DNA from: Bernardetia sp. ABR2-2B | GTDB lineage: Bacteria > Bacteroidota > Bacteroidia > Cytophagales > Bernardetiaceae | Assembly: GCF_037126435.1 (NCBI RefSeq) | Contig: NZ_CP147020.1 | Coordinates: 1,907,293 to 1,971,292 of the forward strand | Reading direction: 5' to 3' | DNA length: 64,000 bases | Shown here: one piece after another, positions 1-64,000 of the stretch | How positions within the stretch are numbered: the stretch's first letter is position 1 | Layout of the letters: each line of letters opens with the position of its first letter | The notes under the pieces: generated by a model | What the model was told of the DNA's origin: nothing | Databases searched by the model: none | What the model saw: only the letters and a program-made list of their open reading frames with translations | Program-made: the position numbers and the translations under genes

Positions 1-2
1 AA

Positions 3-698
3 AATAGAATAAAAGGAGCTTGGCAGCTAGAACATCGCCCCGAACAAATCCCTGCAAAGTTGTTATTTTTTAATCAGTTTGCACAGTCTTCAGTTATGAT
101 ACGAAAAGAATTTGCAGACTTAAAATATAGAGAAGAATATCCTCCAACAGAAGATTATGATTTGTGGGTACGTATTGCACACAAAACTAGAGTTACAAAT
201 CTTGCTGAATCTTTAGTAAAATATAGAATCCACGACCAAAATATTAGTCAAACACAAAAAGAAAAAGCAGATAGACACGTTTTGAAAATCTATAAAAATC
301 AGTTAGAAGAATTAGGAATTTATGCCAATCAAGATGAACTTATCCTACATAAAAAAATAGGAAATATGGATTTCAAACAAAATAATGAATCCTTTTTCGA
401 AAAAGTAAAAAACTGGTTAGAACTGCTCAACTCTAAAAATGAAAAAATAGAAGTTTATAATAAAATAGTTTTTAATAACCTTTTGGGAGAGTTTTGGGCA
501 GAACTTTTATCTAAAAATATAGAACTTTCTATTACAAAAAAAGCTTTTCAAAATTCGATTTTATCTTCTTATCTTAATTCTACCAAAAAAAATAACCTTT
601 CAAAATCTTTTAGACTTCGTTCTTTTCCTTTTAATTATACTATAAAACCTGCTTTAAATGTCATAAAAAAATTACAAGACTGGAAAAGAAAAAAATAG
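3..698 (+). CDS. Glycosyltransferase family 2, C-terminal part (5' end outside window)
   Basis: Reading frame is open from base 3. Translation contains '...EDYDLWVRIAHK...' as in GT2 C-terminal regions. Track start at 60 is a TTG. Confidence 0.45.
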   Translation, partial: NRIKGAWQLEHRPEQIPAKLLFFNQFAQSSVMIRKEFADLKYREEYPPTEDYDLWVRIAHKTRVTNLAESLVKYRIHDQNISQTQKEKADRHVLKIYKNQLEELGIYANQDELILHKKIGNMDFKQNNESFFEKVKNWLELLNSKNEKIEVYNKIVFNNLLGEFWAELLSKNIELSITKKAFQNSILSSYLNSTKKNNLSKSFRLRSFPFNYTIKPALNVIKKLQDWKRKK

Positions 699-800
699 GT
701 TATTTCTATTTCTGTAACTTCTGTTACCAAGTTTTTGAAAGCAAAACTCTAACTTTGTCATATTCAATTTAGTTTTATCACTCTCCAATTATATACAATT

Positions 801-1115
801 ATGTTAGATACAATCAAAAATTTGTTCAGCTCAAAACCTCCAACTGATTACAAAGCACTTTTGAAAGAAGGCGCAATTATTATCGATGTTCGTACGAAGG
901 GCGAATATGCAGGAGGACACATTCAAAACTCTAAAAATATTCCTTTAGATACATTAGCAAATCAGTTAGGACAATTTAAAGATAAAAACCAGATAATTAT
1001 TACTTGTTGTGCTTCTGGAATGCGTAGTGGAAGTGCAAAAAGTTTATTACAATCAAAAGGTTATACAAATGTTTATAATGGTGGTGGCTGGTCTGGTTTG
1101 AATAATAAAATTTAG
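801..1115 (+). CDS. Rhodanese-like domain protein (sulfurtransferase)
   Basis: Translation 'IIDVRTKGEYAGGHIQNSKNIP' with active-site Cys loop 'CCASGMRSG'; ~100-aa single rhodanese domain. Confidence 0.8.
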   Translation: MLDTIKNLFSSKPPTDYKALLKEGAIIIDVRTKGEYAGGHIQNSKNIPLDTLANQLGQFKDKNQIIITCCASGMRSGSAKSLLQSKGYTNVYNGGGWSGLNNKI

Positions 1116-1218
1116 TTTTTAAATCTTAAGCAATTGAGTAAAATTAAATACAACGAAACCCACGATTAAAATTGTGGGAAGACATTTTAAAATAGGAATA
1201 AGAATATAATTCCTGCTA

Positions 1219-1248
1219 TCCCATAACTAAAGTTATGGGTTTCGTTTT
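1219..1248 (+). terminator. Hairpin followed by T-tract (likely terminator of rhodanese gene)
   Basis: 'cccataact-aa-agttatggg' stem-loop followed by 'tttcgtttt'. A second hairpin 'ggacaagg-cgta-ccttgtcc' lies at 1301-1320. Confidence 0.4.
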
Positions 1249-1332
1249 AAAATCAAATTTTACCATTAACTTATAATTAAACCTGCTCAACTACTTATAA
1301 GGACAAGGCGTACCTTGTCCTTGCAACTCTTT

Positions 1333-2517
1333 TTAATTTTCTTTTATCAAAATTCCTCCCTCATCAGTTATTTCAATAATTCCTTCTGGAATATCTGTTT
1401 TGTTGAGATTTTGAATAATCGGAATTACCTTTTTATCTTTATCTATCGAAACTCCACCACGTCCACGTTGGATAATGGGCGTAATCTGACCAGAAATAAA
1501 TTTGCCTTCTTTATCAACTTTTAGATTTACGATTGGCGCAAGTCCACTTTCTCCACGCAAACTAAAACGGTCATACGTACAAAAATTCCCCAAACTATAT
1601 GCAACAAATCTATCTTTATAAACTTCCATAGCACGAGTAACATGAGGTCCATGTCCGAAAATAATATCTGCACCTGCATCAATCATGGCGTGAGAAAAAG
1701 CATATACATTTCCTCTATTTTCTCCATAGAAAGTTTCTGTTTTGCGTGTAATATGTTGCTTACTTCTACCTTCTGCACCTCCATGAAAAGAAACAATGAC
1801 TACGTCACAAGAATCATTTAATGTTTTTACAATAGCTTCGGCTGCCTTTATATTTCTAATATCCATTGTCCCAGAATTGGGTGCAAAGGCTGCAAAACCG
1901 TACTTTACTCCTTCTTTTTCGAACATTGTATAAGGACAAGAAACCAAACCTGCATATTCTATGTTAATACTTTCTAAGAATTTTTTACTGTTTTCTCTAC
2001 CTGAATTTCCAAAATCTCCCATATGGTTATTGGCAATACTGACTACATCGAAACCACCTTGTTTCAAAACATCTTCTACTAGCTTTTCTGGCATACGAAA
2101 CGCATAGCATTTACTAGGATCTGAACAGCGTTTTACCTGTCCTCCTTTATTCAAAACTACTCCCTCTAAATTTCCAAAAGTAAGGTCAGCACTTTTAAGG
2201 ATAGAATCTACCTCTGAAATCAAATCTTTACCTTCATTGGGTGGCAAATGGGCAGTAGAAGGAAAATTTGTTCCAAACATCATATCACCTACACCAATAA
2301 TTTGTAGTGTTTCTTTTTTGATAGAATTATCTTTTACAGACGAAAGCGTACTATCACTTAGTTTTAGTTTTAAAGAATCTGTTAAGTCATTAATAAGAGC
2401 TAAAGAATCGTTACTCTCGTTCAGAGTAGCTTTGTAATCTGTTTGGCTACAACTAAAATGAGAAATACTGATGGCAGGAAGAAGAAAAACGAGAAAAATA
2501 AGTTTTTGGATTTTCAT
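1333..2517 (-). CDS. CapA family metallophosphatase-like lipoprotein (poly-gamma-glutamate capsule synthesis family)
   Basis: Lipoprotein signal 'LLPAISISHFSCSQ'. Motifs 'GVGDMMFG', 'ANNHMGDFG', 'SFHGGAEG', 'GHGPHV' are typical of the CapA/PGA_cap family. Confidence 0.75.
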   Translation of the reverse strand: MKIQKLIFLVFLLPAISISHFSCSQTDYKATLNESNDSLALINDLTDSLKLKLSDSTLSSVKDNSIKKETLQIIGVGDMMFGTNFPSTAHLPPNEGKDLISEVDSILKSADLTFGNLEGVVLNKGGQVKRCSDPSKCYAFRMPEKLVEDVLKQGGFDVVSIANNHMGDFGNSGRENSKKFLESINIEYAGLVSCPYTMFEKEGVKYGFAAFAPNSGTMDIRNIKAAEAIVKTLNDSCDVVIVSFHGGAEGRSKQHITRKTETFYGENRGNVYAFSHAMIDAGADIIFGHGPHVTRAMEVYKDRFVAYSLGNFCTYDRFSLRGESGLAPIVNLKVDKEGKFISGQITPIIQRGRGGVSIDKDKKVIPIIQNLNKTDIPEGIIEITDEGGILIKEN

Positions 2518-2820
2518 AGAAAATAAGTTTTGTAATGATATATGTAGCTGACTAACAGCACACTATTTATAGTTTTTGTGTATAAAATTAATGATAAATA
2601 ATTGATTTAAAAAGATTAAATAAACGTTAATAATAGATTAATAAGAATTAAATTTGGTTATAAGTTGTAAAAGCAAATAAAATTTCGTATATTGACTTTG
2701 TTGGTAATTTAACTGACATAGTAATAAGTAGTCGCTTTAAGGTACATTTTTTAGATATTCATCTATCTATTGGCTGACAAAAACTAATTACTCATTTGTG
2801 CTTCAATTTTTTTAAAACAC

Positions 2821-2997
2821 TAATTCAATGATTTTTATTGCGACAGAAGACCAAAAAGGAAAAATAACTGCATTCTTTGCAAAAAATAAAAAACAACTTA
2901 AAGAGAAAGGGTTCAAATGGATTCGTAAATTTGACGACGAACATCGTGCTATCCTTTGGGTAAATGAAAGTTATTTACTAAATAAGAAAGAGTATTT
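2821..2997 (+). CDS. Small hypothetical protein (58 aa), not in the ORF track
   Basis: ATG...TAA ORF translating to 'MIFIATEDQKGKITAFFAKNKKQLKEKGFKWIRKFDDEHRAILWVNESYLLNKKEYLY'. Composition looks coding-like. Convergent with the HNH-ATPase gene. Confidence 0.25.
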
Positions 2998-3055
2998 GTA
3001 TTAAAATATTTTGGCGAAGCTAAATTTAGTAATTCGCCTTTTTGCTGGAAACTAA

Positions 3056-5170
3056 TTACTTCTTACTAGTAATTGTAAAATAGTCTTTTGCTATTATTTC
3101 TAAATATTCGTGATACGGACTTAGTTTGGGGAGCGCATTTTTTATTTTCAGATATAACTGCTCTGCATAAAGTTTGTCATTTTTTCCGATTGCTTGTGAT
3201 AACTCTGTTAGATAATCATCCATAATAGGCGATATTTCGGTTACGTTTCCTAACAAACGAGCCAATATTTCACTAATTGTCCAAGCCCATGGCATTCCTT
3301 CCATCAGTAGAGGATGAGCAATAATGCGCTCATCTTCCCATTCTAAGGAAATTATATTATTTGATGCCATCGATTGAATCATAAATGGACTTTGCGTTCC
3401 CACTATAAACTGCGTATTTGGAAACACTTCTGAAAGACGAGGAATGAGTGTGCGCTGCAAATTAGGACTTAAATGAACATCAATCTCATCAATCAAAACG
3501 ATTGCTTGTATGCTTTCTGGATATTCTATATCAAAAGGGTGTTGGATAGCTCGTACGCACAAATCCAAAATCCAACTAAAAACAGTCTGAAAACCATCTG
3601 ACATTGCTGAAATAAGGGATTCTCCAGAGGATGTTTGAAAGACAAAATCTCCATCTTTATTTAACCCCAAAAGTCCTTGTTCTAATTTTTCATCTTGTTC
3701 GTTTTCTGTAATATTTGAAGGAGGAGCAAGTAAACGATTTACTATTTTTCGAATGGGTTCGATATTGTTTTCTATGAAACTATAAGTGCTATGGTCATCC
3801 TCGCTTTTTAGAAATCCATTTTCTCCAAACAAAGAAGCAATAGGCGCAAAGGTACGATGCTGAAAATCATAGTTTCGAAGCCCTCTTTTTCCTGTACTAT
3901 ATCCCAAAACCATTAAATTTTCACGTATTATTTCAAAATAACGGCGATGACTTCCCGTGTTCATTACTCCATTTCTATCAATCTTAAATTTGATATTTAC
4001 TTCCTCTCCAAAACCTTGCAGACGAAGCACCAAATGCCCTACTTTTTTATCTCCATGAACTACATTTTCCCATCCATAATTAATAGGTGGTTTGGGAATA
4101 TTGGCTAATCCTAATGCAATAAGTTGAAGGATAGTCGATTTTCCTGTTCCATTTGTTCCGACAATGAGCGTGATATTTTCTTTCGTGTGAATATGAGGTA
4201 AATCAATAGAAAGTTTATCAAAACAACGGATATTTTTGATAAACATTGACTCCAAAATAAGCGTGTTATCTTCACTTGCTCGTTGTTCTTCTGGAAAATC
4301 AATATTTAAAAAAGGCGTAATTGTTTCGATAAAATGAACCTGTACTTGTTCCAAAACACGCATAACTTCAAAATCTTCACACTCATCAATAAAAAAGTAT
4401 TCAAAATTAAAAAGCATATTTTTCCCCATCATTGCATGTGGCGTTCTTTGTGCTGCCATTGCATTGAGTTCTGTCAAAATAGGTTCAAAATGCTCTTTTA
4501 ATAGTGAAACTGGTACTGGATAGCGAACAGTATTTTCTAAAAGGTTCTCAGCAGCTTGATAAAGTTTTTGGGTAATATCACGTATGATTCGATGACGAGC
4601 TACTGCCGACGAACCCATATTAATTTTATATGCCGTAATGGTAGAAGCTGCACGTAAATTTCTTTTGATAGGTTGCAAATTCCCCTGCCTATCAATAGCT
4701 ATATATTTTTCAGGAACATCTAATTCTGGATTGATAATCAGTGGATCTTCTGCCAAATGAATATCTGAATCTGCTCTCCAAAGCGTTCTGTCTTCAGGTG
4801 GTTTCTTGACTCGCTTGTGTTTATTCATTATCGGAAACTGACTATCCTCATAAAGTTTGCATTCTTCACAAACAGGTAAAAGATTTGTCCATTCGTAAAT
4901 AAGCCAATAATAAAGCTCTGGCGAACGGTAATGTGTCAAGAAAGCTGTCGATTCTTCAATAGAAATTCCTACTTCACAAAAGGCACATTTATTATAATGA
5001 ATTTCAAGAAGTTTGCCCAACACGTTTTCATGCATCAAAATATCCAAACGAGGGTATCCCACAAACTTACCTATCTCCAAAAGTGTCTGAATAACATTTT
5101 CAGTTTCTGGAGATTGTAAAATAGCTGGAATATCATTTGGATTTTTTCGTACTGAAATCATAGGGAGCAA
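3056..5170 (-). CDS. HNH endonuclease domain fused to ABC-type (AAA_15/21-like) ATPase; Septu (PtuB+PtuA)-like single-polypeptide defence candidate
   Basis: N-terminus: 'CAFCE...LTHYRSP...WTNLLPVCEEC' (CxxC...H...N...CxxC HNH, TIGR02646-like). Middle: Walker A 'GTNGTGKST'. C-terminal part: Walker B/D-loop 'VLIDEIDVHL' and 'TQSP' signature-like motif. Confidence 0.6.
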   Translation of the reverse strand: MLPMISVRKNPNDIPAILQSPETENVIQTLLEIGKFVGYPRLDILMHENVLGKLLEIHYNKCAFCEVGISIEESTAFLTHYRSPELYYWLIYEWTNLLPVCEECKLYEDSQFPIMNKHKRVKKPPEDRTLWRADSDIHLAEDPLIINPELDVPEKYIAIDRQGNLQPIKRNLRAASTITAYKINMGSSAVARHRIIRDITQKLYQAAENLLENTVRYPVPVSLLKEHFEPILTELNAMAAQRTPHAMMGKNMLFNFEYFFIDECEDFEVMRVLEQVQVHFIETITPFLNIDFPEEQRASEDNTLILESMFIKNIRCFDKLSIDLPHIHTKENITLIVGTNGTGKSTILQLIALGLANIPKPPINYGWENVVHGDKKVGHLVLRLQGFGEEVNIKFKIDRNGVMNTGSHRRYFEIIRENLMVLGYSTGKRGLRNYDFQHRTFAPIASLFGENGFLKSEDDHSTYSFIENNIEPIRKIVNRLLAPPSNITENEQDEKLEQGLLGLNKDGDFVFQTSSGESLISAMSDGFQTVFSWILDLCVRAIQHPFDIEYPESIQAIVLIDEIDVHLSPNLQRTLIPRLSEVFPNTQFIVGTQSPFMIQSMASNNIISLEWEDERIIAHPLLMEGMPWAWTISEILARLLGNVTEISPIMDDYLTELSQAIGKNDKLYAEQLYLKIKNALPKLSPYHEYLEIIAKDYFTITSKK

Positions 5171-5337
5171 TTACGAATTAAAAATTATGGATTACGAATG
5201 TAAATCACTGAATACAAATAATTTAAATTATTCAGCTTAATAGATTCTTTTTCCTAATTTAATTAACAACGAAGCATTAATAATTGAAAACTAATTATAC
5301 TAAAAAATAAATAACTATTAATGATTTAATTTTGGAT

Positions 5338-5679
5338 TTACTTTTCTGTATTTTGTTGGCTTTCTTTTAAATAAAGGGCTAACTTTTCACAAAGTTGATG
5401 GATTTCTTGTGCCATATAATCATCGTTTGTAGCACGGAGAAGCGTATCAGCCATTCCTCCCAAAATATTAATACTAAAACCTTTCATTTCTTCGACAGGC
5501 ATATCTTTTGTCCAAAGGTCAAGACGAAGACAGTTTTTTTCGTGTCCATCCCAAATAGCTAAAGCGATTGCTTTTGCTTCTTCAAGTTGTTTGCCACTAT
5601 CAGTTGCTTTCCAAAATATTTTTTCGGGTAGATTTTTATCATCTAATTCTATACTAAAACGGATTTCAGATTGTTTCAT
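5338..5679 (-). CDS. gldC: Gliding motility protein GldC
   Basis: 113-aa protein 'MKQSEIRFSIELDDKNLPEKIFWKATDSG' resembles GldC. Sits immediately downstream of a GldB-like lipoprotein gene, the conserved gldB-gldC arrangement. Confidence 0.55.
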   Translation of the reverse strand: MKQSEIRFSIELDDKNLPEKIFWKATDSGKQLEEAKAIALAIWDGHEKNCLRLDLWTKDMPVEEMKGFSINILGGMADTLLRATNDDYMAQEIHQLCEKLALYLKESQQNTEK

Positions 5680-5883
5680 TTTTGATGGGTTGATGTCGCT
5701 AGTGAAAACACAAGCAACGGCAAGGTTAAGTTTGCTGGTTAAAATTAAGAATACAAATTTACGAAAAAAAACAACCTTATTCGATAGTCAGATTATAGAA
5801 AGACAATTGAATGAGTTTTAGACAAAAAACCGAAATTCAAGTTTATTGAGTTTTGGTTTTTGTATGCTTTTTTAGAAATAGAA

Positions 5884-6984
5884 TTATTTCATTTTTGCTA
5901 ATTGCTGACTGCGTTCGGCTTCCATTGATTTAACCCACGCTTCATACTTTTCTGGACTCATTTCTCTAAAACCTAATTCTTCCATTTTAGCATTTACTTC
6001 TTTGAATTTTCGATAGTTTTCTTTCAACCAAGCATTTTCGTAGTTACCGTTTTTCTTCTGAAAAGCAACTCCAAAATGTCGTAATGTATTGCTTTTTGCT
6101 GCCAAACTAGGAATACAAGTGGGAAAATAAATTAAAGAAGTATCCAAACAAGCCAAACCAAATTTTGAATAACCGTACTGACTTTCATAAGCTGTTTCTA
6201 GCATTTTCAAACAAAAAGCAATATCTTCTTTTGGACTTAACTCTTTCATATAAATTCCTTTTCTGATACTTTCTGCTGAAATATCCATGGAAGAAATCAT
6301 CCAACTATCTGATGAAAAATTGCCGTTGGTAAGTTCTATATTTACCCATTTATTTTGCTCGTCTAAATGCTTGATGTACATGTGATTGGGTCCGAGAGCT
6401 AGATAAGCATTTGCTTTTATTTCATTTGCTAAAATCTTATATAAAATAGGCATCGAACGGCATTGTCCTTCATGTGTCTTTAAGAGTTTAGAAACAAACA
6501 TACTTCTATGGTCTTTTTCTCCATAAAAATCTTCAAAGTCATACGTATAAGGCTTATAATTATTCATTTTGTGAGGTTTTGTAAAAAACTCAAAAAGAGC
6601 ATAATTTCCTGCTGTTTTATAAGTAGAAATCCCTTTTGCTGCCACAAACTTGTTTAGGTCTTTTGCTATTTTATCTATCTGATTACAAAATTCTGTATAA
6701 TCTAACTCTCCTCCAGAATATGCCCATTCTACCAAAAAAACAGCTCGTTTGAAGTCAAGAGGGATTTTATCCAAAAGCATTTGATTAATTTCTTGAAAAG
6801 CAAGATTGTAATATTTGTTATCTGTATGAACAACAGAAGAATCAAATTGAAATTTAGAAATAGTTTTTTCTATTTTAGTTTCTATTGTTTTAATAGATTC
6901 AGTTTCTGTTTTCTTTTCTTCAATATTTTGAGAGCAGGAAAAGCAGAACAAAAACAGTATAATATAAGAATAATTAATTTTCAT
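5884..6984 (-). CDS. gldB: Gliding motility lipoprotein GldB
   Basis: Lipoprotein signal 'FLFCFSCSQN'; ~360 aa; located directly upstream of gldC. Assignment rests on size and synteny, not a strong motif. Confidence 0.5.
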   Translation of the reverse strand: MKINYSYIILFLFCFSCSQNIEEKKTETESIKTIETKIEKTISKFQFDSSVVHTDNKYYNLAFQEINQMLLDKIPLDFKRAVFLVEWAYSGGELDYTEFCNQIDKIAKDLNKFVAAKGISTYKTAGNYALFEFFTKPHKMNNYKPYTYDFEDFYGEKDHRSMFVSKLLKTHEGQCRSMPILYKILANEIKANAYLALGPNHMYIKHLDEQNKWVNIELTNGNFSSDSWMISSMDISAESIRKGIYMKELSPKEDIAFCLKMLETAYESQYGYSKFGLACLDTSLIYFPTCIPSLAAKSNTLRHFGVAFQKKNGNYENAWLKENYRKFKEVNAKMEELGFREMSPEKYEAWVKSMEAERSQQLAKMK

Positions 6985-7411
6985 ATTTCACGAATACTTT
7001 TACATTTACACATAATTTTTTGACCTTTCTTTCTTTTCGCAATCTTAAAGTATATTTATCTTTTGAGCTTGATGTAAATCTTAATCCTGTATAATACTTA
7101 TCATTTATTTTAGTAGTTACGATTACAGAATCATTCTTTATTACTTCTAAATATGTTCCTTTACTGAGTCTTTTATTGTATGTAGTATAGTCGTACATAG
7201 ATATAGAATATACTTTTCCACTATCTAAATCAATATCCCATTCTGCAAAAGGCTTGAAATAAAAATCGTATATTTCTTTACTATCATACACAACTCTTCT
7301 AGAAGGGAGAGAAACACTCCTTAAGTCATTAATATACTCTTTTTTACACTGTTTGTTTATCGAACAACCAAATATAAATAGAGAAATATATAATAAAAAT
7401 AAAGGCTTCAT
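6974..7411 (-). CDS. Small lipoprotein, paralogue of 7417-7881 (candidate orphan immunity protein)
   Basis: Signal 'LYISLFIFGCS'. C-terminus '...YTLRLRKERKVKKLCVNVKVFVKYEN' parallels '...YLFELRQDSKSKPLCYNIIVFIKDK' of the neighbouring gene. Confidence 0.5.
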   Translation of the reverse strand: MKPLFLLYISLFIFGCSINKQCKKEYINDLRSVSLPSRRVVYDSKEIYDFYFKPFAEWDIDLDSGKVYSISMYDYTTYNKRLSKGTYLEVIKNDSVIVTTKINDKYYTGLRFTSSSKDKYTLRLRKERKVKKLCVNVKVFVKYEN

Positions 7412-7416
7412 GATAG

Positions 7417-7881
7417 TTATTTATCTTTGATAAACACAATAATATTGTAACATAAAGGTTTTGATTTAGAATCTTGTCTTAGTTCAAATAGATAATTTCC
7501 ACTCTGTTTAGGAGTAATCGTAATTCCCCAAAAATATCTATTATCTATTTTGCTACTGCTTATAAATTCATTATTGAGCTTTAAATTTAGAAATACCTTG
7601 TATTTAATAAAGGAATCAGTAGTATAATCACCATATATTCTAGCTTCATAAGCTTCTCCTTCCTTTAAGTTGAGAATAATATCTTCGCTAGGTTTAGCAT
7701 GGTAACTGTACTTAGGTGTGAAACCAACTATTCCTTTTCTAGATGTTAAGGTGTATAAAATTTTTCTTTTTTTATACTTAGTAGCACAATCTGGGTGACA
7801 AGCTATTTGACAAAGAGATAATAGTAAAAAAAAGAATATTATTTTCGTTTTTTGTGAGTATGATCTGACTCTGGATTCCAT
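7417..7881 (-). CDS. Small lipoprotein, paralogue of 6974-7411
   Basis: Signal 'IIFFFLLLSLCQIAC'; shares C-terminal block with neighbour; tandem arrangement. Confidence 0.5.
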   Translation of the reverse strand: MESRVRSYSQKTKIIFFFLLLSLCQIACHPDCATKYKKRKILYTLTSRKGIVGFTPKYSYHAKPSEDIILNLKEGEAYEARIYGDYTTDSFIKYKVFLNLKLNNEFISSSKIDNRYFWGITITPKQSGNYLFELRQDSKSKPLCYNIIVFIKDK

Positions 7882-8089
7882 TTATTTTTTGTTTAAGCCG
7901 TTGTCGGTGTCCCCACCGACGACTTTTAACTTTCAAAATAGGTGTAAATTCGGATAAAATTAGCGAGGTGCAAAAATTGTCAGAGAACCTTATTGCTTTA
8001 CTAATAGTTTCTTTTTCTTGTGTTTTTGTCTGACAAGAAAACAAGAAAAAAAACGTAACAAGTATTAATTTAACTCTTATAAAAATCAT
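7882..8089 (-). pseudogene. Possible remnant of a third small lipoprotein gene (signal peptide plus ~40 aa, then runs out of frame into next gene)
   Basis: ORF 7778-8089 begins 'MIFIRVKLILVTFFFLFSCQTKTQEK' (lipoprotein signal) but overlaps 7417-7881 by ~100 nt in another frame. A GC-rich hairpin 'gtcggtgtccccaccgac' lies at ~7905-7925. Confidence 0.2.
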
Positions 8090-8100
8090 TAATTTTTAAT

Positions 8101-8586
8101 TTAATCAAATACTGGAAATGATATAACATCTATATTATTTTGGGATTGAATAATTCTAGTAGCATATACTAAAGTATATGGATAAGAGCTATTTTTTTTC
8201 TTCAAATTTTCTATATCCCACGATGAAGTAAGATGTATAGTTTCATTTGAAAACCGACATATATCTGCAATTTCACCTTTTTCTTTGAAATAAACATAAT
8301 TAATAGTATCACTATAACTCCAAATGGAAGTAAAAAATCGTCCATTCTCATCTTCAAAACTTTCTAACAAAAATAAAGTATCACTCTTTAAGAAAGCTTT
8401 AGATTCTAATTCTTTAAAAAGACTTAGCCTAACTTTGTGAAAATAATTATAATTTATTTTTAATATTTTTTGTTCAATTTTTTTATTTTTTATATTATAT
8501 GATAATCTATTTAGATAATTAAAATCTTTTTTACAAGAAAAAAGGTAGAAAAATAGCACTATAATAATTCTTATTTTTTGTTTCAT
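8101..8586 (-). CDS. Lipoprotein, hypothetical; candidate immunity protein for upstream toxin
   Basis: Signal 'VLFFYLFSCKKD'. Start lies 2 nt downstream of the toxin gene's stop, on the same strand. Confidence 0.45.
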   Translation of the reverse strand: MKQKIRIIIVLFFYLFSCKKDFNYLNRLSYNIKNKKIEQKILKINYNYFHKVRLSLFKELESKAFLKSDTLFLLESFEDENGRFFTSIWSYSDTINYVYFKEKGEIADICRFSNETIHLTSSWDIENLKKKNSSYPYTLVYATRIIQSQNNIDVISFPVFD

Positions 8587-8587
8587 C

Positions 8588-9721
8588 TCAGTAAGTATAT
8601 CTATTTTTAGGTCTTCCTATTGAGTTAAAATTTGTACTTCCATCATTTCTATAATACAAAGATTGACCATTGTCTAATATACGAGTATCTTCATTATTTG
8701 TGCCATCTGCTCCTACTGAATAATATTGTCTAAGAGGTAAACCTTGTTCTTTTCTTATCATGTTTTCAACGTGAGTGGCATATATTTCAGCATACGGAAT
8801 ACTTTTATTTTGACCGTTAGCAGTAAGAACTCTTGTCCAAGTATTTCTATTTATAGTTCCGTTCTTAATATCTTCTACATGAGCTAACTCATGACCTAGC
8901 ATGACATAATTTTTAGTTTCCGTAATCCCAAATTCATCTGCACCTGTAAAAACATCTTCTGAATTCCACTTGACATAAGTGCCATTCTTCATATCTGCAG
9001 CACTACCTCCACTAGTTGATATAATATTTATAATTTCAGAAATAGATGTAAGCCCTTCTACTAAAGAACGTCCCCTATTTCCTTCTCTAAGTTTGCCAAG
9101 CGATGCAGTTAGTTCAAGAACAAAACTGTCATTACCTGAGTATGTTTCTCCTGTTTCTGAACTTATAAAAGCAAAATCTCCATTAGCATTTTTATCATAA
9201 AACCATCTCTCATTTTTTCCAGTTGTAGAACCATCCTCTAGAGTTATAGTAGAAGTTGTAGTAACGACAATACTATCTCCATTTGGATCAATATTTCGTA
9301 TCGGATTGTTACCTACAAAGTTATAAGGGTTTAAATCTGGATATTTATGTGCTAACCTATCTATACTCAAGAAACGAGCAAAGTTATCAGTATCAAGAAA
9401 TGTCTCTTTTATTAGATTATCTTTTTCATCAAAGGTACGCACTCTACCCAAATACAAGTCCAATTCTATTTTTGCAACGTTTCCATTTTTAATATCAAGG
9501 CTATGCTTTCCATTTCTCTCAGCTTCACTCATCAAAACAAAAGAGCTATCTCCAAACATCGCATAAGGACTTTGGTTTTTAGTTTCTGTGTTTCGAAACT
9601 GCGTGTTTTCTTTTCCAAATTCAAGATTAGAAGTAGTTTTATTATTGTTTTCTTTGCTAGAACATCCATAGAGAAATGTTGCACCTACTAGCAAAGCAAA
9701 AACGAATATTTTGTAGTTCAT
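8588..9721 (-). CDS. Polymorphic-toxin-like lipoprotein: RHS-core terminal motif plus HExxH zinc-metallopeptidase C-terminal domain
   Basis: Lipoprotein signal 'LLVGATFLYGCSS'. 'ARFLSIDRLAHKYPDLNPYNFVGNNPIRNIDPNGD' matches the RHS-core end consensus (RFLSxDP...NxYxYxxNNPxxxxDPxG). C-terminal ~230 aa contain 'MLGHELAHVED'. Confidence 0.6.
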   Translation of the reverse strand: MNYKIFVFALLVGATFLYGCSSKENNNKTTSNLEFGKENTQFRNTETKNQSPYAMFGDSSFVLMSEAERNGKHSLDIKNGNVAKIELDLYLGRVRTFDEKDNLIKETFLDTDNFARFLSIDRLAHKYPDLNPYNFVGNNPIRNIDPNGDSIVVTTTSTITLEDGSTTGKNERWFYDKNANGDFAFISSETGETYSGNDSFVLELTASLGKLREGNRGRSLVEGLTSISEIINIISTSGGSAADMKNGTYVKWNSEDVFTGADEFGITETKNYVMLGHELAHVEDIKNGTINRNTWTRVLTANGQNKSIPYAEIYATHVENMIRKEQGLPLRQYYSVGADGTNNEDTRILDNGQSLYYRNDGSTNFNSIGRPKNRYTY

Positions 9722-9786
9722 AAAGATATGATTTTTTGTAGACTCAAATATAGCTAGATTATTGGAAATGAGAAAATTATGATTTA

Positions 9787-12513
9787 TTACTCCTCCATTT
9801 CCCTCAAAATCCCCACCGTTTCGACACTCACTCTACACACTTTTCTCAAAAGCTCAATTAGCCTCTCTTTTTGATTATCAAAAGAATAAGTGGTAAAAAC
9901 TCCTTCTTCAACAGCTTTTTTGACAGTTTTATCTCTCAATTTTCGTTCGCTATGGTGTTCCAAAACCCACTCTAAAGCAGAGCGCACACCCAAACGATAA
10001 TGCCATGCTTCTTCTGGAATATTTTTCAGATAGGTTGTTTCATCAATCCAAACTAAACTGCGAACTCTGTCAGCTTTTAGAATGGCTTTTTTCTTAGATT
10101 TTTTTTCGGATGGATAACTGTCCACCTCTACTTTTTCAGACGAACGGCTGTTCGTCTCTATCTTTTCTTCTCGCTCTAAAGGATAAATAATAGCCTCTTC
10201 ATAATTGAGATGCAGATTTAATAATTTTTCTCCCCACGTTGCCCACTTCCAAAAATCTTCATACATCGGAATTCGTGGTAGTTCGGTATGGAGTATTTTT
10301 TCGTACTTTTTACGGTATTCTGGTGAGTGCAAAACGGCATAGATATAAGCAAAAATGGTATCTTTTGTCAAGGTTCTTGCCTCCACTTGATTGTCTTTCA
10401 TAGACTGCAAACTCTTCTTTAATTCCTTAAAGTTTTTTGCCTTAAATTTTACAGCCTTAGAAGAATAATGATGACGAAACTGCTCTAATGCCCAATCCGT
10501 AATATTTTCTTTAAACTCATTTGTTTCTTCATCAAAAAAGTATTTGGCAAATGTGTGCGTTGCTCTTGCACCGTAACCATTATCGGGAATAAAATTAGTA
10601 GCGTGAACTACCAATGGAACTTGTTTATGAACTGTAACACAAATAGTCGGATTTGGAGTTTGCTCTTTTTGAAGTGGAAAAAAACGAAATTGCTGATAGG
10701 GACGATGTGTAATTACCTCATCTACATATACAAACTGCTTTACAAAAGGGCGATAAGAAGCTTCCCTAACCTTGAAAGAATCATAATTTGTTTCTAAATT
10801 TCTTTTGAGGTTTTGAATAAGCTCTGCGTTCCATTTTATTTTGGCTTCCTTTATTTCTGACTTTACTCCTAAAAAACTTTGTAACGATTCTTTTTGGTCA
10901 GAATTATGCCACTTTTTGCGTTCTTCTTCATAAATCTGACTAAAATAACTTGCTTTTTTTTCTAAATTATCTTTATCAAAATCATACATCCATTCGTCTC
11001 TAGCCGTCAGAAGTGCAGGAGAAGCCCATTTGAAAAGTGCTGTTTCTTCATCTGCAAACTGTGCTGTTTGGGTAGCCTTGTGAGACAGAGGCATAAAACC
11101 TAAAAAATCATCTTCTGGAAGTGCAATCCAATAATTTACAGCTTGACTTACTTTTTTGAACGATAGATTTTGAAATTGTGTGCGTGAAAGAGCTTCTCCA
11201 AAATTCTTTAATGATTTGAAGTTTTTGGTAGGTTTCCAATAATAAACAGGGCATTGAGAACGCAAATGAGCCAAGCGAAAACCATTTGAATAATTATTTT
11301 TATTCTTTCTAACCAAAAAAAGCAATGCAGACTCATTTTCTTTTCCACTAAAAGCCTTTGTATTGTCTTTTTCATTTTTTGATAATTCTGATTTTTCTTC
11401 AATTATATTGGTTTGGCTTTCTTTTTCTACATTTTTATACTCCAAATCCATTACATAAATGCTATCAAATTCGGCTTGTACTCTCTTTCTAAAACCTTCA
11501 TAGGTAGGCGCATGTAAAACAACAGAGGGAAGCCAAACAGCAATAACGCCTTTTTCGGTAAGCCTATCAGTAGCCCAACGTACAAAACGCAAAGGCACAG
11601 GAGAAAAGGCATTTTTTTCATAAATAGGTGTATAAGCTGCCATTACACGGTTATCGATGGCAGCAAAATCAACCTCTTGACTTGTTTTGCTACTTCCTTT
11701 ATCTTTATTATTTTCACTAAAAATAAATTGATTTTGTTGGCTAGTTTTGAAAGAATTTCCGACAATGATATGATAACGAGCATCAATAGAACGGTAAAAC
11801 TCTTGTGCTTCACTTTCCTGTGAGCCAAAAAGTAATGTTTGTTTCGGCACATCCACAAAGTAGGCTGCGTTTGCCCAAAAGATAGGCTGTGAATTATTAG
11901 AGTTGTTATTTAGACTAACTTTCCATAAATAATATGACCAAATAGAAAGTGTACAGGTATAAGACTGACCGACAGAAGGCTGAATATCTTGAAAAAAAGT
12001 ACCTTGATAAAGTGAAGGAGCTTCAAGATTGGCGATAGATTGCTGAATAAAACTTGCAAACTCTAAAGGAGCAACACCTACTTCAAATTTGCGTTGCCAA
12101 TGGACAATAATTTGTTCTTTTTTAGTCTTAGAAAGACTAGTAGAAATTTCTTTTAAAGACAGGCAGTATTTTTTCCATTGTTCTAAAAATCCATTCTTAA
12201 AAAAAACAGAAAAAGCATCTAGTTTTTGAAAGACAGTATCTTTTTTTATAAAAAAGTTATTTTCTAATGGTGTAGAGCTTTCCGTAAAAAATAGACTTTC
12301 TACTAAGGGAAATACAATTTGATGTGATAGAATAGCCGTTTTGAGTAAATTCTCATCAGGCAGACTATGAAACTGAGAAGCAAAAGCACCCAAAGAACGA
12401 TAAGCAGAAGTCTGACGAATTTTATTTTTATCAAATTCGTCTTGCAAAGATGCTATCAAATTATCAATAGCAAAAAAGGTAGGGATTTCTATATTTTTAT
12501 TCTCAAACTTCAT
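9787..12513 (-). CDS. Large (908 aa) protein with type ISP/IIG-like C-terminal block; MTase catalytic motif not evident
   Basis: C-terminal 'IFAYIYAVLHSPEYRKKYEKILHTELPRIPMYEDF' recalls the conserved C-terminus of Type ISP/IIG MTase-REase fusions. 'VIAVWLPSVVLHAPTYEGFRKRV' is a motif-V-like block. Where NPPY/F would sit there is 'IIVGNSF'; no helicase or FxGxG seen. Confidence 0.55.
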   Translation of the reverse strand: MKFENKNIEIPTFFAIDNLIASLQDEFDKNKIRQTSAYRSLGAFASQFHSLPDENLLKTAILSHQIVFPLVESLFFTESSTPLENNFFIKKDTVFQKLDAFSVFFKNGFLEQWKKYCLSLKEISTSLSKTKKEQIIVHWQRKFEVGVAPLEFASFIQQSIANLEAPSLYQGTFFQDIQPSVGQSYTCTLSIWSYYLWKVSLNNNSNNSQPIFWANAAYFVDVPKQTLLFGSQESEAQEFYRSIDARYHIIVGNSFKTSQQNQFIFSENNKDKGSSKTSQEVDFAAIDNRVMAAYTPIYEKNAFSPVPLRFVRWATDRLTEKGVIAVWLPSVVLHAPTYEGFRKRVQAEFDSIYVMDLEYKNVEKESQTNIIEEKSELSKNEKDNTKAFSGKENESALLFLVRKNKNNYSNGFRLAHLRSQCPVYYWKPTKNFKSLKNFGEALSRTQFQNLSFKKVSQAVNYWIALPEDDFLGFMPLSHKATQTAQFADEETALFKWASPALLTARDEWMYDFDKDNLEKKASYFSQIYEEERKKWHNSDQKESLQSFLGVKSEIKEAKIKWNAELIQNLKRNLETNYDSFKVREASYRPFVKQFVYVDEVITHRPYQQFRFFPLQKEQTPNPTICVTVHKQVPLVVHATNFIPDNGYGARATHTFAKYFFDEETNEFKENITDWALEQFRHHYSSKAVKFKAKNFKELKKSLQSMKDNQVEARTLTKDTIFAYIYAVLHSPEYRKKYEKILHTELPRIPMYEDFWKWATWGEKLLNLHLNYEEAIIYPLEREEKIETNSRSSEKVEVDSYPSEKKSKKKAILKADRVRSLVWIDETTYLKNIPEEAWHYRLGVRSALEWVLEHHSERKLRDKTVKKAVEEGVFTTYSFDNQKERLIELLRKVCRVSVETVGILREMEE

Positions 12514-12634
12514 TAAAAACTACTCCTTTAATTCTGTCTCATTTTGGTTTTAAAATCTAAGAACAAAACTACAAAAGATTATTCTATTTTTAATGAGTTT
12601 TATTGTTTGTTTGTCGAAGAGCGTAGAGTTTTTA

Positions 12635-13450
12635 TCAAAACAAACTACCTTGAGTAATTGGGTTAGGAGGAAAAACACCAATGATTACAAAAGGATTGGA
12701 AGCTCTATAATGATGAATTTTAGTTGTTCCCAAAAACAAATAAATATCTTTTTTCTTAGCAAACGAATCAAAATATTTCTTCTCAACATCTTTACAAGCC
12801 TTTAGTTTATCTCCATCATGTCTTTTTAGACAGTTCCAGTATAGTTGTCCTATCTCCCAATCCTCAATCATCATTTTTGTGGTTTTCCCATTACTATCTT
12901 CCCATTGATAAGAAAACTTGTAAGGCAGTTTCTTTACTACTTTAAAATTGTCATTTTTTACACTTCCAAATAAATTCATTTGCTTCATTGCTTCTAATTT
13001 TCTTGAATCCCATTCATCTTCTACTTTTTCGTAAATAAACTTATGAATTTTTGTGGGCTTAAAAACAGCTAAAGATGTAGATACAGCCCTATCTTTAGCT
13101 TCTCCAATTAGAATAGACAAATCTGTGTAAACGTTTTTTAATACTATTTCTCTACGTTTTTTCCACGTATTACCATCTGCTAGGATTTCTCCTACTTTTT
13201 TTATTTCTGTATCTTCAGAATGAGGTCTATAACTTTCTGGACGTGGGTCACTTGTATTTTTGACTAAATCTATTTCTATCCATTCATATTTTTTGTATTG
13301 GTCTTTGTATGATTTTTTTCTAAACTGAATAGGATAAATACGTATCCATGTTCCGTCTTCTCTGAAACCTGCTGTACATACTAATTCGTCATATTTTACA
13401 GAAATAGTAGGATAGGTTTTTACTGTTATTAATACTTTTTCAATAGCCAT
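12635..13450 (-). CDS. Hypothetical protein (271 aa), middle gene of three-gene operon
   Basis: Start ATG lies 2 nt after the stop of the upstream gene (translational coupling). No motif recognised. Confidence 0.55.
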   Translation of the reverse strand: MAIEKVLITVKTYPTISVKYDELVCTAGFREDGTWIRIYPIQFRKKSYKDQYKKYEWIEIDLVKNTSDPRPESYRPHSEDTEIKKVGEILADGNTWKKRREIVLKNVYTDLSILIGEAKDRAVSTSLAVFKPTKIHKFIYEKVEDEWDSRKLEAMKQMNLFGSVKNDNFKVVKKLPYKFSYQWEDSNGKTTKMMIEDWEIGQLYWNCLKRHDGDKLKACKDVEKKYFDSFAKKKDIYLFLGTTKIHHYRASNPFVIIGVFPPNPITQGSLF

Positions 13451-13452
13451 AT

Positions 13453-14394
13453 TTATAGATTTTGATGAGGAATGTCCCAGTTTTCTTGATTTATTATATT
13501 CTTCAGTACAACTCCTCTATGGCACATACAAACCTCTTTTTCAAAACAAGTAAGTGCAATTCTAGAATATTCATTTATGTAATCGTTTATCAGAAGTAAA
13601 TACTCTTTATTTTCTTTTAAGGTTGTTTTTTCATACTCTTTAAATAAAATATCATAATCTTTCTGATTGTTCAATTTTTGTCTTTTAGAAGATACAATTC
13701 CTAATTGTGGAATATGTAAATATTCGATTCCTACAGCTTCACAAGCACTTTTAAGACGGTTTTTTGAAAATCCATATTTCATACTCAATGGGTTTTTTCT
13801 AACATCACAAAGTAGCTTTACATCATTAATAATTAATTTATTGAGATATTTTTCTAAACTAACACCTTCATAACCAATTGTAAACACTTTTTGCTCTTTA
13901 TAATTTCTCTTTTGTTCATTTACTTTTTTTAGCTCTTCATCAGATAATAATCTTTCAGCAATCTGACTTTTTGTAGCAAAAAAGGGGTACTTAATATAAG
14001 TATGTTTTACTAATTTGTTTAGGGGCAAAAATTCTATTTCTTTTTTTATATCTAATATAAACTGCTTATCTTCTTTATTCAATTTATAAACCATTGAATC
14101 ATTCTCTATCAACTTCCAAGTAGATTGGTTATTTTTTGTTTCTTTTTCTATCAATCCATATTTCGAAAGCGTATTTAAATCTTGATTTGCTTGAAAAGAA
14201 TAGCAACCATATTTGTAAGGTACAAAATCATAAGATTTTTTAGTTTGTAAACGTGTTACAAGAAATAAAACTTTTTGTAGATAAGTATTTGATAATTCTC
14301 CTTCAAAAATATCTAAAATAGATAGAAGCAATTTACGACGATAATACATAATGAAAACAAATTTTGAAAAACAGTCAGCTAATTTAATTAGCAA
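13453..14394 (-). CDS. Fusion protein: N-terminal Panacea (DUF4065)-like domain plus C-terminal DUF488 domain
   Basis: C-terminal half 'FTIGYEGVSLEKYL...LLCDVRKNPLSMKYGFSKNRLKSACEAVGIEYLHIPQLG...IALTCFEKEVCMCHRGVV' matches DUF488 conserved blocks. N-terminal half 'KVLFLVTRLQ...YDFVPYKYGCYSFQANQDLNTLSKYGLI' resembles Panacea/SocA-type domains. Confidence 0.6.
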   Translation of the reverse strand: MLIKLADCFSKFVFIMYYRRKLLLSILDIFEGELSNTYLQKVLFLVTRLQTKKSYDFVPYKYGCYSFQANQDLNTLSKYGLIEKETKNNQSTWKLIENDSMVYKLNKEDKQFILDIKKEIEFLPLNKLVKHTYIKYPFFATKSQIAERLLSDEELKKVNEQKRNYKEQKVFTIGYEGVSLEKYLNKLIINDVKLLCDVRKNPLSMKYGFSKNRLKSACEAVGIEYLHIPQLGIVSSKRQKLNNQKDYDILFKEYEKTTLKENKEYLLLINDYINEYSRIALTCFEKEVCMCHRGVVLKNIINQENWDIPHQNL

Positions 14395-14546
14395 TTTATT
14401 AAAATTTTCTAAAGATAACTAATATTATTTCAATTTTGACAAAGCGAAGAAAACCAAACACAATTTATACAGTTTTGCAAGAATATTTTTTATTCTCTAA
14501 TTTTAAGCAAGAATAATCTAAATTTAAACTAATTCAAGCAAAACAC

Positions 14547-15890
14547 ATGAAAAAATCCATCTTAGTTCTAAACGCAAAACTCATCAACGAAGGAAAAATC
14601 GAAGAAAAAGATATTTTTATAAAAAACGGAAGATTTAGCCGTATCGAAAATGATTTGTCAAGCCTAAAAGCTGATACAGTCATTGATGCAAAAGGGCAGT
14701 ATGCAATGGCAGGAGTTATCGATGACCAAGTGCATTTTAGAGAACCAGGACTTACACACAAAGCACAAATTTATACAGAAGCAAAAGCAGCCGTAAAAGG
14801 TGGAACAACTACTTTTATGGAAATGCCCAATACAAAACCACAGGCTCTGACGCAAAAATTATTAGCTGATAAATATGAAATTGGTGCAAAGGATTCTATC
14901 GCTAATTATTCGTTTTTTATGGGCGTTTCGAATGAAAACTTGGAGGAAGTTTTGAAGACAGATAAGAATAATGTTTGTGGTTTGAAAATTTTTATGGGTT
15001 CTTCTACTGGCGATATGCTCGTTGATGATAGGCAGGTTTTGGAAACTATTTTTAGCCAAACGGATATGCTCATTGCTACACATTGTGAAGATGAAGCAAC
15101 TGTAAGAGAGAATGAAAGACTTGCAAAGGCAGAATATGGAGATGATGTTCCGATGCGTTTGCACCCAGAGATAAGAAACGTAGAAGCGTGTTATAAATCG
15201 TCTAGCCTAGCAGTAGAACTCGCCAAAAAATACAATACTCGTTTGCATATTTTGCATATCTCAACGGCAAAAGAACTTGACTTATTTAGAAATGATATTC
15301 CTTTAGCAGAAAAACGAATTACGGCAGAAGTTTGTGTTCATCATCTTTGGTTTGATGCTGTGGACTACGAAAAATTAGGTTCGCAAGTAAAATGTAATCC
15401 TGCTGTAAAAGAAGCACAGAATAAAGACGCACTTTGGGAAGGACTTTTAGATGACCGTTTGGATATTATTGCAACTGACCATGCGCCTCACACATGGGAA
15501 GAAAAACAAAATAATTATTGGTCTGCTCCTTCTGGTGTTCCTCTGATTCAGCATTCCCTTTTAATGCTTTTGGAAGCTCACAAACAACATAAAATTTCTT
15601 TAGAAAAAATAGCTGAAAAAATGGCTCATGCACCTGCTATTTGTTTTCAGATAAAAGAGAGAGGTTTTGTAAGAGAAGGTTATTTTGCTGATTTGGTACT
15701 TTTTGATTTGGAAAAACCGACGATTGTAAAAAAAGAAGATTTAGAATATAAATGCAACTGGTCGCCTTTTGAGGGAAATACATTTGACTCCACTATTACA
15801 CATACGATTGTTTCTGGGCATTTAGCTTACCAAAATGGAGAGTTTGATGAGAGCGAGAAAGGAATGAGAATTAGTTTTGAGAGAAGCTAA
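14547..15890 (+). CDS. pyrC: Dihydroorotase (cyclic amidohydrolase)
   Basis: 'IDDQVHFREPGLTHKAQIYTE', 'THCEDE', 'ATDHAPH' metal-ligand motifs of the dihydroorotase/allantoinase family. Confidence 0.8.
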   Translation: MKKSILVLNAKLINEGKIEEKDIFIKNGRFSRIENDLSSLKADTVIDAKGQYAMAGVIDDQVHFREPGLTHKAQIYTEAKAAVKGGTTTFMEMPNTKPQALTQKLLADKYEIGAKDSIANYSFFMGVSNENLEEVLKTDKNNVCGLKIFMGSSTGDMLVDDRQVLETIFSQTDMLIATHCEDEATVRENERLAKAEYGDDVPMRLHPEIRNVEACYKSSSLAVELAKKYNTRLHILHISTAKELDLFRNDIPLAEKRITAEVCVHHLWFDAVDYEKLGSQVKCNPAVKEAQNKDALWEGLLDDRLDIIATDHAPHTWEEKQNNYWSAPSGVPLIQHSLLMLLEAHKQHKISLEKIAEKMAHAPAICFQIKERGFVREGYFADLVLFDLEKPTIVKKEDLEYKCNWSPFEGNTFDSTITHTIVSGHLAYQNGEFDESEKGMRISFERS

Positions 15891-15991
15891 CGTGAAGTTA
15901 TCAGTCAAAGCAAAACAAAAATCCATTATTTACTCAAAGAATAAATAATGGATTTTTTTATAACTAATAATTAAACGTTAATCACTAAAAA

Positions 15992-18964
15992 TTACTTCTT
16001 CTTTCCAAAACCACCCAAGCCTTTAAGTTTGTTCTTGAGATTTTCTGCTGCTTTTTCTACTGGATTTGTGGTCTTGGTAGAATCTGCTTTTGTTGTTTTG
16101 GTAGAATCGCTTTCGTCTTTATTTCCAAAGAAATCATCTAAAATATCTTTTCCTGTCTTGGTGGCTTCTTCTTTGAGCGTTTGGGTTGCTTTGGATTTTA
16201 TCTGTGCTTTAATAGCTGAATTATCCATTGCTACGCTAGGGCTGTCGTATGTTCCTCCAATATTAAAAAGTAACGGAATATTCTCATTTTCAATATCTTC
16301 TGGTTTTATTTTTACGAAACTACTAACAAGTGAAATAGCCTCTTCTTTCGGAACATCAACTTCTAAATGAAAATCAATTCCTCCATCTAGTGCTGTCGCT
16401 CCTCCAACTTTAGATTTATACCCTGCAAAATTCAAATCAAAAGGCTGAATATTCATCTTTCCATCTTCAATTTTAGTTTGCATCACTACATCTTTCAAAC
16501 GGCTATTTTTGAGTTTTGGCATATTAGTAACAGCAACTAATTTATTGATAGAAGGGTTATCTTTCATCATGGCATCAACAATTTTCATCATTCCACCACC
16601 TGAAAGCGTTTCCATATCTGGCATCATATCTGATTTTAGAAGCCCTGTAACATTAAAATTATTGAGTGAAAATTTTCCATCCAAACTTTCTGCTAGTGGT
16701 GCAAAAGCTTTCGCCGTAGAAAATGTTTTGAATGCCTCACCAATATTTGCCTCAATAATATCTAAGTCAAAAGAAAAAATAGGACGAGCTACATCTTTAC
16801 TACTATACAAACCACTTGTACGGAACTTTCCACCCACAGCATCAAAAGTGAGATTATCCATTCTGACTTCTCCATCTTTTACACGTACCAAACCACGCAT
16901 GTTATTGAGCTGCATATTATCATACAATACTTTTTCAATATTTGCATTAAATGTAAAATCAATATCTTTTGGTACTTCTACTACGCCAGTTTCATCTTCT
17001 ACTGTTGTTGGGTCATCTTCTTCGGTCATCCATTCATCTACATTGAATTGATTGGAAGTAAGGTTCATATTTCCACGAATGATAGGCGTTCCATCTTGAA
17101 AACCTGCCATAGCAAGTGCATAAGCGATATAATTTGAAAGTCCACCTGTAAGCGCAATATCACTTTTCCCTAAAAATCCTTGAAACGAATCCAAAATCAT
17201 TTGCTGAGGTGTAAAACTGACCTTTGCATTCGTAATTTTCATTCCCTGTGGTAAATCTACACTTGTAAAGACTAAATCTTTAACAGACAAATCTCCACTT
17301 GTAGGAAGCTCATCATATTTTTCGGCATCTAAAGCAGCCGTTGAGCCTTTTGTTTCGATGTCTGCCTTTATCAAACCTGTTACGGTCATATCATCTAAAG
17401 GAACAATTTTGGTAATGGTAACCAAATCTAATTCTCCTTTTATAGCCAAATCATAAACAAGGTTTTCAACTCCTTCAGTGTGTCCTATAACAGAAAATGG
17501 TTTTCCATCTACTTGCATCGTAATTTTTTCTAAATTGACACGAGTATTTTCCATTATTCCAGTGGTGTTTTTGGCATGTGCTTCTACTTCTAAATTTTCG
17601 ATAGGCACAGGATAAGCCAATGATTTTATGTAGCCATTCTTTAAAGTCATATCTGCATCAATGGTAGGAATACGGTTTTGAACTTCATCATAAACTCCTT
17701 TTGCCAAAAGTTTTAGATTGTACATTCCTTTTATTTCTAGGCTATCCATCGGATAAATTTCAGCAAGTTCGGCAAGATTAACTGTTGCATTGATATTTGC
17801 ATCAATATCATATTTCTCTAAACCTTGAACTCTGACTTTTCCATTAATTGGATTTTCTCCTAGATTCATTCCGAATGTTTTTATATCAATAACTGTATTA
17901 TTGAGGTCTGATGTAGTATTAACAACTTGCATATCAACATTTACATTATCAACAGCTGTCGGAAGCTCTGGATATTTGAAATATCCATCTTTTATTAAAA
18001 GTGTAATATCAAAGGCTGGATACAATTCTTTTTCTGAATTAAACTCTCCTTTTGTCATTCCTTTAAAAACAAACTCTCCTTTTGCATCTAATCCTTCATA
18101 ATCTTTCAAAAATACTGGAGGAATAAGTGATAAAAGACTTTTAAAATTCGTTTCAGGCGTTTCAAAACTCAAATCCATCATAATGGAAGCTGTATTTTCG
18201 GGCATACTAAGCCACCCATCCATTTTCAAAGGCAAATCATTGAGTTTAAATTCATTTTCTTTAAAAGTAAATTTCATATTTGCCATATCCATTTCCAAGG
18301 TCGCATCAGCAGAAACTGGTCTATGATTGATATAAGCTACTTTTTCGAAATTGATATACAAATCTTTAATCGTCGTATTTGTACTCAAATCATATTTATC
18401 AGTTGTAATATTTCCACTTCCTGTATGATTTAGTCCATCAATAATAGCAATCATCTTTAAAGTATCATCTTGATAACGCATTCTTCCATCTGTGATATTC
18501 CATTTTTCTAATCCAATTTCGAAGGCTGCTGTATCTGCCTCTGTGGTTTCTTCTGTTGTTGTGCTTTCATAAATATCATAACTTGCTCTACCATCTTTCA
18601 AAACACGCACATTTACAAGAGGCTTGTCGGCATAAATACTATGAATCTCTACTTTATCGCCAAAAACAGACATAAAATTAAGTGCCAGTTCAAAATTTTG
18701 GGCTGCCAAAAGTGTATCTCCTTCAAATGGTGCACGATTGACAACGCTAATATCTTCTAATTGAACAGTCAATTTCGGAAAATGACGTAAGATAGAAATA
18801 TCAAAATCTCCAAACTTTACATCTGCCAAGACTTGCTCACTAGCTACCTTTTCTACTTTAGCCTTTAATTGGTCTTTGAAAAGAACTGGAACAAGAAAAA
18901 CTGCACCTACTAGCAAAACTAACAGGACAATTATAGCGATAGATATTTTTTTTACTACTTTCAT
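15992..18964 (-). CDS. AsmA-family / TamB-like outer-membrane biogenesis protein
   Basis: 990 aa with N-terminal TM anchor, long beta-rich body and K/T-rich tail. Internal antisense ORFs look spurious. Confidence 0.55.
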   Translation of the reverse strand: MKVVKKISIAIIVLLVLLVGAVFLVPVLFKDQLKAKVEKVASEQVLADVKFGDFDISILRHFPKLTVQLEDISVVNRAPFEGDTLLAAQNFELALNFMSVFGDKVEIHSIYADKPLVNVRVLKDGRASYDIYESTTTEETTEADTAAFEIGLEKWNITDGRMRYQDDTLKMIAIIDGLNHTGSGNITTDKYDLSTNTTIKDLYINFEKVAYINHRPVSADATLEMDMANMKFTFKENEFKLNDLPLKMDGWLSMPENTASIMMDLSFETPETNFKSLLSLIPPVFLKDYEGLDAKGEFVFKGMTKGEFNSEKELYPAFDITLLIKDGYFKYPELPTAVDNVNVDMQVVNTTSDLNNTVIDIKTFGMNLGENPINGKVRVQGLEKYDIDANINATVNLAELAEIYPMDSLEIKGMYNLKLLAKGVYDEVQNRIPTIDADMTLKNGYIKSLAYPVPIENLEVEAHAKNTTGIMENTRVNLEKITMQVDGKPFSVIGHTEGVENLVYDLAIKGELDLVTITKIVPLDDMTVTGLIKADIETKGSTAALDAEKYDELPTSGDLSVKDLVFTSVDLPQGMKITNAKVSFTPQQMILDSFQGFLGKSDIALTGGLSNYIAYALAMAGFQDGTPIIRGNMNLTSNQFNVDEWMTEEDDPTTVEDETGVVEVPKDIDFTFNANIEKVLYDNMQLNNMRGLVRVKDGEVRMDNLTFDAVGGKFRTSGLYSSKDVARPIFSFDLDIIEANIGEAFKTFSTAKAFAPLAESLDGKFSLNNFNVTGLLKSDMMPDMETLSGGGMMKIVDAMMKDNPSINKLVAVTNMPKLKNSRLKDVVMQTKIEDGKMNIQPFDLNFAGYKSKVGGATALDGGIDFHLEVDVPKEEAISLVSSFVKIKPEDIENENIPLLFNIGGTYDSPSVAMDNSAIKAQIKSKATQTLKEEATKTGKDILDDFFGNKDESDSTKTTKADSTKTTNPVEKAAENLKNKLKGLGGFGKKK

Positions 18965-19332
18965 ATTAATTTATCGAATGTATTTGAAGAATGAGGAATC
19001 TCGTTTTTGAGAAAAAATGGAATTTTAGTTTAAAGATAATGAAAAAGATAATCATTTTACTCAAAAAATAATTTAGGGCATGTCATAAATCAACTCTAAA
19101 AGATAAGAAGCGAGAAGTCAAATTTTTGGATGTGTAGAAGAGCTTAGTGATTGAAAGAATGCTTTGGAAGTGGAACTATTCTATAAAAAAATCATTGCTT
19201 TGATTTTTGATAAAAATTGGAATAGGTTTAATATTGAGTTAGAGATAAAAAAGTGCGAAGGTTTGATTGTATTAAGTTGAGTTTGAAAACTCTAATCTCC
19301 AAGGAAATCAAATACTGCTTTTGAAGTATTTT

Positions 19333-20046
19333 TTACATATCAATATTAGCAATTCGAATCAGTTTTTCTTTATTCAAAATACGGATTTCTTTGCCTTTTA
19401 GTTCTATTATTTTATCTGTATTAAGTTCCGAAAGATAACGAATAGCACTTTCTGTGGCAGTTCCGACAAGGTTCGCTATTTCTTCTCTACTCAAACGAAT
19501 ATCAATAACTTCTACATTTTCTTTATTTGGGTAACGATTATGTAAAAGCAAAAGCACTTCTGCAAGGCGTTCTCTAACTGATTTTTGCATCCAGTTAGTA
19601 AGGCGTTGTTCCATATCCTGTGTGTCTTTTGCCATTACTTGCATCATACGACGAGGGAAGTCTTTGTTATCATCTATTATGTCTAAAAATGTAGAATTGG
19701 GTACAAAGCAAACAATAGCCTCATCTAAAGCCTCTGCTGAAACGTTGTAAGGCTGCTGACTAAGTAAAGAATTATAACCTAAAATTTCTCCATCAGAAGC
19801 TATTTTGACAATCTGTTCCTTTCCATCTACTCCTAACTTAGTTAGTTTTACTTTTCCTTCATATATACAATGAATACCAATAGCACGAGAACCTTCATAG
19901 AATAAATTTTGCCCTCGTTTATAAAAATTGCACCCTTTATTAGCAGACATATTTGCGACTTCGTCTTCTGACAAATCACAAAAAACAGAGGTCGCTCGTT
20001 TTGGACAGGTTTCACATTTTGGAAACTCAACTTTTCTCTTTTTCAT
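19333..20046 (-). CDS. Crp/Fnr-family transcriptional regulator (FNR-like, N-terminal Cys cluster)
   Basis: N-terminal 'CETCPKRATSVFC' cysteine cluster, cNMP-binding fold, C-terminal HTH 'REEIANLVGTATESAIRYLSEL'. Adjacent to the cbb3 oxidase cluster. Confidence 0.8.
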   Translation of the reverse strand: MKKRKVEFPKCETCPKRATSVFCDLSEDEVANMSANKGCNFYKRGQNLFYEGSRAIGIHCIYEGKVKLTKLGVDGKEQIVKIASDGEILGYNSLLSQQPYNVSAEALDEAIVCFVPNSTFLDIIDDNKDFPRRMMQVMAKDTQDMEQRLTNWMQKSVRERLAEVLLLLHNRYPNKENVEVIDIRLSREEIANLVGTATESAIRYLSELNTDKIIELKGKEIRILNKEKLIRIANIDM

Positions 20047-20127
20047 ATATAGTATTAGCTTTTTATTTTGTAAATATCACTTATTGTACTATCATTAAAA
20101 CTAAAAAATGTTTTCTAAAAAATCAAG

Positions 20128-20799
20128 TTAATGGCAATTAGCTATGCCATTTTGCCAAGAAATAATTCCCATTCCAAAAAACCAAATTCCCATTAGTATA
20201 AAAGCATAAGGATAAATGACTTTTAACTTCTGAAAAACGATATTTTTAGTGTTTACTCTTTGAGATATTTTTTTTGAGAAATAAATAGAAGTTAGAAGCA
20301 AAGGTAAAGTTCCCAAACCAAAACCTGCCATAAAAACTCCCCCCTCCAAACTTGTTCCTGTAGCTACTGCTCCCAAAAGTGCAAAATAAACCAACCCACA
20401 AGGTAAAAGACCATTCAGAAGTCCTGCAAAAAATAACTTGTAAGGTTTTTTATCAAATAAATAATTTCCTATCAAAGGTGTAATTTTTTGAGAAATCCAT
20501 TTTAAAATAGAAATTTTATTAGTTATAGTATCTAAATTAAAGCTAAAAAGACCTGATAAAATAAGTGTTCCTCCCAACAAAAAAGCTGCGTAACTCTGCC
20601 AATTAGAAAAAAATAAAGCCTGTCCGATGAATCCTACACCCATTCCTAAAACTATGTATGTCAAAACTCTTCCTAGTTGATAAAAGAAAAGCTTTTGTAT
20701 AAATTTCTCTCCCTGCATAAACGCAAACATCAGAGGAGCGCACATTCCGACACAATGTAAGCTACCTGTAAGACCGAGAAGCAAAGCTGGAAAAAACAT
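20128..20799 (-). CDS. TauE/SafE-like membrane protein (cco-cluster-associated, HCxGMC / PCG motifs)
   Basis: Polytopic membrane protein with 'GSLHCVGMCAP' and 'GLLPCG' motifs. This family is commonly found at the end of Bacteroidetes cco clusters. Confidence 0.5.
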   Translation of the reverse strand: MFFPALLLGLTGSLHCVGMCAPLMFAFMQGEKFIQKLFFYQLGRVLTYIVLGMGVGFIGQALFFSNWQSYAAFLLGGTLILSGLFSFNLDTITNKISILKWISQKITPLIGNYLFDKKPYKLFFAGLLNGLLPCGLVYFALLGAVATGTSLEGGVFMAGFGLGTLPLLLTSIYFSKKISQRVNTKNIVFQKLKVIYPYAFILMGIWFFGMGIISWQNGIANCH

Positions 20800-21045
20800 G
20801 TTTTTTAATTGTGAATGATGAATAATAAATTATGAGTTTTCTTTTGTTTCGTATTTCAAAAAACAAAAGCCATACTACTAGACATGTTTACTAAATAGGC
20901 TAGTCCCAAAGAACAGACTGTCTATTGAAAACTAAAAACACCAAAAATATCACTACAAACGGTCTGCTCTACGAGGCTGACCTACGTGAAAATAAAGAAC
21001 CAATAGCTTTTGTATAGTAGTATGAACAAAAACCTCAAAACACAT

Positions 21046-22299
21046 CTAAGAAAATAAACGTTGAACATTATCTAAAAACAGCTTTTGATTATCAGTAGAA
21101 GATGGTTTGGTAAGTTCAGTTTTAAGATTAACAACAGGAATACGCATTGCCTTTTGTGTAAAATCAGTTAGCATTTGCATCATCAGTTTTTTATTTTTTT
21201 CGTCTAGTTCAGAACTATATTTATTCGAAATATTATTTTTGAGCTGCTCTAAAGCTACTTTGAAAGGATGAAGCATAGATATATATTCGTGTTCTGTTTT
21301 CCATTTTTCAAAATCAGTAATTCCCTCTTCCAAAATTTGATATACAAATGGCAAAGCTGCTATTCGTTTCTGCCTAACTATATTTGTTTGTTCTTTTAGG
21401 TCGTCGATATTATAGATAGTTACAAATTCAGAGAGTTTGCTTTCAATGCTTCTTGGCATCGACAAATCCAAAAAATATTGGTCAGAATGTGTATTTTTTG
21501 TATTAATGTTCGAAAGGTTGAAAAAATTGGGTTGAGCAATAGAGCTTATCAAAACATCTACTTTTTGAGCTTCCTCAAAAACTTCTGAAAACTCTACCAT
21601 TTCATACGCATTTTCAGTAGCCAAAATAGCTGATTTTACGACTGTTCGATTTGTAATTTTTACATTTTTGATACCCATTTTTCTCAAATTACGAACTGTA
21701 TCAGCACCTATTTTCCCTATTCCTACAACCAAAATTTCTAGTTGCTTCTCCTTGTTGTCTTGGCATAACTTCCTAACCAAATCAGCCGTGGCAAAAGAAA
21801 CAGAAGCTACACCACTTCGGAAAACAGTTTGAGTAGTAATTTTTTTACTTGCCTGTAAAACAAAACTTACCAATTTATGAAAATAAGTTCCGATAGTTCC
21901 TATTTCGTCAGCTAATTGATAGGCTTGTTTTATTTGATGTGTAATTTGCCAATCTCCTACAATTTGTGAATCTACTCCTACACTAACTTCAAAAAAACGC
22001 TTAATTACTTCTTCTGAATTAGCATTGTATTTAAAACCCGTTTCCATTATCTTTTTACTAGAAATAGATTTCAATTGAGCAACTTCTTCTTTTATAATAG
22101 AAAATGATTTTTTCGTTCCATACCAATATATTTCAGTACGATTACAAGTAGAAAGCACAAAAATTTCTTTTATAGACGCTGAATTTTGGAAGGAAAGCAA
22201 AAGGGTTTCAATTTCTCTTTCAGATAGAGAAAAAAGTTCTCTAGTAGGTACGTCAGCTTCCTTATACGTAATGTAGAGTGTGTGAAATGAGTTTTCCAT
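21046..22299 (-). CDS. hemA: Glutamyl-tRNA reductase
   Basis: 'VLSTCNRTEIY' catalytic-Cys motif and NADP-binding 'VVGIGKIG'. Confidence 0.8.
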   Translation of the reverse strand: MENSFHTLYITYKEADVPTRELFSLSEREIETLLLSFQNSASIKEIFVLSTCNRTEIYWYGTKKSFSIIKEEVAQLKSISSKKIMETGFKYNANSEEVIKRFFEVSVGVDSQIVGDWQITHQIKQAYQLADEIGTIGTYFHKLVSFVLQASKKITTQTVFRSGVASVSFATADLVRKLCQDNKEKQLEILVVGIGKIGADTVRNLRKMGIKNVKITNRTVVKSAILATENAYEMVEFSEVFEEAQKVDVLISSIAQPNFFNLSNINTKNTHSDQYFLDLSMPRSIESKLSEFVTIYNIDDLKEQTNIVRQKRIAALPFVYQILEEGITDFEKWKTEHEYISMLHPFKVALEQLKNNISNKYSSELDEKNKKLMMQMLTDFTQKAMRIPVVNLKTELTKPSSTDNQKLFLDNVQRLFS

Positions 22300-22311
22300 A
22301 ATTTTATTTTT

Positions 22312-22803
22312 TTAGTTAGAAGCTACCAAAATTGTTTCTTGAAAGAATTTTTTATTATTTCCTATTCTGTCTTCTTGTGTCCATGACAATTTTACTTTCC
22401 AAAGTCCTTGTTCTATTTTCTCTGTAATAAGTTGGTGGTTTGGTTTTGTTAGCTTAATTGGAAGTGAAAAATCTAAATCTTTGTCTGAAGGTCTGAAAAA
22501 AGCAATTTGTCCCGTTATTTTATCTACGTCTAAACTGTCAGAAACTGGAAATTTTATTTCTACATTTCCATTTTCTAACTGTTTTATGGTTGGCTTTGCT
22601 TTAAGTGCAGCTACATTTTTTCGTTCATTTATCTGTCTTTGAAAATCAATACCTTCTGTGTAATAATTTTCTGTTACGAGTTCTATTTTCTGTTGCATAG
22701 ACATAAAAACCAGTGATAACATAAAAATTACAAAGGCAGAGTAAAACAAGAAAATACCTGTTCCCCAATTAAATTTGTTCCAAAGTGTCGTTAGAATATT
22801 CAT
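22312..22803 (-). CDS. FixH/CcoH-family protein
   Basis: 163 aa, single N-terminal TM then periplasmic domain; directly downstream of ccoG. Confidence 0.55.
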   Translation of the reverse strand: MNILTTLWNKFNWGTGIFLFYSAFVIFMLSLVFMSMQQKIELVTENYYTEGIDFQRQINERKNVAALKAKPTIKQLENGNVEIKFPVSDSLDVDKITGQIAFFRPSDKDLDFSLPIKLTKPNHQLITEKIEQGLWKVKLSWTQEDRIGNNKKFFQETILVASN

Positions 22804-22859
22804 AGTTTTCTTTTTTTAAAAACCGTCGTTGAGGTTCAAATGCAACCGTCAACGAGGAT

Positions 22860-24326
22860 TTAGTTTGCTATAAAAGGCGATAAAAATTTAGTATTTACAG
22901 TTTCTATTTCTTCTCCATTTGAGAATATTTGCAAATGAATATCTTCTCTTTTATTAGGTAATTTATCTTTTGGAAAATCTATTAAAACAACTCCTTTTAT
23001 GGTTTGCTCTGGTAGAAGCTGATAGCTTTCTGTTCCAATCATTTGGAGTGTTCCGTTTTCTTCCTTCAACTCTATATTCATATCCAATGTATCATTTGTT
23101 TTGTTGATAAGAAGGACAGTAAACATATTCCGAATATCTCCAGTTTCTGTGGTCTGGTAGGTAGTTCCTTGCGCTCTCAAAACGATTGTTTCTACCTGTG
23201 TACGAATAGCCAAAAGGCTAACCATTGCAACAATAAGCAGCATCAAAACGGCAGAATAAGCAATCATACGAGTAGTAAATCTAAATTTTTGCTTTTTCTC
23301 AATTTCATTTCTTGAAGCATAACGAACCAATCCACGAGGCAAATCAAATTTATCCATTATCGAATCACAAGCATCAATACAAGCCGTACAGTTTACGCAT
23401 TCTAGTTGCGTTCCGTTTCTGATGTCAATTCCTGTCGGACAAACATCTACACACAAATGACAATCTACACAATCTCCTCTTGGGTCTTTTGCTCGTTCTA
23501 TTGGGTCGCTTTCTCGTTTTCCTTTTCCTCTTGGCTCTCCTCTGACCTCGTCATACGCTACTACAATTGAATCATTATCTAACAAAACACCTTGCAAACG
23601 ACCATAAGGACAAATTGTAGTACAAACCTGTTCTCTCAAAAAAGCAAAAACGCCATAAAACAAAAACGTAAAAACCACTAAGGCAACAAACAAACTCAAA
23701 TGCTCAAAAGGAGTATCTCCAAACAAAACCCAAAGCCTATCGACTCCGACCATATATGCCAAAAAAGTATGACTAATCAGAAACGAAATTCCTAAGAAGA
23801 TAGAATGTTTGGCAGTCTTTTTACCTATTTTTTCAGCATCCCATTCTTGCTTATTGAGCTTCTTTTGTGCTGCTGAATCGCCTTCAATAAAGTATTCAAT
23901 TTTACGAAAAACCATTTCCATAAAAATCGTTTGAGGACATACCCAACCACAAAAAACTCTACCAAAAACTACCGTAAAAATCACGATAAAGACAATAAAG
24001 AGTAACATTCCCAAGACAAACAGATGAAAATCCTGAGGTGTAAAAAGCTGTCCAAAAATCACAAAACGCCTAGAAAGAACATCAAAAAGCAATAAAGGAT
24101 TATCATTAATTTTGATAAAAGGTGCGCCAAATAAAAATACTAATAGAAAAGCAGCTACGATTTTTCTAAAAAAATGATAACGACCACTTGGAGCTTTTGG
24201 ATAAATCCAAGCACGTTTTCCAGAAGAATCTATTGTAGAAATACTATCTCTAAACTCGTCTTTGTCGTAATCGGTAACTTTATACTTCTTTTTTCTGGTT
24301 GGTTTTTTTGGCTCTTCTTGTTTCAT
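22860..24326 (-). CDS. ccoG: Cytochrome c oxidase accessory protein CcoG (4Fe-4S ferredoxin-type)
   Basis: 'CVDCHLCVDVCP' and 'CVNCTACIDAC' ferredoxin motifs, multiple TM helices, position after ccoP. Confidence 0.85.
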   Translation of the reverse strand: MKQEEPKKPTRKKKYKVTDYDKDEFRDSISTIDSSGKRAWIYPKAPSGRYHFFRKIVAAFLLVFLFGAPFIKINDNPLLLFDVLSRRFVIFGQLFTPQDFHLFVLGMLLFIVFIVIFTVVFGRVFCGWVCPQTIFMEMVFRKIEYFIEGDSAAQKKLNKQEWDAEKIGKKTAKHSIFLGISFLISHTFLAYMVGVDRLWVLFGDTPFEHLSLFVALVVFTFLFYGVFAFLREQVCTTICPYGRLQGVLLDNDSIVVAYDEVRGEPRGKGKRESDPIERAKDPRGDCVDCHLCVDVCPTGIDIRNGTQLECVNCTACIDACDSIMDKFDLPRGLVRYASRNEIEKKQKFRFTTRMIAYSAVLMLLIVAMVSLLAIRTQVETIVLRAQGTTYQTTETGDIRNMFTVLLINKTNDTLDMNIELKEENGTLQMIGTESYQLLPEQTIKGVVLIDFPKDKLPNKREDIHLQIFSNGEEIETVNTKFLSPFIAN

Positions 24327-24380
24327 AGCTTTGCTGTTTAGTCCCTTAGGGTTTCTAAAAACCCTAAGGGACTGATTCTT

Positions 24381-25283
24381 TTATTGTTCTTTTATCGGTT
24401 CATATTTTTCTCCTTGCGGGTCTTTTGCATTCGGAGGGTTCGAACCTTGCAACGATATAATGAAACTAGATACTTCTTGAATTTCTTGTGGTGAGAGTTG
24501 GTCTTTCCACGAAATCATACCTTTAGCTGCAACACCATATTTTACAGTCTTAAAAATAGATTTTATATCGCCACCGTGTAGCCAGTATTCATCTGTTAGA
24601 TTAGGTCCTGAAAGTCCTTCAGCATTTTCTCCGTGACAGGTACGACATTTTTTTACAAATAGCGTTTTTCCTTTTGTTATTCCTGCAATATCAGCTAATT
24701 CTACATTATTTTCATCAATAGAATTTGCCATTTTAGCCAAATATTGAGCCTTCAAGACGTTTCCTTCTGCTACGGCAACTTGATACTCTTCTGTCGAATC
24801 AGGTGCTATTCCGTTTACATAAACCAAGAAATAAATTATTCCTGCAACAATAGAAAGGTAAAAACCATATTTCCACCACGGTGGAAGGTCATTGTCTAAC
24901 TCTTGAATACCATCATAATCATGATTCATCAAAACAGCTCTTTCAGGCTTAGCTGCATTAAATTTTTTCCAAAACCACTCTGAAAATGATTCTGTGTCTT
25001 CTTCCTCTACTAGCTCACCTCTAGCAATTTTTTCTCTTTTAAGGACTGACTGACTATAATTATAGACAGAAAGACTGGCAATCAAGACCAAAATCACAAT
25101 GATAAATGAAAGAGCTAGAAGTATAATTACACCAAACTCTAAAGGAGAAAAATCAGTAGAAATTCCACTTGTATTTTGTGCAAAACTGTTTTGAGAAAAT
25201 AGAGAAAACGAAATCATTAGAAACAGCCATCTAAATTCCCCTTTCTTTTTTTGATTGAATAAATTATATACTTTCTGTTTCAT
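24381..25283 (-). CDS. ccoP: cbb3-type cytochrome c oxidase subunit CcoP (c-type cytochrome)
   Basis: 'CRTCHG' heme-binding site and a TM anchor. Track ORF extends to 25331 via an alternative start; start chosen at 'MKQKVYNLF'. Confidence 0.7.
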   Translation of the reverse strand: MKQKVYNLFNQKKKGEFRWLFLMISFSLFSQNSFAQNTSGISTDFSPLEFGVIILLALSFIIVILVLIASLSVYNYSQSVLKREKIARGELVEEEDTESFSEWFWKKFNAAKPERAVLMNHDYDGIQELDNDLPPWWKYGFYLSIVAGIIYFLVYVNGIAPDSTEEYQVAVAEGNVLKAQYLAKMANSIDENNVELADIAGITKGKTLFVKKCRTCHGENAEGLSGPNLTDEYWLHGGDIKSIFKTVKYGVAAKGMISWKDQLSPQEIQEVSSFIISLQGSNPPNAKDPQGEKYEPIKEQ

Positions 25284-25485
25284 TTTGTGTATTATTTTGA
25301 GTAAATGAATTAGAATGATTGTTTGTAGCATCTTCTAAGGGCAAGTTTTCCCAATGAGCTACGTTTGTTTTTTTAGCTGAATACACATTGATTATCATTA
25401 TTACAAAGACAGAAAAGAATATAATCACTCCTATCATTGGATAAATATCAATGCCTTCTATGGCTCTAGCTACGTCTTTATACAT
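25264..25485 (-). CDS. ccoQ: CcoQ-like small membrane subunit of cbb3 oxidase
   Basis: 73 aa; 'MIGVIIFFSVFVIMIINVYSAKK' single TM with FxxF...Y..KK pattern; lies between ccoNO and ccoP. Confidence 0.55.
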   Translation of the reverse strand: MYKDVARAIEGIDIYPMIGVIIFFSVFVIMIINVYSAKKTNVAHWENLPLEDATNNHSNSFTQNNTQNETESI

Positions 25486-25550
25486 CGTTTTTATATTTTT
25501 AATTTAGACCCTAAGGGTTTCGAAAACCCTTAGGGTCTTATAGTATCTGT

Positions 25551-27743
25551 TTATTTTTTAGGCAAATATTGAGGATCGACCTTCTCTACATCTGTTCCTA
25601 AGCGTTGTAAGTAGGCAATAATGGCGATAATTTCTCTGTCTGCTTTGACTTCAATGTTATCATTTGCCAATCTTTCTTGAATTCCTGCTGCTTGTTTTGC
25701 CATATCTTCGTGTACTTTTTTCTCAAATCCTTTTGGATAAGGAACACCTAAATTTTGCATCGCTTTTATTTTTCGTTCTGTAAGCGACGTATTCAACTGG
25801 TTTTCGATGAGCCAATAGTATGGAGGCATAATCGAACCGGGAGAAGTAGATTGAGGGTCGTACATGTGATTGAAATGCCAAGAATCAGGCATTTTTCCAC
25901 CTTCACGCTGCAAATCAGGTCCTGTACGTTTCGATCCCCACAAGAACGGACGGTCATAGACAAACTCTCCTGCTTTAGAATAATCTCCATAGCGTTCGGT
26001 TTCATCTCTAAAAGGTCGTATCATTTGAGAATGACAAACAGCACAGTTTTCACGAATATAAATATCACGTCCTTCTAGCTCTAAAGGCGTATAAGGTTTG
26101 ACGGCTGCAATAGTAGGTACATTTGAGCGAATCAAAAATGTAGGAACAAACTCAATAAATCCACCAATAAGAATAGCTACCGTACTCCAAAATAAAAGTT
26201 GCAATGGACGTTTTTCAATCCACGAATGCCAATGTCCACCCTTTTCTTTTTCTTGAACTTTGATAGCTGGTGCAGATGCTTTTTCTTCTGGAATGAATCT
26301 ACCTTGTTGTATAGTTCTGAAAATATTATAAATCATAATCAAAACACCAATTATGTAAAGCAATCCACCAAAAGCTCGCATATAATACATTGGTAAAATC
26401 TGTGTAACAGTTTCTAAAAATTCATACTTTAAGAAACCAGCAGGTGTAAATTCTTTCCACATCAAACTCTGCGTCCAGCCTGCCCAATAAATCGGGATTG
26501 CATAGAATAAAATTCCTAATGTACCAATCCAAAAATGAGTATTTGCTAATTTTGTAGAGAATAATTTTGTACTGAAAAGACGAGGCATTAGCCAATATAA
26601 CATTCCAAAAGTCAAGAAACCATTCCAACCTAATGCGCCAACATGTACGTGAGCAATTGTCCAGTCTGTATAATGACTAATTGCATTTACATTTTTGAAA
26701 GAAAGCATAGGACCTTCAAAAGTAGCCATACCATATGAGGTAAGAGCGACAACAAAAAACTTCAAAACAGGGTTTTCACGTACTTTGTCCCATGCACCAC
26801 GCAAAGTAAGAAGTCCGTTGAGCATTCCACCCCAAGATGGAGCAATCAGCATCAATGAAAAAACAGTTCCTAACCATTGCGCCCAATCTGGTAAAGCTGT
26901 ATAAAGCAAGTGATGAGGACCTGCCCAGATATAGATAAAAATCAATGCCCAATAGTGAATAATAGAAAGTCGATAGGAATATACAGGGCGATTAGCAGCC
27001 TTTGGAACAAAGTAATACATCAGTCCCAAATACGGAGTAGTCAAGAAAAATGCAACGGCATTGTGTCCGTACCACCATTGAACAAGCGCATCCTGAACGC
27101 CTGCATAAAGCGAATAACTCTTGGTAAGTGAAACAGGATATTCCATTGAGTTTACGATATGCAAAACTGCCACCGTAACAAATGTAGCAATGAAAAACCA
27201 AATCGCAACGTACAAATGTTGTTCTCTACGTTTGATAATTGTTCCCATCATATTTACACCAAAAACAACCCAAATAAGTGCAATAGCAATATCTAAAGGC
27301 CACTCTAATTCTGCGTATTCTTTGGATGTATTATAACCCAAAAATAAGGTAACAGCAGCAAAAACAATGATAAGTTGCCACGCCCAAAAGTGAATTTTAC
27401 TCAATATATCGCTATACATACGAGCTTTACAAAGTCGTTGAAGGGAGTAATACACACCCATAAAAATCCCATTTCCTACAAACGCAAATATAACAGCGTT
27501 GGTATGAACAGCACGAACACGCCCAAAGGTAAAATATTCTGTAAAATTAAACATCGGATGCGCCATCTGAAGAGCAGCCAGTAAACCGACAACCATTCCG
27601 ATAAGTCCCCAAAAGGTAGTTGCATAAGCAAAGTTTCTGACAATAGTATTATCATAAGAAAAATGCTCTAGTTGTAAGCCTTCCCATTTTTTCTTTATAG
27701 GGGGACTTTCCTGTGTAATTTGGTTGGAGGTTTGATTTTCCAT
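25551..27743 (-). CDS. ccoN: cbb3-type cytochrome c oxidase fused subunits I+II (CcoN-CcoO)
   Basis: 730 aa. N-terminal 12-TM heme-copper oxidase region with His ligands, C-terminal CcoO-like domain with 'CAVCHS'. Fusion is typical of Bacteroidetes. Confidence 0.9.
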   Translation of the reverse strand: MENQTSNQITQESPPIKKKWEGLQLEHFSYDNTIVRNFAYATTFWGLIGMVVGLLAALQMAHPMFNFTEYFTFGRVRAVHTNAVIFAFVGNGIFMGVYYSLQRLCKARMYSDILSKIHFWAWQLIIVFAAVTLFLGYNTSKEYAELEWPLDIAIALIWVVFGVNMMGTIIKRREQHLYVAIWFFIATFVTVAVLHIVNSMEYPVSLTKSYSLYAGVQDALVQWWYGHNAVAFFLTTPYLGLMYYFVPKAANRPVYSYRLSIIHYWALIFIYIWAGPHHLLYTALPDWAQWLGTVFSLMLIAPSWGGMLNGLLTLRGAWDKVRENPVLKFFVVALTSYGMATFEGPMLSFKNVNAISHYTDWTIAHVHVGALGWNGFLTFGMLYWLMPRLFSTKLFSTKLANTHFWIGTLGILFYAIPIYWAGWTQSLMWKEFTPAGFLKYEFLETVTQILPMYYMRAFGGLLYIIGVLIMIYNIFRTIQQGRFIPEEKASAPAIKVQEKEKGGHWHSWIEKRPLQLLFWSTVAILIGGFIEFVPTFLIRSNVPTIAAVKPYTPLELEGRDIYIRENCAVCHSQMIRPFRDETERYGDYSKAGEFVYDRPFLWGSKRTGPDLQREGGKMPDSWHFNHMYDPQSTSPGSIMPPYYWLIENQLNTSLTERKIKAMQNLGVPYPKGFEKKVHEDMAKQAAGIQERLANDNIEVKADREIIAIIAYLQRLGTDVEKVDPQYLPKK

Positions 27744-27844
27744 AGATTATTTATGTAGGTTGAGATGTAGAATTGTAGATGTATTTCTGATTGATTTTTT
27801 TTTAAATTTATGCAGACAAGGTTAAAACCGTATTTTTTATTCTA

Positions 27845-28024
27845 CTTAGTTTCTTCTGCTTCTGTGTCCTGATTTGCTATTTCATTATCATCAAATAAAA
27901 TTCTGATGCTTGGTGTATAAGTATCTTCGTATTGATTATCTTTTACTGACCAAAAAAAAGCAGCCAAAAAGCCTAAAGCGACAATCAAACTACAAATCAC
28001 TAAGACAATTAAAACTTGCATATT
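27845..28024 (-). CDS. ccoS: cbb3 oxidase maturation protein CcoS (59 aa, below track size cutoff)
   Basis: Reverse-strand translation 'MQVLIVLVICSLIVALGFLAAFFWSVKDNQYEDTYTPSIRILFDDNE...' matches the CcoS signature (FFWAVKSGQYDD...ILFDD). Confidence 0.6.
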
Positions 28025-28075
28025 TTTTGATTATTTGAGTAAAAACCATCAAAAAAAGATTGCTAATGACTTTTT

Positions 28076-28162
28076 CTGATTTTCTATGCTACAAATTTAA
28101 GCTCCTTGATGCTCCAGAAATAGGAGAGGTTTCAGTATGAAATATGACTTTTGACAGGTTTT
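28076..28162. promoter_or_regulatory. Copy A of duplicated ~87-bp upstream element (upstream of ccoS)
   Basis: Shares 'tgattttctat(g/a)ctacaaattta ... tttcagtat(g/a)aaa(t/g)at ga(c/t)t(t/c)ttgacaggtttt' with copy B. Reverse complement carries 'TAaaTTTG', a Bacteroidetes -7-like motif. Confidence 0.4.
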
Positions 28163-28185
28163 GGTCTTGAAGCCCCTTAAGGTTC

Positions 28186-28222
28186 AAACAAAGAAAAACA
28201 CCTTCCTTTTTTAGAAAGGTGT
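28186..28222 (-). terminator. Rho-independent terminator of the 81-aa gene
   Basis: On the minus strand: 'acacctttc-taaaaaa-ggaaggtgt' hairpin followed by 'ttttctttgttt'. Confidence 0.5.
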
Positions 28223-28249
28223 CTATAAGAAATGATTGAAATTTTATGT

Positions 28250-28495
28250 TTATTTGTTGCCAAACATTGTACGGCTGTTGCTATAAATAGTCAGAGCTGC
28301 TATTACGAGCAGAACACCTACAAAGACAATCAGTCCACAAACAATAAGCATCTGAATTTCTTGCAACGTGATAGTAGCTTTACCTGTTGGAGTTTGAGCA
28401 AAAGTAGAAGTAGAAAATAACATTGTTAGCATAAAAAAGAAAACACTAACAATTTTAGAAGATTTTACGAGTAGAGAAACAACTGTATTTTTCAT
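28250..28495 (-). CDS. Small membrane protein (81 aa), hypothetical
   Basis: Signal/TM 'VFFFMLTMLFSTSTFA' plus second TM; has its own terminator and a duplicated upstream element. Confidence 0.35.
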   Translation of the reverse strand: MKNTVVSLLVKSSKIVSVFFFMLTMLFSTSTFAQTPTGKATITLQEIQMLIVCGLIVFVGVLLVIAALTIYSNSRTMFGNK

Positions 28496-28593
28496 CTTAT
28501 TATGGGTTTTTGAAATGTATAGTAAAAATGATTTGTTTTGAAATTTAAAATCTAAAAATCATTAGAGTAGATTTTTTTTCTAAGAACTCTTTA

Positions 28594-28680
28594 TTGATTT
28601 TCTATACTACAAATTTACGGCACTCAAACAGCCTAAAATAGAAGCTTTTTCAGTATAAAAGATGATTCTTGACAGGTTTT
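28594..28680. promoter_or_regulatory. Copy B of duplicated ~87-bp upstream element (upstream of the 81-aa gene)
   Basis: See copy A; ends exactly at the REase gene stop. Confidence 0.4.
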
Positions 28681-29777
28681 TAATTTAAATACTTCTTTAT
28701 GAGTTGATTCCATTTTTCTTTATGTATTTTCTTTAGTTCTGTGTCATTTTGAACTAAAAGACTATAGTTTTCCACAAAATCACTCAAAGAACTTATCAGT
28801 CTTAAATAATATTTTATTGTTGGCAAAATTCCGTTTACTATAATCTGACAGCCATGTTCTACTTTCATTTTTGCTACTAACCCTTCAATGATATGATTCT
28901 CCTCTTGCTTTATCTCATAAGAAAGAATATAATATCTATTTGGATTATACCTTTTAATTTTCTCAATAGCTATTCTAACCATATTTGCATCTATCGGCTT
29001 GTCTAATTTTACCTCTACGGCTTCAAAGAGTTGTTTTTTCTTAAAAATTTCAATATCTCCAGCCGTTTTTGAAGTTCTATCAGATGCTGTATGACTTCCC
29101 AAAGGAGATAAAGCACAGTCTGAATACCTGCTCATTTCAAAAACTACGTTTTGATAAACAGCAAAAAGAGCTAAAACAGGAAGTTTAGAACCTCCTGCTA
29201 TTTTGTATTTAAAATAAAAATGTTCGTCTAAAGCTTTGTAAATTTTATCAATGCTAACTTTTTCGACATCTTTCAATGGAGTTATTTTTACAATGGAATC
29301 TTTTTGTATTTGAATAGCCTTTGATAATAATAGACGTAAAATATTCCTTGCAGTATTTGGTTTTTTTTCTATAACATCAAGAATATTCAAAAAGGCTTCT
29401 TTTACTTTTTTGTTACTGATTTTTCCATTGTAATTTAAAGTATAGGGATAAGGCTGTTCTAACGAACGAGTAAGCCAACCACTTTCAGCCATAGAAGGTA
29501 ATCCTAATTCTTTCAAAGTAGGTGTAATAAACTGTGTATCTATCGAACGACCAGAAAAACCATCTTTCATTCCTGACTGATGATAACGAATATCTTGTTT
29601 TGGTTCAATTAATTTATGAGTAAGCAAAGTAACCAAAACAGTAAATACTCCTTTCTGACTTTTGATATTTTTACTTATAGATTGTATATAATCTTGTGTT
29701 TTAGCATCTACATTCTTGATGTCAAGAAGAGAAGAAGAGAGAGTGTAAATCTCCTTCAATTTGTCTTTGTGATTCAT
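28680..29777 (-). CDS. Putative type II restriction endonuclease (partner of adjacent C5-MTase)
   Basis: 365-aa ORF immediately downstream of, and overlapping by 56 nt with, a C5-MTase gene on the same strand. No recognisable motif; assignment by context only. Confidence 0.4.
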   Translation of the reverse strand: MNHKDKLKEIYTLSSSLLDIKNVDAKTQDYIQSISKNIKSQKGVFTVLVTLLTHKLIEPKQDIRYHQSGMKDGFSGRSIDTQFITPTLKELGLPSMAESGWLTRSLEQPYPYTLNYNGKISNKKVKEAFLNILDVIEKKPNTARNILRLLLSKAIQIQKDSIVKITPLKDVEKVSIDKIYKALDEHFYFKYKIAGGSKLPVLALFAVYQNVVFEMSRYSDCALSPLGSHTASDRTSKTAGDIEIFKKKQLFEAVEVKLDKPIDANMVRIAIEKIKRYNPNRYYILSYEIKQEENHIIEGLVAKMKVEHGCQIIVNGILPTIKYYLRLISSLSDFVENYSLLVQNDTELKKIHKEKWNQLIKKYLN

Positions 29778-30756
29778 TAATTAATAAATTTTGTTCTTTT
29801 ATACTTTCTGCAATAGCTCTTATAACAGGAATAGCAACAGAATTTCCAATTTGCTTATAACGTTCGCCCGTATTTGGATGCTTTATAAAATTACTATCAA
29901 AACCCATTATTCTATAACATTCATTGATAGTTAGTTTTCTGACAGCACCTAATTCTGGAATATAAATAAAAAAACGTCCTGCTGTTTCTTGTGAGGGAAT
30001 TGTTGGATGTGTTCCATCAATAGAATAGATACGATTTGGTTGTCTGTGAACTCTTGAAAGATGTTCTGTATTTTCTCTTACTCCTTTTTTCCAAATATTC
30101 TTGTTACGATACCCTACGAAAAGCAAACCACTAGCTTGTTTTCTTGGTGTATTGATAAGTGTATATTCTGACTTTTCTAAAAATTCAAACTCTCCTTCTG
30201 TATCTAAAAAATCTTTTAAAATGACTTTCTTTTTTGTTTTTAACTTAGAGAAATTGAAGTAATGATTTTTTGTAGCAATAATAAAAATTCGCTCTCTATT
30301 TTGAGGAAGTCCAAAGTCTTTTGCATTCAAAATTTTATGAGTAACATTATACCCTAAATTATTTAAGGCTTTCAAAATAGTAGTGAAAGTTCTCTTTTTA
30401 TCATGATGAATAAGATGTTTTACATTTTCCAATACCACTACACTTGGTTGCTTTTCGTCTATAATTTGACAAATATCAAAAAATAAAGTTCCTCTAGTAT
30501 CCTCAAAGCCTTTCTTTTTACCAGAAATACTAAAAGGCTGACAAGGAAATCCTGCTAATAAAATATCAAAATCAGGAATCTCTTTTGGATTGATTTGGGT
30601 AATATCTCCATAAGGTTTCTCTCCAAAATTAGTTGAATACACCTCTTGACATTTCTCGTTTATTTCAGAAGTAAAAACGCATTCAAATCCTGCATCTTCA
30701 AAACCTTTTCTAAAACCTCCAATTCCTGCAAATAAATCTATAAATTTGTATTTCAT
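29722..30756 (-). CDS. DNA (cytosine-5)-methyltransferase
   Basis: Motif I 'DLFAGIGGF', motif IV 'GFPCQPFS', motif VI 'ENV', in canonical order. Confidence 0.9.
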   Translation of the reverse strand: MKYKFIDLFAGIGGFRKGFEDAGFECVFTSEINEKCQEVYSTNFGEKPYGDITQINPKEIPDFDILLAGFPCQPFSISGKKKGFEDTRGTLFFDICQIIDEKQPSVVVLENVKHLIHHDKKRTFTTILKALNNLGYNVTHKILNAKDFGLPQNRERIFIIATKNHYFNFSKLKTKKKVILKDFLDTEGEFEFLEKSEYTLINTPRKQASGLLFVGYRNKNIWKKGVRENTEHLSRVHRQPNRIYSIDGTHPTIPSQETAGRFFIYIPELGAVRKLTINECYRIMGFDSNFIKHPNTGERYKQIGNSVAIPVIRAIAESIKEQNLLINESQRQIEGDLHSLFFSS

Positions 30757-31039
30757 TTTTACTTTACTCTATTTCAAAATTAAATCTATCATAAAATTAC
30801 AAATTTATTTCTAAACGAACCTCCTACAAACCGTTCAACACCTAGAAAGAAAACAGATCAAGAGCATTGTGATTATATCATTAACTTTTTGGAAGAGAAT
30901 AAAATATCAAATTCATACTTACAAGACTGGAAAAACATAAAGTTAATATTTTCACCCCAAAAGCTGACAAAATTCATTTTTTAAGGACTTTTTCAGAGGT
31001 AGTTTTGTCATTATCTAAAAACTATGAAGTTTAATAGTT

Positions 31040-33505
31040 ATGGCAACAGCAGTAGCATCTCAAGAAACAGCACACAAACAAGCAGAACAAAAACAGAACT
31101 GTTTTCATTGTGGAGACAAATGTCCTTCAACTCCTATTTTGTATGACGAAAAAGAATTTTGTTGTACAGGCTGCAAAACCGTATATACTATTCTCTCCCA
31201 AAACGGTTTGAAAAGTTATTATGCTCTTGACAAAGCTGGTATCTCTCCTAAATTGAATCAAAACCCAGAACAGTTTGCTTACTTAGATAATGAAGAACTA
31301 ATAGCACAGTTGGTAGATTTTACTGATGGAAACTTTACTCGTATTACATTTAACCTTCCTCAAATTCATTGTGCATCTTGCATTTGGCTATTAGAAAAAC
31401 TACCTCACTTATTTGAAGGCGTACAAGACTCCAAAGTAAATTTTTTAAGGCGAGAAGCAAATATTAGTTTTTATACAGATAAAATTTCACTTCGTAAACT
31501 TGTCGAATCGCTTTCTTCTTTAGGCTATGCTCCAGACCTTAAATTAGAATCTAAAAACAAGGAAAAAAAGAATAGTCTTCCTCCCAATTTTTTACTGCGT
31601 TTGGGTGTAGCTGGTTTTTGTTTTGGAAACTTGATGCTACTTAGTTTTCCAGAATATTTAGGCTTACCAATTGCAGAAGATGAATTTCCTCGTTTTTTTG
31701 GCTATCTAAATATCTTGCTTTCTTTGCCTGTTTTGTTTTTTAGTGGTGCAAATTATTTTAAAGATGCTTTTTATGCTCTCCGACATAAAACTCTAAATTT
31801 TGATGTACCGATTGCTCTTGGTATTTCGGCTCTTTTTGGACGAAGTGTGTATGAAATTTTGAGCCATACGGGAGCAGGATATTCAGATTCTTTGGCTGCT
31901 CTTATTTTTTTACTTTTAATAGGACAATGGTTTCAACGCCGAACTTTTGATAGCATTTCTTTTGAAAGAGATTATCAATCTTATTTTCCTTTGGCTGCTC
32001 TTTTAGAAACACAAGAAAACAATCAGAAAGTTATAAAGTCTATTTCTTTATCTGATTTGAAAATAGAAGATATTGTTATTGTAAAAAATGGGCAACTTAT
32101 TCCAGCAGACGGAGAACTTTTGGAAGGAAAAGCACAGATAGATTACAGTTTTGTAAGTGGAGAAACCAAACCCATAGAAGCAAAAAAAGGAGAACGACTT
32201 TATGCTGGAGGAAGACAATGGGGTGAGCCTCTACGTATAAAATTACTCAAAACAGTTTCACAAAGCTATTTGATGCAACTTTGGAACAATGAAGCTTTTG
32301 ATAAAGACAACAATCATTTGCTCAAAAACATAACACAACGTTGGGGTAGAAACTTTACAGTTTTTGTGCTTTTGGTGGCTTTTTCAAGTGCTGTTTACTG
32401 GCTTTTTATAGCAGGTTGGCAGGAGGCAATTAATGTCTTTACTTCGGTTTTGATTGTGGCTTGTCCCTGTGCCTTGGCTCTCAATGCGCCTTTTGCCTTT
32501 GGAAATGCCAGACAAATATTAGCAAAGCATCTTTTTTTCTTAAAAAATACAGATGCAATTGAAGGCTTAGCAACAAAAAATGCTCATTTGGTTTTTGATA
32601 AAACGGGAACGCTTACTACCTCTACACCGAAAGCAGTTTGGGTAAGTTGGAATAATAAAAAAGCAGAGTTAGAAGTAACAGAAAAGCAAATTTTGGCTGC
32701 TCTTTCTTCGGCATCGCTTCACCCTATCAGTAAAGCTATTTATGAATCTGTTTATGAAGTTGGTGAGGGAATAATTTATGATTTTGAAGAAAAAATAGGT
32801 TTCGGAATACAAGGAAAAACAAAAGAAAAAGGTAAAGAACAACTTTGGAAAATTGGAAATGCTGACTTTGTAAATTACAAAACAAAAATTGAGAATAGCC
32901 AAACATCTAAAGTTTTTATTAGTAAAAATGGAATTATAAAAGGTTATTTTAGGCTTTCTAATCCTCTTAGAAATGGCACTTTCAAACTCTTAGAACAGCT
33001 TAAAGCAAAAAAAGTCCAACTCTCTTTACTTTCAGGAGACAATGAATCTGAAAAATCTCGTTTTATAAACATTTTTGGAGAACAACATTTGCATTTCAAT
33101 CAAAAACCAATTGACAAACTTAGCTTTCTCAAAAAACTTACTTCTAAGAAAACAGAATCTATTTTTATGATTGGAGATGGATTGAACGATGCAGGAGCAT
33201 TAAAACAATCTGATTTTGGCATTGCGATAAGTGAACATCAAGAACAATTTTCTCCAGCCTGTGATGCTATTTTGAGAGCCGAAGCATTACCAAAGTTAGC
33301 TAAGTTCATGAAATACGCTCGTCAGACAATAAATGTGGTGCGTTTGGGACTTTGTATTTCTCTTTGTTATAATTTAGTCGGACTTAGCTTTGCTGTGAGT
33401 GGTACGCTTTCACCTTTGGTAGCTGCTATCTTGATGCCTCTTTCTTCGGTAAGTGTAGTCGGATTGGGCATATTTATGACGTGGTTTTTGGGAAAGAGAC
33501 TTTGA
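31040..33505 (+). CDS. ccoI: Heavy-metal (Cu) translocating P1B-type ATPase, CcoI/FixI-like
   Basis: N-terminal Cys-rich 'CFHCGDKC...CCTGCKTVY', TM 'CPC' ('IVACPCALAL'), 'DKTGTLT' phosphorylation site, 'GDGLNDAGAL' hinge; adjacent to cco genes. Confidence 0.85.
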   Translation: MATAVASQETAHKQAEQKQNCFHCGDKCPSTPILYDEKEFCCTGCKTVYTILSQNGLKSYYALDKAGISPKLNQNPEQFAYLDNEELIAQLVDFTDGNFTRITFNLPQIHCASCIWLLEKLPHLFEGVQDSKVNFLRREANISFYTDKISLRKLVESLSSLGYAPDLKLESKNKEKKNSLPPNFLLRLGVAGFCFGNLMLLSFPEYLGLPIAEDEFPRFFGYLNILLSLPVLFFSGANYFKDAFYALRHKTLNFDVPIALGISALFGRSVYEILSHTGAGYSDSLAALIFLLLIGQWFQRRTFDSISFERDYQSYFPLAALLETQENNQKVIKSISLSDLKIEDIVIVKNGQLIPADGELLEGKAQIDYSFVSGETKPIEAKKGERLYAGGRQWGEPLRIKLLKTVSQSYLMQLWNNEAFDKDNNHLLKNITQRWGRNFTVFVLLVAFSSAVYWLFIAGWQEAINVFTSVLIVACPCALALNAPFAFGNARQILAKHLFFLKNTDAIEGLATKNAHLVFDKTGTLTTSTPKAVWVSWNNKKAELEVTEKQILAALSSASLHPISKAIYESVYEVGEGIIYDFEEKIGFGIQGKTKEKGKEQLWKIGNADFVNYKTKIENSQTSKVFISKNGIIKGYFRLSNPLRNGTFKLLEQLKAKKVQLSLLSGDNESEKSRFINIFGEQHLHFNQKPIDKLSFLKKLTSKKTESIFMIGDGLNDAGALKQSDFGIAISEHQEQFSPACDAILRAEALPKLAKFMKYARQTINVVRLGLCISLCYNLVGLSFAVSGTLSPLVAAILMPLSSVSVVGLGIFMTWFLGKRL

Positions 33506-33802
33506 GAAAAAATTGGCTCTCTGACAATATTTGCATTATCTCGTTGAAGAAACGTCAACAACGGCAGATAATATTTTTCGCATACAAAACAATCATACAC
33601 TAATATTACTGATTAAAAAAAATAATTTCTTGAAGATATACTAATAAACATCTGTTTTTAAAACTCAATTAGGACAAAGTATAACTTTTATAGTAGAAAG
33701 CCGTTTTGAAATAAGTTTTCCGATTTACATAAAATAAGTATAGTTTTGTAACGCATAACATTCTATACAACTATCATTTTTTAATTCCTTACGGCAAAAT
33801 CT

Positions 33803-34918
33803 ATGGCACTTCTATTTTTTTACGCTGCTATTTCCATTTTTTTCTCTTTTATGTGTTCTATTTTGGAGGCTGTCCTTTTGAGTATTACACCTACTTTTAT
33901 TAATGTTAAGAAAAAAGAGGGCAAACCTTATGCAGATACCTTAGAAAATCTCAAAAAAGATGTTGATAAGCCCCTCATTGCTATTCTTACTCTTAATACG
34001 ATTGCACATACCGTAGGAGCAATACTTGTAGGTGTACAGGCAGAGAGTTTGCCCTTCGAAATTAATATTTTAGGTATTAATATTGTCGGAATTGTATCGA
34101 CGATAATGACATTTCTGATTTTGGTAGTTTCTGAAATCATTCCCAAAACGATAGGCGCAACGTATTGGAAACAACTCGCTAACTTTACGTCTACTGCTCT
34201 TATTGTTATGATAGCTCCATTAAAATATACTGGCATTTTGTGGCTTTTGCAACTAACAACAAAAGTAATCGGAGGGGCGGGGCATCACGGTTCAGTGCTT
34301 AGTAGAGAAGATTTTTCAGCAATGACAGATATTGCAGAGAAAGAAGGAGTATTTGCAGAATCTGAGTCTAAAGTGATTAGAAACCTGCTCAACTTCAAAA
34401 AAATTCATACAAAAGATATTATGACTCCTCGTTCAGTAATAAAAATGGCAGCCGAAAAACAAACCATCAAAGAGTTTTTTGAAGCAAACCAAAATTTACG
34501 TTTTTCAAGGATTCCAGTATATCAAGCCAACTCAGATAATATCACAGGACAAGTTTTGAAAGATGATATTTTTAAGGAAATGGCAAATGGAAACGGAGAG
34601 AAAACACTTGCTGATATAAAAAGAGAAATTTTCTTTACCCAAAGAGACCGAAATATTCCAGATTTGTTTGACCAACTTATCGAAACCAAAAATCATTTGG
34701 CTATTGTGGTAGATGAATATGGTTCTGTAAGTGGACTGGTAACGATGGAAGATGTTATTGAAACGCTTTTAGGATTAGAAATTGTAGATGAGAGCGATAC
34801 AGAGTATGATATGCAAGAGTTAGCTAGGAAAAATTGGGAAAAACGAGCAAGGCGTTTGGGACTCATTGAGAAGGAAGACGAAAAGAAAGAAGAGATTAAA
34901 CCAGCCAAAGATGAATAA
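33803..34918 (+). CDS. CNNM/DUF21 transmembrane domain plus CBS pair protein (HlyC/CorC-family transporter-like)
   Basis: N-terminal 4-TM DUF21-like region followed by tandem CBS-like region ('IPVYQANSDNITGQV', 'LAIVVDEYGSVSGLVTMEDVIE'). Confidence 0.7.
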   Translation: MALLFFYAAISIFFSFMCSILEAVLLSITPTFINVKKKEGKPYADTLENLKKDVDKPLIAILTLNTIAHTVGAILVGVQAESLPFEINILGINIVGIVSTIMTFLILVVSEIIPKTIGATYWKQLANFTSTALIVMIAPLKYTGILWLLQLTTKVIGGAGHHGSVLSREDFSAMTDIAEKEGVFAESESKVIRNLLNFKKIHTKDIMTPRSVIKMAAEKQTIKEFFEANQNLRFSRIPVYQANSDNITGQVLKDDIFKEMANGNGEKTLADIKREIFFTQRDRNIPDLFDQLIETKNHLAIVVDEYGSVSGLVTMEDVIETLLGLEIVDESDTEYDMQELARKNWEKRARRLGLIEKEDEKKEEIKPAKDE

Positions 34919-35123
34919 AATTTGTGAGTTGTTGGTGTCACTATGCTAAAATGCCAACGGTGGCAGGAGATACAAGTAAAAGAATCATATAAAACACTTT
35001 TATCAAACAATTCGCTCAAACAAATGACTTTGTAAACTATAAGAATATGAATTGTATTAATATAAAATAATGTCTTTTTCGAATACTATTCTATTCAAAT
35101 TAATTATAAAAAAATAGAGCAAG

Positions 35124-35552
35124 ATGAAATTTTTTAGCAATGCCTTTTTAGTTTTTAGTTTTTGTATAATTATCAATTTTTTCTTGTCGTCTTGTACCGA
35201 CCCAAACGCCATAACTCAAAATGAATTTGATATGAAAGCGTGGAAAATGGACAGAAATGGATGTGAAAATGTACGTACAAAAATGTTAGAGAACTTGGAA
35301 ACCATCAAACCCAAATTAGAGGGTTTAGATGAAATAGATTTGAGAAAAATATTAGGAAAACCTGATTTTGCAGAACTTTACAGTCGTAATCAAAAGTTTT
35401 ATACCTATTATATTGATGCTTCTGAAGAATGTGATAACTCAAACTCTGAAAAGGTAAAAAACGGAGAACGCAGACTTGTTCAGATTCGTTTTGATGCTAT
35501 TAATGCTGTAAATGAGATTGTGGTAATTAGAGAAGAGCGAAATAAAAAATAA
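35124..35552 (+). CDS. Lipoprotein, hypothetical
   Basis: Signal 'FCIIINFFLSSCTD'. Confidence 0.4.
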   Translation: MKFFSNAFLVFSFCIIINFFLSSCTDPNAITQNEFDMKAWKMDRNGCENVRTKMLENLETIKPKLEGLDEIDLRKILGKPDFAELYSRNQKFYTYYIDASEECDNSNSEKVKNGERRLVQIRFDAINAVNEIVVIREERNKK

Positions 35553-35607
35553 GACTTTCACAAAATAATAATGTTGCAAAATTTTGTTCTTTGAAAACAC
35601 TTTTTTT

Positions 35608-35638
35608 CATAACGTAGGGTTTGCAAACTCTACGTTAT
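35608..35638. terminator. Perfect 10-bp-stem hairpin between convergent genes (possible bidirectional terminator)
   Basis: 'cataacgtag-ggtttgcaaact-ctacgttatg', preceded by T7 and followed by A-rich sequence. Confidence 0.35.
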
Positions 35639-35691
35639 GGAAAAACGAAATAATATTTTATTTAAAAGTTAATTTGCGAAAATTCTAAAAA

Positions 35692-36771
35692 CTATCCCTT
35701 CTTATTCGCAAGTTGTCCACAAGCTGCATCAATATCTTTTCCTCGGCTTCTTCTAACAGTTGTTCTGACACCTCTTTTGATAAGATAACCAGCAAATTTT
35801 TCTATTCGGTCTTCTGTTGGCTTTTTGTATTCTGCTTCTTCTATTGGATTGTATTCAATGATATTTACTCTACAAGGAACGTGTTTGCAAAAACGATATA
35901 GCTCATCAGCATCTTTCAATGAATCATTGAAATCATCAAATAAAATATATTCATACGTAATTCTATTCCCTGTTTTATCATAAAAATACTTTAAGGCTTC
36001 TGCCAAAACCTCCAAAGAATTACTCTCATTAATATCCATAATTTCGTTGCGCTTTTCGTCATTTGCTGCGTGAAGTGATAAAGCCAAATTAAATTTCACA
36101 TTATCATCAGCCAACATTTTGATAAACTTTGCAATACCTGCCGTCGAAACGGTAATGCGTTTTGGAGACATACCCAGTCCATCTGGAGAAGTCAGCCTAT
36201 CAATTGATTGCAAGACATTTTTATAATTCATCAAAGGCTCACCCATTCCCATATAAACAATATTTGAAAGTGGCTGTCCATAATTTTCTTCTGCCTGACG
36301 AGAAATAGCTACTACTTGGTCATAAATTTCGGCTGCTTCTATATTTCGCTTCTTGCCCATATAACCTGTCGCACAAAACTTACAAGAAAGCGAACAACCC
36401 ACCTGTGAAGAAATACAAGCTGTCATTCTATCGGTTGTGGGAATCAAAACTCCCTCTACAATCTTTCCATCATAAAGCCTAAATGAAGATTTTATTGTTC
36501 TGTCATTACTTTTCTGTTCTTCTGAAATAGTAAGTGAGTTTATAGCAAAGTTCTCCTTTAGGGTTTCTCTTAGTTTTTGAGAAAGGTTAGTCATTTCTTC
36601 AAACGAAGTTGCTGATTTTTCCCACAACCATTGCCAAACCTGTTTTGCTCTAAATTTTGGTTCTCCTAATCTTTTTAGTTCTTCTGATATTTCTTCTAAC
36701 GTCAGTTTTCGAATATCTGTCTTTTTATTCTCTATTTCTTTTAAAGATAATTTTATGGTAGGCGTACTCAT
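35692..36771 (-). CDS. rlmN: 23S rRNA (adenine2503-C2)-methyltransferase RlmN (radical SAM)
   Basis: Radical-SAM Cys motif 'CSLSCKFCATG' plus conserved RlmN/Cfr flanks. Confidence 0.9.
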   Translation of the reverse strand: MSTPTIKLSLKEIENKKTDIRKLTLEEISEELKRLGEPKFRAKQVWQWLWEKSATSFEEMTNLSQKLRETLKENFAINSLTISEEQKSNDRTIKSSFRLYDGKIVEGVLIPTTDRMTACISSQVGCSLSCKFCATGYMGKKRNIEAAEIYDQVVAISRQAEENYGQPLSNIVYMGMGEPLMNYKNVLQSIDRLTSPDGLGMSPKRITVSTAGIAKFIKMLADDNVKFNLALSLHAANDEKRNEIMDINESNSLEVLAEALKYFYDKTGNRITYEYILFDDFNDSLKDADELYRFCKHVPCRVNIIEYNPIEEAEYKKPTEDRIEKFAGYLIKRGVRTTVRRSRGKDIDAACGQLANKKG

Positions 36772-36948
36772 AGCTTAGTTTTATTCTTGTTTATTTTTTT
36801 ACAAAAATACGAAATCTATTTGAGGAAACTCAATAAAGCAAAAATTGAGCTACACCGTTGTTGGGCTTAGTTGGCAACTAAGACCTATCAGTTATATAAA
36901 TCTGTAGATTTATGTGGTCAAGTAATTACAAAAATACCTACTTAACTT

Positions 36949-38412
36949 GCAAGTCTAAGACCTTATCCTGTCCCATAAACTTTTCAATTTTGGCTATTGT
37001 TTTGTATTGATTTTATTTATTTACTATTCTTACCTTCATTTTATGTTATATCAACCTTTGGAACATTGGAGCGAACGAGAATTTATGGATTGTGGTGTTG
37101 AAGACTTACGAGAAGCGAAAAGTATTTCGAAGATGGCAGATAAATTATTAGCTACTCCAGAAAACTCTTTCAGTAGTAGCGTAGGTAATAGTCTACGAAA
37201 AGCAGCTTGGCGTATTTTTTCAAAGGAAGAAGTAGATATTAGCTACGGACATTATCGTCAATCTTCTCTTCGTTGTTCCTCTGAATCTATGGTTTTGGTT
37301 CACCAGGATACAACAGATTTGAATTTTGGAGGTCATTTGGCTAGTGAAGGTTTAGGTGACTTAGGAGGTAGTACTGGCAAGCCTATTCTAGGTCTTTGTG
37401 TTCATAGTGCTTTAGTTACTACGGAAGCAGGTATTCCTTTGGGTTTGATTTCACAAAAGATATGGGCGCCTACAGTGGGCAGTAAAGAAAAAAAAGTAAT
37501 TCCTCACCTTCCAATAGAAGAAAAAGAAAGTTATCGTTGGTTAGAGGCTCTACAAGATATTAGCCATCGTTTAAAAGATGTTTCTAAGGTAATTGTAGTT
37601 TCTGATAGAGAGAGTGATTTTTATGAATATATTGATGCTACTCGTGGTAGAAATGTGGAGTTGTTATTTAGAGTGCATCATTTACGTCGTAGAGTATATG
37701 CAAATGGAGAGAAGATAGCTTTAGGGCAAGTTAGTTTTTCATCATTATCAGAGATAGATGTTTTTCTACCTAAGAGCAAAACTAGAGAAGCTAGAAAAGC
37801 TCGTCTTACAATAAGCTGGGGAGATATTATTTGCCCACCTTCGCAAAGGAAAAAGGGATCAGAACATCATTTATCTCTTATTATAGCTAAAGAAATGCAC
37901 CCTCCCAAAGATCAAGAGGCAGTAGAATGGTATCTACTAACCACTCAAAAAATAGTTACCCTTCAACAGGCACTTCTTTGTATAGAACACTACAAAAAAC
38001 GTTGGACTATTGAGCGTTGGCATTATGTGCTTAAACAGGGTTTACGAATAGAAAAACTACAGTTTGATACATTTACTTCACTATCTAATGCTATCAGCTT
38101 ACTCTCCATTGTAGCTTGGCAACTTTATTTGCTCAAAAAACTGGCAGAAGACTATGAAGATATTTCTGCTGATCAAGTATTGACAAAGATACAACTAGAG
38201 GTGTTAGGAAAACAAAGTCAGAAAAAAATACGCTACCTTCAAGAGGCTTTGATACGCATCGCTGTGTTAGGTGGATTTACACCATCTAAAAAACAACCTC
38301 TACCTGGCGAAATGACAATATGGAAAGGGTATAAGATGCTTAGTTTAATAGTTCAAGGCTATAAACTGGCTAACCCAAAAAAATATGGGACAGGATAAGG
38401 TCTTAGACTTGC
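36949..38412 (+). mobile_element. IS4-family insertion sequence (~1.46 kb) with 26-bp perfect terminal inverted repeats
   Basis: Left IR 36949-36974 'gcaagtctaagaccttatcctgtccc' is the exact reverse complement of right IR 38387-38412. The element encloses a single DDE transposase ORF. Confidence 0.75.
37007..38398 (+). CDS. IS4-family DDE transposase
   Basis: 'HQDTTDL', 'VVSDRESDFYE' and 'YKKRWTIERWHYVLKQG' (Y-x2-R-x3-E-x6-K, IS4 signature). Stop codon lies inside the right IR. Confidence 0.8.
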   Translation: MILFIYYSYLHFMLYQPLEHWSEREFMDCGVEDLREAKSISKMADKLLATPENSFSSSVGNSLRKAAWRIFSKEEVDISYGHYRQSSLRCSSESMVLVHQDTTDLNFGGHLASEGLGDLGGSTGKPILGLCVHSALVTTEAGIPLGLISQKIWAPTVGSKEKKVIPHLPIEEKESYRWLEALQDISHRLKDVSKVIVVSDRESDFYEYIDATRGRNVELLFRVHHLRRRVYANGEKIALGQVSFSSLSEIDVFLPKSKTREARKARLTISWGDIICPPSQRKKGSEHHLSLIIAKEMHPPKDQEAVEWYLLTTQKIVTLQQALLCIEHYKKRWTIERWHYVLKQGLRIEKLQFDTFTSLSNAISLLSIVAWQLYLLKKLAEDYEDISADQVLTKIQLEVLGKQSQKKIRYLQEALIRIAVLGGFTPSKKQPLPGEMTIWKGYKMLSLIVQGYKLANPKKYGTG

Positions 38413-38444
38413 TGAACTGATAAATCGTAGTCAATAGACAACGC

Positions 38445-38807
38445 TTAACAGCTACTATTTTTTTGGAACACTACGTGCAACGGGGGGGCTCCATCACTGT
38501 CTGACTTATATTTTTTGAAGCTAGGGTAGTTTTCATAAAATTTATCTTCTAATGTTACCCCTGCTACCCTTTCATAGAACATTAAATCAAGGCAAGCTGT
38601 TTGACCTGTCCACCTATTTATAATAATTGGTTGTACACCTACTAGACGGTTTTTTGGATTTCGTACAGAATCCTCTGTATTATATGAAAATGACCATCCA
38701 AAAGAGTGTTCCTTAAGGGAATGACTTATTATTTTTTGTTTATAATTCCTGCTTAGACCTTCTAAATATTTAGCTTGTATAAGCTTTGCGTCTGTTAATT
38801 CAATCAT
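38445..38807 (-). CDS. Hypothetical small protein (candidate immunity protein)
   Basis: 120 aa, no signal peptide; immediately downstream of a toxin-fragment-like ORF; contains an in-frame C7 (G7 on + strand) tract at 38482-38488. Confidence 0.4.
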   Translation of the reverse strand: MIELTDAKLIQAKYLEGLSRNYKQKIISHSLKEHSFGWSFSYNTEDSVRNPKNRLVGVQPIIINRWTGQTACLDLMFYERVAGVTLEDKFYENYPSFKKYKSDSDGAPPLHVVFQKNSSC

Positions 38808-38818
38808 GTTTTAATCAT

Positions 38819-39136
38819 TTAATTTTTACCTACTTTTGAGTATTCTATTACATAACCAGCATTTTTAATCATTTGATCAAGACTGTCAAAAATATATTCT
38901 ACAGCTTTTCCATCTGGTGTTGTTGCTTGAGGATCTATAAATCTAATCACATCATCCTTGTCTTTGAGAACTAAAAATATATGACCTATTTCACTATCTA
39001 CTTCTTTCCCATTCTTTATTATAGGTCTATATATAGAAACAACACCTACACTGTTTGGTTTCAGTTTATTCATATAGGTTACAACATTGATAAGTGCCTC
39101 AGATCTTTGGAACTTATGTATACCCCATTTTATCAT
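38819..39136 (-). CDS. Hypothetical small protein, possibly an orphan toxin C-terminal-domain fragment
   Basis: 105 aa, no signal and no N-terminal delivery domain; upstream region is replaced by a repeat element. Assignment is speculative. Confidence 0.3.
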   Translation of the reverse strand: MIKWGIHKFQRSEALINVVTYMNKLKPNSVGVVSIYRPIIKNGKEVDSEIGHIFLVLKDKDDVIRFIDPQATTPDGKAVEYIFDSLDQMIKNAGYVIEYSKVGKN

Positions 39137-39212
39137 TCGTTTTTGTAAATCGAATTGTGTTTCTACTAAACCTCCTATTTCTTGTTGGTGTTCTCATTTT
39201 AAAAAGTAAAAG

Positions 39213-39497
39213 AAAGCTGTTGCCCTTTTCTTTAGTTTCGGCTTGCCGTTACGATGACCAACAACAAACATACCTCACAAATCTACTAACTTCCCACAAA
39301 ACCAAAAAACCCAAATCAAAAAAATAGATTTCATTCAAAACCCTCTGCTGTGTCTCGGCTGTCTAAAAATGGCTCTCGCTTGGCTCTGCCGAGTGAGCAA
39401 TATGTATTCGGCTTGTAGCCGTGCATTTCAAATATACTATTATTTTCAATTATTTCCGTTCATTTTTTTTGTTTGACCATTGGAAAACTACGACGAA
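39213..39497 (+). repeat. Extended (~285 bp) copy 1 of palindromic repeat family
   Basis: Near-identical to 40069-40337. Begins with palindromic unit 'gttg..gtctttagtttcggcttgccgttacgatgaccaacaac'. Confidence 0.8.
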
Positions 39498-39514
39498 CAG
39501 AGGTAACACCAAAT

Positions 39515-39595
39515 ACGAAAACCACGGCTAGAAGCCGAATACATAGCTACGCATTCGGATGACCCGAGCGAGGGCTGGGTGAGCTGGTTCTGTAG
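39515..39595 (-). repeat. Inverted partial copy of the repeat's 3' module
   Basis: 'cacggctagaagccgaatacata...' is the reverse complement of 'tatgtattcggcttgtagccgtg' from the extended copies. Confidence 0.6.
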
Positions 39596-39996
39596 TCCAT
39601 AGCTTGAGTTACAAATATATAAAATAAAAAAAACCAAGCTAACAACATAACTACAAAGAAACTCCAATCAGTATAATTATTTTTAACTGTTTCTGGTCTT
39701 CCTACTTTATAAGATATCTCTATACTATCTCCAATCTTAAAAAACTTTTGAGCAACTACATCTACATTTACTTTATGAGTATACTCCTTCCCTTCATACA
39801 GATGTTTTACTTTAAGATGTTGAGTCTTAACATAGCTAGAATCTTCACTGTTAGCTTTACCTTGATATATGACTAAAGCTTTTTCAACTTTTAAGTCAAA
39901 AATTAAAGAATATATGGGTTCAGTATTGATTAAGGCAACACCTATGAGAAGCATTCCAATTGAAGAAAATAATAAAAAAGAAACTTGTTTGTTCAT
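39547..39996 (-). CDS. DUF3592-like membrane protein (N- and C-terminal TM flanking a small domain); ORF tail runs into repeat
   Basis: 'LLFSSIGMLLIGVALI' TM, ~90-aa domain, 'FFVVMLLAWFFLFYIFV' TM. Last ~20 codons ('...SPSPRSGHPNA') lie in repeat sequence and are probably not the true C-terminus. Confidence 0.45.
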   Translation of the reverse strand: MNKQVSFLLFSSIGMLLIGVALINTEPIYSLIFDLKVEKALVIYQGKANSEDSSYVKTQHLKVKHLYEGKEYTHKVNVDVVAQKFFKIGDSIEISYKVGRPETVKNNYTDWSFFVVMLLAWFFLFYIFVTQAMDYRTSSPSPRSGHPNA

Positions 39997-40068
39997 TACT
40001 CTATTGAATCATTTGAATTAAATTGTGCGTTCTTGTTAGTCTTCCAAAAACCCCAAAGCATTATAAAG

Positions 40069-40337
40069 AAGCCGTTGTTGGTCTTTAGTTTCGGCTTGCC
40101 GTTACGATGACCAACAACAAACATACCTCACAAATCTACTAACTTCCCACAAAATCAAAAAAATAGATTTCATTCAAAACCCTCTGCTGTGTCTCGGCTG
40201 TCCAAAAATGGCTCTCGCTTGGCTCTGCCGAGTGAGCAATATGTATTCGGCTTGTAGCCGTGCATTTCAAATATACTATTATTTTTAATTATTTCCGTTC
40301 ATTTTTTTTATTTGACCATTGGAAAACTACGACGAAC
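40069..40337 (+). repeat. Extended (~270 bp) copy 2 of palindromic repeat family
   Basis: Direct repeat of 39213-39497, differing by a 13-bp indel and a few substitutions. Confidence 0.8.
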
Positions 40338-40740
40338 GGAGAAATTTTAAAAAAAGCAGTTAGCTACATTAATTATATTTTTTGCAATAAAAACTTGTTT
40401 TATTATCAAAAACTCAAAATTGCACCTTTTATCAATGAAAATTTGATAAACAACGTATTAATTTTAGAAAAGTAATAATTTTTAAAAAAACTAACATTGT
40501 AAATTATTTGTGAATTTTTTGTTAAAAATTTGGAAATGAAAAATTAACTTCCTTAATTTGTTTAATAGTTAAACAAGATAACTATTTTTTATACTTAGAG
40601 AAAAGAACAATAATGAATAATAAATTACACTTTTTAAATAAAAAATTGCAATTAATCATCAATACAGCTAAAAATAGAATTTAGCTTTTTATTTTTCTAA
40701 ATAGTATGCAAACATACTATAAAGTTAATTCACTTTATTA

Positions 40741-40750
40741 CCCCCCCCCC
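40741..40750. promoter_or_regulatory. C10 homopolymer tract 20 bp upstream of the lipase-like gene start (candidate phase-variation switch)
   Basis: 'ttattacccccccccctaacac...ATG'. A 10-nt C run is highly unusual in this AT-rich sequence. Confidence 0.5.
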
Positions 40751-40769
40751 TAACACATATTCACAAACT

Positions 40770-42431
40770 ATGAAACTAATAAAATTAAACTTATCTTACA
40801 TTGTATTTCTCTTAGTGATTGCAATCGGATTCACTTCTTGTCAAGAAGATGATATTTTAGAACACGCTCAAAAGAAAAGTGAGCAAATAGAAGAAAACAG
40901 TGACCCTGCTATTTCTAGCACTTCTAAAAAGGGTAAATCAAATCAAGAAACACATACAGCTTCTAGCACAGTACGTGTTTTAGTTAATGGAAATCCACTT
41001 ACTTGGCCTAATAATAGAGCTAACCCAGTTAATGTAAATGGGCGTGTAATGGTTCATATGAACACTATTTTTACACGTTTGGGTTATTCTGTTCAATGGA
41101 TACAAAATGACCCAAATCGTGGAAATTTATCTAGTGTAGTAGCAACTAAACCTGGTAGAACTATTCAAATTTGGGTAGGCGATACGTGGGCAAAAGTAAA
41201 TGGAAGCTGGAAACAAGCTGCTGTTGCTCCTTATAATAACAATGGTTACGTAATGGTACACTCTCGTTTTGTAGCTGAAAATTCAGGTTCACGTACAGAT
41301 TGGGATCAACAAACCACTTCTGTTCAGATTTACTACTATGACGAGCCTGATTATGGTTTTTATTTCTTTGGATCACAGCCAGGTAGTAACCCAACTGCTG
41401 ATGCTGTAGGATGTCAGAAGTTTGTACCTGGAGTAGCCAATCCTTTCTTTGACCCAACTAAGCCAACTATTATCTACGTGCATGGAAATGCTCCAAATGC
41501 TGTACAGAGCCAAAGTAGAGAAGATTTTTTATTAGACGAAGGAGGGCTTAACGTTCAGAGTCATAATATTTGGAAAGCACAAGGTTGGAACGTAGCTATT
41601 TTCTATTGGATTCAGTTTGCAGACGAAGGCAATAATATTCCCCCATATAAAGTAGAAAAGAAAATTTATACAGCTAACTCAGAAGTGGGTATGCGCTGGA
41701 AGGGTTCTAATGGAAATATGTACGTAAGTCAAGCTATTCAACGTCCAGTGAAAGACTTGTTCGCAGAAGAGTATCGTAAAATCTTTACAAGTAGTTATTC
41801 GGGTGCAGAAATTCGTGTTGTGGGTAACTCTCTTGGAGGTAACCTTACTATGGCAGGTTTATTAGAAGTATATCGTAGAAATTCTCCTCGTTTGCCTTCT
41901 CGTATTACACTTATGGATCCATTTTGGACGGCTATTCAAAGTACAGGCTCTCCACAAAACTCTTGGTATATTAGTGGTTTTGATGAAAATGTAACTAATT
42001 CTGCTGACTATGGTGGTCTTTCTGCTGAGATTTATGCAGCAAGAGGAACAGCAATTGAATATTTCCGTACAAGTCTTTTAGGGGCAAATGGTCTTTCTGC
42101 TCGTGCAGGTCGTGCTTCGGCAGTTTGCCACTTTGGTATAGACTTTTTGGGAAGCAACCCTACCAATCAAGTACGAAAGCATACGATTCCTGTTCGTCAG
42201 TATTTCCATTCTCGTGGCGTTGCTGCTCCTTTAGAAGTTTCTCGTCCTAACATACTCACATCTTGGAGTCCAACAGGAAACCAAGCTATGTCGGCAGCTA
42301 CTCCAAACTCTAGAATCAGACAAATGATGGTACCAAATACACATTGGAATCAATTAGGTGGAAATGATGGTGGTAGAGGTACTGCAACTATGGCAGATGA
42401 TAGATATCACACAAGACTAGGTCTTTGGTAA
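40770..42431 (+). CDS. Secreted lipoprotein with GxSxG alpha/beta-hydrolase (lipase/esterase-like) domain and Cu-amine-oxidase-N-like beta domain
   Basis: Signal 'LLVIAIGFTSCQ'. 'VVGNSLGGNLTMAGL' is a nucleophile elbow. N-terminal 'VRVLVNGNPLTW...VMVHMNT' resembles copper amine oxidase N-terminal-type domains. Confidence 0.55.
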   Translation: MKLIKLNLSYIVFLLVIAIGFTSCQEDDILEHAQKKSEQIEENSDPAISSTSKKGKSNQETHTASSTVRVLVNGNPLTWPNNRANPVNVNGRVMVHMNTIFTRLGYSVQWIQNDPNRGNLSSVVATKPGRTIQIWVGDTWAKVNGSWKQAAVAPYNNNGYVMVHSRFVAENSGSRTDWDQQTTSVQIYYYDEPDYGFYFFGSQPGSNPTADAVGCQKFVPGVANPFFDPTKPTIIYVHGNAPNAVQSQSREDFLLDEGGLNVQSHNIWKAQGWNVAIFYWIQFADEGNNIPPYKVEKKIYTANSEVGMRWKGSNGNMYVSQAIQRPVKDLFAEEYRKIFTSSYSGAEIRVVGNSLGGNLTMAGLLEVYRRNSPRLPSRITLMDPFWTAIQSTGSPQNSWYISGFDENVTNSADYGGLSAEIYAARGTAIEYFRTSLLGANGLSARAGRASAVCHFGIDFLGSNPTNQVRKHTIPVRQYFHSRGVAAPLEVSRPNILTSWSPTGNQAMSAATPNSRIRQMMVPNTHWNQLGGNDGGRGTATMADDRYHTRLGLW

Positions 42432-42562
42432 AATATTAAAGAGCAAAACGTCTTTAATTGTCTAAGGAGTAATTTTTATTCCATCAATTAAAGACCGTGT
42501 TTTGGTAGTAAAATAGTATTGAAAGAGGTTATCTTAATTTTAGGATAACCTCTTTTTTTCGA

Positions 42563-43099
42563 TTATAAACTTTCAATCATCATTAATCGCTCATAAATTT
42601 TATAATTCTCTTCATCAAAACAAACAAAAACTATTTCTTCTAAAATAGAACTGTTACTTTGTTTTACAAATTCATTTACTGTATTTAATGCAATTTCGGC
42701 TGCTTCTTCTTTTGGAAACTTATAAACTCCTGTGCTGATGTTTGGAAATGAAATCGATTTAGTTTCTAATTCTTGAGTAATTTCTAAAGAGTTTTTATAG
42801 CAATTAGCTAAAAGCTCTCTTTCTCCGTGTTCGCCATCTTGCCAAACCGAACCTACTGTATGAATGACATACTTGGCTGGTAGGTTTCCTGCTGTTGTAT
42901 AAACGGCTTCTCCTGTCTTGCAACCTCCTTGTTTGTTACGTATTTTAATACATTCCTCCAAGATTTCTTTTCCTCCTGCCCTGTGAATTGCTCCATCTAC
43001 TCCACCACCTCCCAAAAGTGATGTGTTGGCAGCGTTTACGATAGCACCAACAGGTATTTTAGTAATATCTCCTCTTTTTAATGAAAGTTTAATTGACAT
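42563..43099 (-). CDS. Macro domain protein (O-acetyl-ADP-ribose deacetylase, MacroD/YmdB-like)
   Basis: '[26 protein letters not shown]' and '[16 protein letters not shown]'. Confidence 0.85.
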
Positions 43100-43619
43100 G
43101 TAATTTTAGATTAAAATTTAAAATTTTCTGTACTTTTTTGATATTTTTTTGTCAGAATTAGTATAAAGTCAGAAATAATGATTATGTTTGAGACATCATA
43201 AGGAAAACAAATACAATTTCAAGAAAATTGTTTTGAAGAGATAATAAGAAAATCAGTTAAAAGCAGTTTTTATTTCTTTCTATATAAGATAAGAGTATAT
43301 TTTTGATACTATTTTTAGAGAAAAAACAAAAACTAAAAACTATTTTTTTAACTTCTACTTTTTTCACAACAACTACTTTTTGCCCTTTTTACTCTTGTAG
43401 TAAGAAGGGTTTTTTGTTGTCATTACTTTTTACAACTGATTCATACCTTCGTTTTTAAATCAGTTTTTAACATAAATTTTTCTAATTCCGAATGATAATT
43501 TGTACATTGAGGTAAATATTAGAAAATTTGAATGGAAAAAAACACAGGCTTCTATTTCTTGTTTTTATCATTTTTCTATATTTTAAAGTTCATTTTATCA
43601 CTAAATTTTACCTTATATT

Positions 43620-44138
43620 ATGCACATGCAAAAATTTCGTATCTCTTTATTTGCACTATTACTTAGTTCTTTGTTCCTTTTTAGTTGTGGAGGAAAGAAA
43701 AAAACAAACACAGAAACTACTACAACCACAACTACAAAAACTGATAATAGCTCAACAGCTACTGAAACGATGCCTGAAGAAGTAGAGGGTGGCGCACTCA
43801 ACAAATTCTTTCCTAAAGAAGAAGGAGCTTACAAAGTTACCTACAATCAAGAAAAAGATGGTTTCGTACAGGCAAGTTTAGAGCAAGACGGAAAAGAAGT
43901 AGCGACACTTGCTGTAAGTGATTTGAGTACCAACTTAGATACAAAAGCTAAATATGAAAAATCTACAATGAAAGTGGCTAACTATCCAGCACTCAAAAAA
44001 GGTTCGAAGGGACATACTATCTTAGTAGGAGACCGTTATCAAGTCAGTATTCGCTCTAAAGACGATAGTTTTGATGAAAAAATGCGTATGGCATGGTTCG
44101 AAAAGTTTGACCTTTCGGGACTTTCTAAACTCAAATAA
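43620..44138 (+). CDS. Lipoprotein, hypothetical (Thr-rich linker)
   Basis: Signal 'LLLSSLFLFSCGG' then 'TETTTTTTTKTD' linker. Confidence 0.45.
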   Translation: MHMQKFRISLFALLLSSLFLFSCGGKKKTNTETTTTTTTKTDNSSTATETMPEEVEGGALNKFFPKEEGAYKVTYNQEKDGFVQASLEQDGKEVATLAVSDLSTNLDTKAKYEKSTMKVANYPALKKGSKGHTILVGDRYQVSIRSKDDSFDEKMRMAWFEKFDLSGLSKLK

Positions 44139-44259
44139 ACTTTTTTTGATTAAAAATTGAATAACCTACTACTTTTTGGAAAGAAAAGATATTTATTTTA
44201 GTTATTCCTTTTATTTTCAATTCTAAAATCTAATTTCTAAAATCTAAATTTTAAACTAT

Positions 44260-45168
44260 ATGTTTTTTGGTTCTGATGACAAACCTGTTTCTATTGTAGA
44301 AGCCGTTAATGAATTACCTGAATCGGGTGTTACTATTTATGCTTTGAAAGCATTGGACTTTGTAGTGCCTGGAGAGTGGAATAATCCGACTGACTTTGAT
44401 ACGTTGATGCGTGAGGTTACAGGAGAAGATGATGATGATTTTTTACAAGAAATCAAAGAAAAAGCAATTGAGCTTTATAATGATGATACGCAAGGCTACC
44501 AAACAGCTATCAAGATTTTTAAAATGGTTGATACAGCTGATACAGCTCTTGGTGCAGCAGCAATGGCTGATAAACTAGCTGATAGTTTTAGTATGCTTTC
44601 TTTCATGAAAGACCTTACTCCGAAAGCTGATACTGTTCAGAGTATTGATTTAGCTATCAAAATTACGGCAGAACTCTTAGCTTTTACAAAAATAAATGGA
44701 ATTCCGGGAGACAGTTTTGGAGATTTTGTAGCTGCTTTAGGAAATTATGCAGGAGAAAGCAAAATGCGTATGGCAGGAATTGTAGCCTTTGATGGTGTGC
44801 TTCCTTTAGGTCCTGATTTTGCTGAACTCGTAATGGATAAGCTTCAATCTATAAGTGTTGATACGATAGAAGACAACAGCGTCTTTAAGAAAGTATCAAG
44901 TTATATTCCAGGAAATGCCGTAACAGAAAAGCTAGATTTTATCAAACAATCATTCAGCCATACAAAAGGTTGGATGAGTAATTTCCAAGCTGAAAATAAT
45001 ATAAATTCAGAAAAAATTATTGCTAGTCTTTCAGAGTATATTTCTTTAGCTGATACAAAACTAGATTATGTAGCTGCTTTCTTAGATGCATCGACAAACT
45101 ATTTTGAGCATACAGGAACACAGACTGTCGCTAGTCGTTTGATTGAACGTGCTGTTAATGAAGTTTAA
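44260..45168 (+). CDS. Hypothetical acidic protein (302 aa)
   Basis: Long ORF with coding-like composition; no recognised motif. Confidence 0.4.
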   Translation: MFFGSDDKPVSIVEAVNELPESGVTIYALKALDFVVPGEWNNPTDFDTLMREVTGEDDDDFLQEIKEKAIELYNDDTQGYQTAIKIFKMVDTADTALGAAAMADKLADSFSMLSFMKDLTPKADTVQSIDLAIKITAELLAFTKINGIPGDSFGDFVAALGNYAGESKMRMAGIVAFDGVLPLGPDFAELVMDKLQSISVDTIEDNSVFKKVSSYIPGNAVTEKLDFIKQSFSHTKGWMSNFQAENNINSEKIIASLSEYISLADTKLDYVAAFLDASTNYFEHTGTQTVASRLIERAVNEV

Positions 45169-45235
45169 GACTTAAAAAAAGTCAATCCTAAAAATCCATT
45201 TTTAAATAATTAGAAATGGATTTTTTTCTGCATTT

Positions 45236-45982
45236 TTGATAAAAAAATTCTGTTTATCTATGTATCAAAAACATATCAAAATACTAGAAAAGCCACAAGG
45301 AAAAAGGTTTGCTATTGGCGATATTCATGGTTGTAGCAAAACGTTTAAAGCATTAGTAGAAGATAAAATACAACTTACAAAGAGTGATAATTTGTTTCTT
45401 TTGGGAGATTATATAGACAAAGGTTCTGACAGCACAGGAGTAATTGATTATATTTTTTATCTTCAAGAAAATGGCTACCAAGTTTTTCCATTACTCGGTA
45501 ACCACGAACTGAACCTTTTAGAAGCTAGTCAGCAATACAACGAACGTACCTTTAAGCATTTTTTGAGAATGAATAAAAACAAAGACATTGTAGATGAGCA
45601 AATGAAAATCAAACCAAAGTATTTAGAGTTTTTCAATTCTCTACCTTATTATTATGAACTAGAAGATTATCATTTAGTACATGCAGGTTTTGATTTTCGT
45701 AATCCAAATCCTTTTCAAAACCATAATGCAATGCTTTACATCAGGCGTTTTGAAGTAAAAAAAGAACTATTGAAAGGAAAGAAAATTGTACACGGTCATC
45801 AACCAACCAACCTCAAAGCTATTCAAAAAAGTATAGCTAATAATGCATCTGTAATTCCTTTAGACAATGGCTGTACCTATACAAAACCTCATAAGATATT
45901 TGATTACAATCAGCTTGGCAATCTTTGTTGTCTAAATTTGGATAGTTTAGAACTAATTATACAGGAGAATATTGAAAAATAG
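45236..45982 (+). CDS. Metallophosphoesterase (PPP-family Ser/Thr phosphatase / ApaH-like)
   Basis: 'GDIHGC', 'GDYIDKG', 'GNHE' calcineurin-like phosphoesterase motifs. Confidence 0.75.
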   Translation: MIKKFCLSMYQKHIKILEKPQGKRFAIGDIHGCSKTFKALVEDKIQLTKSDNLFLLGDYIDKGSDSTGVIDYIFYLQENGYQVFPLLGNHELNLLEASQQYNERTFKHFLRMNKNKDIVDEQMKIKPKYLEFFNSLPYYYELEDYHLVHAGFDFRNPNPFQNHNAMLYIRRFEVKKELLKGKKIVHGHQPTNLKAIQKSIANNASVIPLDNGCTYTKPHKIFDYNQLGNLCCLNLDSLELIIQENIEK

Positions 45983-46090
45983 TGTGCTTTAGTGCAAGAT
46001 TTCATCTTGTACTTACTCTTTCATCAACATAACGATGACAAGATGATAGATACAAGGAGAAGCTTATGATATGATATAATAAATTTCTAC

Positions 46091-46155
46091 GCCATTGGTG
46101 GTCTTTATTTTCGGTTTGCTGTTATGATGACCAGTAACAAACAGATATAAGTGTA
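46091..46155 (+). repeat. Short diverged copy 3 of palindromic repeat unit
   Basis: 'gccattggtggtctttattttcggtttgctgttatgatgaccagtaacaaacagatataagtg' aligns to the unit in copies 1/2. Confidence 0.55.
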
Positions 46156-46209
46156 TGTATAAATCTACGCCTTTTTAATATGAAATAAGAAGACCATAGC
46201 TAAGTATTT

Positions 46210-46731
46210 TTATCTACTCAAAAAATAATCTCTAAACTTCTCAAATTCTTCTAGTTCTTGTTTTACAAATCTTGTAAAAAGCTTTTCTCCTACTTGTTCT
46301 TTGAGAGCAGAAATACCTGTATCTATTAAACGGATTCCTTTTTGAGTGAGTAAAATATTATCAAAAGGCTGCCCTCCGATATTGGATGGTCGTAATAAAT
46401 CTCTATGTACAAAACCAGCTTTATGAAGCCCTATTAGTTCATCTTCAAAGACCTCTGACCAAAGAATACGTCTTTCCTGCTCATAAGCACGAAAATCCAT
46501 TGGATAAACTCGTTCCATCACTAACATTTCTGTTTCTTCGTTTAACTCATCCAAACGAATGAATTTTACAACTAAATCATTTACAGCATTGGAAAACTTC
46601 ATTTTTTGAGCTTCTGAGCCAATATCTGAACGAGTATCGCCACTAAAAATTTTTCCCACTTCTGTTTCAGAAATAGCAATAACAGTATTATTTGCACCAG
46701 AAGAAAGTGTACGAGGATAACGTTTTTTCAT
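46210..46731 (-). CDS. Small protein-kinase-like protein (atypical; HRD and DxG motifs)
   Basis: 'HKAGFVHRDLLRPSNIGG' (catalytic loop) and 'IRLIDTGIS' (DFG-like); 173 aa. Confidence 0.45.
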   Translation of the reverse strand: MKKRYPRTLSSGANNTVIAISETEVGKIFSGDTRSDIGSEAQKMKFSNAVNDLVVKFIRLDELNEETEMLVMERVYPMDFRAYEQERRILWSEVFEDELIGLHKAGFVHRDLLRPSNIGGQPFDNILLTQKGIRLIDTGISALKEQVGEKLFTRFVKQELEEFEKFRDYFLSR

Positions 46732-46764
46732 AATATATTTCCAGTTAGAAAAGTCTTTACATTT

Positions 46765-47538
46765 TTACACAAAAATCTCTTTCGGATATTCCACATCTAC
46801 CAAAAAAAGCCCCTCCGAAGGAACAGAAAAACCTGCTGATTTTCTATTTTTATCTAAGATAATTTTTTCAAAATCTTCAATTTCTATTTGTCTTTCTCCT
46901 ACTAAAAAAAGAGAACCCACCACGGCACGGACCATTCCTCTCAAAAAACGATTTGCTGAAATCGTAAAACGCCAATAATCTGCTTGACTTCCTTTTTCTT
47001 TTGTCCAAATAGCCTTACTTATATCACACTCAAAATGATTGACTTGTGTTTTTACTCTACTGAAAGATTCAAAGTTTTTGTGTTTTAATAAAAATTTTGC
47101 TGCTTCATTCATTCTATCAAAACTGTTTTCATCCAAATCTCTTTTTTTTCTGTGAAAATAAGCGTGATTTGTCAAGAATGGATTCTTTTCAAGAACTACA
47201 TGATAATGATAAGTACGCAAGAAAGCATCATAACGAGCATGTGCCGTTTCCAAGACAGGCAAAATATTGGTAATGGCAATTTGAGGAGGTAAAAAACTAT
47301 TCATTCTATACTTCAAATTCTCTGTATCTATTTTATTATCTGTATCAAAATGAGCAAACTGTTTTTTGCAATGAACCCCTGTATCTGTTCTGCCACTTCC
47401 CATAATAGGAGTTTCCTTCCTCAAAATTTTAGACAAACCATCTTCAACGATGGCTTGAATAGTTTTGGGAGTGTTTTTTTGAGCTTGCCAGCCGTGATAG
47501 TTTGTGCCTTCATAAGCGACTTCTAAAAAATAACGCAT
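46765..47538 (-). CDS. truA: tRNA pseudouridine(38-40) synthase TruA
   Basis: 'MRYFLEVAYEGTNYHGWQ' and catalytic 'GSGRTDTGVHC'. Confidence 0.85.
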   Translation of the reverse strand: MRYFLEVAYEGTNYHGWQAQKNTPKTIQAIVEDGLSKILRKETPIMGSGRTDTGVHCKKQFAHFDTDNKIDTENLKYRMNSFLPPQIAITNILPVLETAHARYDAFLRTYHYHVVLEKNPFLTNHAYFHRKKRDLDENSFDRMNEAAKFLLKHKNFESFSRVKTQVNHFECDISKAIWTKEKGSQADYWRFTISANRFLRGMVRAVVGSLFLVGERQIEIEDFEKIILDKNRKSAGFSVPSEGLFLVDVEYPKEIFV

Positions 47539-47551
47539 ATTCTTTCAGTTA

Positions 47552-47785
47552 TCAATTCTGTTTTACTTTTTTCCAATTGAGACTTATAGTATCCATTTTT
47601 CCTCTATTTTCTAGGTATTCATCTGCTATATATTCTTCTATGTAACCACATTCAATACAAGCATACAAATCAAACCTTATCTGACCAAATGTTGAAATAT
47701 ATATCAGATTTCGTTCACTTCTAGTGGTTCGTTCATAATAAACTTCAGTTGAATTACATTTCGGGCAAATACCTGTCTTTTTCAT
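47552..47785 (-). CDS. Zinc-ribbon small protein
   Basis: Two CxxC pairs ('CPKC' ... 'CIEC'). Confidence 0.4.
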   Translation of the reverse strand: MKKTGICPKCNSTEVYYERTTRSERNLIYISTFGQIRFDLYACIECGYIEEYIADEYLENRGKMDTISLNWKKVKQN

Positions 47786-47790
47786 AGAGA

Positions 47791-48507
47791 TTAAGAATTG
47801 ACTAAAAAATTATCTTTCAAAATGGGTACATTATCAAATTTATCCATTTCCAGACAAAACTCCATATCTTTTTCTACCCCCTTTTCCTCTAATCTTTTGT
47901 AATGAGAAGAATGCTTTAATATTTTCAATAGGTTTTTCTTAACAGAAGTATAAGAGTGAGAAGCAAAAAGAGTCTCGTCGCCTTCCCACCAAAAATCATT
48001 TTTGAGTTTTAGAGCTAATGCCCCAGCAAATAAAGAATCTTCTGCGTTGAAACGTCCTTTCCAACCTGCACAAACAATGACAATGTCTTTATTTTGAGTT
48101 TTGAGATAATTAGTTACTGCTTTTAGATTAGAAAATGCTCCAATAATAACTTGTTCGGCTGTATTTTTTACGGCTTCAATGGCTTGTGTGCCATTAGTCG
48201 TTGTCATTACTATTTTCTGACTTTCTTGTTCCATGTGTTCGAAGGGAGAGTTTCCAATATCAAATCCCTCTACTTTTTCTCCGTTGCGTTCACCTGCTGT
48301 TATGTAGCCTTCTGATTTATAGTGTAAAGCATCGGCAACATTTGCCACAGGAATAATATGTTCTACACCGTTTGCTAGACCTGCTACCATTGTAGAAGTT
48401 GCTCTAAAAATATCTACTATAACAGCAATTTTCCCTGTTAAGTCTATAAAAGAAACTGCATCAGGAGTAAGACAAATTTCTAGTGTTGGTTTTGTATTTT
48501 GCTTCAT
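47791..48507 (-). CDS. 2-phosphosulfolactate phosphatase (ComB) family protein
   Basis: 'IAVIVDIFRATSTMVAG' and 'GFDIGNSP'. Confidence 0.7.
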   Translation of the reverse strand: MKQNTKPTLEICLTPDAVSFIDLTGKIAVIVDIFRATSTMVAGLANGVEHIIPVANVADALHYKSEGYITAGERNGEKVEGFDIGNSPFEHMEQESQKIVMTTTNGTQAIEAVKNTAEQVIIGAFSNLKAVTNYLKTQNKDIVIVCAGWKGRFNAEDSLFAGALALKLKNDFWWEGDETLFASHSYTSVKKNLLKILKHSSHYKRLEEKGVEKDMEFCLEMDKFDNVPILKDNFLVNS

Positions 48508-48612
48508 TAAATGATTTTAACTACTTAGTTTTTTTAAAGAAAAAAAATAGGGAACAACTTATTAGATAATTATTCCCTATTTACAATATTGTTGGTTACA
48601 AAGGTAATTGAT

Positions 48613-49851
48613 TTACCTCAATCTCTCAATAACCATTTCAAGAGTTTCAGCAAAGGTATCAATTTCTTCTTTTGTATTGTAGAGTGCAAATGAAGCACGA
48701 GCCGTTCCTTCCAAGTTCATTCGTTTCATTAAAGGCTGCGTACAATGATGACCTGTTCGGATAGCAATTCCGTTTGCATCAAGCATCAGACCCATATCGT
48801 AATGATGAACGCCATCTACAATAAATGAAATTACACTTGCTTTTTCTTTGGCTGTACCGATTATTTTTAGTCCTTTTATGGCAGAAAGTTGTTTTGTTCC
48901 ATAATCCAAAAGCATTTGTTCGTGGGCAATAATATCACTTTTGGTAAGATTGTTTACAAACTCAAACGCCAAGCGCAAAGCAACTGTATCAGCAATATTT
49001 GGCGTTCCTGCTTCAAATTTGTAAGGCAAAACATTATACGTAGAAACATCAAAAGAAACATCTTTTATCATCTCTCCTCCTCCCATATAAGGTGGCATTG
49101 CTTCCAAAAGTTCTTTTTTTCCATACAAAAGACCAATTCCTGTTGGTGCATACACTTTATGACCAGAAAGTGCATAAAAATCCACATCCAAATCTTGTAC
49201 ATCGATTTCTAAATGTGGACTAGCTTGTGCGCCATCAACGACTACTTTTGCACCTACTTCGTGAGCTTTTTGAACAATTTCTTTTATTGGATTAATTGTA
49301 CCTAGCGCATTCGAAACGTGAACAACAGCAACAATTTTTGTTTTTTCTGAAAGAAGATTTTTATAGCCTTCCATATCCAATTCGCCATTATCAAAAACAG
49401 GAATTACTTTTATTTTTGCGCCTGTTTGAGAAGCTACAATCTGCCAAGGAACAATATTAGAATGATGTTCTAAGCTAGAAATAATAATTTCATCGCCTTC
49501 TTTCAAAACCATTCTACCATACGATTGAGCCACTAAGTTTATGCTTTCAGTAGTTCCACGAGTAAAAATAACTTGTTCTTCAGAAGGAGAGTTGATAAAC
49601 TTTTGAGCTGCTTTTCGTGTCTGCTCAAAGGCATCTGTTGCACGTTCGGCAAGTGTGTGCGCCCCACGATGAACATTCGAATTAATTTTTAAGTAATAAT
49701 TTGAAAGCGCATCGATTACTGATTTTGGCTTTTGAGTAGTGGCTGCATTGTCAAAATAAATCAATGGTTTGCCTTGTATATCTTGATTGAGAATTGGAAA
49801 CTCTTCTCTTATTTTATTTATATCGAATTTTTTATCTGTTGCAGTAAGCAT
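48613..49851 (-). CDS. sufS: Cysteine desulfurase SufS (class V aminotransferase)
   Basis: 'SGHKVYAPTGIGLLYGK' (PLP-Lys) and 'RTGHHCTQPLM' (active-site Cys). Confidence 0.85.
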   Translation of the reverse strand: MLTATDKKFDINKIREEFPILNQDIQGKPLIYFDNAATTQKPKSVIDALSNYYLKINSNVHRGAHTLAERATDAFEQTRKAAQKFINSPSEEQVIFTRGTTESINLVAQSYGRMVLKEGDEIIISSLEHHSNIVPWQIVASQTGAKIKVIPVFDNGELDMEGYKNLLSEKTKIVAVVHVSNALGTINPIKEIVQKAHEVGAKVVVDGAQASPHLEIDVQDLDVDFYALSGHKVYAPTGIGLLYGKKELLEAMPPYMGGGEMIKDVSFDVSTYNVLPYKFEAGTPNIADTVALRLAFEFVNNLTKSDIIAHEQMLLDYGTKQLSAIKGLKIIGTAKEKASVISFIVDGVHHYDMGLMLDANGIAIRTGHHCTQPLMKRMNLEGTARASFALYNTKEEIDTFAETLEMVIERLR

Positions 49852-50025
49852 AATAGTCTGGTTTTCTTATGTAAAACAGACATTTCTGTCTGTTAAATTT
49901 CATTCGTTTTTGTACAGACTAGGAAGCCTGTGATACTGTAATACAAATATAGCTAATTTAGATTGATTTTAAACAAGCTAGTTTGATATTGAACTAAGAA
50001 AATGAATAGGGTTTTTGTTTGAAAA

Positions 50026-50835
50026 CTATTTACTCAACTTCAAAATTCGGATTGCACCTTGAACAACAAGAATAAAAACAATCGCTCCGATAATCAAATC
50101 AGGTAAACTAGAACTCAGCCAATTTACTAAAAGTCCTGCTATTATTACTCCTGTGTTGATAATTATGTCGTTGGAAGTAAAAATCAAACTTGCTTTCATG
50201 TGTACTTCTTCTTTACTTTTTGATTTTTGCATTAAATAAAGACAAATTCCATTGGCTAATAAAGCTAAAAAAGAAATAAGTATCATCGTCTGAAAATTAG
50301 GTAATTCTTCATTTCCAAAAAAACGTCTCAAGATTTCTATAAAGCCAATACACGCCAAAACAATCTGAAAATAACCTGCTAGTTTGGCTACTTTCTGCTT
50401 TTGAATAAGTGATTTTCCTACTGCCAAAAGACTAATTCCGTACACAAAAGCATCAGCTAACATATCCAAGCTATCAGCTACTAGTCCCATTGATTTTGAA
50501 AAAATGCCTGTTATTATTTCAATTACAAAAAAAGTAAAATTGATAGCCAAAACTATCCAAAGTAATTTTCTTTGGTTTTGGTTTTCTGTAAAAAGTTCTT
50601 GTTCTGATTTTTCAGTTTTGATTTTTTTTGCTCCTAGATTTAGCTCTAAAAGAGATTTTTCTATCTGATTTATTTCTTCTGTATTGTCGTTTTCTTCATA
50701 AAAAACACTTAATTCACGATTAGGAATATCAAAATCAAGGTTTTTGATACTTGGAATATTATCTAATTTCATACGAATCAGATTTTCCTCTGAAGGACAA
50801 TCCATTTTTGAAATTTTGAAAAGTGTTTTTTGCAT
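50026..50835 (-). CDS. Cation-diffusion-facilitator-like membrane protein with N-terminal soluble extension (atypical/short)
   Basis: TM region 'GLVADSLDMLADAFVYGISLL' resembles the CDF signature; only ~4-5 TM; N-terminal ~90 aa soluble. Confidence 0.45.
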   Translation of the reverse strand: MQKTLFKISKMDCPSEENLIRMKLDNIPSIKNLDFDIPNRELSVFYEENDNTEEINQIEKSLLELNLGAKKIKTEKSEQELFTENQNQRKLLWIVLAINFTFFVIEIITGIFSKSMGLVADSLDMLADAFVYGISLLAVGKSLIQKQKVAKLAGYFQIVLACIGFIEILRRFFGNEELPNFQTMILISFLALLANGICLYLMQKSKSKEEVHMKASLIFTSNDIIINTGVIIAGLLVNWLSSSLPDLIIGAIVFILVVQGAIRILKLSK

Positions 50836-51275
50836 GTTTTTTTTAGTTCAAAATTATTTATCAAAAACAGGAATTGCAGGGTCTTTAGAGTTTGGGTTAT
50901 TCATTGCCGTATCAATTTCTAATACTTCTTTTTTATTTGACTGTTTTAATAGCTTTGTTTGCTGATATTGAAGACTATCTTCTAAGAAAGCATCATTTAC
51001 TTTTTCTTCCTTCGTTTTTCCACAAGAGCAGAGTAATAAAGAAGTTGCTATAAGAATGAAAAAAATAAGATAATAGAATTTTTGTAGATTGTAAATGTAT
51101 TTATGAATCATAGAATAGATAGGTATAAGCTAGTTTGTAAATTTTTAATCTCTTATTGACAAAAGTATAGTATATTTCGCTTATTTTTGTCAGACTAGAG
51201 AATTTATTTACAACCCTACTAGCAATTTCTTTCTTTCTTACAATCAGATAACTACCCTAGAAACCTACGCTCATT

Positions 51276-53120
51276 TTGTTCAATTTTTTTGAAACCTATT
51301 CTGATAAACTGCATACTTTATTCACTCGTTATTCTAAAAAAATAAATGGATATATCATTCGTTTTTTGATTTGGAAGGGCGAATACATATCTGACAAAAA
51401 TTTCCTTCTCGTTGTCAGTATTTTTATAGGTATTTTAGCAGGTATGGCTGCGATGTTTTTACGCACAACGGTACTTTGGGTAGAGCACAGTTTGGCTTCC
51501 TCAAGTCAGTTTTCTGAAAATTATAATTATGGATTGCTTTTCTATCCAACTGTTGGACTTTTAATTACAGCATTTTTGTCTAACGTAGTTTTTAAAACAA
51601 ACTTCGGACACGGTTTTACGGATATTCTGTATTCTATTTCTAAAAAAGATGGAAAGATAAATTTTAGTGATATTTATTCTCGTATGATTGGTGCTGTTTT
51701 TACAGTTGGTTTTGGTGGTTCGGCTGGTTTAGAAGCTCCTATCGTAATGTCAGGGGCTGCCATTGGCTCAAATATGAGTACAGAAATGCTTTTGGCAAAA
51801 AAGAAACGAATCTTACTCATCGCTTGTGGTGTCGCTGGTACGATTGCAGCTATTTTTGATGCGCCAGTTGGAGGAGTTATTTTTGCAGCCGAAGTGATTT
51901 TATTTGATGTCAGTATTGCCAATATTGTTCCTATTTTACTTGCTTCGGTGGCTGCCAAGCTCACAGCCTTGCTTTTGGGTGGAGATGATGCCCTTTTTAC
52001 GTTTCGCTTAAAAGATGCCTTTCAAACTATTGATGTTCCTTATTGTATCGTTTTGGGAATTGCTTGTGGATTTTTGTCTCTCTATTTTATGGAAGTTGTT
52101 AAGAGAATAAATAAATTAGCCGACAAAATCCCTAACCCTTATCTAAAAGCCTTTATTGGAGGACTGTTTTTGTCTGCTCTGATTGTAGTTTTTCCTCCTG
52201 TTTATGGAGAGGGAACAATGCTTTTGAAGTCTCTTTTGAGTGGAAGTGAAATTGTCATTTTTGCCAACAGTATTATTTTTAAAGAATTACCTCCTCAATC
52301 TTTATTTTTGGGTTATGTTTTGGTAATGCTTTTATTTAAGTGCGTTGCTTCTGCCATCACAATTGCAGCAGGTGGAAGTGGGGGTACGTTTGCACCTTCG
52401 TTATTTTTAGGGGGAGTTTTAGGATTTACTTTTGCTAGAATTGTAAATATTACAGGCTGGGAAAGTTTATCTGAAAGTAATTTTATTCTTTTTGGAATGT
52501 GTGCAGCTATATGTGGTGTTCAGTATGCTCCTTTGGCAGCTATATTTTTGATTGCCGAACTTACTGGTAGTTATGAATTATTTGTACCTCTAATGCTTAC
52601 TTCGGCTGTTACGTATATTACAGTTACTTATTTCGAACCTCATTCGCCTTATACTAGAGAACTCATCGAAAAAGGAGATATTATCAAAGGAGACCAAGAC
52701 AAAAAAGTGCTTAGTAAGCTCAAAATAAATAAACTTATAGAAAAAGATTTTAAACCCGTACCAGAAAAAGGAACGCTAAAAGACTTAGTAAATGTAATCA
52801 AACTAAGCCATCGTAATTTGTTTCCTGTCTTGAATGAAGACAAGCAGTTTGTAGGAATGATTCAATTAAATGATGTCAGAAAATTGATATTTGAACCTTC
52901 TAATTACGAAACGATTGCTTTACGTGATTTGATGCAACGCCCTTCTGAAATTGTAGAATATGGCGAAACAATGGACACAGTAATGCACAAATTCGAAAAT
53001 AGTGGTGCTTGGAATTTGCCTGTAATTAAAAAGGGAAAATATCTAGGTTTTGTATCTAAATCTACCATTTTTAATAAATACAGAGAAGGAATGCAACAAG
53101 AAAATGAAGAGGTTTGGTAG
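51276..53120 (+). CDS. ClC voltage-gated chloride channel with C-terminal CBS pair
   Basis: 'GSAGLEAP', 'GGVIFAAE', 'GGSGGTFAPSLFLG' selectivity-filter motifs; C-terminal CBS-like region. Confidence 0.85.
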   Translation: MFNFFETYSDKLHTLFTRYSKKINGYIIRFLIWKGEYISDKNFLLVVSIFIGILAGMAAMFLRTTVLWVEHSLASSSQFSENYNYGLLFYPTVGLLITAFLSNVVFKTNFGHGFTDILYSISKKDGKINFSDIYSRMIGAVFTVGFGGSAGLEAPIVMSGAAIGSNMSTEMLLAKKKRILLIACGVAGTIAAIFDAPVGGVIFAAEVILFDVSIANIVPILLASVAAKLTALLLGGDDALFTFRLKDAFQTIDVPYCIVLGIACGFLSLYFMEVVKRINKLADKIPNPYLKAFIGGLFLSALIVVFPPVYGEGTMLLKSLLSGSEIVIFANSIIFKELPPQSLFLGYVLVMLLFKCVASAITIAAGGSGGTFAPSLFLGGVLGFTFARIVNITGWESLSESNFILFGMCAAICGVQYAPLAAIFLIAELTGSYELFVPLMLTSAVTYITVTYFEPHSPYTRELIEKGDIIKGDQDKKVLSKLKINKLIEKDFKPVPEKGTLKDLVNVIKLSHRNLFPVLNEDKQFVGMIQLNDVRKLIFEPSNYETIALRDLMQRPSEIVEYGETMDTVMHKFENSGAWNLPVIKKGKYLGFVSKSTIFNKYREGMQQENEEVW

Positions 53121-53234
53121 CGTTGAGCTTATTTCTAATAAAAAAGAATTTTGAAAACCTTGCAACTTGTTGTGAGTTATAGTAAGTAATTCTAACTTTG
53201 AAAAAACTATTTCTCACTCCAAATTATTTATTGT

Positions 53235-54587
53235 GTGAACTTTACACTTACCCAAGACTATTTAGACTTATTTTCAGAAGCTGTACAAAATCAAAATGCA
53301 GATTTCATAACATCTCAAACTACTATTCTTCACTCAGCTGATATTTCGGCTATTTTAGATGAACTTGAGACCGATGAATGTCATTATATTTTGAGCCTTC
53401 TTCCTGAACAAGTTCGTGCTGATATTATTAGTGATTTAGATACTGATATTCGTATTGATTTTTTGCAGACCTATGCACCTTCCCAAGTGGCAGGGATATT
53501 AGATTATACTGATTCTGATGATGCAGCTGATATTTTGAATGAACTTCCCATCAAAATGAGAGAGGAAGTTATTTCTCATGTAGAAGAACCACAAGATGTA
53601 ATGGATTTATTGCATTATGATGAAGATTGTGCTGGTGGTTTAATGGCAAAAGAATTGGTTACAGCAAATATAAACTGGACAGTTGTAGAATGTGTAGAAG
53701 AAATAAGAAGACAAGCTGAAAACGTAGAAAAGATTTATTCGATTTATGTAGTGGATGATAATGATGTTCTTTTAGGACGAGTAGGAATAAAAAAATTAGT
53801 CTTGAATCGTAGCAATACAAAAGTGGCTGATATTTATGAACCTGATATTATTTCGGTTTATTCATATCAAGATGAGGAAGAAGTAGCCAATATTATGCAA
53901 AAATATGATTTAGAAGCAATTCCTGTAATCAATGTCAATAAACAGCTTTTGGGTAGAATTACCATTGATGATATTTTAGATGTAATAACCGAACAAGCCG
54001 AGCAAGATATTCAAGCAATGGCTGGGCTTTCGGAAGATGTAGAAGAAGATGATAGTGTTTGGCTACTTTCTCGTGCGAGGTTGCCTTGGCTTTTGATAGG
54101 AATGGTAGGAGGAATGATAGGTGCAAAATTTATAGGTCTTTTTGAAGGACAACTAATTGCTGTTCCTGCAATGGCATTTTTTATTCCCCTTATTACTGCA
54201 ACTGGTGGAAACGTTGGCATTCAGTCTTCTACCTTAGTCGTTCAAGCATTAGCAGATACAGGAGGTTTGCAAGAAAGCTTGTGGGGAAGGCTCTTCAAGT
54301 CTTTTTTAGTTGCCCTAATTAATGGTTTTGTAATTGGTGTTTTTGTTTTGGGAGCAAATGTTCTGCTTACTGGAGGAGAAATCATTCTTTCTTTAGTAGT
54401 TTCTTTTGCGCTTTTTTGTGTAGTAATTATTGCTTCTATTATGGGAACAATCACACCACTTATTTTAAATAAATTTGATGTAAATCCTGCTGTTGCTTCA
54501 GGTCCTTTTATCACAACAGCTAATGACCTTTTGGGATTAGCTATTTATTTTTCAGTAGCCAAATTGCTTTTTTCGATGGCTGTTTGA
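53235..54587 (+). CDS. mgtE: Magnesium transporter MgtE
   Basis: Acidic MgtE_N region, CBS pair, C-terminal 5-TM domain 'GNVGIQSSTLVVQAL'. Confidence 0.85.
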   Translation: MNFTLTQDYLDLFSEAVQNQNADFITSQTTILHSADISAILDELETDECHYILSLLPEQVRADIISDLDTDIRIDFLQTYAPSQVAGILDYTDSDDAADILNELPIKMREEVISHVEEPQDVMDLLHYDEDCAGGLMAKELVTANINWTVVECVEEIRRQAENVEKIYSIYVVDDNDVLLGRVGIKKLVLNRSNTKVADIYEPDIISVYSYQDEEEVANIMQKYDLEAIPVINVNKQLLGRITIDDILDVITEQAEQDIQAMAGLSEDVEEDDSVWLLSRARLPWLLIGMVGGMIGAKFIGLFEGQLIAVPAMAFFIPLITATGGNVGIQSSTLVVQALADTGGLQESLWGRLFKSFLVALINGFVIGVFVLGANVLLTGGEIILSLVVSFALFCVVIIASIMGTITPLILNKFDVNPAVASGPFITTANDLLGLAIYFSVAKLLFSMAV

Positions 54588-54695
54588 TTTCTGTTTTCTC
54601 TTTCTAAAACGACAAACAAAAAGGTCAATTCATAAATAAATATATGAATTGACCTTTTCTATCTTAAAAGATAGTTGTCTTTAAGAAGATAAAAA

Positions 54696-55640
54696 TTATC
54701 TAACTATTTTTACATCAAGAGTAATTTTACCAGTTGTACCAGTTTCAATAGCTGAAACATGAGCTACACCATCTTTTCCACCAGCCGTTCTGAATGCAAA
54801 AACATCTCCTACGCTAAGTTGATTTACACGAGAAGCAGAACCTTCTCTTATATCTCCAGTTGAACCAATATTAGGTTCTGAACCATTTGTATAAGCTGCT
54901 GTAATCAACGAACCGTCATTAATAGCTTCAAAATCGTCTTCTGTCAATGCAGTATTTCTAAAACGAGTGTCATTCTGAACGCTCCAAGTCTGTACACCAC
55001 TTACTGCACTATTATATACAGCAGCTACAGAAGCATCTCTTGGAGAACCAATAACAGCTCCTTGTGAAGCAGCAGCTCCACCTTGTAAATAAGCCATATC
55101 AACAGCAGCAGCATTTTGTTTAGCAGCAGCTAAAAGATAAACAGTAGGAGTTGTACCGTCCATATCCACAAAACTACCTGTATTAGCTACATCTTGTCCA
55201 GCCAAAATAACAGCTTGAGAAGATGCATAAGCAATAGGGTCTGGAGCATCATTAATAGTTACAACAACGTCTTTTGTAGATGTAAGACCTGCAATATCAG
55301 TAGCTTGAATAGTAAAAGTAACTGAACTAGAAGCATCTGCAAGTAGTCCTGTGAATGTATAAACACCTGAATAACGAGTGTTATTGTCTGTAAAAGTAGT
55401 AGCTATTTGATCAGCTTGACCTGGATAAACAATACGTACTTCTGAGAGTTCGCTCTCAGTAGAAATTACTTGAAACGTAAAATCTACGCTCTGTCCTACG
55501 TCAATAGTTGCAGATTCAGGGTTTACAGTAATAGAAGGAGCTGCACTTGGGTCTTCAGTAGGGTCACAAGAAGAAAGCGTTCCGACTGCTAAAAGCATAA
55601 GAACTAAATACGAGAAATACGAAAAGATTGATTTTTTCAT
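54696..55640 (-). CDS. Lipoprotein with Ig-like beta domains, hypothetical
   Basis: Signal 'LAVGTLSSCDP'; Thr/Ser/Val-rich beta strands; somewhat higher GC than neighbours. Confidence 0.4.
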   Translation of the reverse strand: MKKSIFSYFSYLVLMLLAVGTLSSCDPTEDPSAAPSITVNPESATIDVGQSVDFTFQVISTESELSEVRIVYPGQADQIATTFTDNNTRYSGVYTFTGLLADASSSVTFTIQATDIAGLTSTKDVVVTINDAPDPIAYASSQAVILAGQDVANTGSFVDMDGTTPTVYLLAAAKQNAAAVDMAYLQGGAAASQGAVIGSPRDASVAAVYNSAVSGVQTWSVQNDTRFRNTALTEDDFEAINDGSLITAAYTNGSEPNIGSTGDIREGSASRVNQLSVGDVFAFRTAGGKDGVAHVSAIETGTTGKITLDVKIVR

Positions 55641-55808
55641 TTTAAAAAAATTTGATTGAATAAAAATAAAGAATTAAAAAATTGTTGGAATAAACTTGAT
55701 AATCCTAATTTGATAAATTTAAAGTTGCATATCAAAGCATAGATTAATCAAAAGTATTGCCAAGTTTACCGAAGTATCCTAAAAGCTCGTCGAAAGTGTC
55801 ATTATATT

Positions 55809-58800
55809 CTAATCTACTTCTACGACTTTCATTTTTTCGGTATAAACCAAAAAACGTCTGACCTTGCGTTTGCCCATTTGATAGAGAGCCGTTGCATAGC
55901 CATTGATTTGTTGTTGATGTTTTGGGTCTATTTGTCCTGTTTTGTAATCGATAAGAATAGCAGTATCGCCTTTTATCATCATACGGTCTGGACGCATAAC
56001 CCTGCGATTTCCTTTTTGGATAATTTCTTGTTCGTTTAAGATTTGATACGCATCTGGATTATCTGCGTTTTTGGAACTATCAATATCAGGACGAAAAAAT
56101 TCTGCTATCTGTTGCAGCATCATGACATTTTTCATTTTGGTTTCTAAACTTTTACGCTCATTTTCTGCAATAAGTCCTTCACTAATAAGGCTTTGAACTG
56201 CCTTTGGAGTATCATCTATGGTAAAGACTTTTTCAAAAGCATAGTGCATCAAAAGACCATCTTTCCTAGAATCATAGAAATCTTCTACTGTCAAGTAGCT
56301 TTCATCATAACGAAGATTATTCTTCCTCACTCTGATTTTATTTCTAGCTTCTGTACTGACAAGAGCCTTTATATTGAGCGTTTCTTTGTCTAAAACCTTG
56401 TTTTCGTGTTTTTTGTTTGAATTATCTTCAAATAGTATATATTCTTGAGGCTTTATCTTCTGAACATTATCAGCTTCTCTCAATAAGAAAAACCCTAATA
56501 AATCTGCAATATCTTTTACTTTATCAACATTAAAACTATCTTCTTTTGCTGTGTCATTTGTCTTAGCTTTTACTGGCTTTTTGTTTTCTAATTTGGAAAC
56601 CTCTTTTGTCAGAATGAACAGCTTTTCTGTTGGGCGTGTCAGACCGACATATAAATTATTAATGGCATCAATAAAATTTAATGACCATTCCTTTTTATAA
56701 TTTTCTGAAAAAATACCGTCTTTCATAGAATCACGCATCGACAAAATCATTGTAGATAAATCTGGCGCAATCGGATTGTCTTCCCATTCTACCCAAAGTT
56801 GGCTTGTTCCTCTTGGCGTAACTTTCCAATCTGCAAAAGGCATAATCACGACAGGGAACTCTAACCCTTTACTTTTATGGATTGTCATGACACGCAAAGC
56901 AGCTCCACCTTCAGGCGAAGAAATAGAAATACGCCCTTTTTTGCGTTCCCAATGTTCCAAAAAGTCTAAAAGATTATCATTCTTGTTTCTACTAAACTCA
57001 AATAAAACATCAAGTAATTTCTGAATATAAAGCTGTTCGGTATGATGGCGATAGAGTTCTAATTCTCTGATAAGCTCTTCGGCAATTTCATAAAGCGAAA
57101 GATGACGCAGAACAGGCATCGAAAGCGTTTTTTTGAACTGTTCTTTTATTATTCTTGTAAAATTCTCTTCATCTTCATTATTTACTTCATTTGCCAAATC
57201 AAAAGGAGGATTTTCAGACTGGTATTTCTGTTCTAAATGTTCTTCCAAAAACTCAATAATTTCTAATTTTCGTGGTGCATCGTTTGGCTGTTGCAACAAA
57301 AACATAAAATTAATAATCGTCTTGACGACCTTTGAAGAAATCAAAAGCAGAGAATCGCCTGAAATGACAGGAATTTTTTGTTCGATAAATTTTTCTGCCA
57401 AAAAAGCTCCCAAGCCGTTTGTTCTTACCAAAATGGTAATATCTTCTAATTTATAATTCTGTTTTTGTAAGTCTTTTACCAAATCTAGGCAATACTCAAA
57501 AGTGCGTTCTTGATATTCTTTTGTGCTTGTTTTTCTATCTTTTTCTACAAAACGCACCGAAACATGTCCTCCCTTTTCAAAAACGGTATCTTGCACCACT
57601 TCGGCATAATGCGAAGCCAAATCTGGAGAAACCGAATCAAAACGTTTTCTTACAAAATGAAATAACTTATTATTAAACTCTACAATATTTGGATTGCTAC
57701 GACGATTTGTTCCTAAGATTTGCTGATTGGCGTGTTCTTTAAAAATATCTACGTGTTCGGCAAGCATAGAATTTGGGTCTGCGCTCGGTACATTTGGAAG
57801 GTTTACCAAAAGGTCGGCATCTCCACTACGCCAACGATAAATCGCCTGTTTTGCATCGCCAACGACCATACTACGCATTCCGTTTGCCAAACTATTCGAA
57901 ACAAGTGGAATCAAATTATGCCATTGCATTTTTGAAGTATCTTGAAATTCATCTATCAAAATATGCTTAAATTTCTCTCCAATGCGTTCAAAAATATAGG
58001 GAACAGGCTCGTTTTCAACTATTGCATTAATTTTTTCATTAAACTCACTCAAATAAACGTGGTTCTTTTTCTCTTTTAAATATTCAATTTGATTTCCAAT
58101 TTCTTCTAAAAACATCATCTGAAAAATAAAACGGCGCATCATTCGGCTGTACGCATATTTTTCTTGGTATTCATTTTTTAAGGCTTCAATCTTCAAAACC
58201 ATCTCTTTTATTCTTGGAGAAAGCTCCCTTATCGCTTCCAATGCCGAACCTTTTGTTTTCTTGGCTGCCCATTTATCTAATTTTAAACCATCATTTGCGA
58301 TATAGGAATTTAGAGGTTTGTGTTTGTTCCACTCGTCTTTTACTTTTTCTTCATTTTTTGAATAGGTCAAAACGTGGTTATAAATTCCTCGTGTGGAATA
58401 GTGAAAATCACCAGCTTTCAAGCCATTTTCTTCAAAAGAACTCAACAAAATTCTACCAAAATCCATTGCCTGTGGAATGACCTCATTTTCTACCTTTTCG
58501 ATATACGAAAGATAGTCAGCCTTTACCATTTTTAGCTGCGTTTGGGTAAGTGCTTTTATTTTATCTACCGAATATTTCTTTGCTTCTTCAAAGATAATTT
58601 TACCAAAATCTAAAAGCCCTCTATCTACATTCCATGTTTTCTCATCTTGCGTTTCTTTCAAGACAAATTCTTTCATTACTTCACTCAAATGATTGTCGCC
58701 ACGCTCTCCAATTTTATAATACATTCGGCTGACAGCTTCTTCTAGTGCTTCTTCAATATCTAGTTGAATCTCAAAATTGGGTGGCAAATCTAAATCTTTG

Positions 58801-59213
58801 GTAAAGGCTTGTACAATCCTTTTGGAAAAAGAATCAATCGTAGAGACTGCAAAATCTGAATAATGATGTAAAATAGTTTGGTGCAGAGCCTTCGAACGCT
58901 TTACAATTTCCTCTTTTGTAATTTCTATTTGTGGATATTCAACACTAAGTTCCTTCAAAATATCGTGAAACATAGAATCCTCTTCTGCCGTTTCCAAGAC
59001 CGAAAAAGCATCTAGTTTGCTCACAATACGCTGCTTCATTTCCTTTGCTGCATCATTTGTAAAGGTTACAGCCAAAATATGACGGTAATAATGCACATCA
59101 AATTCGCCCAAAAGTTGAGGGTTTGGACTGGCTAAAGCCAATTTGATATATTCTTTTGTGAGTGTGTAGGTCTTGCCAGAACCTGCCGAAGAGCGATAGA
59201 TGGAGAAAAGCAT
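55809..59213 (-). CDS. UvrD-type helicase fused to PD-(D/E)XK nuclease (AddA-like helicase-nuclease)
   Basis: N-terminal Walker A 'AGSGKTYTL'. C-terminal RecB-type nuclease 'LIDYKTGQ...QQQINGYATAL'. Confidence 0.75.
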   Translation of the reverse strand: MLFSIYRSSAGSGKTYTLTKEYIKLALASPNPQLLGEFDVHYYRHILAVTFTNDAAKEMKQRIVSKLDAFSVLETAEEDSMFHDILKELSVEYPQIEITKEEIVKRSKALHQTILHHYSDFAVSTIDSFSKRIVQAFTKDLDLPPNFEIQLDIEEALEEAVSRMYYKIGERGDNHLSEVMKEFVLKETQDEKTWNVDRGLLDFGKIIFEEAKKYSVDKIKALTQTQLKMVKADYLSYIEKVENEVIPQAMDFGRILLSSFEENGLKAGDFHYSTRGIYNHVLTYSKNEEKVKDEWNKHKPLNSYIANDGLKLDKWAAKKTKGSALEAIRELSPRIKEMVLKIEALKNEYQEKYAYSRMMRRFIFQMMFLEEIGNQIEYLKEKKNHVYLSEFNEKINAIVENEPVPYIFERIGEKFKHILIDEFQDTSKMQWHNLIPLVSNSLANGMRSMVVGDAKQAIYRWRSGDADLLVNLPNVPSADPNSMLAEHVDIFKEHANQQILGTNRRSNPNIVEFNNKLFHFVRKRFDSVSPDLASHYAEVVQDTVFEKGGHVSVRFVEKDRKTSTKEYQERTFEYCLDLVKDLQKQNYKLEDITILVRTNGLGAFLAEKFIEQKIPVISGDSLLLISSKVVKTIINFMFLLQQPNDAPRKLEIIEFLEEHLEQKYQSENPPFDLANEVNNEDEENFTRIIKEQFKKTLSMPVLRHLSLYEIAEELIRELELYRHHTEQLYIQKLLDVLFEFSRNKNDNLLDFLEHWERKKGRISISSPEGGAALRVMTIHKSKGLEFPVVIMPFADWKVTPRGTSQLWVEWEDNPIAPDLSTMILSMRDSMKDGIFSENYKKEWSLNFIDAINNLYVGLTRPTEKLFILTKEVSKLENKKPVKAKTNDTAKEDSFNVDKVKDIADLLGFFLLREADNVQKIKPQEYILFEDNSNKKHENKVLDKETLNIKALVSTEARNKIRVRKNNLRYDESYLTVEDFYDSRKDGLLMHYAFEKVFTIDDTPKAVQSLISEGLIAENERKSLETKMKNVMMLQQIAEFFRPDIDSSKNADNPDAYQILNEQEIIQKGNRRVMRPDRMMIKGDTAILIDYKTGQIDPKHQQQINGYATALYQMGKRKVRRFLVYTEKMKVVEVD

Positions 59214-59356
59214 ATTTTTTTCAATTACGAATGTTTCAATTACGAATTACGAATTTGAAGGTACGTTATTTTTTAGCATTTTGCTAGTGGAGTGAACTGT
59301 TTATTATAGTTGGCTGTTATTGCAATTAAAATTGAGAGATAATTAATCTTGACAAA

Positions 59357-60064
59357 ATGAGGATAATCGAAAAACATGAAGATAACAGTATGCTTATTTT
59401 AGCATTTGGAGAGTTAAAGTCTTATTTAGACAAGGCAAAAAAACTTGAAAAACGACCACCAATTTCTCAGAAAGAAAAATATTTGATAGATATAGCATTA
59501 AGTGCTAATAATATAACGGAATGCCTTGACCAAGTATATTTTTCTACTGAATTACTGTCAGGTTATAAACAAAGGAAAAAATCAATTATGACTAGGTATG
59601 ATTATATCGTCTTTATGGTTGAAAACTTTTATTTAAGACTGACATCTACATTCGATAGAGTATTAAGATTAACGAATTTGGTGTTTGATATAGGTTTACC
59701 AGAAAGAGAATGTAAACAATCAACCATAATACAAAACTCTAAAATAAAAACTACTCCTGTTGCTACGAATTTGAAAAAAATAGAAAAAATTATAAATAGT
59801 TATCGTAAAACTAGGAATCAGATTGCTCACTCAGAGACTTATGATGGACAAACTCTTGGTGAAGAAAACCTTTTTGATATTAGAGCATTTTACTTAGTAA
59901 GACACGAGTTCAAAAATGACAATAAGATGCAAATTTTGATGAAGCTTGAAATCGATAACTATGTGAAAGACAAAAAAGTAGAACTAAATGAAATTACAAG
60001 AAAACTCGAAAAAGCAGTTATTGAACTATTTGAATCTTTGACACCTTTTATAGAAAAAAAATAA
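59357..60064 (+). CDS. HEPN-domain protein (solo; Rx4H motif)
   Basis: 'YRKTRNQIAHSETY' is a canonical R-N-x-x-A-H HEPN motif; otherwise a helical, K/E-rich 235-aa protein. Confidence 0.5.
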   Translation: MRIIEKHEDNSMLILAFGELKSYLDKAKKLEKRPPISQKEKYLIDIALSANNITECLDQVYFSTELLSGYKQRKKSIMTRYDYIVFMVENFYLRLTSTFDRVLRLTNLVFDIGLPERECKQSTIIQNSKIKTTPVATNLKKIEKIINSYRKTRNQIAHSETYDGQTLGEENLFDIRAFYLVRHEFKNDNKMQILMKLEIDNYVKDKKVELNEITRKLEKAVIELFESLTPFIEKK

Positions 60065-60104
60065 TTTATATATCTCAACATGAGTGAAATTCTTCAAATT
60101 CAAA

Positions 60105-60165
60105 GCTGTTGCCTTTGTCTTTACTTTCGGCTTGCCGTTACGATGATCAACAACAGAAATACGCA
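60105..60165 (+). repeat. Short copy 4 of palindromic repeat unit
   Basis: 'gttgcctttgtctttactttcggcttgccgttacgatgatcaacaacag'. Confidence 0.6.
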
Positions 60166-60201
60166 TAAAGCTAAGGTAAAATAGTTGTTTTTTCACTTTC
60201 A

Positions 60202-60849
60202 ATGAGCAATGCTTTTAGTGATAAGTTAGTAGATTTGTGGAAGTCTTTTTGTTGGTCATCACAACGGCAAGCCGAAGTTAAAGACCAACAAAGGCGAGTA
60301 TTACATTTATATAAACGTTGTGTCCAATTAGAAAAAATGAAAAACGAACCAGAAATATTCAAATATCAAAAAGGAAAGAAAATCGGAGAAATCTTGACAA
60401 TGGTTTCGATTGTCACTTTGATAGTATTCATTCTGGATTCAAATGGAAGTGAAATAACCAAAATACTTCTAACAATTCTGATGACTGTTTTTTTGATTTT
60501 TATGATAAGTTATACCTATTTACTAAATGAAAATTTCCAGATTGACTCAGAAGCATTAACAATTAAGAAGAAAATAGGTAATTCCAATAAAATCCCATTT
60601 AAAAATATTCGCAGAGTTACGATACGAGAGAAAGAAAATTCAGTAGAAACAAATCACTTTGCGATGACAGTATTTGAAAGAAATAAAAATACGAGGATAA
60701 TAGTATCAGATTTAGACAACCGATTCAAGATGATTAATCTATTCGAACAAAAAGGAAGGGATTTTGGATTCAACGTTATCCACCAGAACATAAATGGAAA
60801 AATAATAAGAGAAATAAAAAAGAGGAAAACTGGACACAACAAAGGCTAA
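60202..60849 (+). CDS. Membrane protein with two TM helices and bacterial PH-like domain, hypothetical
   Basis: TMs 'ILTMVSIVTLIVFIL' and 'ILLTILMTVFLIFMISYTYLL'. Start may be the internal Met, since the 5' end overlaps repeat copy 4. Confidence 0.4.
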   Translation: MSNAFSDKLVDLWKSFCWSSQRQAEVKDQQRRVLHLYKRCVQLEKMKNEPEIFKYQKGKKIGEILTMVSIVTLIVFILDSNGSEITKILLTILMTVFLIFMISYTYLLNENFQIDSEALTIKKKIGNSNKIPFKNIRRVTIREKENSVETNHFAMTVFERNKNTRIIVSDLDNRFKMINLFEQKGRDFGFNVIHQNINGKIIREIKKRKTGHNKG

Positions 60850-60859
60850 AACGTTCATA

Positions 60860-61100
60860 GCTAGCAAAAGCTGGCTACGCCGTTTAGCCGGACCGTTGCT
60901 ATGTCATAACTTCGCTTCGCTCCGTTATGACATAGCAACGTGCGTAGGCTAATCGCCTGTGTGGTGTCGCTCCACTTCGTTACGCCACACAACCCAGGCT
61001 ATGCGATAATTTTTTATCTTTAAGCCCCATCTGGCGCAAGGTTCTCCTTGTGTCTATTATTTTGTCAGCATATGCTGACGAAAAAGCAAGTACAAGATAG
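60860..61100. ncRNA. GC-rich block with multiple perfect hairpins; candidate structured RNA or recombination site
   Basis: 17-bp perfect stem 'cgttgctatgtcataac...gttatgacatagcaacg'; second hairpin 'gcctgtgtgg...ccacacaacccaggc' (both loops contain 'tcgctcc'); 16-bp palindrome 'gtcagcatatgctgac'. GC content far above surroundings. Confidence 0.2.
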
Positions 61101-61170
61101 AATCTTGCACTAGAGTATCAATATTTCTGCGTTCTCGTTGGTCTTCAAAAAGTCAAAAGCATTAATAAAA

Positions 61171-61225
61171 AGCCGTTGCCTTTGTCTTTAGTTTCGGTTT
61201 GCCGTTACGATGACCAACAATAGAA
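61171..61225 (+). repeat. Short copy 5 of palindromic repeat unit
   Basis: 'gccgttgcctttgtctttagtttcggtttgccgttacgatgaccaacaatag'. Confidence 0.6.
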
Positions 61226-61343
61226 AAAAACAATAATTAGATTTATATTATATTTGTAATATTGAGTTTATGTAAACGTTAGGCTCAATGTAACAAGACT
61301 ACGGACTCTTCGTCTTCCATTAACAAACCAATCAGAAGTTCAA

Positions 61344-62198
61344 ATGCTAGAAAATTTATCGGAACGAAAAGAAACTTGGAAAACAATCTTTCTATTTCTT
61401 GCAATCGTTATTCTTCTTACTTCACCTTTTCATTATGCCATAGTTAATTTGTATCCATCACGAATATATGTTGGAGCTATAATGTGGTGTCCTGCAATTG
61501 CCGCATTTATTACCTTAAAAATAAAAGGTCGTAAGGTTTCATCTCTAAATTGGAATTGGGGAAATTGGAAATATATTCGCCTTTCTTATTTTATTCCTGC
61601 TTTATATGGCTTAATCACTTATATACTCATTTGGTTTTTTGGTTTTGGAAGTTTAACAAATGAAGAAGCAATTACAGATTGGGGAAAAGAACTTGGTTTG
61701 ATTGGAATAGGAACTTTAAATCCTACATCAATTACAATCATAGCTATTATCTTATTAGGAACTATTGAAGTCATAAGAGCAGCAGCAACAACTTTAGGGG
61801 AAGAAATTGGATGGAGAGGTTTTTTCATTTATGAATTAAGAAAAGTTCTTTCTTTTACTGGTGTTTCCATTTTTAGTGGAATTATTTGGGCTGCTTGGCA
61901 TTGGCCACTACTTGTTTACTATAGTAATAATATGCTATTAGAATTTATAACATTCTTCATCGTAATCATTTCTATGTCCTTCATTATGACCTACTACGCT
62001 TTTAAATCTAAAAGCCTATGGCCAGCAGTAATTTTTCACGCAGTAAGCAATGTATATATTCAAAAAATATTACCTGAATTAACCATTAAAAATGAAGGAA
62101 TGGAACATTGGCTTGGTGAGAACGGAATTATGTTTGCAATCGTGACTTGCATTTTTGGAATTTACTTTTGGAGAAAAGCAATTAAAGAAAAATTGTAA
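61344..62198 (+). CDS. CPBP-family intramembrane metalloprotease (CAAX protease / Abi-like)
   Basis: 'GEEIGWRGF' (EExxxR), 'AAWHWP' (FxxxH-like) and 'FHAVSN' motifs in TM helices. Confidence 0.8.
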   Translation: MLENLSERKETWKTIFLFLAIVILLTSPFHYAIVNLYPSRIYVGAIMWCPAIAAFITLKIKGRKVSSLNWNWGNWKYIRLSYFIPALYGLITYILIWFFGFGSLTNEEAITDWGKELGLIGIGTLNPTSITIIAIILLGTIEVIRAAATTLGEEIGWRGFFIYELRKVLSFTGVSIFSGIIWAAWHWPLLVYYSNNMLLEFITFFIVIISMSFIMTYYAFKSKSLWPAVIFHAVSNVYIQKILPELTIKNEGMEHWLGENGIMFAIVTCIFGIYFWRKAIKEKL

Positions 62199-62205
62199 AT
62201 AAAAA

Positions 62206-62290
62206 ACCCTGCTCTGCCTCGCAAGAATAAAATAGCTCTTGCTCGTTTTTAACGAGTGAGTTATATGTATTCGGCATTTTGCCATGATTT
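62206..62290 (+). repeat. Partial copy of the 3' module of the extended repeat
   Basis: 'cgagtgagttatatgtattcggcattttgccatgattttt' vs 'cgagtgagcaatatgtattcggcttgtagccgtgcatttc' in copies 1/2. Confidence 0.45.
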
Positions 62291-62383
62291 TTGTATTCAA
62301 AATTGAGAGAAAAAAGATTATTAAGTTTCGCTGTCGTTGATATTGCTACTCTAAAATATCACTAAGGGTAGTGATAAGCTCAC

Positions 62384-62830
62384 TTACTTTACTCTTATCC
62401 ATCTTGCCATGTAGTCGTATTTTTTTTCTTTTATTTCTTCTATTCTAATAGAGATAGAATCTATGGCATGTATTTTAAAGTCTCTATCTTTTAGCTTTTT
62501 ACCATATTTTATTGTCAGAATAGAATCTTCTGTGTTCACTTCCCAAGAGCCGTATTTTCCAGCGTATGATTTTTTGAGTTCGCTTCTTCTTCTCCAATAT
62601 GTTTTGTCTGCCGAGAAAAGCATATAGTTTCTATAAATTCGGTTACTTCCAAAACCAGAAATAGAAGACCACCACCTACCCACAATTTGCTGTTCTAACG
62701 GACTAAGCTTTTCTATTCCTATTCTATGAGCTGCTAATCTTTTTTCTTCTGTTACTTCAAAATGAGAAGCTGTGAGATAAATAGCTGCAAATATGGCAAC
62801 TGATAATAAAGTGTAAATTATTTTTTTCAT
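62384..62830 (-). CDS. Lipoprotein/secreted protein, hypothetical
   Basis: Signal 'LLSVAIFAAIYLTASH'. Confidence 0.4.
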   Translation of the reverse strand: MKKIIYTLLSVAIFAAIYLTASHFEVTEEKRLAAHRIGIEKLSPLEQQIVGRWWSSISGFGSNRIYRNYMLFSADKTYWRRRSELKKSYAGKYGSWEVNTEDSILTIKYGKKLKDRDFKIHAIDSISIRIEEIKEKKYDYMARWIRVK

Positions 62831-62862
62831 AAATGAATGTAGAGAGAAAATTCAATTTTTTA

Positions 62863-63951
62863 TCAATCCTCCAACGTCTGTAAATCTTTCCAAATGCGTT
62901 GAATTACATTTTCTTCTTTTGGATTATAAACCCAGTTATGGTCAAAGACTTCTAAAATTTCGGCATTGGCATCTTTAGCAATCGCCAAACTATGAAAACG
63001 AGTATCTTTTTGGCGTTCGGTTTCCATTCGCTTTATAAAATCTTCTCTCAAAGAATACATTACAAAATCTGAAACCATCAAAACATCAGCATCTTTAAAG
63101 TCATTTTCTTTCAAAAGTGTTAGCGTTTCTGAAAGGGCAGGTGTTGCATCTGTTCCTCCGTCAAAAGACATAGAAAGAAAATCTACAATTCTGTCTAAAG
63201 ATTCGGCAATATCATCTAAGCGAATTTTCTTTATTCCTACCGAAAAAGAAATTAAATAGGCTTTACGGCTTTCCTTAGCAGCCATTTTCATAATAGCAAA
63301 ACATAAAGTTTTAGCAATCTGTGAAGGTGTTCCTTGCATCGAACCACTCGTATCGATACAAACTACAAATGCTCCTTTTTCTTTCTTTTTTTGATGTTGA
63401 TGCGAAAATGTTTCTTCTTCCGAATTAAAAACTGTCTTTGTTCCCTCATACTGAAAAGACAAGAGCTGACTATCAGCATATTTTTTCAAAAACATCCACT
63501 CTGTTTCTGGATTTCCTAAAAAGGCAATTTCGGAAGGCAAAACAGTATTTAGGTCATTACTCATTCGTGTTCCATTTATTTCAGAACGCAAATGTGGGTC
63601 TTTTACTTTTGATTGATAAACGACAACTTCTTTATACTCTTCTTCTTCGGTTTCTATCTGTGCTTCACGCATTTTTCCTAGCAAATCAACAAGTTCTTGA
63701 ATAGCTGTTTCGTTTTCTAAAAGGTCGGCATATTTTTCTAGTGCTTCGAAGCCTGTTTTTTTCCAAAGAGCTTGAGACAAATCCCAATAACGTCCCACTT
63801 CCATAGCAAAAGGAGAAATCAGTTTGCCTAGTTTTTCCAAATCATCAGCTTTTTGATAGAGTTTTTGAGAAAAATCTTCACTTGCTTCTTCTAAATATTG
63901 CGCTTGAAATTCTAGCCATTTTGCAGTCAGCAAAGCATCCCATTGAGCCAA
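62863..63951 (-). CDS. von Willebrand factor A (vWA) domain protein
   Basis: MIDAS 'VVCIDTSGSM' and 'DGGTD'. Annotated start is a TTG directly after an in-frame TGA, so the true start is uncertain. Confidence 0.65.
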   Translation of the reverse strand: MAQWDALLTAKWLEFQAQYLEEASEDFSQKLYQKADDLEKLGKLISPFAMEVGRYWDLSQALWKKTGFEALEKYADLLENETAIQELVDLLGKMREAQIETEEEEYKEVVVYQSKVKDPHLRSEINGTRMSNDLNTVLPSEIAFLGNPETEWMFLKKYADSQLLSFQYEGTKTVFNSEEETFSHQHQKKKEKGAFVVCIDTSGSMQGTPSQIAKTLCFAIMKMAAKESRKAYLISFSVGIKKIRLDDIAESLDRIVDFLSMSFDGGTDATPALSETLTLLKENDFKDADVLMVSDFVMYSLREDFIKRMETERQKDTRFHSLAIAKDANAEILEVFDHNWVYNPKEENVIQRIWKDLQTLED

Positions 63952-64000
63952 AAGGTCAGCAATCAGAATATCTAAAGGGAGTTTTTTTTCTGCTTGTGGG

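Follow-up and report, generated by a model that had tools for sequence, protein, structure and literature searches.

A single-chain PtuB–PtuA fusion of the Septu family encoded beside gldC in Bernardetiaceae

Septu-type systems and the locus compared with them

Septu is among the commoner anti-phage systems. OLD, GajA and PARIS AriA-AriB likewise couple an ABC ATPase to a nuclease, OLD and GajA in a single chain. In Escherichia coli, Septu is encoded by two genes in the order ptuA→ptuB, which specify an ABC ATPase with a C-terminal helical domain and a zinc-finger HNH protein with a helical C-terminal domain (CTD), and for which structures are available (8EE4, 8EE7 and 8EEA; credited to Li et al. 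2024 in PMC11980606). In solved Septu structures, a separate PtuA scaffold recruits PtuB at 2:1 or 6:2. PtuA and PtuB also act as effectors of retrons (PMC12819146, PMC12673091, PMC12475279). Here we describe a gene from a 64-kb window, that is, the whole stretch of Bernardetia DNA that was analyzed, whose product is homologous to both halves of E. coli Septu but joins them in one polypeptide in the order B→A. The gene is a single unbroken open reading frame (ORF) of 704 codons when counted from TTG 5170; ATG 5161 is the probable true start, giving 701 aa, and matches the “MISVRK” with which all homologues begin. Its parts are as follows.

3056–5170, minus strand: whole ORF, fused PtuB′-PtuA (stop codon 3056–3058; probable start ATG 5161)
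4361–5161, minus strand: PtuB-like module, residues 4–270, with N-terminal helices, zinc-finger HNH core and helical CTD (PADLOC, AF2 and fold matches)
4832–4999, minus strand: HNH core, residues 58–113 (zinc ligands C62, C65, C101 and C104; H80; N96; T79 and K105 substituted)
4259–4318, minus strand: interdomain linker, residues ~285–304 (residues 293–300 predicted to be disordered)
3311–4258, minus strand: PtuA-type ABC ATPase head, residues 305–620 (PADLOC, Pfam, PDB sequence and Foldseek matches)
3059–3310, minus strand: C-terminal helical region of the PtuA part, residues 621–704 (8ee4 and PDLC00304 alignments; AF2 helices)

An earlier note on this DNA had read the gene as a single-chain fusion of the PtuB-PtuA type, and profile matches, sequence matches to solved structures and fold matches all agree with it. 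The family assignment is far beyond chance, with PADLOC E values of 4.6e-56 for PtuA and 1e-35 for PtuB (PDLC00316; residues 4–266, covering 285 of 301 model positions). The motifs that the note had quoted are all present in the ORF, namely, CAFCE (residues 62–66; 4973–4987), THYRSP (79–84; 4919–4936), YEWTNLL (92–98; 4877–4897) and CEEC-K (101–105; 4856–4870) in the HNH part, and Walker A GTNGTGKST (338–346; 4133–4159), Walker B VLIDEID (558–564; 3479–3499) and the H-loop GTQSPF (591–596; 3383–3400) in the ATPase part. For both halves, the best PDB sequence and fold matches are PtuA and PtuB of the retrons Ec78/Eco7, Ec83 and type I-A (9nnb, 9n69, 9kjx and 9e8z); E. coli Septu chains 8eea_G (PtuB) and 8eea_C/D (PtuA) also rank near the top by fold. 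The NCBIfam equivalog scores stay far below their cut-offs (PtuA NF041760, 117.4 bits versus 500; PtuB NF041761, 36.4 versus 150).

Several differences set the locus apart from these systems. Compared with E. coli Septu, it has two substituted metal-ligand positions, a Gln in the H-loop and a stable chromosomal partner, gldC. Unlike type I-A retrons, it has no neighboring reverse transcriptase gene and no retron noncoding RNA: a Rfam search of positions 1–9000 at E≤1 returned nothing relevant, including in the AT-rich flanks. Finally, whereas the nuclease of OLD, GajA and PARIS is a C-terminal TOPRIM domain, the nuclease-like domain of this protein is an N-terminal HNH and Pfam finds no TOPRIM in it. 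Its best PADLOC matches are to PtuA rather than to GajA or AriA, and no GajA or OLD model occurs among the best 25.

The ATPase half and the HNH core

Residues 301–696 form a complete PtuA ABC ATPase (PADLOC PtuA, E=1e-48 to 4.6e-56) with intact Walker A, Walker B and signature (MSDGFQ, 3587–3604), for which Pfam AAA_21, AAA_23 and AAA_15 score above cut-off. Sequence matches of this part in the PDB are to Septu and retron PtuA, and the best 50 Foldseek matches of the full-length AF2 model are all PtuA chains. The C-terminal region, helical in the AF2 model, aligns to residues 273–446 of E. coli Septu PtuA (8ee4) and, in PDLC00304, up to position 416 of 444; the equivalent region is where the PtuB CTD docks in solved complexes (PMC12819146, PMC12673091). 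A housekeeping protein of the RecF or RecN kind, against which the earlier note had set its reading, is not what the profiles point to: SMC_N (34.4 bits versus a cut-off of 40), RecF TIGR00611 (24.3 versus 172) and the Rad50 models (15–20 versus 700–1000) all score too low, with matches confined to the Walker A region, and do not place the protein in the RecF, RecN or SMC families. The “TQSP” singled out in the note is indeed there, but it is an ABC H-loop in which Gln593 stands for the nearly universal His. The protein thus lacks the canonical PtuA H-loop His; Gln occupies this position in 17/17 members of its clade versus His in 124 of 126 other PtuA-like proteins. In MRP1, function can survive an H-loop His-to-Gln change (PMC7756269).

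The N-terminal part is modeled by AF2 with a pLDDT of 90, and a PDB fold search gave PtuB chains as its sole significant matches (9nnb_J, 9n69_F, 9u9y_H and 8eea_G; probability 1.0, TMt 0.54–0.68). pLDDT falls below 50 at residues 293–300 of the full-length model and also at the C-terminal end (model residues 290–297) of the N-terminal model. When the N-terminal part alone was used for a word-indexed homologue search, two fragments only were returned. The earlier description of the first ~110 residues as a TIGR02646-like HNH domain holds for the core, yet the PtuB-like part extends over ~270 residues and includes the helical CTD; TIGR02646, a subfamily of putative HNH endonucleases of retron systems, matches residues 49–105 only (23.5 bits, E=4.8e-5, below the curated cut-off of 52.15 bits).

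The same description had called the HNH motif complete, which does not hold, since two of the three triad positions are substituted. To assign roles to the HNH residues, we relied on PMC12673091, PMC13376987, PMC13096335 and PMC6083498. The layout CxxC...(D)H...R...CxxC-(N) with a structural zinc is common to T4 endonuclease VII and other DHHRN-type ββα-Me nucleases (PMC6083498); sequence homology of the query to this enzyme is not directly detectable outside the motif. In the query, the four zinc ligands C62, C65, C101 and C104 are all present, a Cys4 zinc finger shared with retron PtuB, and His80, at the general-base position, and Asn96 are retained and lie 16 residues apart, as do H75 and N91 of Septu EcB88 PtuB, both of which are essential (PMC13096335). 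The triad, however, reads T79-H80-K105, with Thr79 and Lys105 at the positions equivalent to D40 and N62 of T4 endonuclease VII, so that the intact catalytic set (acidic residue and His, Asn, and Asn after the second CxxC) is absent. In that enzyme, D40N/A and N62D are inactive but retain DNA binding (PMC6083498). Ec78 PtuB needs both its zinc-finger Cys residues and the E56-H57 pair (PMC13376987, PMC12673091), the E of which the query lacks; E56 is a predicted catalytic residue, and its mutants show no nicking (PMC13376987).

These substitutions are not peculiar to one protein. Among stand-alone relatives, 99/106 carry D or E before the His and 99/106 carry Asn after the second CxxC, and the full triad is found in 94/106 stand-alone PtuBs versus 3/55 fused proteins. 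No member of the 14-sequence clade of the query has D/E79 or N105, and the residue at position 105 varies among K, Y, F, V, A and T, while His80 is kept in 13 of the 14. E66, R82 and E93 are invariant across fused and free PtuB. Four clade members miss three of the four zinc ligands, a loss whose equivalent abolishes defense by Ec78 PtuB and which runs against the reading that we propose below.

Do these features leave a fully competent single-polypeptide Septu, in which PtuA gates an active HNH in cis that nicks DNA or cuts tRNA upon phage infection? Each domain is complete and evolves under purifying selection, H80, N96 and the zinc finger are in place with the spacing of EcB88, and the invariant E66, R82 and E93 could act as metal ligands. 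Against this, the residues displaced by T79 and K105 are 93% conserved in free PtuB, and their equivalents are essential in T4 endonuclease VII (PMC6083498) and, for E56, in Ec78 nicking (PMC13376987); moreover, position 105 is unconserved within the clade and 52/55 fused domains are degenerate. We therefore regard full competence as rather doubtful, although the retention of His80 and the constraint on the HNH core mean that the nuclease could remain active through ligands such as E66 or E93.

Fused relatives and linkage to gldC

The earlier note described PtuB as normally encoded by a separate gene. In our survey of relatives, the fusion is not rare: fused PtuB-PtuA proteins make up 54 of the 162 relatives analyzed, about one third of the representatives of this PtuB subfamily, and they are already part of the PADLOC PtuA models, those of 726–773 positions aligning from residue 4. 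The survey of domain order that the note had proposed gave a uniform answer, with the PtuB part always at the N terminus of fused proteins. This order is opposite to that of the usual ptuA→ptuB operon, the two genes of which have overlapping stop and start codons in split relatives; because these are A→B and the fusion is B→A, an origin by stop-codon read-through of such an operon was rejected. PADLOC- or DefenseFinder-type rules require ptuA and ptuB as distinct genes of one operon, in that order, an arrangement that a single ORF with N-terminal PtuB does not offer, and the examples that we examined are labeled only “AAA family ATPase” by NCBI. Literature searches, within the limited set of papers covered, yielded no description of a fused PtuB-PtuA.

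In seven loci, the same B′→A fusion is followed immediately by a separate PtuB (L087/88, the metagenome loci L099, L102, L103, L107 and L151 and, with WP_200204564.1 and WP_200204562.1, Bacillus toyonensis plasmid pBtP18). There, the separate PtuB always carries E-H-N and the fused triad is mostly degenerate, as in the query. It is thus conceivable that the query is the ATPase/sensor half only, with an active, intact PtuB encoded elsewhere in the genome. We consider this quite improbable, given that no PtuB-like ORF occurs in the 64-kb window or in the flanks of any Bernardetiaceae locus and that, where a source is named, the nearest stand-alone relatives all come from outside Bernardetiaceae. 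The seven proteins also differ in having a His H-loop and in belonging to another clade of the ATPase tree. As to a single origin of all fusions, the fused proteins formed one clade in 0/200 bootstraps of the neighbor-joining tree, but since distances exceed 1.2, its deep nodes are unreliable. Distant fused relatives are found on plasmids, in other phyla and beside restriction-modification (R-M), dcm or patatin genes; among the seven, pBtP18 has dcm and L087 a patatin-like gene as defense-type neighbors.

Two features lie directly upstream of the query.

5162–5337, minus strand: AT-rich spacer of 176 bp between gldC and the fused gene (no Bacteroidota −7 motif on the coding strand)
5338–5679, minus strand: gldC, 113 aa, immediately upstream and on the same strand (TIGR03515 GldC, 143.8 bits; cut-off, 102)

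Rather than standing alone between housekeeping genes, as had been proposed, the fused gene adjoins gldC as a conserved pair in four deeply diverged lineages of Bernardetiaceae (Bernardetia, L017, L084 and L090). The paired genes share a 4-bp overlap in L084 and are separated by a 5-bp gap in L090, and theirs is the sole adjacency conserved across the four lineages, at identities of 31–37% for the fused protein and 50–55% for GldC. All eight gldC loci attributable to Bernardetiaceae carry the fused gene; in a scan of 80 reference-genome loci (L004–L083), it occurs in 0/74 other GldC loci. This goes part of the way toward what the earlier note named as refuting its reading, housekeeping repair proteins in conserved synteny, although the gene conserved alongside is gldC rather than one for repair. 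The Bernardetiaceae-specific clade is co-inherited with gldC. Every Bernardetia locus examined carries the gene, so that the sample offers no empty site of the sort on which the note's comparison with relatives lacking the gene depended. A recent insertion was rejected: we found no notable direct or inverted repeats around the gene, no tRNA in the window, no G+C anomaly (0.33–0.38, similar to neighboring genes) and no empty site in relatives.

The gene lies in tighter surroundings than had been thought. The convergent 58-aa ORF is a genuine conserved gene (dN/dS 0.035) located at 2828–3004 rather than at 2821–2997, and the AT-rich flanks of 0.5 and 0.17 kb described in the note therefore reduce to noncoding gaps of 51 bp (3005–3055) 3′ of the fused gene and 176 bp (5162–5337) towards gldC. 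As an antitoxin or partner of the fused protein, this ORF was rejected: in the metagenome-assembled genome (MAG) GCA_020832465, it and the fused gene sit on separate contigs, and it is missing beside the fused gene in L017, L084, L090 and L002, and we consider it unrelated to the system. On the coding strand, the Bacteroidota −7 motif (TANNTTTG) is absent from the spacer 5162–5337, and its nearest occurrence is at 5754–5761, upstream of gldC; a σ70 promoter scan is uninformative for Bacteroidota. This layout hints weakly at co-transcription of gldC and the fused gene, which are probably expressed from one transcript.

Selection acts on the whole gene. Five Bernardetia orthologues give a whole-gene dN/dS of 0.083, with 0.047 in the HNH core, the most constrained segment, and 0.075 in the ATPase; the ratio stays between 0.05 and 0.10 in every segment (dS about 0.8), similar to housekeeping neighbors, and every segment is under purifying selection. 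A decaying Septu remnant, pseudogene or chance ORF might account for the degenerate catalytic positions and for the gene of L007, a long-read MAG, where it is split over three reading frames. The frame is intact, however, in the window and in 5/6 Bernardetia loci, and the L007 frameshifts look like sequencing errors because neighboring genes are also frameshifted in L010, a sister MAG of that project. Together with the dN/dS values, on which the pseudogene was rejected, this makes decay exceedingly improbable.

No mobile-element signature was found at the locus and no defense neighbor is conserved in relatives; lacking such traits of defense genes, the locus is as compatible with a housekeeping or exapted role as with defense. 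We thus weighed an exapted Septu derivative that has lost its nuclease and serves a cellular, nondefense role with GldC, as an ATP-dependent switch that binds nucleic acid or protein. The exclusive and sole conserved pairing with gldC (8/8 Bernardetiaceae loci versus 0/74 others), the housekeeping-like dN/dS and the clade-wide substitutions at catalytic sites in both domains speak for it, as does the contrast between the split relative L092, which adjoins a type I R-M system, and the nondefense conserved neighbors of the query. Yet Hugenholtzia-type copies (44% identity) do not adjoin gldC, operon linkage may simply reflect use of the gldC promoter, and sister fused proteins are carried by Acidobacteria and by plasmids, as is typical of mobile defense genes. 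We also know of no GldC function that points to a need for a fused PtuB′-PtuA partner, and on the whole we deem exaptation unlikely.

Proposed function and implications

The account that we favor, and consider probable on balance, is that of a single-chain Septu-family member with an attenuated PtuB′ nuclease and a likely conflict-related role, stably inherited with gldC. The loss of metal-binding residues and the stable inheritance beside gldC make it an altered relative of Septu rather than a standard copy. A short flexible linker joins a complete PtuB fold to the N terminus of a complete PtuA ATPase, which retains its C-terminal helical domain. Since Walker A, Walker B and signature are intact, the protein would be expected to dimerize head-to-head around ATP, as other PtuA proteins do, and the Gln H-loop probably changes ATP hydrolysis without abolishing it. 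With one tethered PtuB′ per ATPase, a 1:1 assembly would be forced, as opposed to the 2:1 or 6:2 of solved complexes; this stoichiometry is purely what we infer from the tether, because the interdomain geometry of the full-length AF2 model is unreliable (pTM 0.53).

As to the PtuB′ domain itself, the D40/N62 equivalents are lost while the zinc finger, His80, Asn96, E66, R82 and E93 are kept, from which we infer, on sequence grounds, nucleic-acid binding with weak or noncanonical cleavage. PtuB′ may therefore be mainly an ATP-gated sensing or clamping module, and the biological role is most likely still conflict related, Septu-like and of the abortive-infection type, although the gene is here a stably inherited chromosomal one, probably expressed with gldC, rather than part of a mobile island. 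More tentatively, it is tempting to speculate that fused PtuB′ is in general a pseudonuclease, a regulatory or nucleic-acid-sensing copy, and that the Bernardetiaceae form, with no separate nuclease, a Gln H-loop and the status of a vertically inherited, gldC-coupled core gene, has moved away from classical Septu cleavage, being either a nuclease-free defense sensor or domesticated for a cellular function.

A large and apparently undescribed fraction of Septu thus carries a copy of PtuB at the N terminus of PtuA in which the canonical triad is almost always lost. Tools that require two genes would probably miss such single-gene forms. If the fused copy is a pseudonuclease, it would represent a new regulatory layer of Septu and a natural tool to part nucleic-acid recognition from cleavage. 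The Bernardetiaceae clade is the rarer case, in which a defense-derived gene has stayed beside the gliding gene gldC across deep divergence, and it is a candidate for the domestication of an immune module.

Identity of the fused protein

ORF calling bore out the single reading frame that had been proposed, and all motifs quoted in the earlier note were found and mapped onto window coordinates. The two genes concerned are:

3056–5170, minus strand: fused PtuB′–PtuA ORF, 704 aa counted from a TTG start
2828–3004, plus strand: orf58, a 58-aa ORF, a real small conserved protein gene

Since every homologue opens with ‘MISVRK’, which corresponds to ATG 5161, the real start of the fused gene is probably this codon, giving 701 aa; residue numbers are counted from TTG 5170. 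Pfam recognises only the ATPase half, through above-threshold matches to AAA_21, AAA_23, and AAA_15, and no HNH family matches the protein. PADLOC PtuA models match it at E=4.6e-56 to 1e-48, and the stand-alone PtuB model PDLC00316 (301 positions) matches residues 4–266 (E=1e-35), so that the PtuB-like part extends well past the ~110 aa first assigned to the nuclease. Three PADLOC PtuA models, 726–773 positions long, align from residue 4, indicating that these ‘PtuA’ profiles already contain fused proteins. The NCBIfam equivalogs for retron-Ec78 PtuA and PtuB and TIGR02646 also match, all far below their cut-offs; the suspected TIGR02646-type resemblance thus exists as a profile match but not at a qualifying score.

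A sequence comparison with solved structures links the ATPase half to the PtuA proteins of E. coli Septu and retrons Ec78, Ec83, and I-A (E=3e-19 to 3e-13); for the N-terminal half on its own, the similarity to PtuB chains is weak (E about 0.2). The AF2 model of residues 4–300 is confident (pLDDT 90, pTM 0.84), and a PDB fold search with it gave nine significant matches, all of them PtuB chains and Septu 8eea_G among them (probability 1.0, 243–293 aligned columns, TMt 0.54–0.68). In the full-length model (pLDDT 83, pTM 0.53), linker residues 293–300 are disordered, and every one of the 50 best PDB matches is a PtuA chain. Taken together, the profile and structure matches describe an entire PtuB, HNH core and helical C-terminal domain included, fused to a complete PtuA that keeps its C-terminal helical region. 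The fused architecture proposed in the earlier note is therefore upheld, and the identity as a single-chain Septu-family PtuB′–PtuA protein is secure.

Gene order and arrangements among relatives

An exhaustive phmmer search with residues 4–300 returned 1970 proteins at E≤1e-3, and we analysed 162 sequences, namely the best of these matches plus fused homologues from a separate search. Of the 162, 54 carry the PtuB-like part N-terminally in a chain of ≥590 aa, and 106 are stand-alone proteins of <330 aa. In split relatives (loci L092 and L093 and about 55 metagenome loci), ptuA precedes ptuB and its stop codon overlaps the ptuB start. This is the reverse of the order within the fusion, which rules out simple operon read-through as the origin of the latter. 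The L092 pair adjoins a type I R-M system. Across the fetched loci as a whole, an HMM survey revealed three arrangements:

Canonical split pair
Fused B′–A (718–831 aa), then a separate PtuB: L087/88, L099, L102, L103, L107, L151, and Bacillus toyonensis plasmid pBtP18
Fused without separate PtuB: L089, L094, L101, and the Bernardetiaceae clade to which the window's protein belongs

Neighbour-joining on the ATPase domain recovers the Bernardetiaceae clade as monophyletic in 197 of 200 bootstraps. The clade is nested in a 23-sequence clade, all fused, and the proteins accompanied by PtuB form a separate clade, the deep nodes of this tree being unreliable.

Seven metagenome loci (L095, L127, L142, L155, L156, L170, and L173) encode PtuA-like ATPases of 767–1938 aa with other large N-terminal extensions and the PtuA part C-terminal, so N-terminal fusion to PtuA seems to be a general theme; a separate PtuB follows in six, and none was detected adjoining L142. 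At L087/L088 (7001–11882), a distant fused homologue (P0020, 720 aa) is the first gene of an overlapping three-gene operon, followed by genes for a separate, intact PtuB of 273 aa and a patatin-like protein of 634 aa; the operon is a possible Septu variant in which a phospholipase would be the second effector. Our literature search found no published description of fused PtuB–PtuA. The fused examples seen are labelled ‘AAA family ATPase’ at NCBI and, in some cases, ‘TIGR02646 family’ at JGI.

Catalytic residues of the two halves

In Ec78 PtuB, E56/H57 and a Cys4 zinc finger are all required for activity or defence (PMC13376987, PMC12673091, PMC12819146), and the active site of Septu EcB88 PtuB comprises H75 and N91 (PMC13096335). 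T4 endonuclease VII has the same motif layout, CxxC...(D/E)H...CxxC-N; its metal ligands are D40 and N62, and mutants at these residues are inactive yet still bind DNA (PMC6083498). The HNH motif had been called complete: C62, C65, C101, C104, H80, and N96 are indeed kept, but the two metal-ligand positions are Thr79 and Lys105.

Table. Catalytic residues in stand-alone and fused proteins (number of sequences)
Stand-alone relatives (n=106): D/E at 79, 99; H at 80, 101; N at 105, 99; full triad, 94
Fused proteins (n=55): D/E at 79, 17; H at 80, 39; N at 105, 16; full triad, 3

The difference in full triads gives p≈1e-26 in Fisher's exact test, a value that is descriptive only because the sequences are non-independent. 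Where a fused protein and a separate PtuB share a locus, the separate PtuB is E-H-N in all cases and the fused domain is degenerate in most; the full triad is absent from every fused-only lineage. Across 14 clade sequences, position 79 is T, A, or G throughout and position 105 varies among K, Y, F, V, A, and T; four members have kept just one of the four Zn ligands, and one member has lost H80. A fully active single-chain Septu nuclease, with which the retained Cys4, H80, and N96 would agree and the substituted metal ligands would not, appears possible but doubtful.

Decay to a pseudogene is excluded by a dN/dS of 0.083 for the fused gene (at dS about 0.8; similar to GldC, PGA_cap, and rhodanese) and of 0.047 for the HNH core, its most constrained segment in Bernardetia. 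This constraint, together with the near-invariance of E66, R82, E93, W94, and N96 across fused and free PtuB, argues for a functional domain, which on sequence grounds is probably not a canonical Mg2+-dependent HNH nuclease. Dependence on a PtuB encoded elsewhere would agree with the intact separate copies at other loci; no further PtuA or PtuB gene lies within the window, and we regard this reading, which is compatible with the others, as quite improbable.

The ATPase half has an intact signature motif and intact Walker A and Walker B (D561, E562) motifs. At the H-loop, all 17 clade members have Gln, whereas 124 of the 126 other PtuA-like proteins examined have His. Degenerate ABC sites typically show H-loop deviations. 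We do not take the Gln as evidence of inactivation, since a His→Gln change in MRP1 NBD2 kept wild-type-like function (PMC7756269); it is a clade-defining change of uncertain kinetic effect.

Linkage to gldC and proposed role

Six Bernardetia relative loci (85–93% identity) share the order glycosyltransferase, rhodanese, PGA_cap, orf58, fused gene, gldC, and synteny runs from window position 1 to about 5720, stopping just upstream of gldC. The gene does not stand alone as first thought: gldC adjacency is kept in four Bernardetiaceae lineages, gldC lying directly upstream on the same strand also in L017 (93-bp gap), L084 (4-bp overlap), and L090 (5-bp gap), where all other neighbours differ. Between these lineages the fused protein is 31–37% and GldC 50–55% identical. 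Of 80 reference-genome GldC loci (L004–L083), the six from Bernardetiaceae have a PtuA- or PtuB-like ORF and the others have none. An exapted role together with GldC would explain this linkage; the Hugenholtzia-type copies (44% identity) are an exception without it, and we rate this reading as unlikely. Distant relatives on Bacillus, Roseovarius, and Rhizobium plasmids and in Acidobacteria indicate that the wider family moves between hosts.

The Bacteroidota −7 motif is absent from the 176-bp spacer between gldC and the fused gene and present upstream of gldC, which hints at co-transcription. Window-wide, this motif (TANNTTTG) occurs 132 times versus 103.6 ± 9.6 expected (reached in 0 of 100 shuffles), an excess that fits a Bacteroidota genome. 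The corresponding spacers of L005 (10343–10399; e.g. AAACCCTAAGGGTTT...AAACCCTTTAGGGTTT) and L017 (6864–6956) carry clear inverted repeats that could form terminator- or attenuator-like hairpins between both genes; L084 and L090, where the genes abut, have no counterpart. The flanks had been described as AT-rich, which holds for the intergenic spacers, but the fused gene's own G+C (0.33–0.38) is similar to that of adjoining genes. Apparent frameshifts in the fused gene of L007 (10410–12511) and in the GldC and PGA_cap genes of L001/L010 fall in long-read MAGs of one project (MFD isolate names, Mb-scale contigs) and are most likely sequencing errors, not pseudogenisation.

The convergent orf58, previously placed at 2821–2997, is 93–100% identical across Bernardetia (dN/dS 0.035 at dS 0.7–1.5). 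Its homologues, all annotated ‘hypothetical’, occur in Bernardetia and Bernardetiaceae only, and in one MAG homologue and fused gene lie on different contigs; it is a genuine small gene outside the PtuB′–PtuA system.

Twelve ORFs tested in 5884–22299 have no homologues among the fetched loci. Strain OM2101 (NZ_CP170094) is a near relative of the host. Other features of the window are:

5884–6984: transglutaminase-like protein, 366 aa
6974–7411 and 7417–7881: two paralogous putative lipoproteins of ~150 aa, 29% identical
within about 5720–14400: 161-aa ORF
8588–9721: 377-aa protein in which an RHS-like ‘NPIRNIDPNGD’ motif precedes a Peptidase_M91 ‘effector’ domain
9787–12513, minus strand: 908-aa ORF with the Type ISP C-terminal specificity domain PF18135 (E=2e-81)
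12635–13450 and 13453–14394: ORFs adjoining the 908-aa ORF
55809–59213, minus strand: UvrD-family helicase, 1134 aa, matching PADLOC GajB models (E down to 3e-27)

The nearer part of the genome-specific side (about 5720–14400) looks conflict-related. The transglutaminase-like, lipoprotein, 161-aa, and M91 genes could be a polymorphic-toxin/immunity cassette, and the 908-aa ORF, whose match to PADLOC Type IIG/ISP restriction-methyltransferase models is confined to their C-terminal third (positions 1047–1635 of 1646), could be a Type ISP enzyme that is truncated or split. The helicase may simply be housekeeping.

The fused architecture by itself is not novel, being common among relatives and silently contained in PADLOC profiles. 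As far as we found, three features are undescribed: the fused PtuB copy is degenerate almost without exception, it occurs alongside an intact PtuB at several loci, and there is a Bernardetiaceae clade with a Gln H-loop and long-term gldC linkage. By analogy with solved PtuA complexes, the protein would form an ATP-bridged head-to-head dimer or higher oligomer, each ATPase carrying one tethered PtuB′ that would bind nucleic acid via the HNH fold without two canonical metal ligands. Our likelihoods for the four readings need not add up to certainty, as dependence on an unlinked PtuB is not exclusive. The reading towards which we lean is that this stable chromosomal gene encodes an ATP-gated binding or weak-cleavage module, which would serve a conflict-type role.

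Follow-up and report, generated by a model that had tools for sequence, protein, structure and literature searches.

A mobile PDC-M19 gene pair inserted beside an unrelated resident gene in Bernardetia

Introduction

Three neighbouring genes of Bernardetia sp. ABR2-2B, referred to here as g1, g2 and g3, had been interpreted from sequence alone as one uncharacterised defence operon, and the question raised by this locus is whether they do constitute a single system. The window analysed is a 64,000-nucleotide stretch of contig NZ_CP147020.1, in the coordinates of which all positions are given. We conclude that the proposed three-gene operon is a mobile two-gene cassette, g1-g2, inserted beside an unrelated resident chromosomal gene, g3. 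Our complete reading, in which the locus holds two independent units, a mobile, nucleic-acid-directed conflict cassette of the PDC-M19 type and a vertically inherited Bernardetia gene, is assigned a probability of about 0.6.

The three genes are co-directional open reading frames on the minus strand and were found where they had been proposed to lie, as was the coupling of g1 to g2, whose stop and start (13453 and 13450) are 2 nt apart. The start of g1 had been placed too far 5', at TTG 14394; the NCBI annotation and all homologues begin at ATG 14349, giving a protein of 298 aa which begins MYYRRK. The features of the locus are as follows:

14350..14425, minus strand: region 5' of g1, which moves with the g1-g2 cassette; presumed promoter region
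13453..14349, minus strand: g1, PDC-M19A, 298 aa; a winged-helix domain resembling the DarG C-terminal domain plus a DUF488 domain (full-length PADLOC match; NCBI annotation 'DUF488 family protein', 298 aa; AF2 model with pLDDT 89.7)
13906..14349, minus strand: g1 N-terminal domain, approximately residues 1-148; DarG-C-terminal-like, Panacea-related
13504..13857, minus strand: g1 DUF488 domain, residues 165-282, with invariant GYEG, D-R-K-N, TCFE and C-H-R residues
12635..13450, minus strand: g2, PDC-M19B, 271 aa, a tandem OB-fold protein
12514..12634, minus strand: the 5' region of g3 itself, conserved across eight Bernardetia-type loci
9787..12513, minus strand: g3, 908 aa; a degenerate gamma-class methyltransferase-like region plus a Type ISP/IIG C-terminal domain; outside the cassette
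11749..11760, minus strand: g3 'GNSF', residues 252-255, which the HMMER alignment to DrdV places opposite methyltransferase motif IV (NPPY)
9850..11037, minus strand: g3 Type_ISP_C domain, residues 493-888 (Pfam PF18135, 2.3e-81), which also aligns to the C-terminal parts of DrdV, LlaGI and LlaBIII

The term operon fits g1-g2 but probably does not extend to g3, which follows a 121-nt spacer with a 5' block conserved also where g1-g2 is absent. The G+C content is 0.29 in g1-g2 and 0.35 in g3. The defence island that had been proposed around the genes was found in part: a 704-aa neighbour is a fused Septu PtuB-PtuA and a 377-aa neighbour is a Peptidase_M91-type secreted toxin, but the immediate flanks are housekeeping genes (dihydroorotase and AsmA).

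Identity and distribution of the pair

The gene combination had been regarded as one without a name, but g1 and g2 together are PDC-M19 of PADLOC. The PDC-M19A model PDLC04505 matches g1 (3.2e-118, model positions 1-293 of 294) and the PDC-M19B model PDLC04508 matches g2 (1.1e-123, model positions 1-269 of 269), with the A and B genes adjacent in the window across the 2-nt gap. With end-to-end matches, the A then B order and no structural difference, the pair is an ordinary member of PDC-M19, which excludes g3. PDC-M19 is a phage defence candidate derived from 'guilt-by-embedding' (Payne et al., bioRxiv 10.1101/2024.01.29.577857); PDC systems were defined by their embedding within known defence systems, and the experimental tests in that work covered HEC candidates only. 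No experimental study of the PDC-M19 family was found in our literature search. The sequence-only reading is thus borne out for two of its genes, g1 and g2 being a tightly coupled pair and an uncharacterised candidate defence or conflict system.

The pair is abundant, with 2,439 clusters at 50% identity, and is found across many bacterial phyla, on plasmids (among them conjugative plasmids and two Sulfolobus plasmids), in temperate phages and in prophages; in phages and plasmids it lies near integration and replication genes. The gene for g1 is found directly 5' of that for g2 at 78 of 80 genome loci, the remaining two being cut by contig ends, and in IMG/VR a DUF488 ORF lies within 300 nt of the g2 homologue at 77 of 78 loci (32 of the long form and 46 of the short form). 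More than half of the DUF488 partners are without the DarG-like domain. The two genes are convergent on Rhizobium, Burkholderia and Streptomyces plasmids, and are found in the order B then A in Calothrix; a classical toxin-antitoxin operon would not usually show the convergent arrangement seen here in several phyla. Among Gordonia phages both genes are present in the same seven phages, beside the immunity repressor, where the pair sits in the lysogeny/immunity cassette and overlaps the repressor gene, not in the replication module. A 168-aa neighbour on Sulfolobus pSOG2 was considered as a possible DUF488 protein and rejected, since an hhalign probability of 0.2% means that it is not detectable as such.

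Because the 482 ORFs neighbouring the pair fall into 434 clusters, its flanks can be described as hypervariable. They include Type I S subunits, Type IIG methyltransferases, ResIII, HEPN-type DUF3644 proteins and reverse transcriptases; the majority of the neighbours are not defence genes. The restriction, HEPN and reverse transcriptase neighbours, taken together with the definition of PDC systems by embedding, are suggestive of a conflict context.

Domain composition of the two proteins

The DUF488 domain that had been recognised in g1 was borne out by Pfam PF04343 (6e-22; 78.9 bits against a gathering cut-off of 22.2), which matches all 28 relatives. Structure comparison assigns it a phosphatase-like fold (PTP/rhodanese-phosphatase), in which the g1 family has an invariant set of Glu, Arg, Cys, His and Arg. 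Pfam gave no match to a Macro domain in g1, the enzyme domain being DUF488 instead. The description of the N-domain as 'Panacea-like' holds only weakly: SocA_Panacea (PF13274) gives sub-threshold matches in 15 of the 28 relatives (best E 0.0069), but window g1 has no match at E<=10 and its N-domain has the DarG C-terminal (DarT-binding) domain as its best structural match. At the place of the GPV signature the conserved stretch reads 'PYKYG(C/S)(Y/F)SF', in which G alone is kept. The g1 N-domain is closer to the DarG C-terminal domain than to a bona fide Panacea domain.

Approximately 75-85 nt 5' of g1 also precede g1 in a related genome, L085, where the upstream gene encodes a heavy-metal ATPase, not dihydroorotase. 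An autoregulatory operator in this region was considered and rejected: a 7+7 palindrome upstream of g1 (14392..14378) does not stand out from shuffled sequence, the best palindromes of 70 upstream regions do not exceed those of shuffles in length (mean arm 5.5 vs 5.2), and no conserved operator-like palindrome was found in these regions.

No Pfam or NCBIfam family matched g2, in agreement with the earlier impression that it has no recognisable motif, and no catalytic domain could be recognised in it. By structure comparison its fold is a tandem OB of the RPA/Teb1 kind, and the structure search gave nothing informative besides OB folds: there was no known toxin fold among the structural matches, and the ADP-ribosyltransferase fold is absent among the top matches listed. 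The family has an invariant cluster of acidic, Cys and Arg residues. Membership in Pfam DuOB was rejected, as matches were sub-threshold alone (0.002 in distant homologues; 2 of 45 family members at 0.05 or worse). Domain fusions gave no functional clue either, the best 150 of the 2,439 representative clusters all being stand-alone proteins of ~270 aa.

How the pair may act

The pair is most likely a nucleic-acid-directed conflict module. Its conserved core pairs a DUF488 enzyme with a tandem-OB protein of ~270 aa, and g1 of the window version has in addition gained an N-terminal domain homologous to the DarT-binding part of the DarG antitoxin. The tandem-OB protein may bind to an invader's DNA ends or single-stranded nucleic acid or, were it a toxin, to those of the host; DUF488 would then process a terminal sugar-phosphate or adduct on the bound nucleic acid, and the DarG-like domain, where present, could hold the two proteins to one another. 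As a whole, the pair would function as a phage-defence, abortive-infection or toxin-antitoxin-like conflict module.

It appears unlikely that the pair is instead a plain addiction module with no anti-phage role, g2 being the toxin and g1 a DarG-like antitoxin which binds it and enzymatically reverses its action. An antitoxin-like gene placed first with a 2-nt gap, homology of the g1 N-domain to the DarT-binding domain of DarG and carriage on conjugative plasmids and prophages are consistent with such a module, but the DarG-like domain is absent from over half of the DUF488 partners, the genes are convergent in several phyla and g2 has no known toxin fold. Moreover, many characterised toxin-antitoxin systems, including DarTG, defend against phage (PMC9503650), and addiction and defence roles are therefore not exclusive.

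Still less probable is an accessory module for the repair or processing of DNA or RNA ends, serving the replication of the mobile elements that carry it and not conflict, although the RPA/Teb1-like fold of g2, the phosphatase-like fold of DUF488 and the proximity of the pair to integration and replication genes in phages and plasmids would fit it. The patchy, hypervariable chromosomal context of the pair, its embedding among restriction-modification genes and its place in the Gordonia phages, within the lysogeny/immunity cassette and not in the replication module, argue against this alternative.

The third gene

The resemblance of the end of g3 to Type_ISP_C was correctly identified in the sequence-only reading (PF18135), as was the replacement of NPPY by 'IIVGNSF': in the HMMER alignment to DrdV (7lo5; 3.7e-68) g3 has 'IIVGNS-F' where DrdV has 'IIGNPPY', and GNSF is invariant in 14 of 14 orthologues. 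Nothing aligned to the N-terminal 220 residues, and the SAM-binding half (motif I loop) is unrecognisable. No helicase, nuclease or methyltransferase model of Pfam, PADLOC or NCBIfam matched g3, in keeping with the lack of helicase and nuclease motifs reported earlier. Judging from these sequence comparisons, g3 appears to derive from one half of a Type IIG/ISP restriction enzyme, that which comprises the methyltransferase and the C-terminal specificity domain, and probably has lost methyltransferase activity; its most likely role is to bind DNA without acting as a canonical methyltransferase.

All 14 homologues found are from Bernardetia-type genomes (80-87% identity), and the gene keeps its syntenic place between the dihydroorotase and sigma-70 genes whether g1-g2 is present or absent. 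Its dN/dS is 0.10-0.13 (about 0.11), with a dS similar to that of the adjacent dihydroorotase gene, a housekeeping neighbour whose mode of evolution it shares, values which suggest that the whole protein is under purifying selection despite its degenerate catalytic motifs. It is a resident, vertically inherited gene, found only in Bernardetia-type genomes.

The gene also has an upstream region of its own. The block from ACGCTCTTCGACAA to the g3 ATG, which begins immediately after the g2 stop codon, is conserved in all eight Bernardetia-type loci, five of them without g1-g2, and in each it carries a TAnnTTTG motif. The Bacteroidetes -7 promoter consensus is TAnnTTTG, and TAGTTTTG (12571..12564) matches it; a sigma-70 promoter scan is uninformative for a Bacteroidota genome. 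A simple terminator scan of the g2-g3 interval was negative.

The three genes had been proposed to form a system, and a failure to co-occur elsewhere had been named among the findings that would count against it; separate occurrence is what we found. The pair is without g3 at 79 of 80 pair-bearing genome loci, g3 accompanying it only in L001, the closest relative, and g3 is without the pair in five of the eight Bernardetia-type genomes examined. It is very improbable, then, that g1-g2-g3 form one lineage-specific Bernardetia system with g3 co-opted as a DNA-recognition subunit: g1-g2 does lie directly 5' of g3 in all three pair-bearing Bernardetia-type genomes (the window, L001 and L085), with no g2-g3 terminator seen and the adjacency kept in L001, in which this segment has the opposite orientation with respect to its flanks, but these three are close relatives (81-87% identity), g3 retains its own upstream block, and the L001 inversion spans the entire segment, including an upstream 864-aa ORF at the position of the L085 heavy-metal ATPase gene, so that the retained adjacency is uninformative. 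Adjacency across this inversion was accordingly rejected as evidence of linkage, the inversion end points lying outside the whole block. A single three-gene Bernardetia system is largely refuted by the gene distribution, and g3 merely borders a variable slot where the g1-g2 cassette was inserted.

A bolder, less probable proposal may be put forward tentatively. The pair could be a new immune module in which the tandem-OB protein recognises invader ssDNA or DNA ends and the phosphatase-fold enzyme alters these ends (e.g., by removing or transferring a terminal phosphate or adduct) so that invader DNA is not ligated, replicated or packaged; separately, g3 could be a restriction-enzyme module that has been domesticated in the Bernardetia lineage, is catalytically dead and is retained there for sequence-specific binding of DNA. 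To our knowledge, no characterised defence system acts by such chemical alteration of invader DNA ends.

Comparison with known systems

The pair was already known as a PADLOC candidate, predicted only; it is very common across bacterial phyla, plasmids and temperate phages, while both of its proteins are biochemically uncharacterised. This study provides experimental handles: a DUF488 and tandem-OB core, a DarG-type domain gained in some versions, for which a tethering role may be supposed, and invariant enzyme-like residues in both proteins. A false lead, the Type ISP-like g3 as a third subunit, is now removed; as an apparently selectively maintained restriction-enzyme derivative with degenerate catalytic motifs, g3 is itself a modest curiosity.

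Of the toxin-antitoxin systems, DarTG shares with g1 the DarG C-terminal (DarT-binding) domain, but DarG has a macrodomain where g1 has DUF488, with the domain order reversed; its partner is the DarT ADP-ribosyltransferase (DUF4433), whereas that of g1 is a tandem OB protein without a Pfam match, and the DarG-like domain is missing from many members of the PDC-M19-type family. PanAT (Panacea/DUF4065/SocA; PMC8832971) is similar in that an antitoxin-type domain is encoded beside a partner and in the sub-threshold PF13274 matches, none of which reaches the Pfam threshold in the g1 family. The GPV signature reported as critical for PanA neutralisation (PMC8832971) reads G-C/S-Y/F in the g1 family, and the partner is hyper-variable in PanAT but constant for g1.

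As for restriction enzymes, the methyltransferase C-terminal half and C-terminal domain of DrdV (7lo5), LlaGI (5ffj) and LlaBIII (4xqk) align with g3 residues 222-908; the C-terminal domain of these enzymes is called the specificity domain in Pfam PF18135. While g3 shares Type_ISP_C with the Type ISP enzymes, their Superfamily-2 helicase-like ATPase and Mrr-type nuclease are absent from it by Pfam, PADLOC and NCBIfam, and it is 908 aa long compared with 1406-1578 aa for LlaGI and LlaBIII. The gamma-class N6-adenine methyltransferase motif IV of Type ISP/IIG/IIL enzymes, (D/N)PP(Y/F), is GNSF in g3, and the motif I SAM loop is unrecognisable. Finally, g3 differs from Type IIL/IIG and ISP restriction-modification enzymes in that its gene is not mobile but has a fixed, syntenic position among the Bernardetia-type genomes examined.

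Gene layout and domain assignments

Names on identical proteins point to Bernardetia sp. ABR2-2B as the source of the window, and the three co-directional minus-strand open reading frames described in the sequence-only reading are present there:

14349..13453, minus strand: g1, DUF488 gene, 298 aa from an ATG (MYYRRK), as in the annotated protein and all homologues
13450..12635, minus strand: g2, tandem-OB gene, 271 aa
12513..9787, minus strand: g3, Type_ISP_C gene, 908 aa

The TTG start suggested earlier for g1 (14394..13453) is too far upstream, the ATG at 14349 being used by the annotation and by all homologues; the 2-nt distance described earlier between the stop of g1 and the start of g2 was confirmed, and g2 is followed by 121 nt of spacer before g3 begins. 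G+C content is 0.29 across g1-g2 and 0.35 across g3. Pfam searches agreed with the DUF488 domain recognised in g1 (6e-22), with the Type ISP C-terminal block recognised in g3 (Type_ISP_C, 2.3e-81) and with the description of g2 as lacking a recognisable motif, no Pfam match being obtained for it. In PADLOC, g1 matches PDC-M19A (3.2e-118) and g2 matches PDC-M19B (1.1e-123), both end to end, and g3 matches fusion enzymes of Type IIG and Type I, in their C-terminal parts only.

A linked pair beside a resident gene

With one genome scanned per species, more than 556 loci with a g2 relative were found, the best 80 of which were retrieved for neighbourhood comparison. Directly preceding g2 in 78 of these 80 is g1, contig edges cutting off the other two, and the flanks are hypervariable, with 482 neighbouring ORFs falling into 434 clusters. 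Of the 80, only the closest relative has g3: L001, a MAG carrying a Flexibacter name (81-91% identity). A collection of 5.8 billion proteins holds only 14 homologues of g3, all Bernardetia-type and 80-87% identical, the next match being a helicase-bearing Type ISP enzyme (24% identical). Bernardetia litoralis and four other assemblies carry g3 without g1-g2, flanked by an AsmA-dihydroorotase block and a sigma-70 gene. With g3 in one of 80 pair loci and without the pair in five assemblies, the reading of the three genes as one novel system is not upheld, largely accurate as the underlying observations were.

In the eight Bernardetia-type loci, the pair stands between the dihydroorotase gene and g3 only in the window, L001 and L085. 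In L001 the segment has flipped as a whole against its flanks, together with an upstream 864-aa ORF that stands where L085 has its heavy-metal ATPase gene; because the inversion spans the entire segment, the retained g1-g2-g3 adjacency is uninformative on function. We conclude that g1-g2 is an inserted cassette and that g3, beside it, is a resident gene, inherited vertically, with a conserved 5' region of its own. The interval itself (window 12514-14546) is a variable insertion site among the Bernardetia-type genomes examined.

Content of the interval between the dihydroorotase gene and g3, by locus
L081 (B. litoralis): NgoPII restriction-modification system, heavy-metal ATPase, 218-aa ORF
L086: heavy-metal ATPase alone
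L087: heavy-metal ATPase, small ORFs
L083: 207-aa ORF
L084: nothing
Window, L001, L085: PDC-M19 pair

Upstream sequences

About 115 nt 5' of g3 (window 12514-12634), abutted by the g2 stop codon, are conserved in all eight loci, with or without g1-g2, and hold an invariant TTTTGTAGTTTTGT and AAGACA.AA..AAAG. This is unusually good conservation given the synonymous divergence of 0.5-0.9 between those genomes. TTTTGTAGTTTTGT contains TAnnTTTG, the Bacteroidetes -7 promoter consensus, and TAGTTTTG is the candidate promoter of g3; the block is a predicted promoter and possibly a regulatory leader. About 75-85 nt of upstream sequence belong to the pair itself and also precede g1 in L085 despite a different upstream gene.

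A palindrome, GCTAATT-A-AATTAGC (14378-14392, minus strand), precedes the g1 start by 29 nt, with a counterpart, GCTAAT-CAA-ATTAGC, at the same place in L085. Its length in the window is within the range of shuffled sequence, and the family at large has nothing comparable, leaving an operator-type element 5' of g1 unsupported.

Folds and conserved residues

The AF2 model of g1 has a pLDDT of 89.7. Weak DarG matches of g1 in PADLOC and NCBIfam cover DarG positions ~160-260, so that the part of DarG matched is the non-macrodomain one, which binds DarT. The Panacea-like N-domain proposed earlier was not recovered: PF13274 has no match in the window g1 and is sub-threshold in relatives, and the Panacea GPV signature (PMC8832971) is replaced by G-C/S-Y/F. 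DUF4326 is predicted (PMC9503650) to process ADP-ribose derivatives at their terminal ribose phosphates.

The g2 model (AF2, pLDDT 81) matches over its full length the tandem OB pair Teb1 AB (Foldseek E 5.9e-4, probability 0.98). The family comprises 2,439 clusters at 50% identity, and its members are stand-alone proteins of ~270 aa in the top 150 of these representative clusters. Across 45 diverse members P14, E22, C25, A27, R37, D68, R70, D197, W198 and E199 are invariant, a pattern suggestive of an active or ligand-binding site rather than of a passive binder.

The pair on plasmids and phages

Outside Bacteroidota, relatives of g2 with 30-35% identity are carried by seven Gordonia phages and by plasmids of Rhizobium, Burkholderia, Pseudomonas, Streptomyces, cyanobacteria and Sulfolobus. 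A DUF488 gene adjoins in most of these, the arrangement differing: Rhizobium pRL8, Burkholderia pYS1 and a Streptomyces canus plasmid have the two genes converging and overlapping, and in Calothrix the DUF488 gene follows downstream in the same direction. In the Nymphadora-type Gordonia phages gp43 is PDC-M19B (2.5e-48), its start overlapping the stop of the immunity-repressor gene gp44, and gp42, convergent with it, belongs to the DUF488 proteins by tblastn (1e-12 to 2e-17) and bears the name 'HipA toxin' in one record. This pair (in phage Nymphadora, L088, NC_031061, gp42 at 4813-5265 and gp43 at 3968-4822) is common to all seven phages of the group and lies in the integrase, repressor and Cro region.

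On the archaeal conjugative plasmid pSOG2 of Sulfolobus islandicus (L089, 3495-4361) a g2 homologue (E 5e-19) adjoins a tyrosine recombinase; the 168-aa ORF downstream, which overlaps it, is not detectably DUF488.

In IMG/VR a DUF488 ORF lies within 300 nt of the g2 relative in 77 of 78 contigs. Among the DUF488 ORFs detected in this set, 32 have the long form (~310 aa, with the N-domain) and 46 the short form (~150-220 aa, DUF488 only). The core conserved in evolution is therefore made up of DUF488 and the g2 protein, and the N-domain carried by g1 is optional.

Possible role of the pair

The data show that a phosphatase-fold enzyme and a tandem-OB protein form a strictly linked, mobile pair that spans domains of life. 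This pair occupies variable chromosomal slots, sometimes adjoining restriction-modification genes, and in temperate phages lies within the lysogeny-expressed region. We favour a role in defence or abortive infection, at a probability of about 0.55; that the pair is purely an addiction module is unlikely, and end-processing or repair encoded by the element itself is quite improbable. Mechanistically, the OB protein would bind single-stranded nucleic acid or DNA ends, DUF488 would act on a terminal sugar-phosphate or adduct and, in the long form, the DarG-like domain may tether both proteins.

g3 and the surrounding conflict genes

Residues 222-908 of g3 align to the Type IIL enzyme DrdV (7lo5, 3.7e-68), LlaGI and LlaBIII; where DrdV has 'GNPPY', g3 has 'GNS-F', invariant in 14 of 14 orthologues, which confirms that the NPPY/F motif is missing. 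Residues 1-220 gave no match, even by profile search, and no nuclease or helicase was found with Pfam, PADLOC and NCBIfam. Along its whole length dN/dS is 0.10-0.13, compared with 0.06-0.12 for the adjacent dihydroorotase gene, and the dS values of the two genes are similar (0.54-0.90 and 0.54-0.87). In sum, g3 is a degenerate Type IIG/ISP-derived gene of Bernardetia-type genomes only, kept by purifying selection. The L001 orthologue (11025-14015; P0242) has an insert of ~90 aa of repeated 'SCSSEKVET'-like units in the acidic linker between two conserved C-terminal blocks, and this linker therefore tolerates large length changes.

The defence or conflict island proposed for this region was partly right, in that conflict genes are present, a Septu fusion and a putative M91 toxin, interleaved with core genes:

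3056..5170, minus strand: 704-aa 'HNH-ATPase', a fused Septu PtuB-PtuA (PADLOC PDLC00292, full length, 4.6e-56; PtuB, HNH, residues 4-266; PtuA, ATPase), with a 696-aa ATPase gene as syntenic counterpart in L085
8588..9721, minus strand: 377-aa protein with a lipoprotein-type signal and a Peptidase_M91 effector domain (4.7e-13)
5884-9721, minus strand: block of the 377-aa gene and then four to five small ORFs without family

This last block resembles an inter-bacterial toxin and immunity insert. Two of its small ORFs (7417-7881 and 6974-7411) look paralogous by eye, and L085 has a different, shorter segment between the g3 orthologue and a GldC-like gene.

Comparison with known systems

Our literature search found no paper naming PDC-M19 and none with an experimental defence role for DUF488. 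The PDC systems, 145 'phage defence candidates', were drawn by Payne et al. from genes that lie embedded within defence systems already known, and they entered PADLOC as predictions (bioRxiv 10.1101/2024.01.29.577857). The g1-g2 pair of the window is an ordinary member of one such catalogued two-gene candidate system, PDC-M19.

Follow-up and report, generated by a model that had tools for sequence, protein, structure and literature searches.

IS200/IS605 elements and their palindrome-associated miniature derivatives have a Y1 HUH transposase and subterminal hairpins, generate no target duplication, and include internally deleted, non-autonomous copies. The REP/REPIN-RAYT systems of E. coli and Pseudomonas (PMC3116915; 4ER8) consist of extragenic imperfect palindromes, with inverted doublets folding as a single long hairpin and inverted REPs around the RAYT gene, and REP and RAYT covary between species. 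In E. coli BIMEs, REPs and further short conserved motifs make up mosaics of variable composition (mentioned in PMC6006769). Among the closest described systems are the Bacteroidetes REPtrons of subclass 2.6/group 5 (PMC6006769; PMC5581495). [quoted passage not shown]

Here we analysed a 64,000-nt stretch of the genome of Bernardetia sp. ABR2-2B (the window). A ~50-nt unit repeated in it is very probably a REP, a relic of RAYT ends, with the RAYT as its cognate enzyme. In common with the Bacteroidetes REPtrons, the enzyme has ~180 aa, NH[LIV]H, WQ, YIH[QN]NP, a C-terminal SS and a long HUH-Y spacing, and both systems have gene-flanking structures without the GT[AG]G tag and moderate copy numbers elsewhere in the genome. 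Whereas the published structures are described only as “atypical” (PMC6006769; PMC5581495), a three-tier hairpin of 45-50 nt is resolved here, and Bernardetia adds compensatory changes, left and right tails and visibly RAYT-deleted doublets, which gives the “atypical” REPs of this Bacteroidetes RAYT subclass a concrete sequence and structure.

The palindromes, long-hairpin doublets and RAYT-flanking inverted REPs known from E. coli and Pseudomonas recur in Bernardetia, where REP and RAYT also covary and the PDB entry closest in fold is a RAYT. In contrast to those systems, the Bernardetia hairpin is longer and lacks the GTAG tag, its copy number looks much lower, at least one species has more than one RAYT copy, and the doublet spacers retain RAYT-flank sequence and the last codons. 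A Y1 HUH enzyme, hairpins, the lack of target duplication and deleted derivatives are shared with IS200/IS605; however, in Bernardetia the hairpins at the two ends are inverted relative to each other, the protein is by its scores a RAYT rather than an IS200 TnpA, and no tnpB partner gene was seen. Like BIMEs, the Bernardetia repeats form mosaics, composed of the REP, its tails, M2, an outer motif, M3, M4 and a GC-rich block, although the accessory motifs are unrelated in sequence to those of E. coli. These REP/RAYT repeats belong to an established class of selfish DNA, here in bacteria that have been little studied, and are no new kind of system.

Six copies of the hairpin unit

A scan with a 37-nt core and a looser profile identified six copies of the unit in the window. 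The core matches with 0-2 mismatches at 39229, 40082, 60118 and 61185, and had no match in 100 shuffled sequences; the looser profile adds 46089-46141 and an inverted copy at 60246-60296. The first-pass annotation, made from the sequence alone, had listed five copies; these repeats are real, but the inverted one, delimited here as 60245-60298, had been missed.

Copy 2 (40068-40121, + strand) forms an intact three-tier hairpin and is the only full hairpin among the window copies folded singly (DNA fold -11.4 kcal/mol, z -3.6). Copy 1 (39213-39268, +) has an intact core and inner arm, and lacks the full stem because its outer arm is the variant GCTGTTGCCCTTTTC. The variant outer arm GTTGCCTTTGTC is found in copies 1, 4 (60104-60157, +) and 5 (61171-61224, +), and copy 3 (46088-46141, +), which sits between convergent genes, is degenerate. 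Stems are thereby degraded in four of the six copies. The earlier statement that the unit folds as a long hairpin thus holds for copy 2, but not for copies 1, 3 and 5, whose DNA folds are no better than those of shuffles. Copy 6 (60245-60298, -) is inverted with matching arms and, as the right half, forms with copy 4, the left half, a REPIN-like doublet (60104-60298) with an 88-nt spacer. As single-stranded DNA, the segment 60100-60305 forms a single long hairpin (-39.4 kcal/mol, z -6.6). An ORF called at 60202 begins within copy 6, and therefore the ATG at 60337 is the likelier start.

The window contains no RAYT gene, yet it carries RAYT-derived sequence. Copy 2 with its tail is 98% identical to the right end of a B. 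litoralis RAYT element, and the segment 39339-39182 is 88% identical to the 3' end and flank of the B. litoralis RAYT gene (L033, 10541-10698). The a-tail of copy 1 (39266-39339, +) is a relic of the RAYT 3' flank that ends in the last codons of the RAYT (TTTGAATGA, - strand) and includes CAAATCTA, the reverse complement of TAGATTTG.

A structured repeat family in Cytophagales

An exact 24-nt pattern of the REP was found at 31 loci in six Cytophagales genomes (Bernardetia and relatives) among 185,579 species scanned, with no match in viral contigs. REP members therefore lie well beyond the window, and the alternative of a repeat restricted to it, which the first-pass annotation had named as refuting its reading, fails. 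Counted as exact matches and not by profile, the pattern occurs 4 to ~17 times per genome (4 in the complete OM2101 genome), which suggests tens rather than hundreds of copies in a genome. By a crude ORF call, none of the ~60 strong copies recovered lies inside a convincing gene, and the few overlaps are with doubtful short ORFs.

In the alignment of the family, 90% of cells are paired. Compensatory switches occur at four pairs (10-11 sequences, for instance, have AC..GT in place of GT..AC), and none of 500 shuffles reached the covariation score. Judged from this alignment, the three-tier stem is kept through compensatory changes, and its structure is under selection. Instead of the tags GT[AG]G or CGTC, the hairpin foot is bordered by GCC (5') and A(A/G)A (3').

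Fourteen convergent doublets of 183-205 bp (~190 bp) were identified, that at 60104-60298 of the window among them, with no consistent target-site duplication (0-1 nt in 13 of the 14). The L012 doublet equals the right end of the B. litoralis RAYT element joined to its left end, with ~10 nt of the ORF kept. Concerning persistence, an orthologous REP is common to L006 and L007, while L008 and L027 diverge before the REP; at least one REP is kept at an orthologous site in two species, with 87% identity.

A RAYT flanked by the same hairpins

A 182-aa HUH/Y1 ORF is flanked by the same hairpins at L022, at L024 and in B. litoralis (L033), in keeping with the REP-like, non-autonomous palindromic family proposed in the first-pass annotation. 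The source genome, Bernardetia sp. ABR2-2B, encodes a RAYT as well (WP_338763585.1); two proteins encoded in the window show 100% identity to proteins of this strain. The 182-aa protein carries PNHIHLL and YIHNNP, matches Pfam Y1_Tnp at its cut-off, and scores 73.9 bits (E 1e-20) with NCBIfam REP_Tyr_transpos, against a cut-off of 80. In P0003, a RAYT of 182 aa, NHIH lies at 59-62, YIHNNP at 136-141 and YSS at 157-159; after W115 it has K, where most relatives have Q. The HUH and Y motifs are separated by a long stretch of 76 aa.

A phmmer search of the RAYT against the PDB gave no match, and the best match of a RAYT profile was 4ER8 (E 0.0027). The predicted fold (pLDDT 92) also has 4ER8 TnpA-REP as its best match (E 2.5e-7, TM 0.61/0.67), ahead of IS200/IS608 TnpA. 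The cognate enzyme of the REP is, judged by its motifs and length, a RAYT of Bacteroidetes subclass 2.6/group 5, a single-domain HUH/Y1 tyrosine transposase. In Bernardetia sp. MNP-M8, a 59% identical RAYT is flanked by a different hairpin, GTTGTCGGTGT..ACACCGACAA, which resembles the REP in outer-stem and tail sequence. RAYT and its REP thus vary together between lineages.

A single RAYT copy per genome is not the rule throughout. At least two near-identical 182-aa copies are present in B. litoralis DSM 6794, together with a 191-aa variant of the same 90% cluster, and the MAG CAVRCG01 has one full copy and one fragment. The multiple B. litoralis copies look more IS-like than “domesticated”.

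We propose a model in which the autonomous unit would be a RAYT gene between two inverted hairpins. Deletion of the gene would give the ~190-bp doublets (REPINs), for example the one at 60104-60298 of the window, and decay of the doublets would leave single hairpins with one tail, “left” or “right”. If the RAYT acts like E. coli TnpA-REP and IS200/IS605, it may bind the hairpin folded in the single-stranded DNA of the replication fork, and may cut and rejoin the DNA beside the hairpin, so that the elements would spread or rearrange without target duplications. Transposition of the REP elements is inferred and not shown, as the fetched loci included no clean pair of filled and empty orthologous sites.

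One alternative is that the hairpins are the ends of a still-active IS200-like IS and of its MITE-like derivatives (PATE-type), and not REPs of a “domesticated” single-copy RAYT; we regard it as unlikely. The RAYT copies of B. litoralis DSM 6794 and CAVRCG01, the modest copy numbers, and the last RAYT codons kept in the doublets, as IS ends are in MITEs, all suit an IS. However, NCBIfam, at a score just under its cut-off, the PDB profile and the fold place the protein with RAYTs rather than with IS200 TnpA, and the gene lies between inverted hairpins, like that of a REPtron; IS608-type ends are not known to be mutually inverted. The REP conserved at an orthologous site in two species further suggests long persistence. 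The IS200-like explanation differs from the RAYT explanation in degree, not in mechanism.

The long copies are mosaics of two families

The first-pass annotation had noticed that copies 1 and 2 are near-identical over ~275 bp. Long copy 1 (39229-39502, 274 nt) and long copy 2 (40082-40341, 260 nt) are indeed 98.5% identical, with four mismatches and one 14-nt indel. They are, however, not the single extended element that had been supposed, but mosaics in which a RAYT right-end relic (hairpin, 3' flank and last RAYT codons) abuts M2, a repeat family separate from and unrelated to the REP; the ~275-bp copies are not a transposition unit. The right part of long copy 1 is an M2 copy with a 3' extension (39331-39502, +; M2 at 39331-39444; nhmmer E 5e-33), and this extension is 96.7% identical to 40278-40337. 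The right part of long copy 2 (40122-40341, +) comprises the a-tail, an M2 copy (40170-40283) and the extension, and stops at the edge of the strain-specific block described below. The possibility that the copies are 3' ends of a duplicated gene is accordingly half correct: copies 1 and 2 carry the 3' flank and last three codons of a gene, the RAYT.

Two further partial copies, noted earlier near 39515-39595 and 62206-62290, both proved to be M2. The first is an inverted, diverged copy (39502-39606, -; nhmmer E 6.5e-24), inside which a terminator scan found a terminator-like hairpin at 39537-39525. The second is a solo copy (62197-62305, +; nhmmer E 7e-27) that begins at the stop codon of an Rce1-like gene. 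M2 has two small hairpins, the second of them terminator-like; its 12-mer TATGTATTCGGC and a G-T wobble pair are invariant. Four M2 copies begin within 28 nt of a stop codon, and orientation was inconsistent in a comparison of gene contexts. M2 could conceivably be an undescribed strand-specific structured element. The REP-M2 mosaic was probably duplicated recently on either side of a small membrane-protein gene, in an insertion-prone intergenic region. The RAYT offers no explanation for either M2 or the outer motif.

A second alternative, which we consider improbable, is that the hairpins function chiefly in RNA: they would be portable intrinsic terminators, stabilise mRNA 3' ends or give tiny RNAs, and a Bacteroidetes -7 box in the a-tail (TAGATTTG) would drive transcription into the hairpin. 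On the RAYT sense strand, the hairpin is followed by GGC-T(5-8) in many right-end copies, 17 of 61 tails contain CAAAnnTA (TAnnTTTG in reverse complement) at a constant distance of 10-13 nt, and both the terminator-like M2 hairpin and the closeness of four M2 copies to stop codons agree with such a role; the compensatory changes suit RNA equally with single-stranded DNA. The orientation to neighbouring genes is nevertheless mixed, and many copies are in divergent intergenic regions, with nothing upstream to terminate. The copies in the window have weak T-runs and mostly broken stems. Rfam 15 likewise has no match in the window at gathering score, and only chance-level matches in 39100-40500 at E up to 10. 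Moreover, the tight link to the RAYT and the deletion-derivative doublets require an origin at the DNA level. An RNA-level role of the hairpins is possible as a secondary, co-opted one. A sigma-70 promoter scan was uninformative for Bacteroidota.

A repeat-derived C-terminus in a strain-specific block

The gene between the long copies is a 149-aa ORF with two TM segments (WAF17_08135; 39547-39996, -). Its last ~16 codons and its stop are provided by the inverted M2 copy, as the first-pass annotation had suspected. These residues are repeat-derived because the alignment with the only homolog (137 aa) reaches residue 133, with the homolog ending three residues later, and the DNA homology to the L037 gene stops at 39609. 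An annotated protein of Bernardetia sp. ABR2-2B is thus found to have a repeat-derived C-terminus, next to an apparent 275-bp unit that is a mosaic of two families. Two domain labels given earlier were not supported by Pfam: the best Pfam match of the 149-aa ORF is DUF4131 (E 0.003) instead of DUF3592, and the PH domain assigned between copies 4 and 5 was not recovered by Pfam, where the 170-aa ORF is EbsA-like at E 2e-4, below its cut-off.

The ORF belongs to a strain-specific block (36821-40346) between rlmN and a 553-aa gene, which also contains an IS4-like IS, toxin/immunity fragments and both long copies; REP copy 2 marks the edge of this 3.5-kb block. The block is missing from Bernardetia sp. 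OM2101 (L034) and the MAG CAVRCG01 (L035), which align to the window over 35683-36820/36827 and resume from 40345/40347. In OM2101, just ~122 bp lie between the two aligned flanks. An outer motif, GGAAGACTAACAAGAACGCACA (40020-40045, -), lies between REP copy 2 and the start of the 149-aa ORF, and a similar stretch of arm, T-run and outer motif is found upstream of the 149-aa gene in two genomes, at unrelated loci. The outer motif was rejected as the start of a small ORF: the ORFs have 5-34 codons, and the frame varies between variants while the DNA is conserved.

A doubtful further possibility is that the GGGAACACCAACAAGAACGCAG outer motif and the REP right end with its T-run form a portable terminator/leader travelling with small genes, and that units of REP, outer motif and 149-aa gene are mobile cassettes, which either the RAYT or recombination between REPs would move. 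That the repeats delimit gene cassettes, as proposed in the first-pass annotation, is at most weakly supported: the block is strain-specific and copy 2 lies at its edge, but copies 3-5 are surrounded by ordinary housekeeping genes, with 14 kb of transporter, helicase and metabolic genes intervening, and no integrase or recombinase was found among ~27 larger ORFs analysed from 33.8 to 64 kb. The same spread of copies and lack of an enzyme make it very improbable that the hairpins are attC-like sites at which an integron-like or other site-specific recombination system captures small genes as cassettes, even though the long copies flank a small gene, copy 2 ends the block, and the homolog of the 149-aa gene has a similar upstream stretch at an unrelated locus. 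Further, attC reads RYYYAAC...GTTRRRY, whereas the arms here, GTTGTTGG...CCAACAAC, have the opposite polarity, and the hairpins form no ordered arrays in other genomes.

A DDE-transposon MITE with the hairpins as terminal inverted repeats, one sense of the earlier label MITE-like, is scarcely credible: the doublets are ~190 bp with inverted ends, but they lack consistent target-site duplications, and the sole gene found between such ends encodes a Y1/HUH enzyme, not a DDE transposase. A CRISPR-repeat-like reading of the GTTG...CAAC ends was rejected because the spacings are irregular (0.16-14 kb).

The REP hairpin is itself a site of insertion, with an IS110-family IS at one fixed hairpin position in four REP copies. 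IS110/IS1111 elements commonly target REPs. Bernardetia provides a tractable REP/RAYT pair outside Proteobacteria, whose hairpin is also the target of an IS110-family element.

A foldable hairpin unit present six times in the window

The REP unit is a conserved foldable palindrome. The first-pass annotation had placed it at five sites in the window, all of which are present, but the total is six. A 37-nt core, TCTTTAGTTTCGGCTTGCCGTTACGATGACCAACAAC, matches without mismatch at 39229 and 40082 (copies 1 and 2) and with two mismatches at 60118 and 61185 (copies 4 and 5), while 100 shuffles gave no occurrence. Repeat finding and an nhmmer profile added a diverged copy at 46089-46141 (copy 3) and the extra, inverted copy at 60246-60296 (copy 6).

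The consensus of 51 aligned copies is GCC-GTTGTTGGTC-TTTA-GT-TT-CGG(CTTG)CCG-TT-AC-GAT-GACCAACAAC, comprising an outer 10-bp, a middle 2-bp and an inner 3-bp stem, and 90% of the sequence-by-pair cells in this alignment are paired. The middle stem switches from GT..AC to AC..GT in 10-11 sequences, the outermost pair from G-C to T-A in seven, and the stem-closing pair from C-G to G-C in two. None of 500 shuffles reached the observed covariation score. Together, the compensatory switches and the score show, at the level of the alignment, that the unit is selected as a folded single strand, be it DNA or RNA. The long hairpin described earlier holds in full for copy 2, the only one with the full stem among the window copies folded as single-stranded DNA, but not for copies 1, 4 and 5, whose outer arm is variant, or for the degenerate copy 3. 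Judged from its sequence, copy 6 has matching arms.

The REP family in other Cytophagales

To define the distribution of the unit, one genome per species from 185,579 species was scanned. The exact degenerate 24-mer was found at 31 loci outside the window in six genomes, all Cytophagales (Bernardetia sp. OM2101, a Bernardetia MAG, a 'Flexibacter' MAG and three uncultured Cytophagales MAGs), and the repeat thus has the wider family that was to be looked for. The viral contigs scanned gave no match to the REP pattern. The profile detected ~60 strong copies in the fetched loci and the window, none of which lies in a convincing gene by a crude ORF call; the spread is extragenic, with mixed orientation relative to neighbouring genes.

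In MAG CAVXHP01 (L021 5900-7500), one REP doublet occurs three times with identical flanks, at spacings of 836 and 358 bp and with small ORFs of 73-156 aa in between; here a unit of doublet plus gene has been amplified locally in tandem. In MAG CAVRCG01, a 1.3-kb IS110-family element encoding a 334-aa DEDD transposase lies in four separate REP copies (L003 4872-6170; also L007, L020 and L024). Its insertion point in the REP outer arm is identical in all four (GACCAAC|...|CAACGG), and the element appears to target the hairpin specifically. A fixed insertion point of this kind, shared by four hairpin copies within one MAG, is a further REP-like trait.

Association of the hairpin with a RAYT transposase

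The hairpins are linked to a RAYT, a REP-associated HUH/Y1 tyrosine transposase, physically, by co-variation and by the origin of doublets and singlets in RAYT ends. In each of the comparison loci L022 and L024, a 182-aa ORF has a hairpin on either side. It matches the NCBIfam model 'REP-associated tyrosine transposase' (E 1.2e-20; 73.9 bits, cut-off 80), scores at the cut-off of Pfam Y1_Tnp and contains the motifs PNHIHLL and DYIHNNP. There are >2,400 relatives, most of them from Cytophagales and some carrying the JGI name RayT, and the best PDB match of a 25-relative profile is E. coli TnpA-REP (4ER8). Bernardetia sp. ABR2-2B, whose proteins include exact (100%) matches to the 553-aa and 149-aa proteins of the window, also encodes a RAYT (WP_338763585.1). 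Its AlphaFold model (pLDDT 92.4) has 4ER8_A as best fold match (E 2.5e-7, TM 0.61/0.67, rmsd 3.0 Å), with the IS200, IS608 and ISDra2 transposases ranking below.

In B. litoralis DSM 6794, the RAYT gene (L033 10001-10549) has a hairpin 65 nt downstream and a second ~1 kb upstream, with an apparent inserted IS between the latter and the gene. The ~0.9 kb from the left REP to the start of RAYT (L033 9080-9900) resembles a minus-strand transposase remnant, so another IS seems to have interrupted the RAYT unit. An Imm35 gene lies nearby (L033 8256-8567). The RAYT of Bernardetia sp. MNP-M8 shares only 59% identity, and its flanking hairpin, GTTGTCGGTGT...ACACCGACAA, is a different one, the tail being similar; on this comparison, RAYT and hairpin co-vary as expected of REP-RAYT systems. 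The hairpin to the left of RAYT in L024 (4836-4889) has its asymmetric interior flipped relative to L022 (5558-5611), with which L033 agrees, and the direction of the flanking tail is unchanged, which suggests an inversion between the two stem arms.

Doublets and singlets as derivatives of RAYT units

Fourteen convergent REP doublets of 183-205 bp were identified, including window 60104-60298, which folds as single-stranded DNA into one long hairpin (-39.4 kcal/mol, z -6.6). No target-site duplications were found at the doublets. In the doublet of L012, the B. litoralis RAYT left end (L033 8997-8922) follows immediately on the right end (L033 10708-10539), which retains ~10 nt of the RAYT ORF. 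Judged by this direct join, REP doublets are RAYT-deleted units. Among 61 hairpins, 23 carry the right-end tail, 17 the left-end tail and 21 neither. Copies 1 and 2 have the right-end tail: the B. litoralis RAYT 3' flank is 98% identical to window 40162-40065 and 88% identical to 39339-39182, and the match reaches TTTGAATGA, a relic of the last RAYT codons.

The ~275-bp direct copies are indeed near-identical (39229-39502 versus 40082-40341; 98.5% identity, four mismatches and one 14-nt indel). They are not one element, as the first-pass annotation had assumed, but mosaics in which a second repeat family, M2, starts directly after the RAYT relic. M2 matches its profile at 39331-39444, 40170-40283 and 62197-62305 on the plus strand and inverted at 39502-39606; the last two correspond to the partial copies noted earlier at 62206-62290 and 39515-39595. 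M2 is a family in its own right: the fetched loci have 29 copies, which occur singly or in clusters, in many cases with no hairpin close by. In its 10-bp stem a G-T wobble pair never varies and four pairs show covariation, and in 9 of 25 sequences the 5-bp stem has switched from A-T to T-A. M2 also contains the invariant 12-mer TATGTATTCGGC and a terminator-like second hairpin with a T-rich tail. In four copies the start is no more than 28 nt from a stop codon, and orientation overall is mixed. The gene context of M2 copies in the fetched loci revealed no linked gene. Our best guess, held with low confidence, is that M2 is a second REP-like mosaic component able to serve as a terminator. At three loci (L016 6401-6454, L015 6237-6320, L033 10690-10772), M2 copies break off at or close to TATGTATT and continue as REP sequence or as the 'outer motif' described below. 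These truncations point to recurrent recombination at TTCGGC, a microhomology common to M2 and the REP core.

A strain-specific block between rlmN and the 553-aa gene

The two mosaics flank a gene for a 149-aa membrane protein (39547-39996, minus strand), the 3' end of which lies within the inverted M2. Its sole homolog in the protein collection is 137 aa long; the alignment reaches residue 133, and the homolog ends three residues after that. At the DNA level, homology extends no further than 39609. The final ~16 residues are thus translated repeat, as had been proposed.

In OM2101 (L034) and MAG CAVRCG01 (L035), rlmN adjoins the ortholog of the 553-aa gene, with neither hairpin nor M2 at the junction. 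Homology to the window stops at 36820/36827 and restarts at 40345/40347, the right edge of long copy 2. The intervening 3.5 kb holds an IS4-like IS, Imm35-like and glutamine-deamidase-fragment ORFs, both mosaics and the 149-aa ORF, and on this comparison the intergenic interval is prone to insertions. That the mosaics are nearly identical points to recent duplication or recombination; it was no simple tandem duplication, since the sequence beyond copy 2 does not repeat that beyond copy 1.

The IS4-like IS (36949-38412) encodes a 463-aa DDE_Tnp_1 transposase (37007-38398) and ends in 36-nt inverted repeats (92% complementary). Next to it, 38445-39136 (minus strand) holds a 120-aa Imm35-like ORF and a 105-aa ORF whose match to a glutamine-deamidase toxin domain is confined to the C-terminal part of that domain, both below the Pfam cut-offs; the segment resembles an orphaned remainder of a polymorphic toxin/immunity locus. 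Copies 3, 4 and 5 are separated by ordinary genes (pseudouridine synthase, class-V aminotransferase, CLC and MgtE transporters, UvrD-like helicase), and no recombinase was found among the ORFs tested.

Proposed mechanism and relation to known RAYT groups

By analogy with E. coli TnpA-REP and IS200/IS605 (PMC6006769; structure 4ER8), the folded hairpin in single-stranded DNA would be recognised by RAYT, which would cleave and rejoin the strand beside it. The fetched loci contain no filled/empty site pair to show movement. The T-run after right-end hairpins suggests that the right REP doubles as the RAYT transcription terminator, a property that solo copies would carry along.

TnpA-REP subclass 2.6, equivalent to RAYT group 5, is described as restricted to Bacteroidetes, with 'atypical secondary structures' on its flanks that recur at other genomic sites (PMC6006769); its flanking 16-mers are moderately abundant. 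The Bernardetia RAYT fits this group by its motifs (NHIH, WQ, YIHNNP, SS), its length of 182 aa and its long HUH-Y spacing, and the hairpin likewise has no GT[AG]G tag. The system thus belongs to an already known kind, of which it is a better-resolved example than earlier members. In contrast to textbook REP-RAYT systems, copy number is low and B. litoralis has more than one RAYT copy, and the system may resemble an active IS more than a domesticated system.

Accessory motifs beside REPs

About one third of REP copies are accompanied by a conserved 'outer motif', GGGAACACCAACAAGAACGCAG, placed 20-30 nt outside the outer arm (window 39183-39199, 40020-40045 and 61125-61145). A similar arrangement of arm, T-run and 'outer motif' occurs upstream of the 149-aa gene homolog of another genome, at an unrelated locus with no detectable REP (L037 3950-4000). 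The 'M3' repeat (36840-36940), a hairpin CTTAGTTGGCAACTAAG followed by ACCTATCAG, is shared at 88-91% identity with three loci of other Cytophagales genomes (L027, L006, L009). 'M4', a 45-nt hairpin-bearing repeat, occurs in opposite orientations at 45987-46031 and 61071-61115, ~60 nt from copies 3 and 5, and also in OM2101 (L005); it is terminator-like on the minus strand (61111-61089). A GC-rich nested-hairpin block lies at 60845-61060 in this genome of 32% GC. Over 132 nt it is 93% identical to OM2101 L016 6690-6821, likewise near a REP, and it is another dispersed element.
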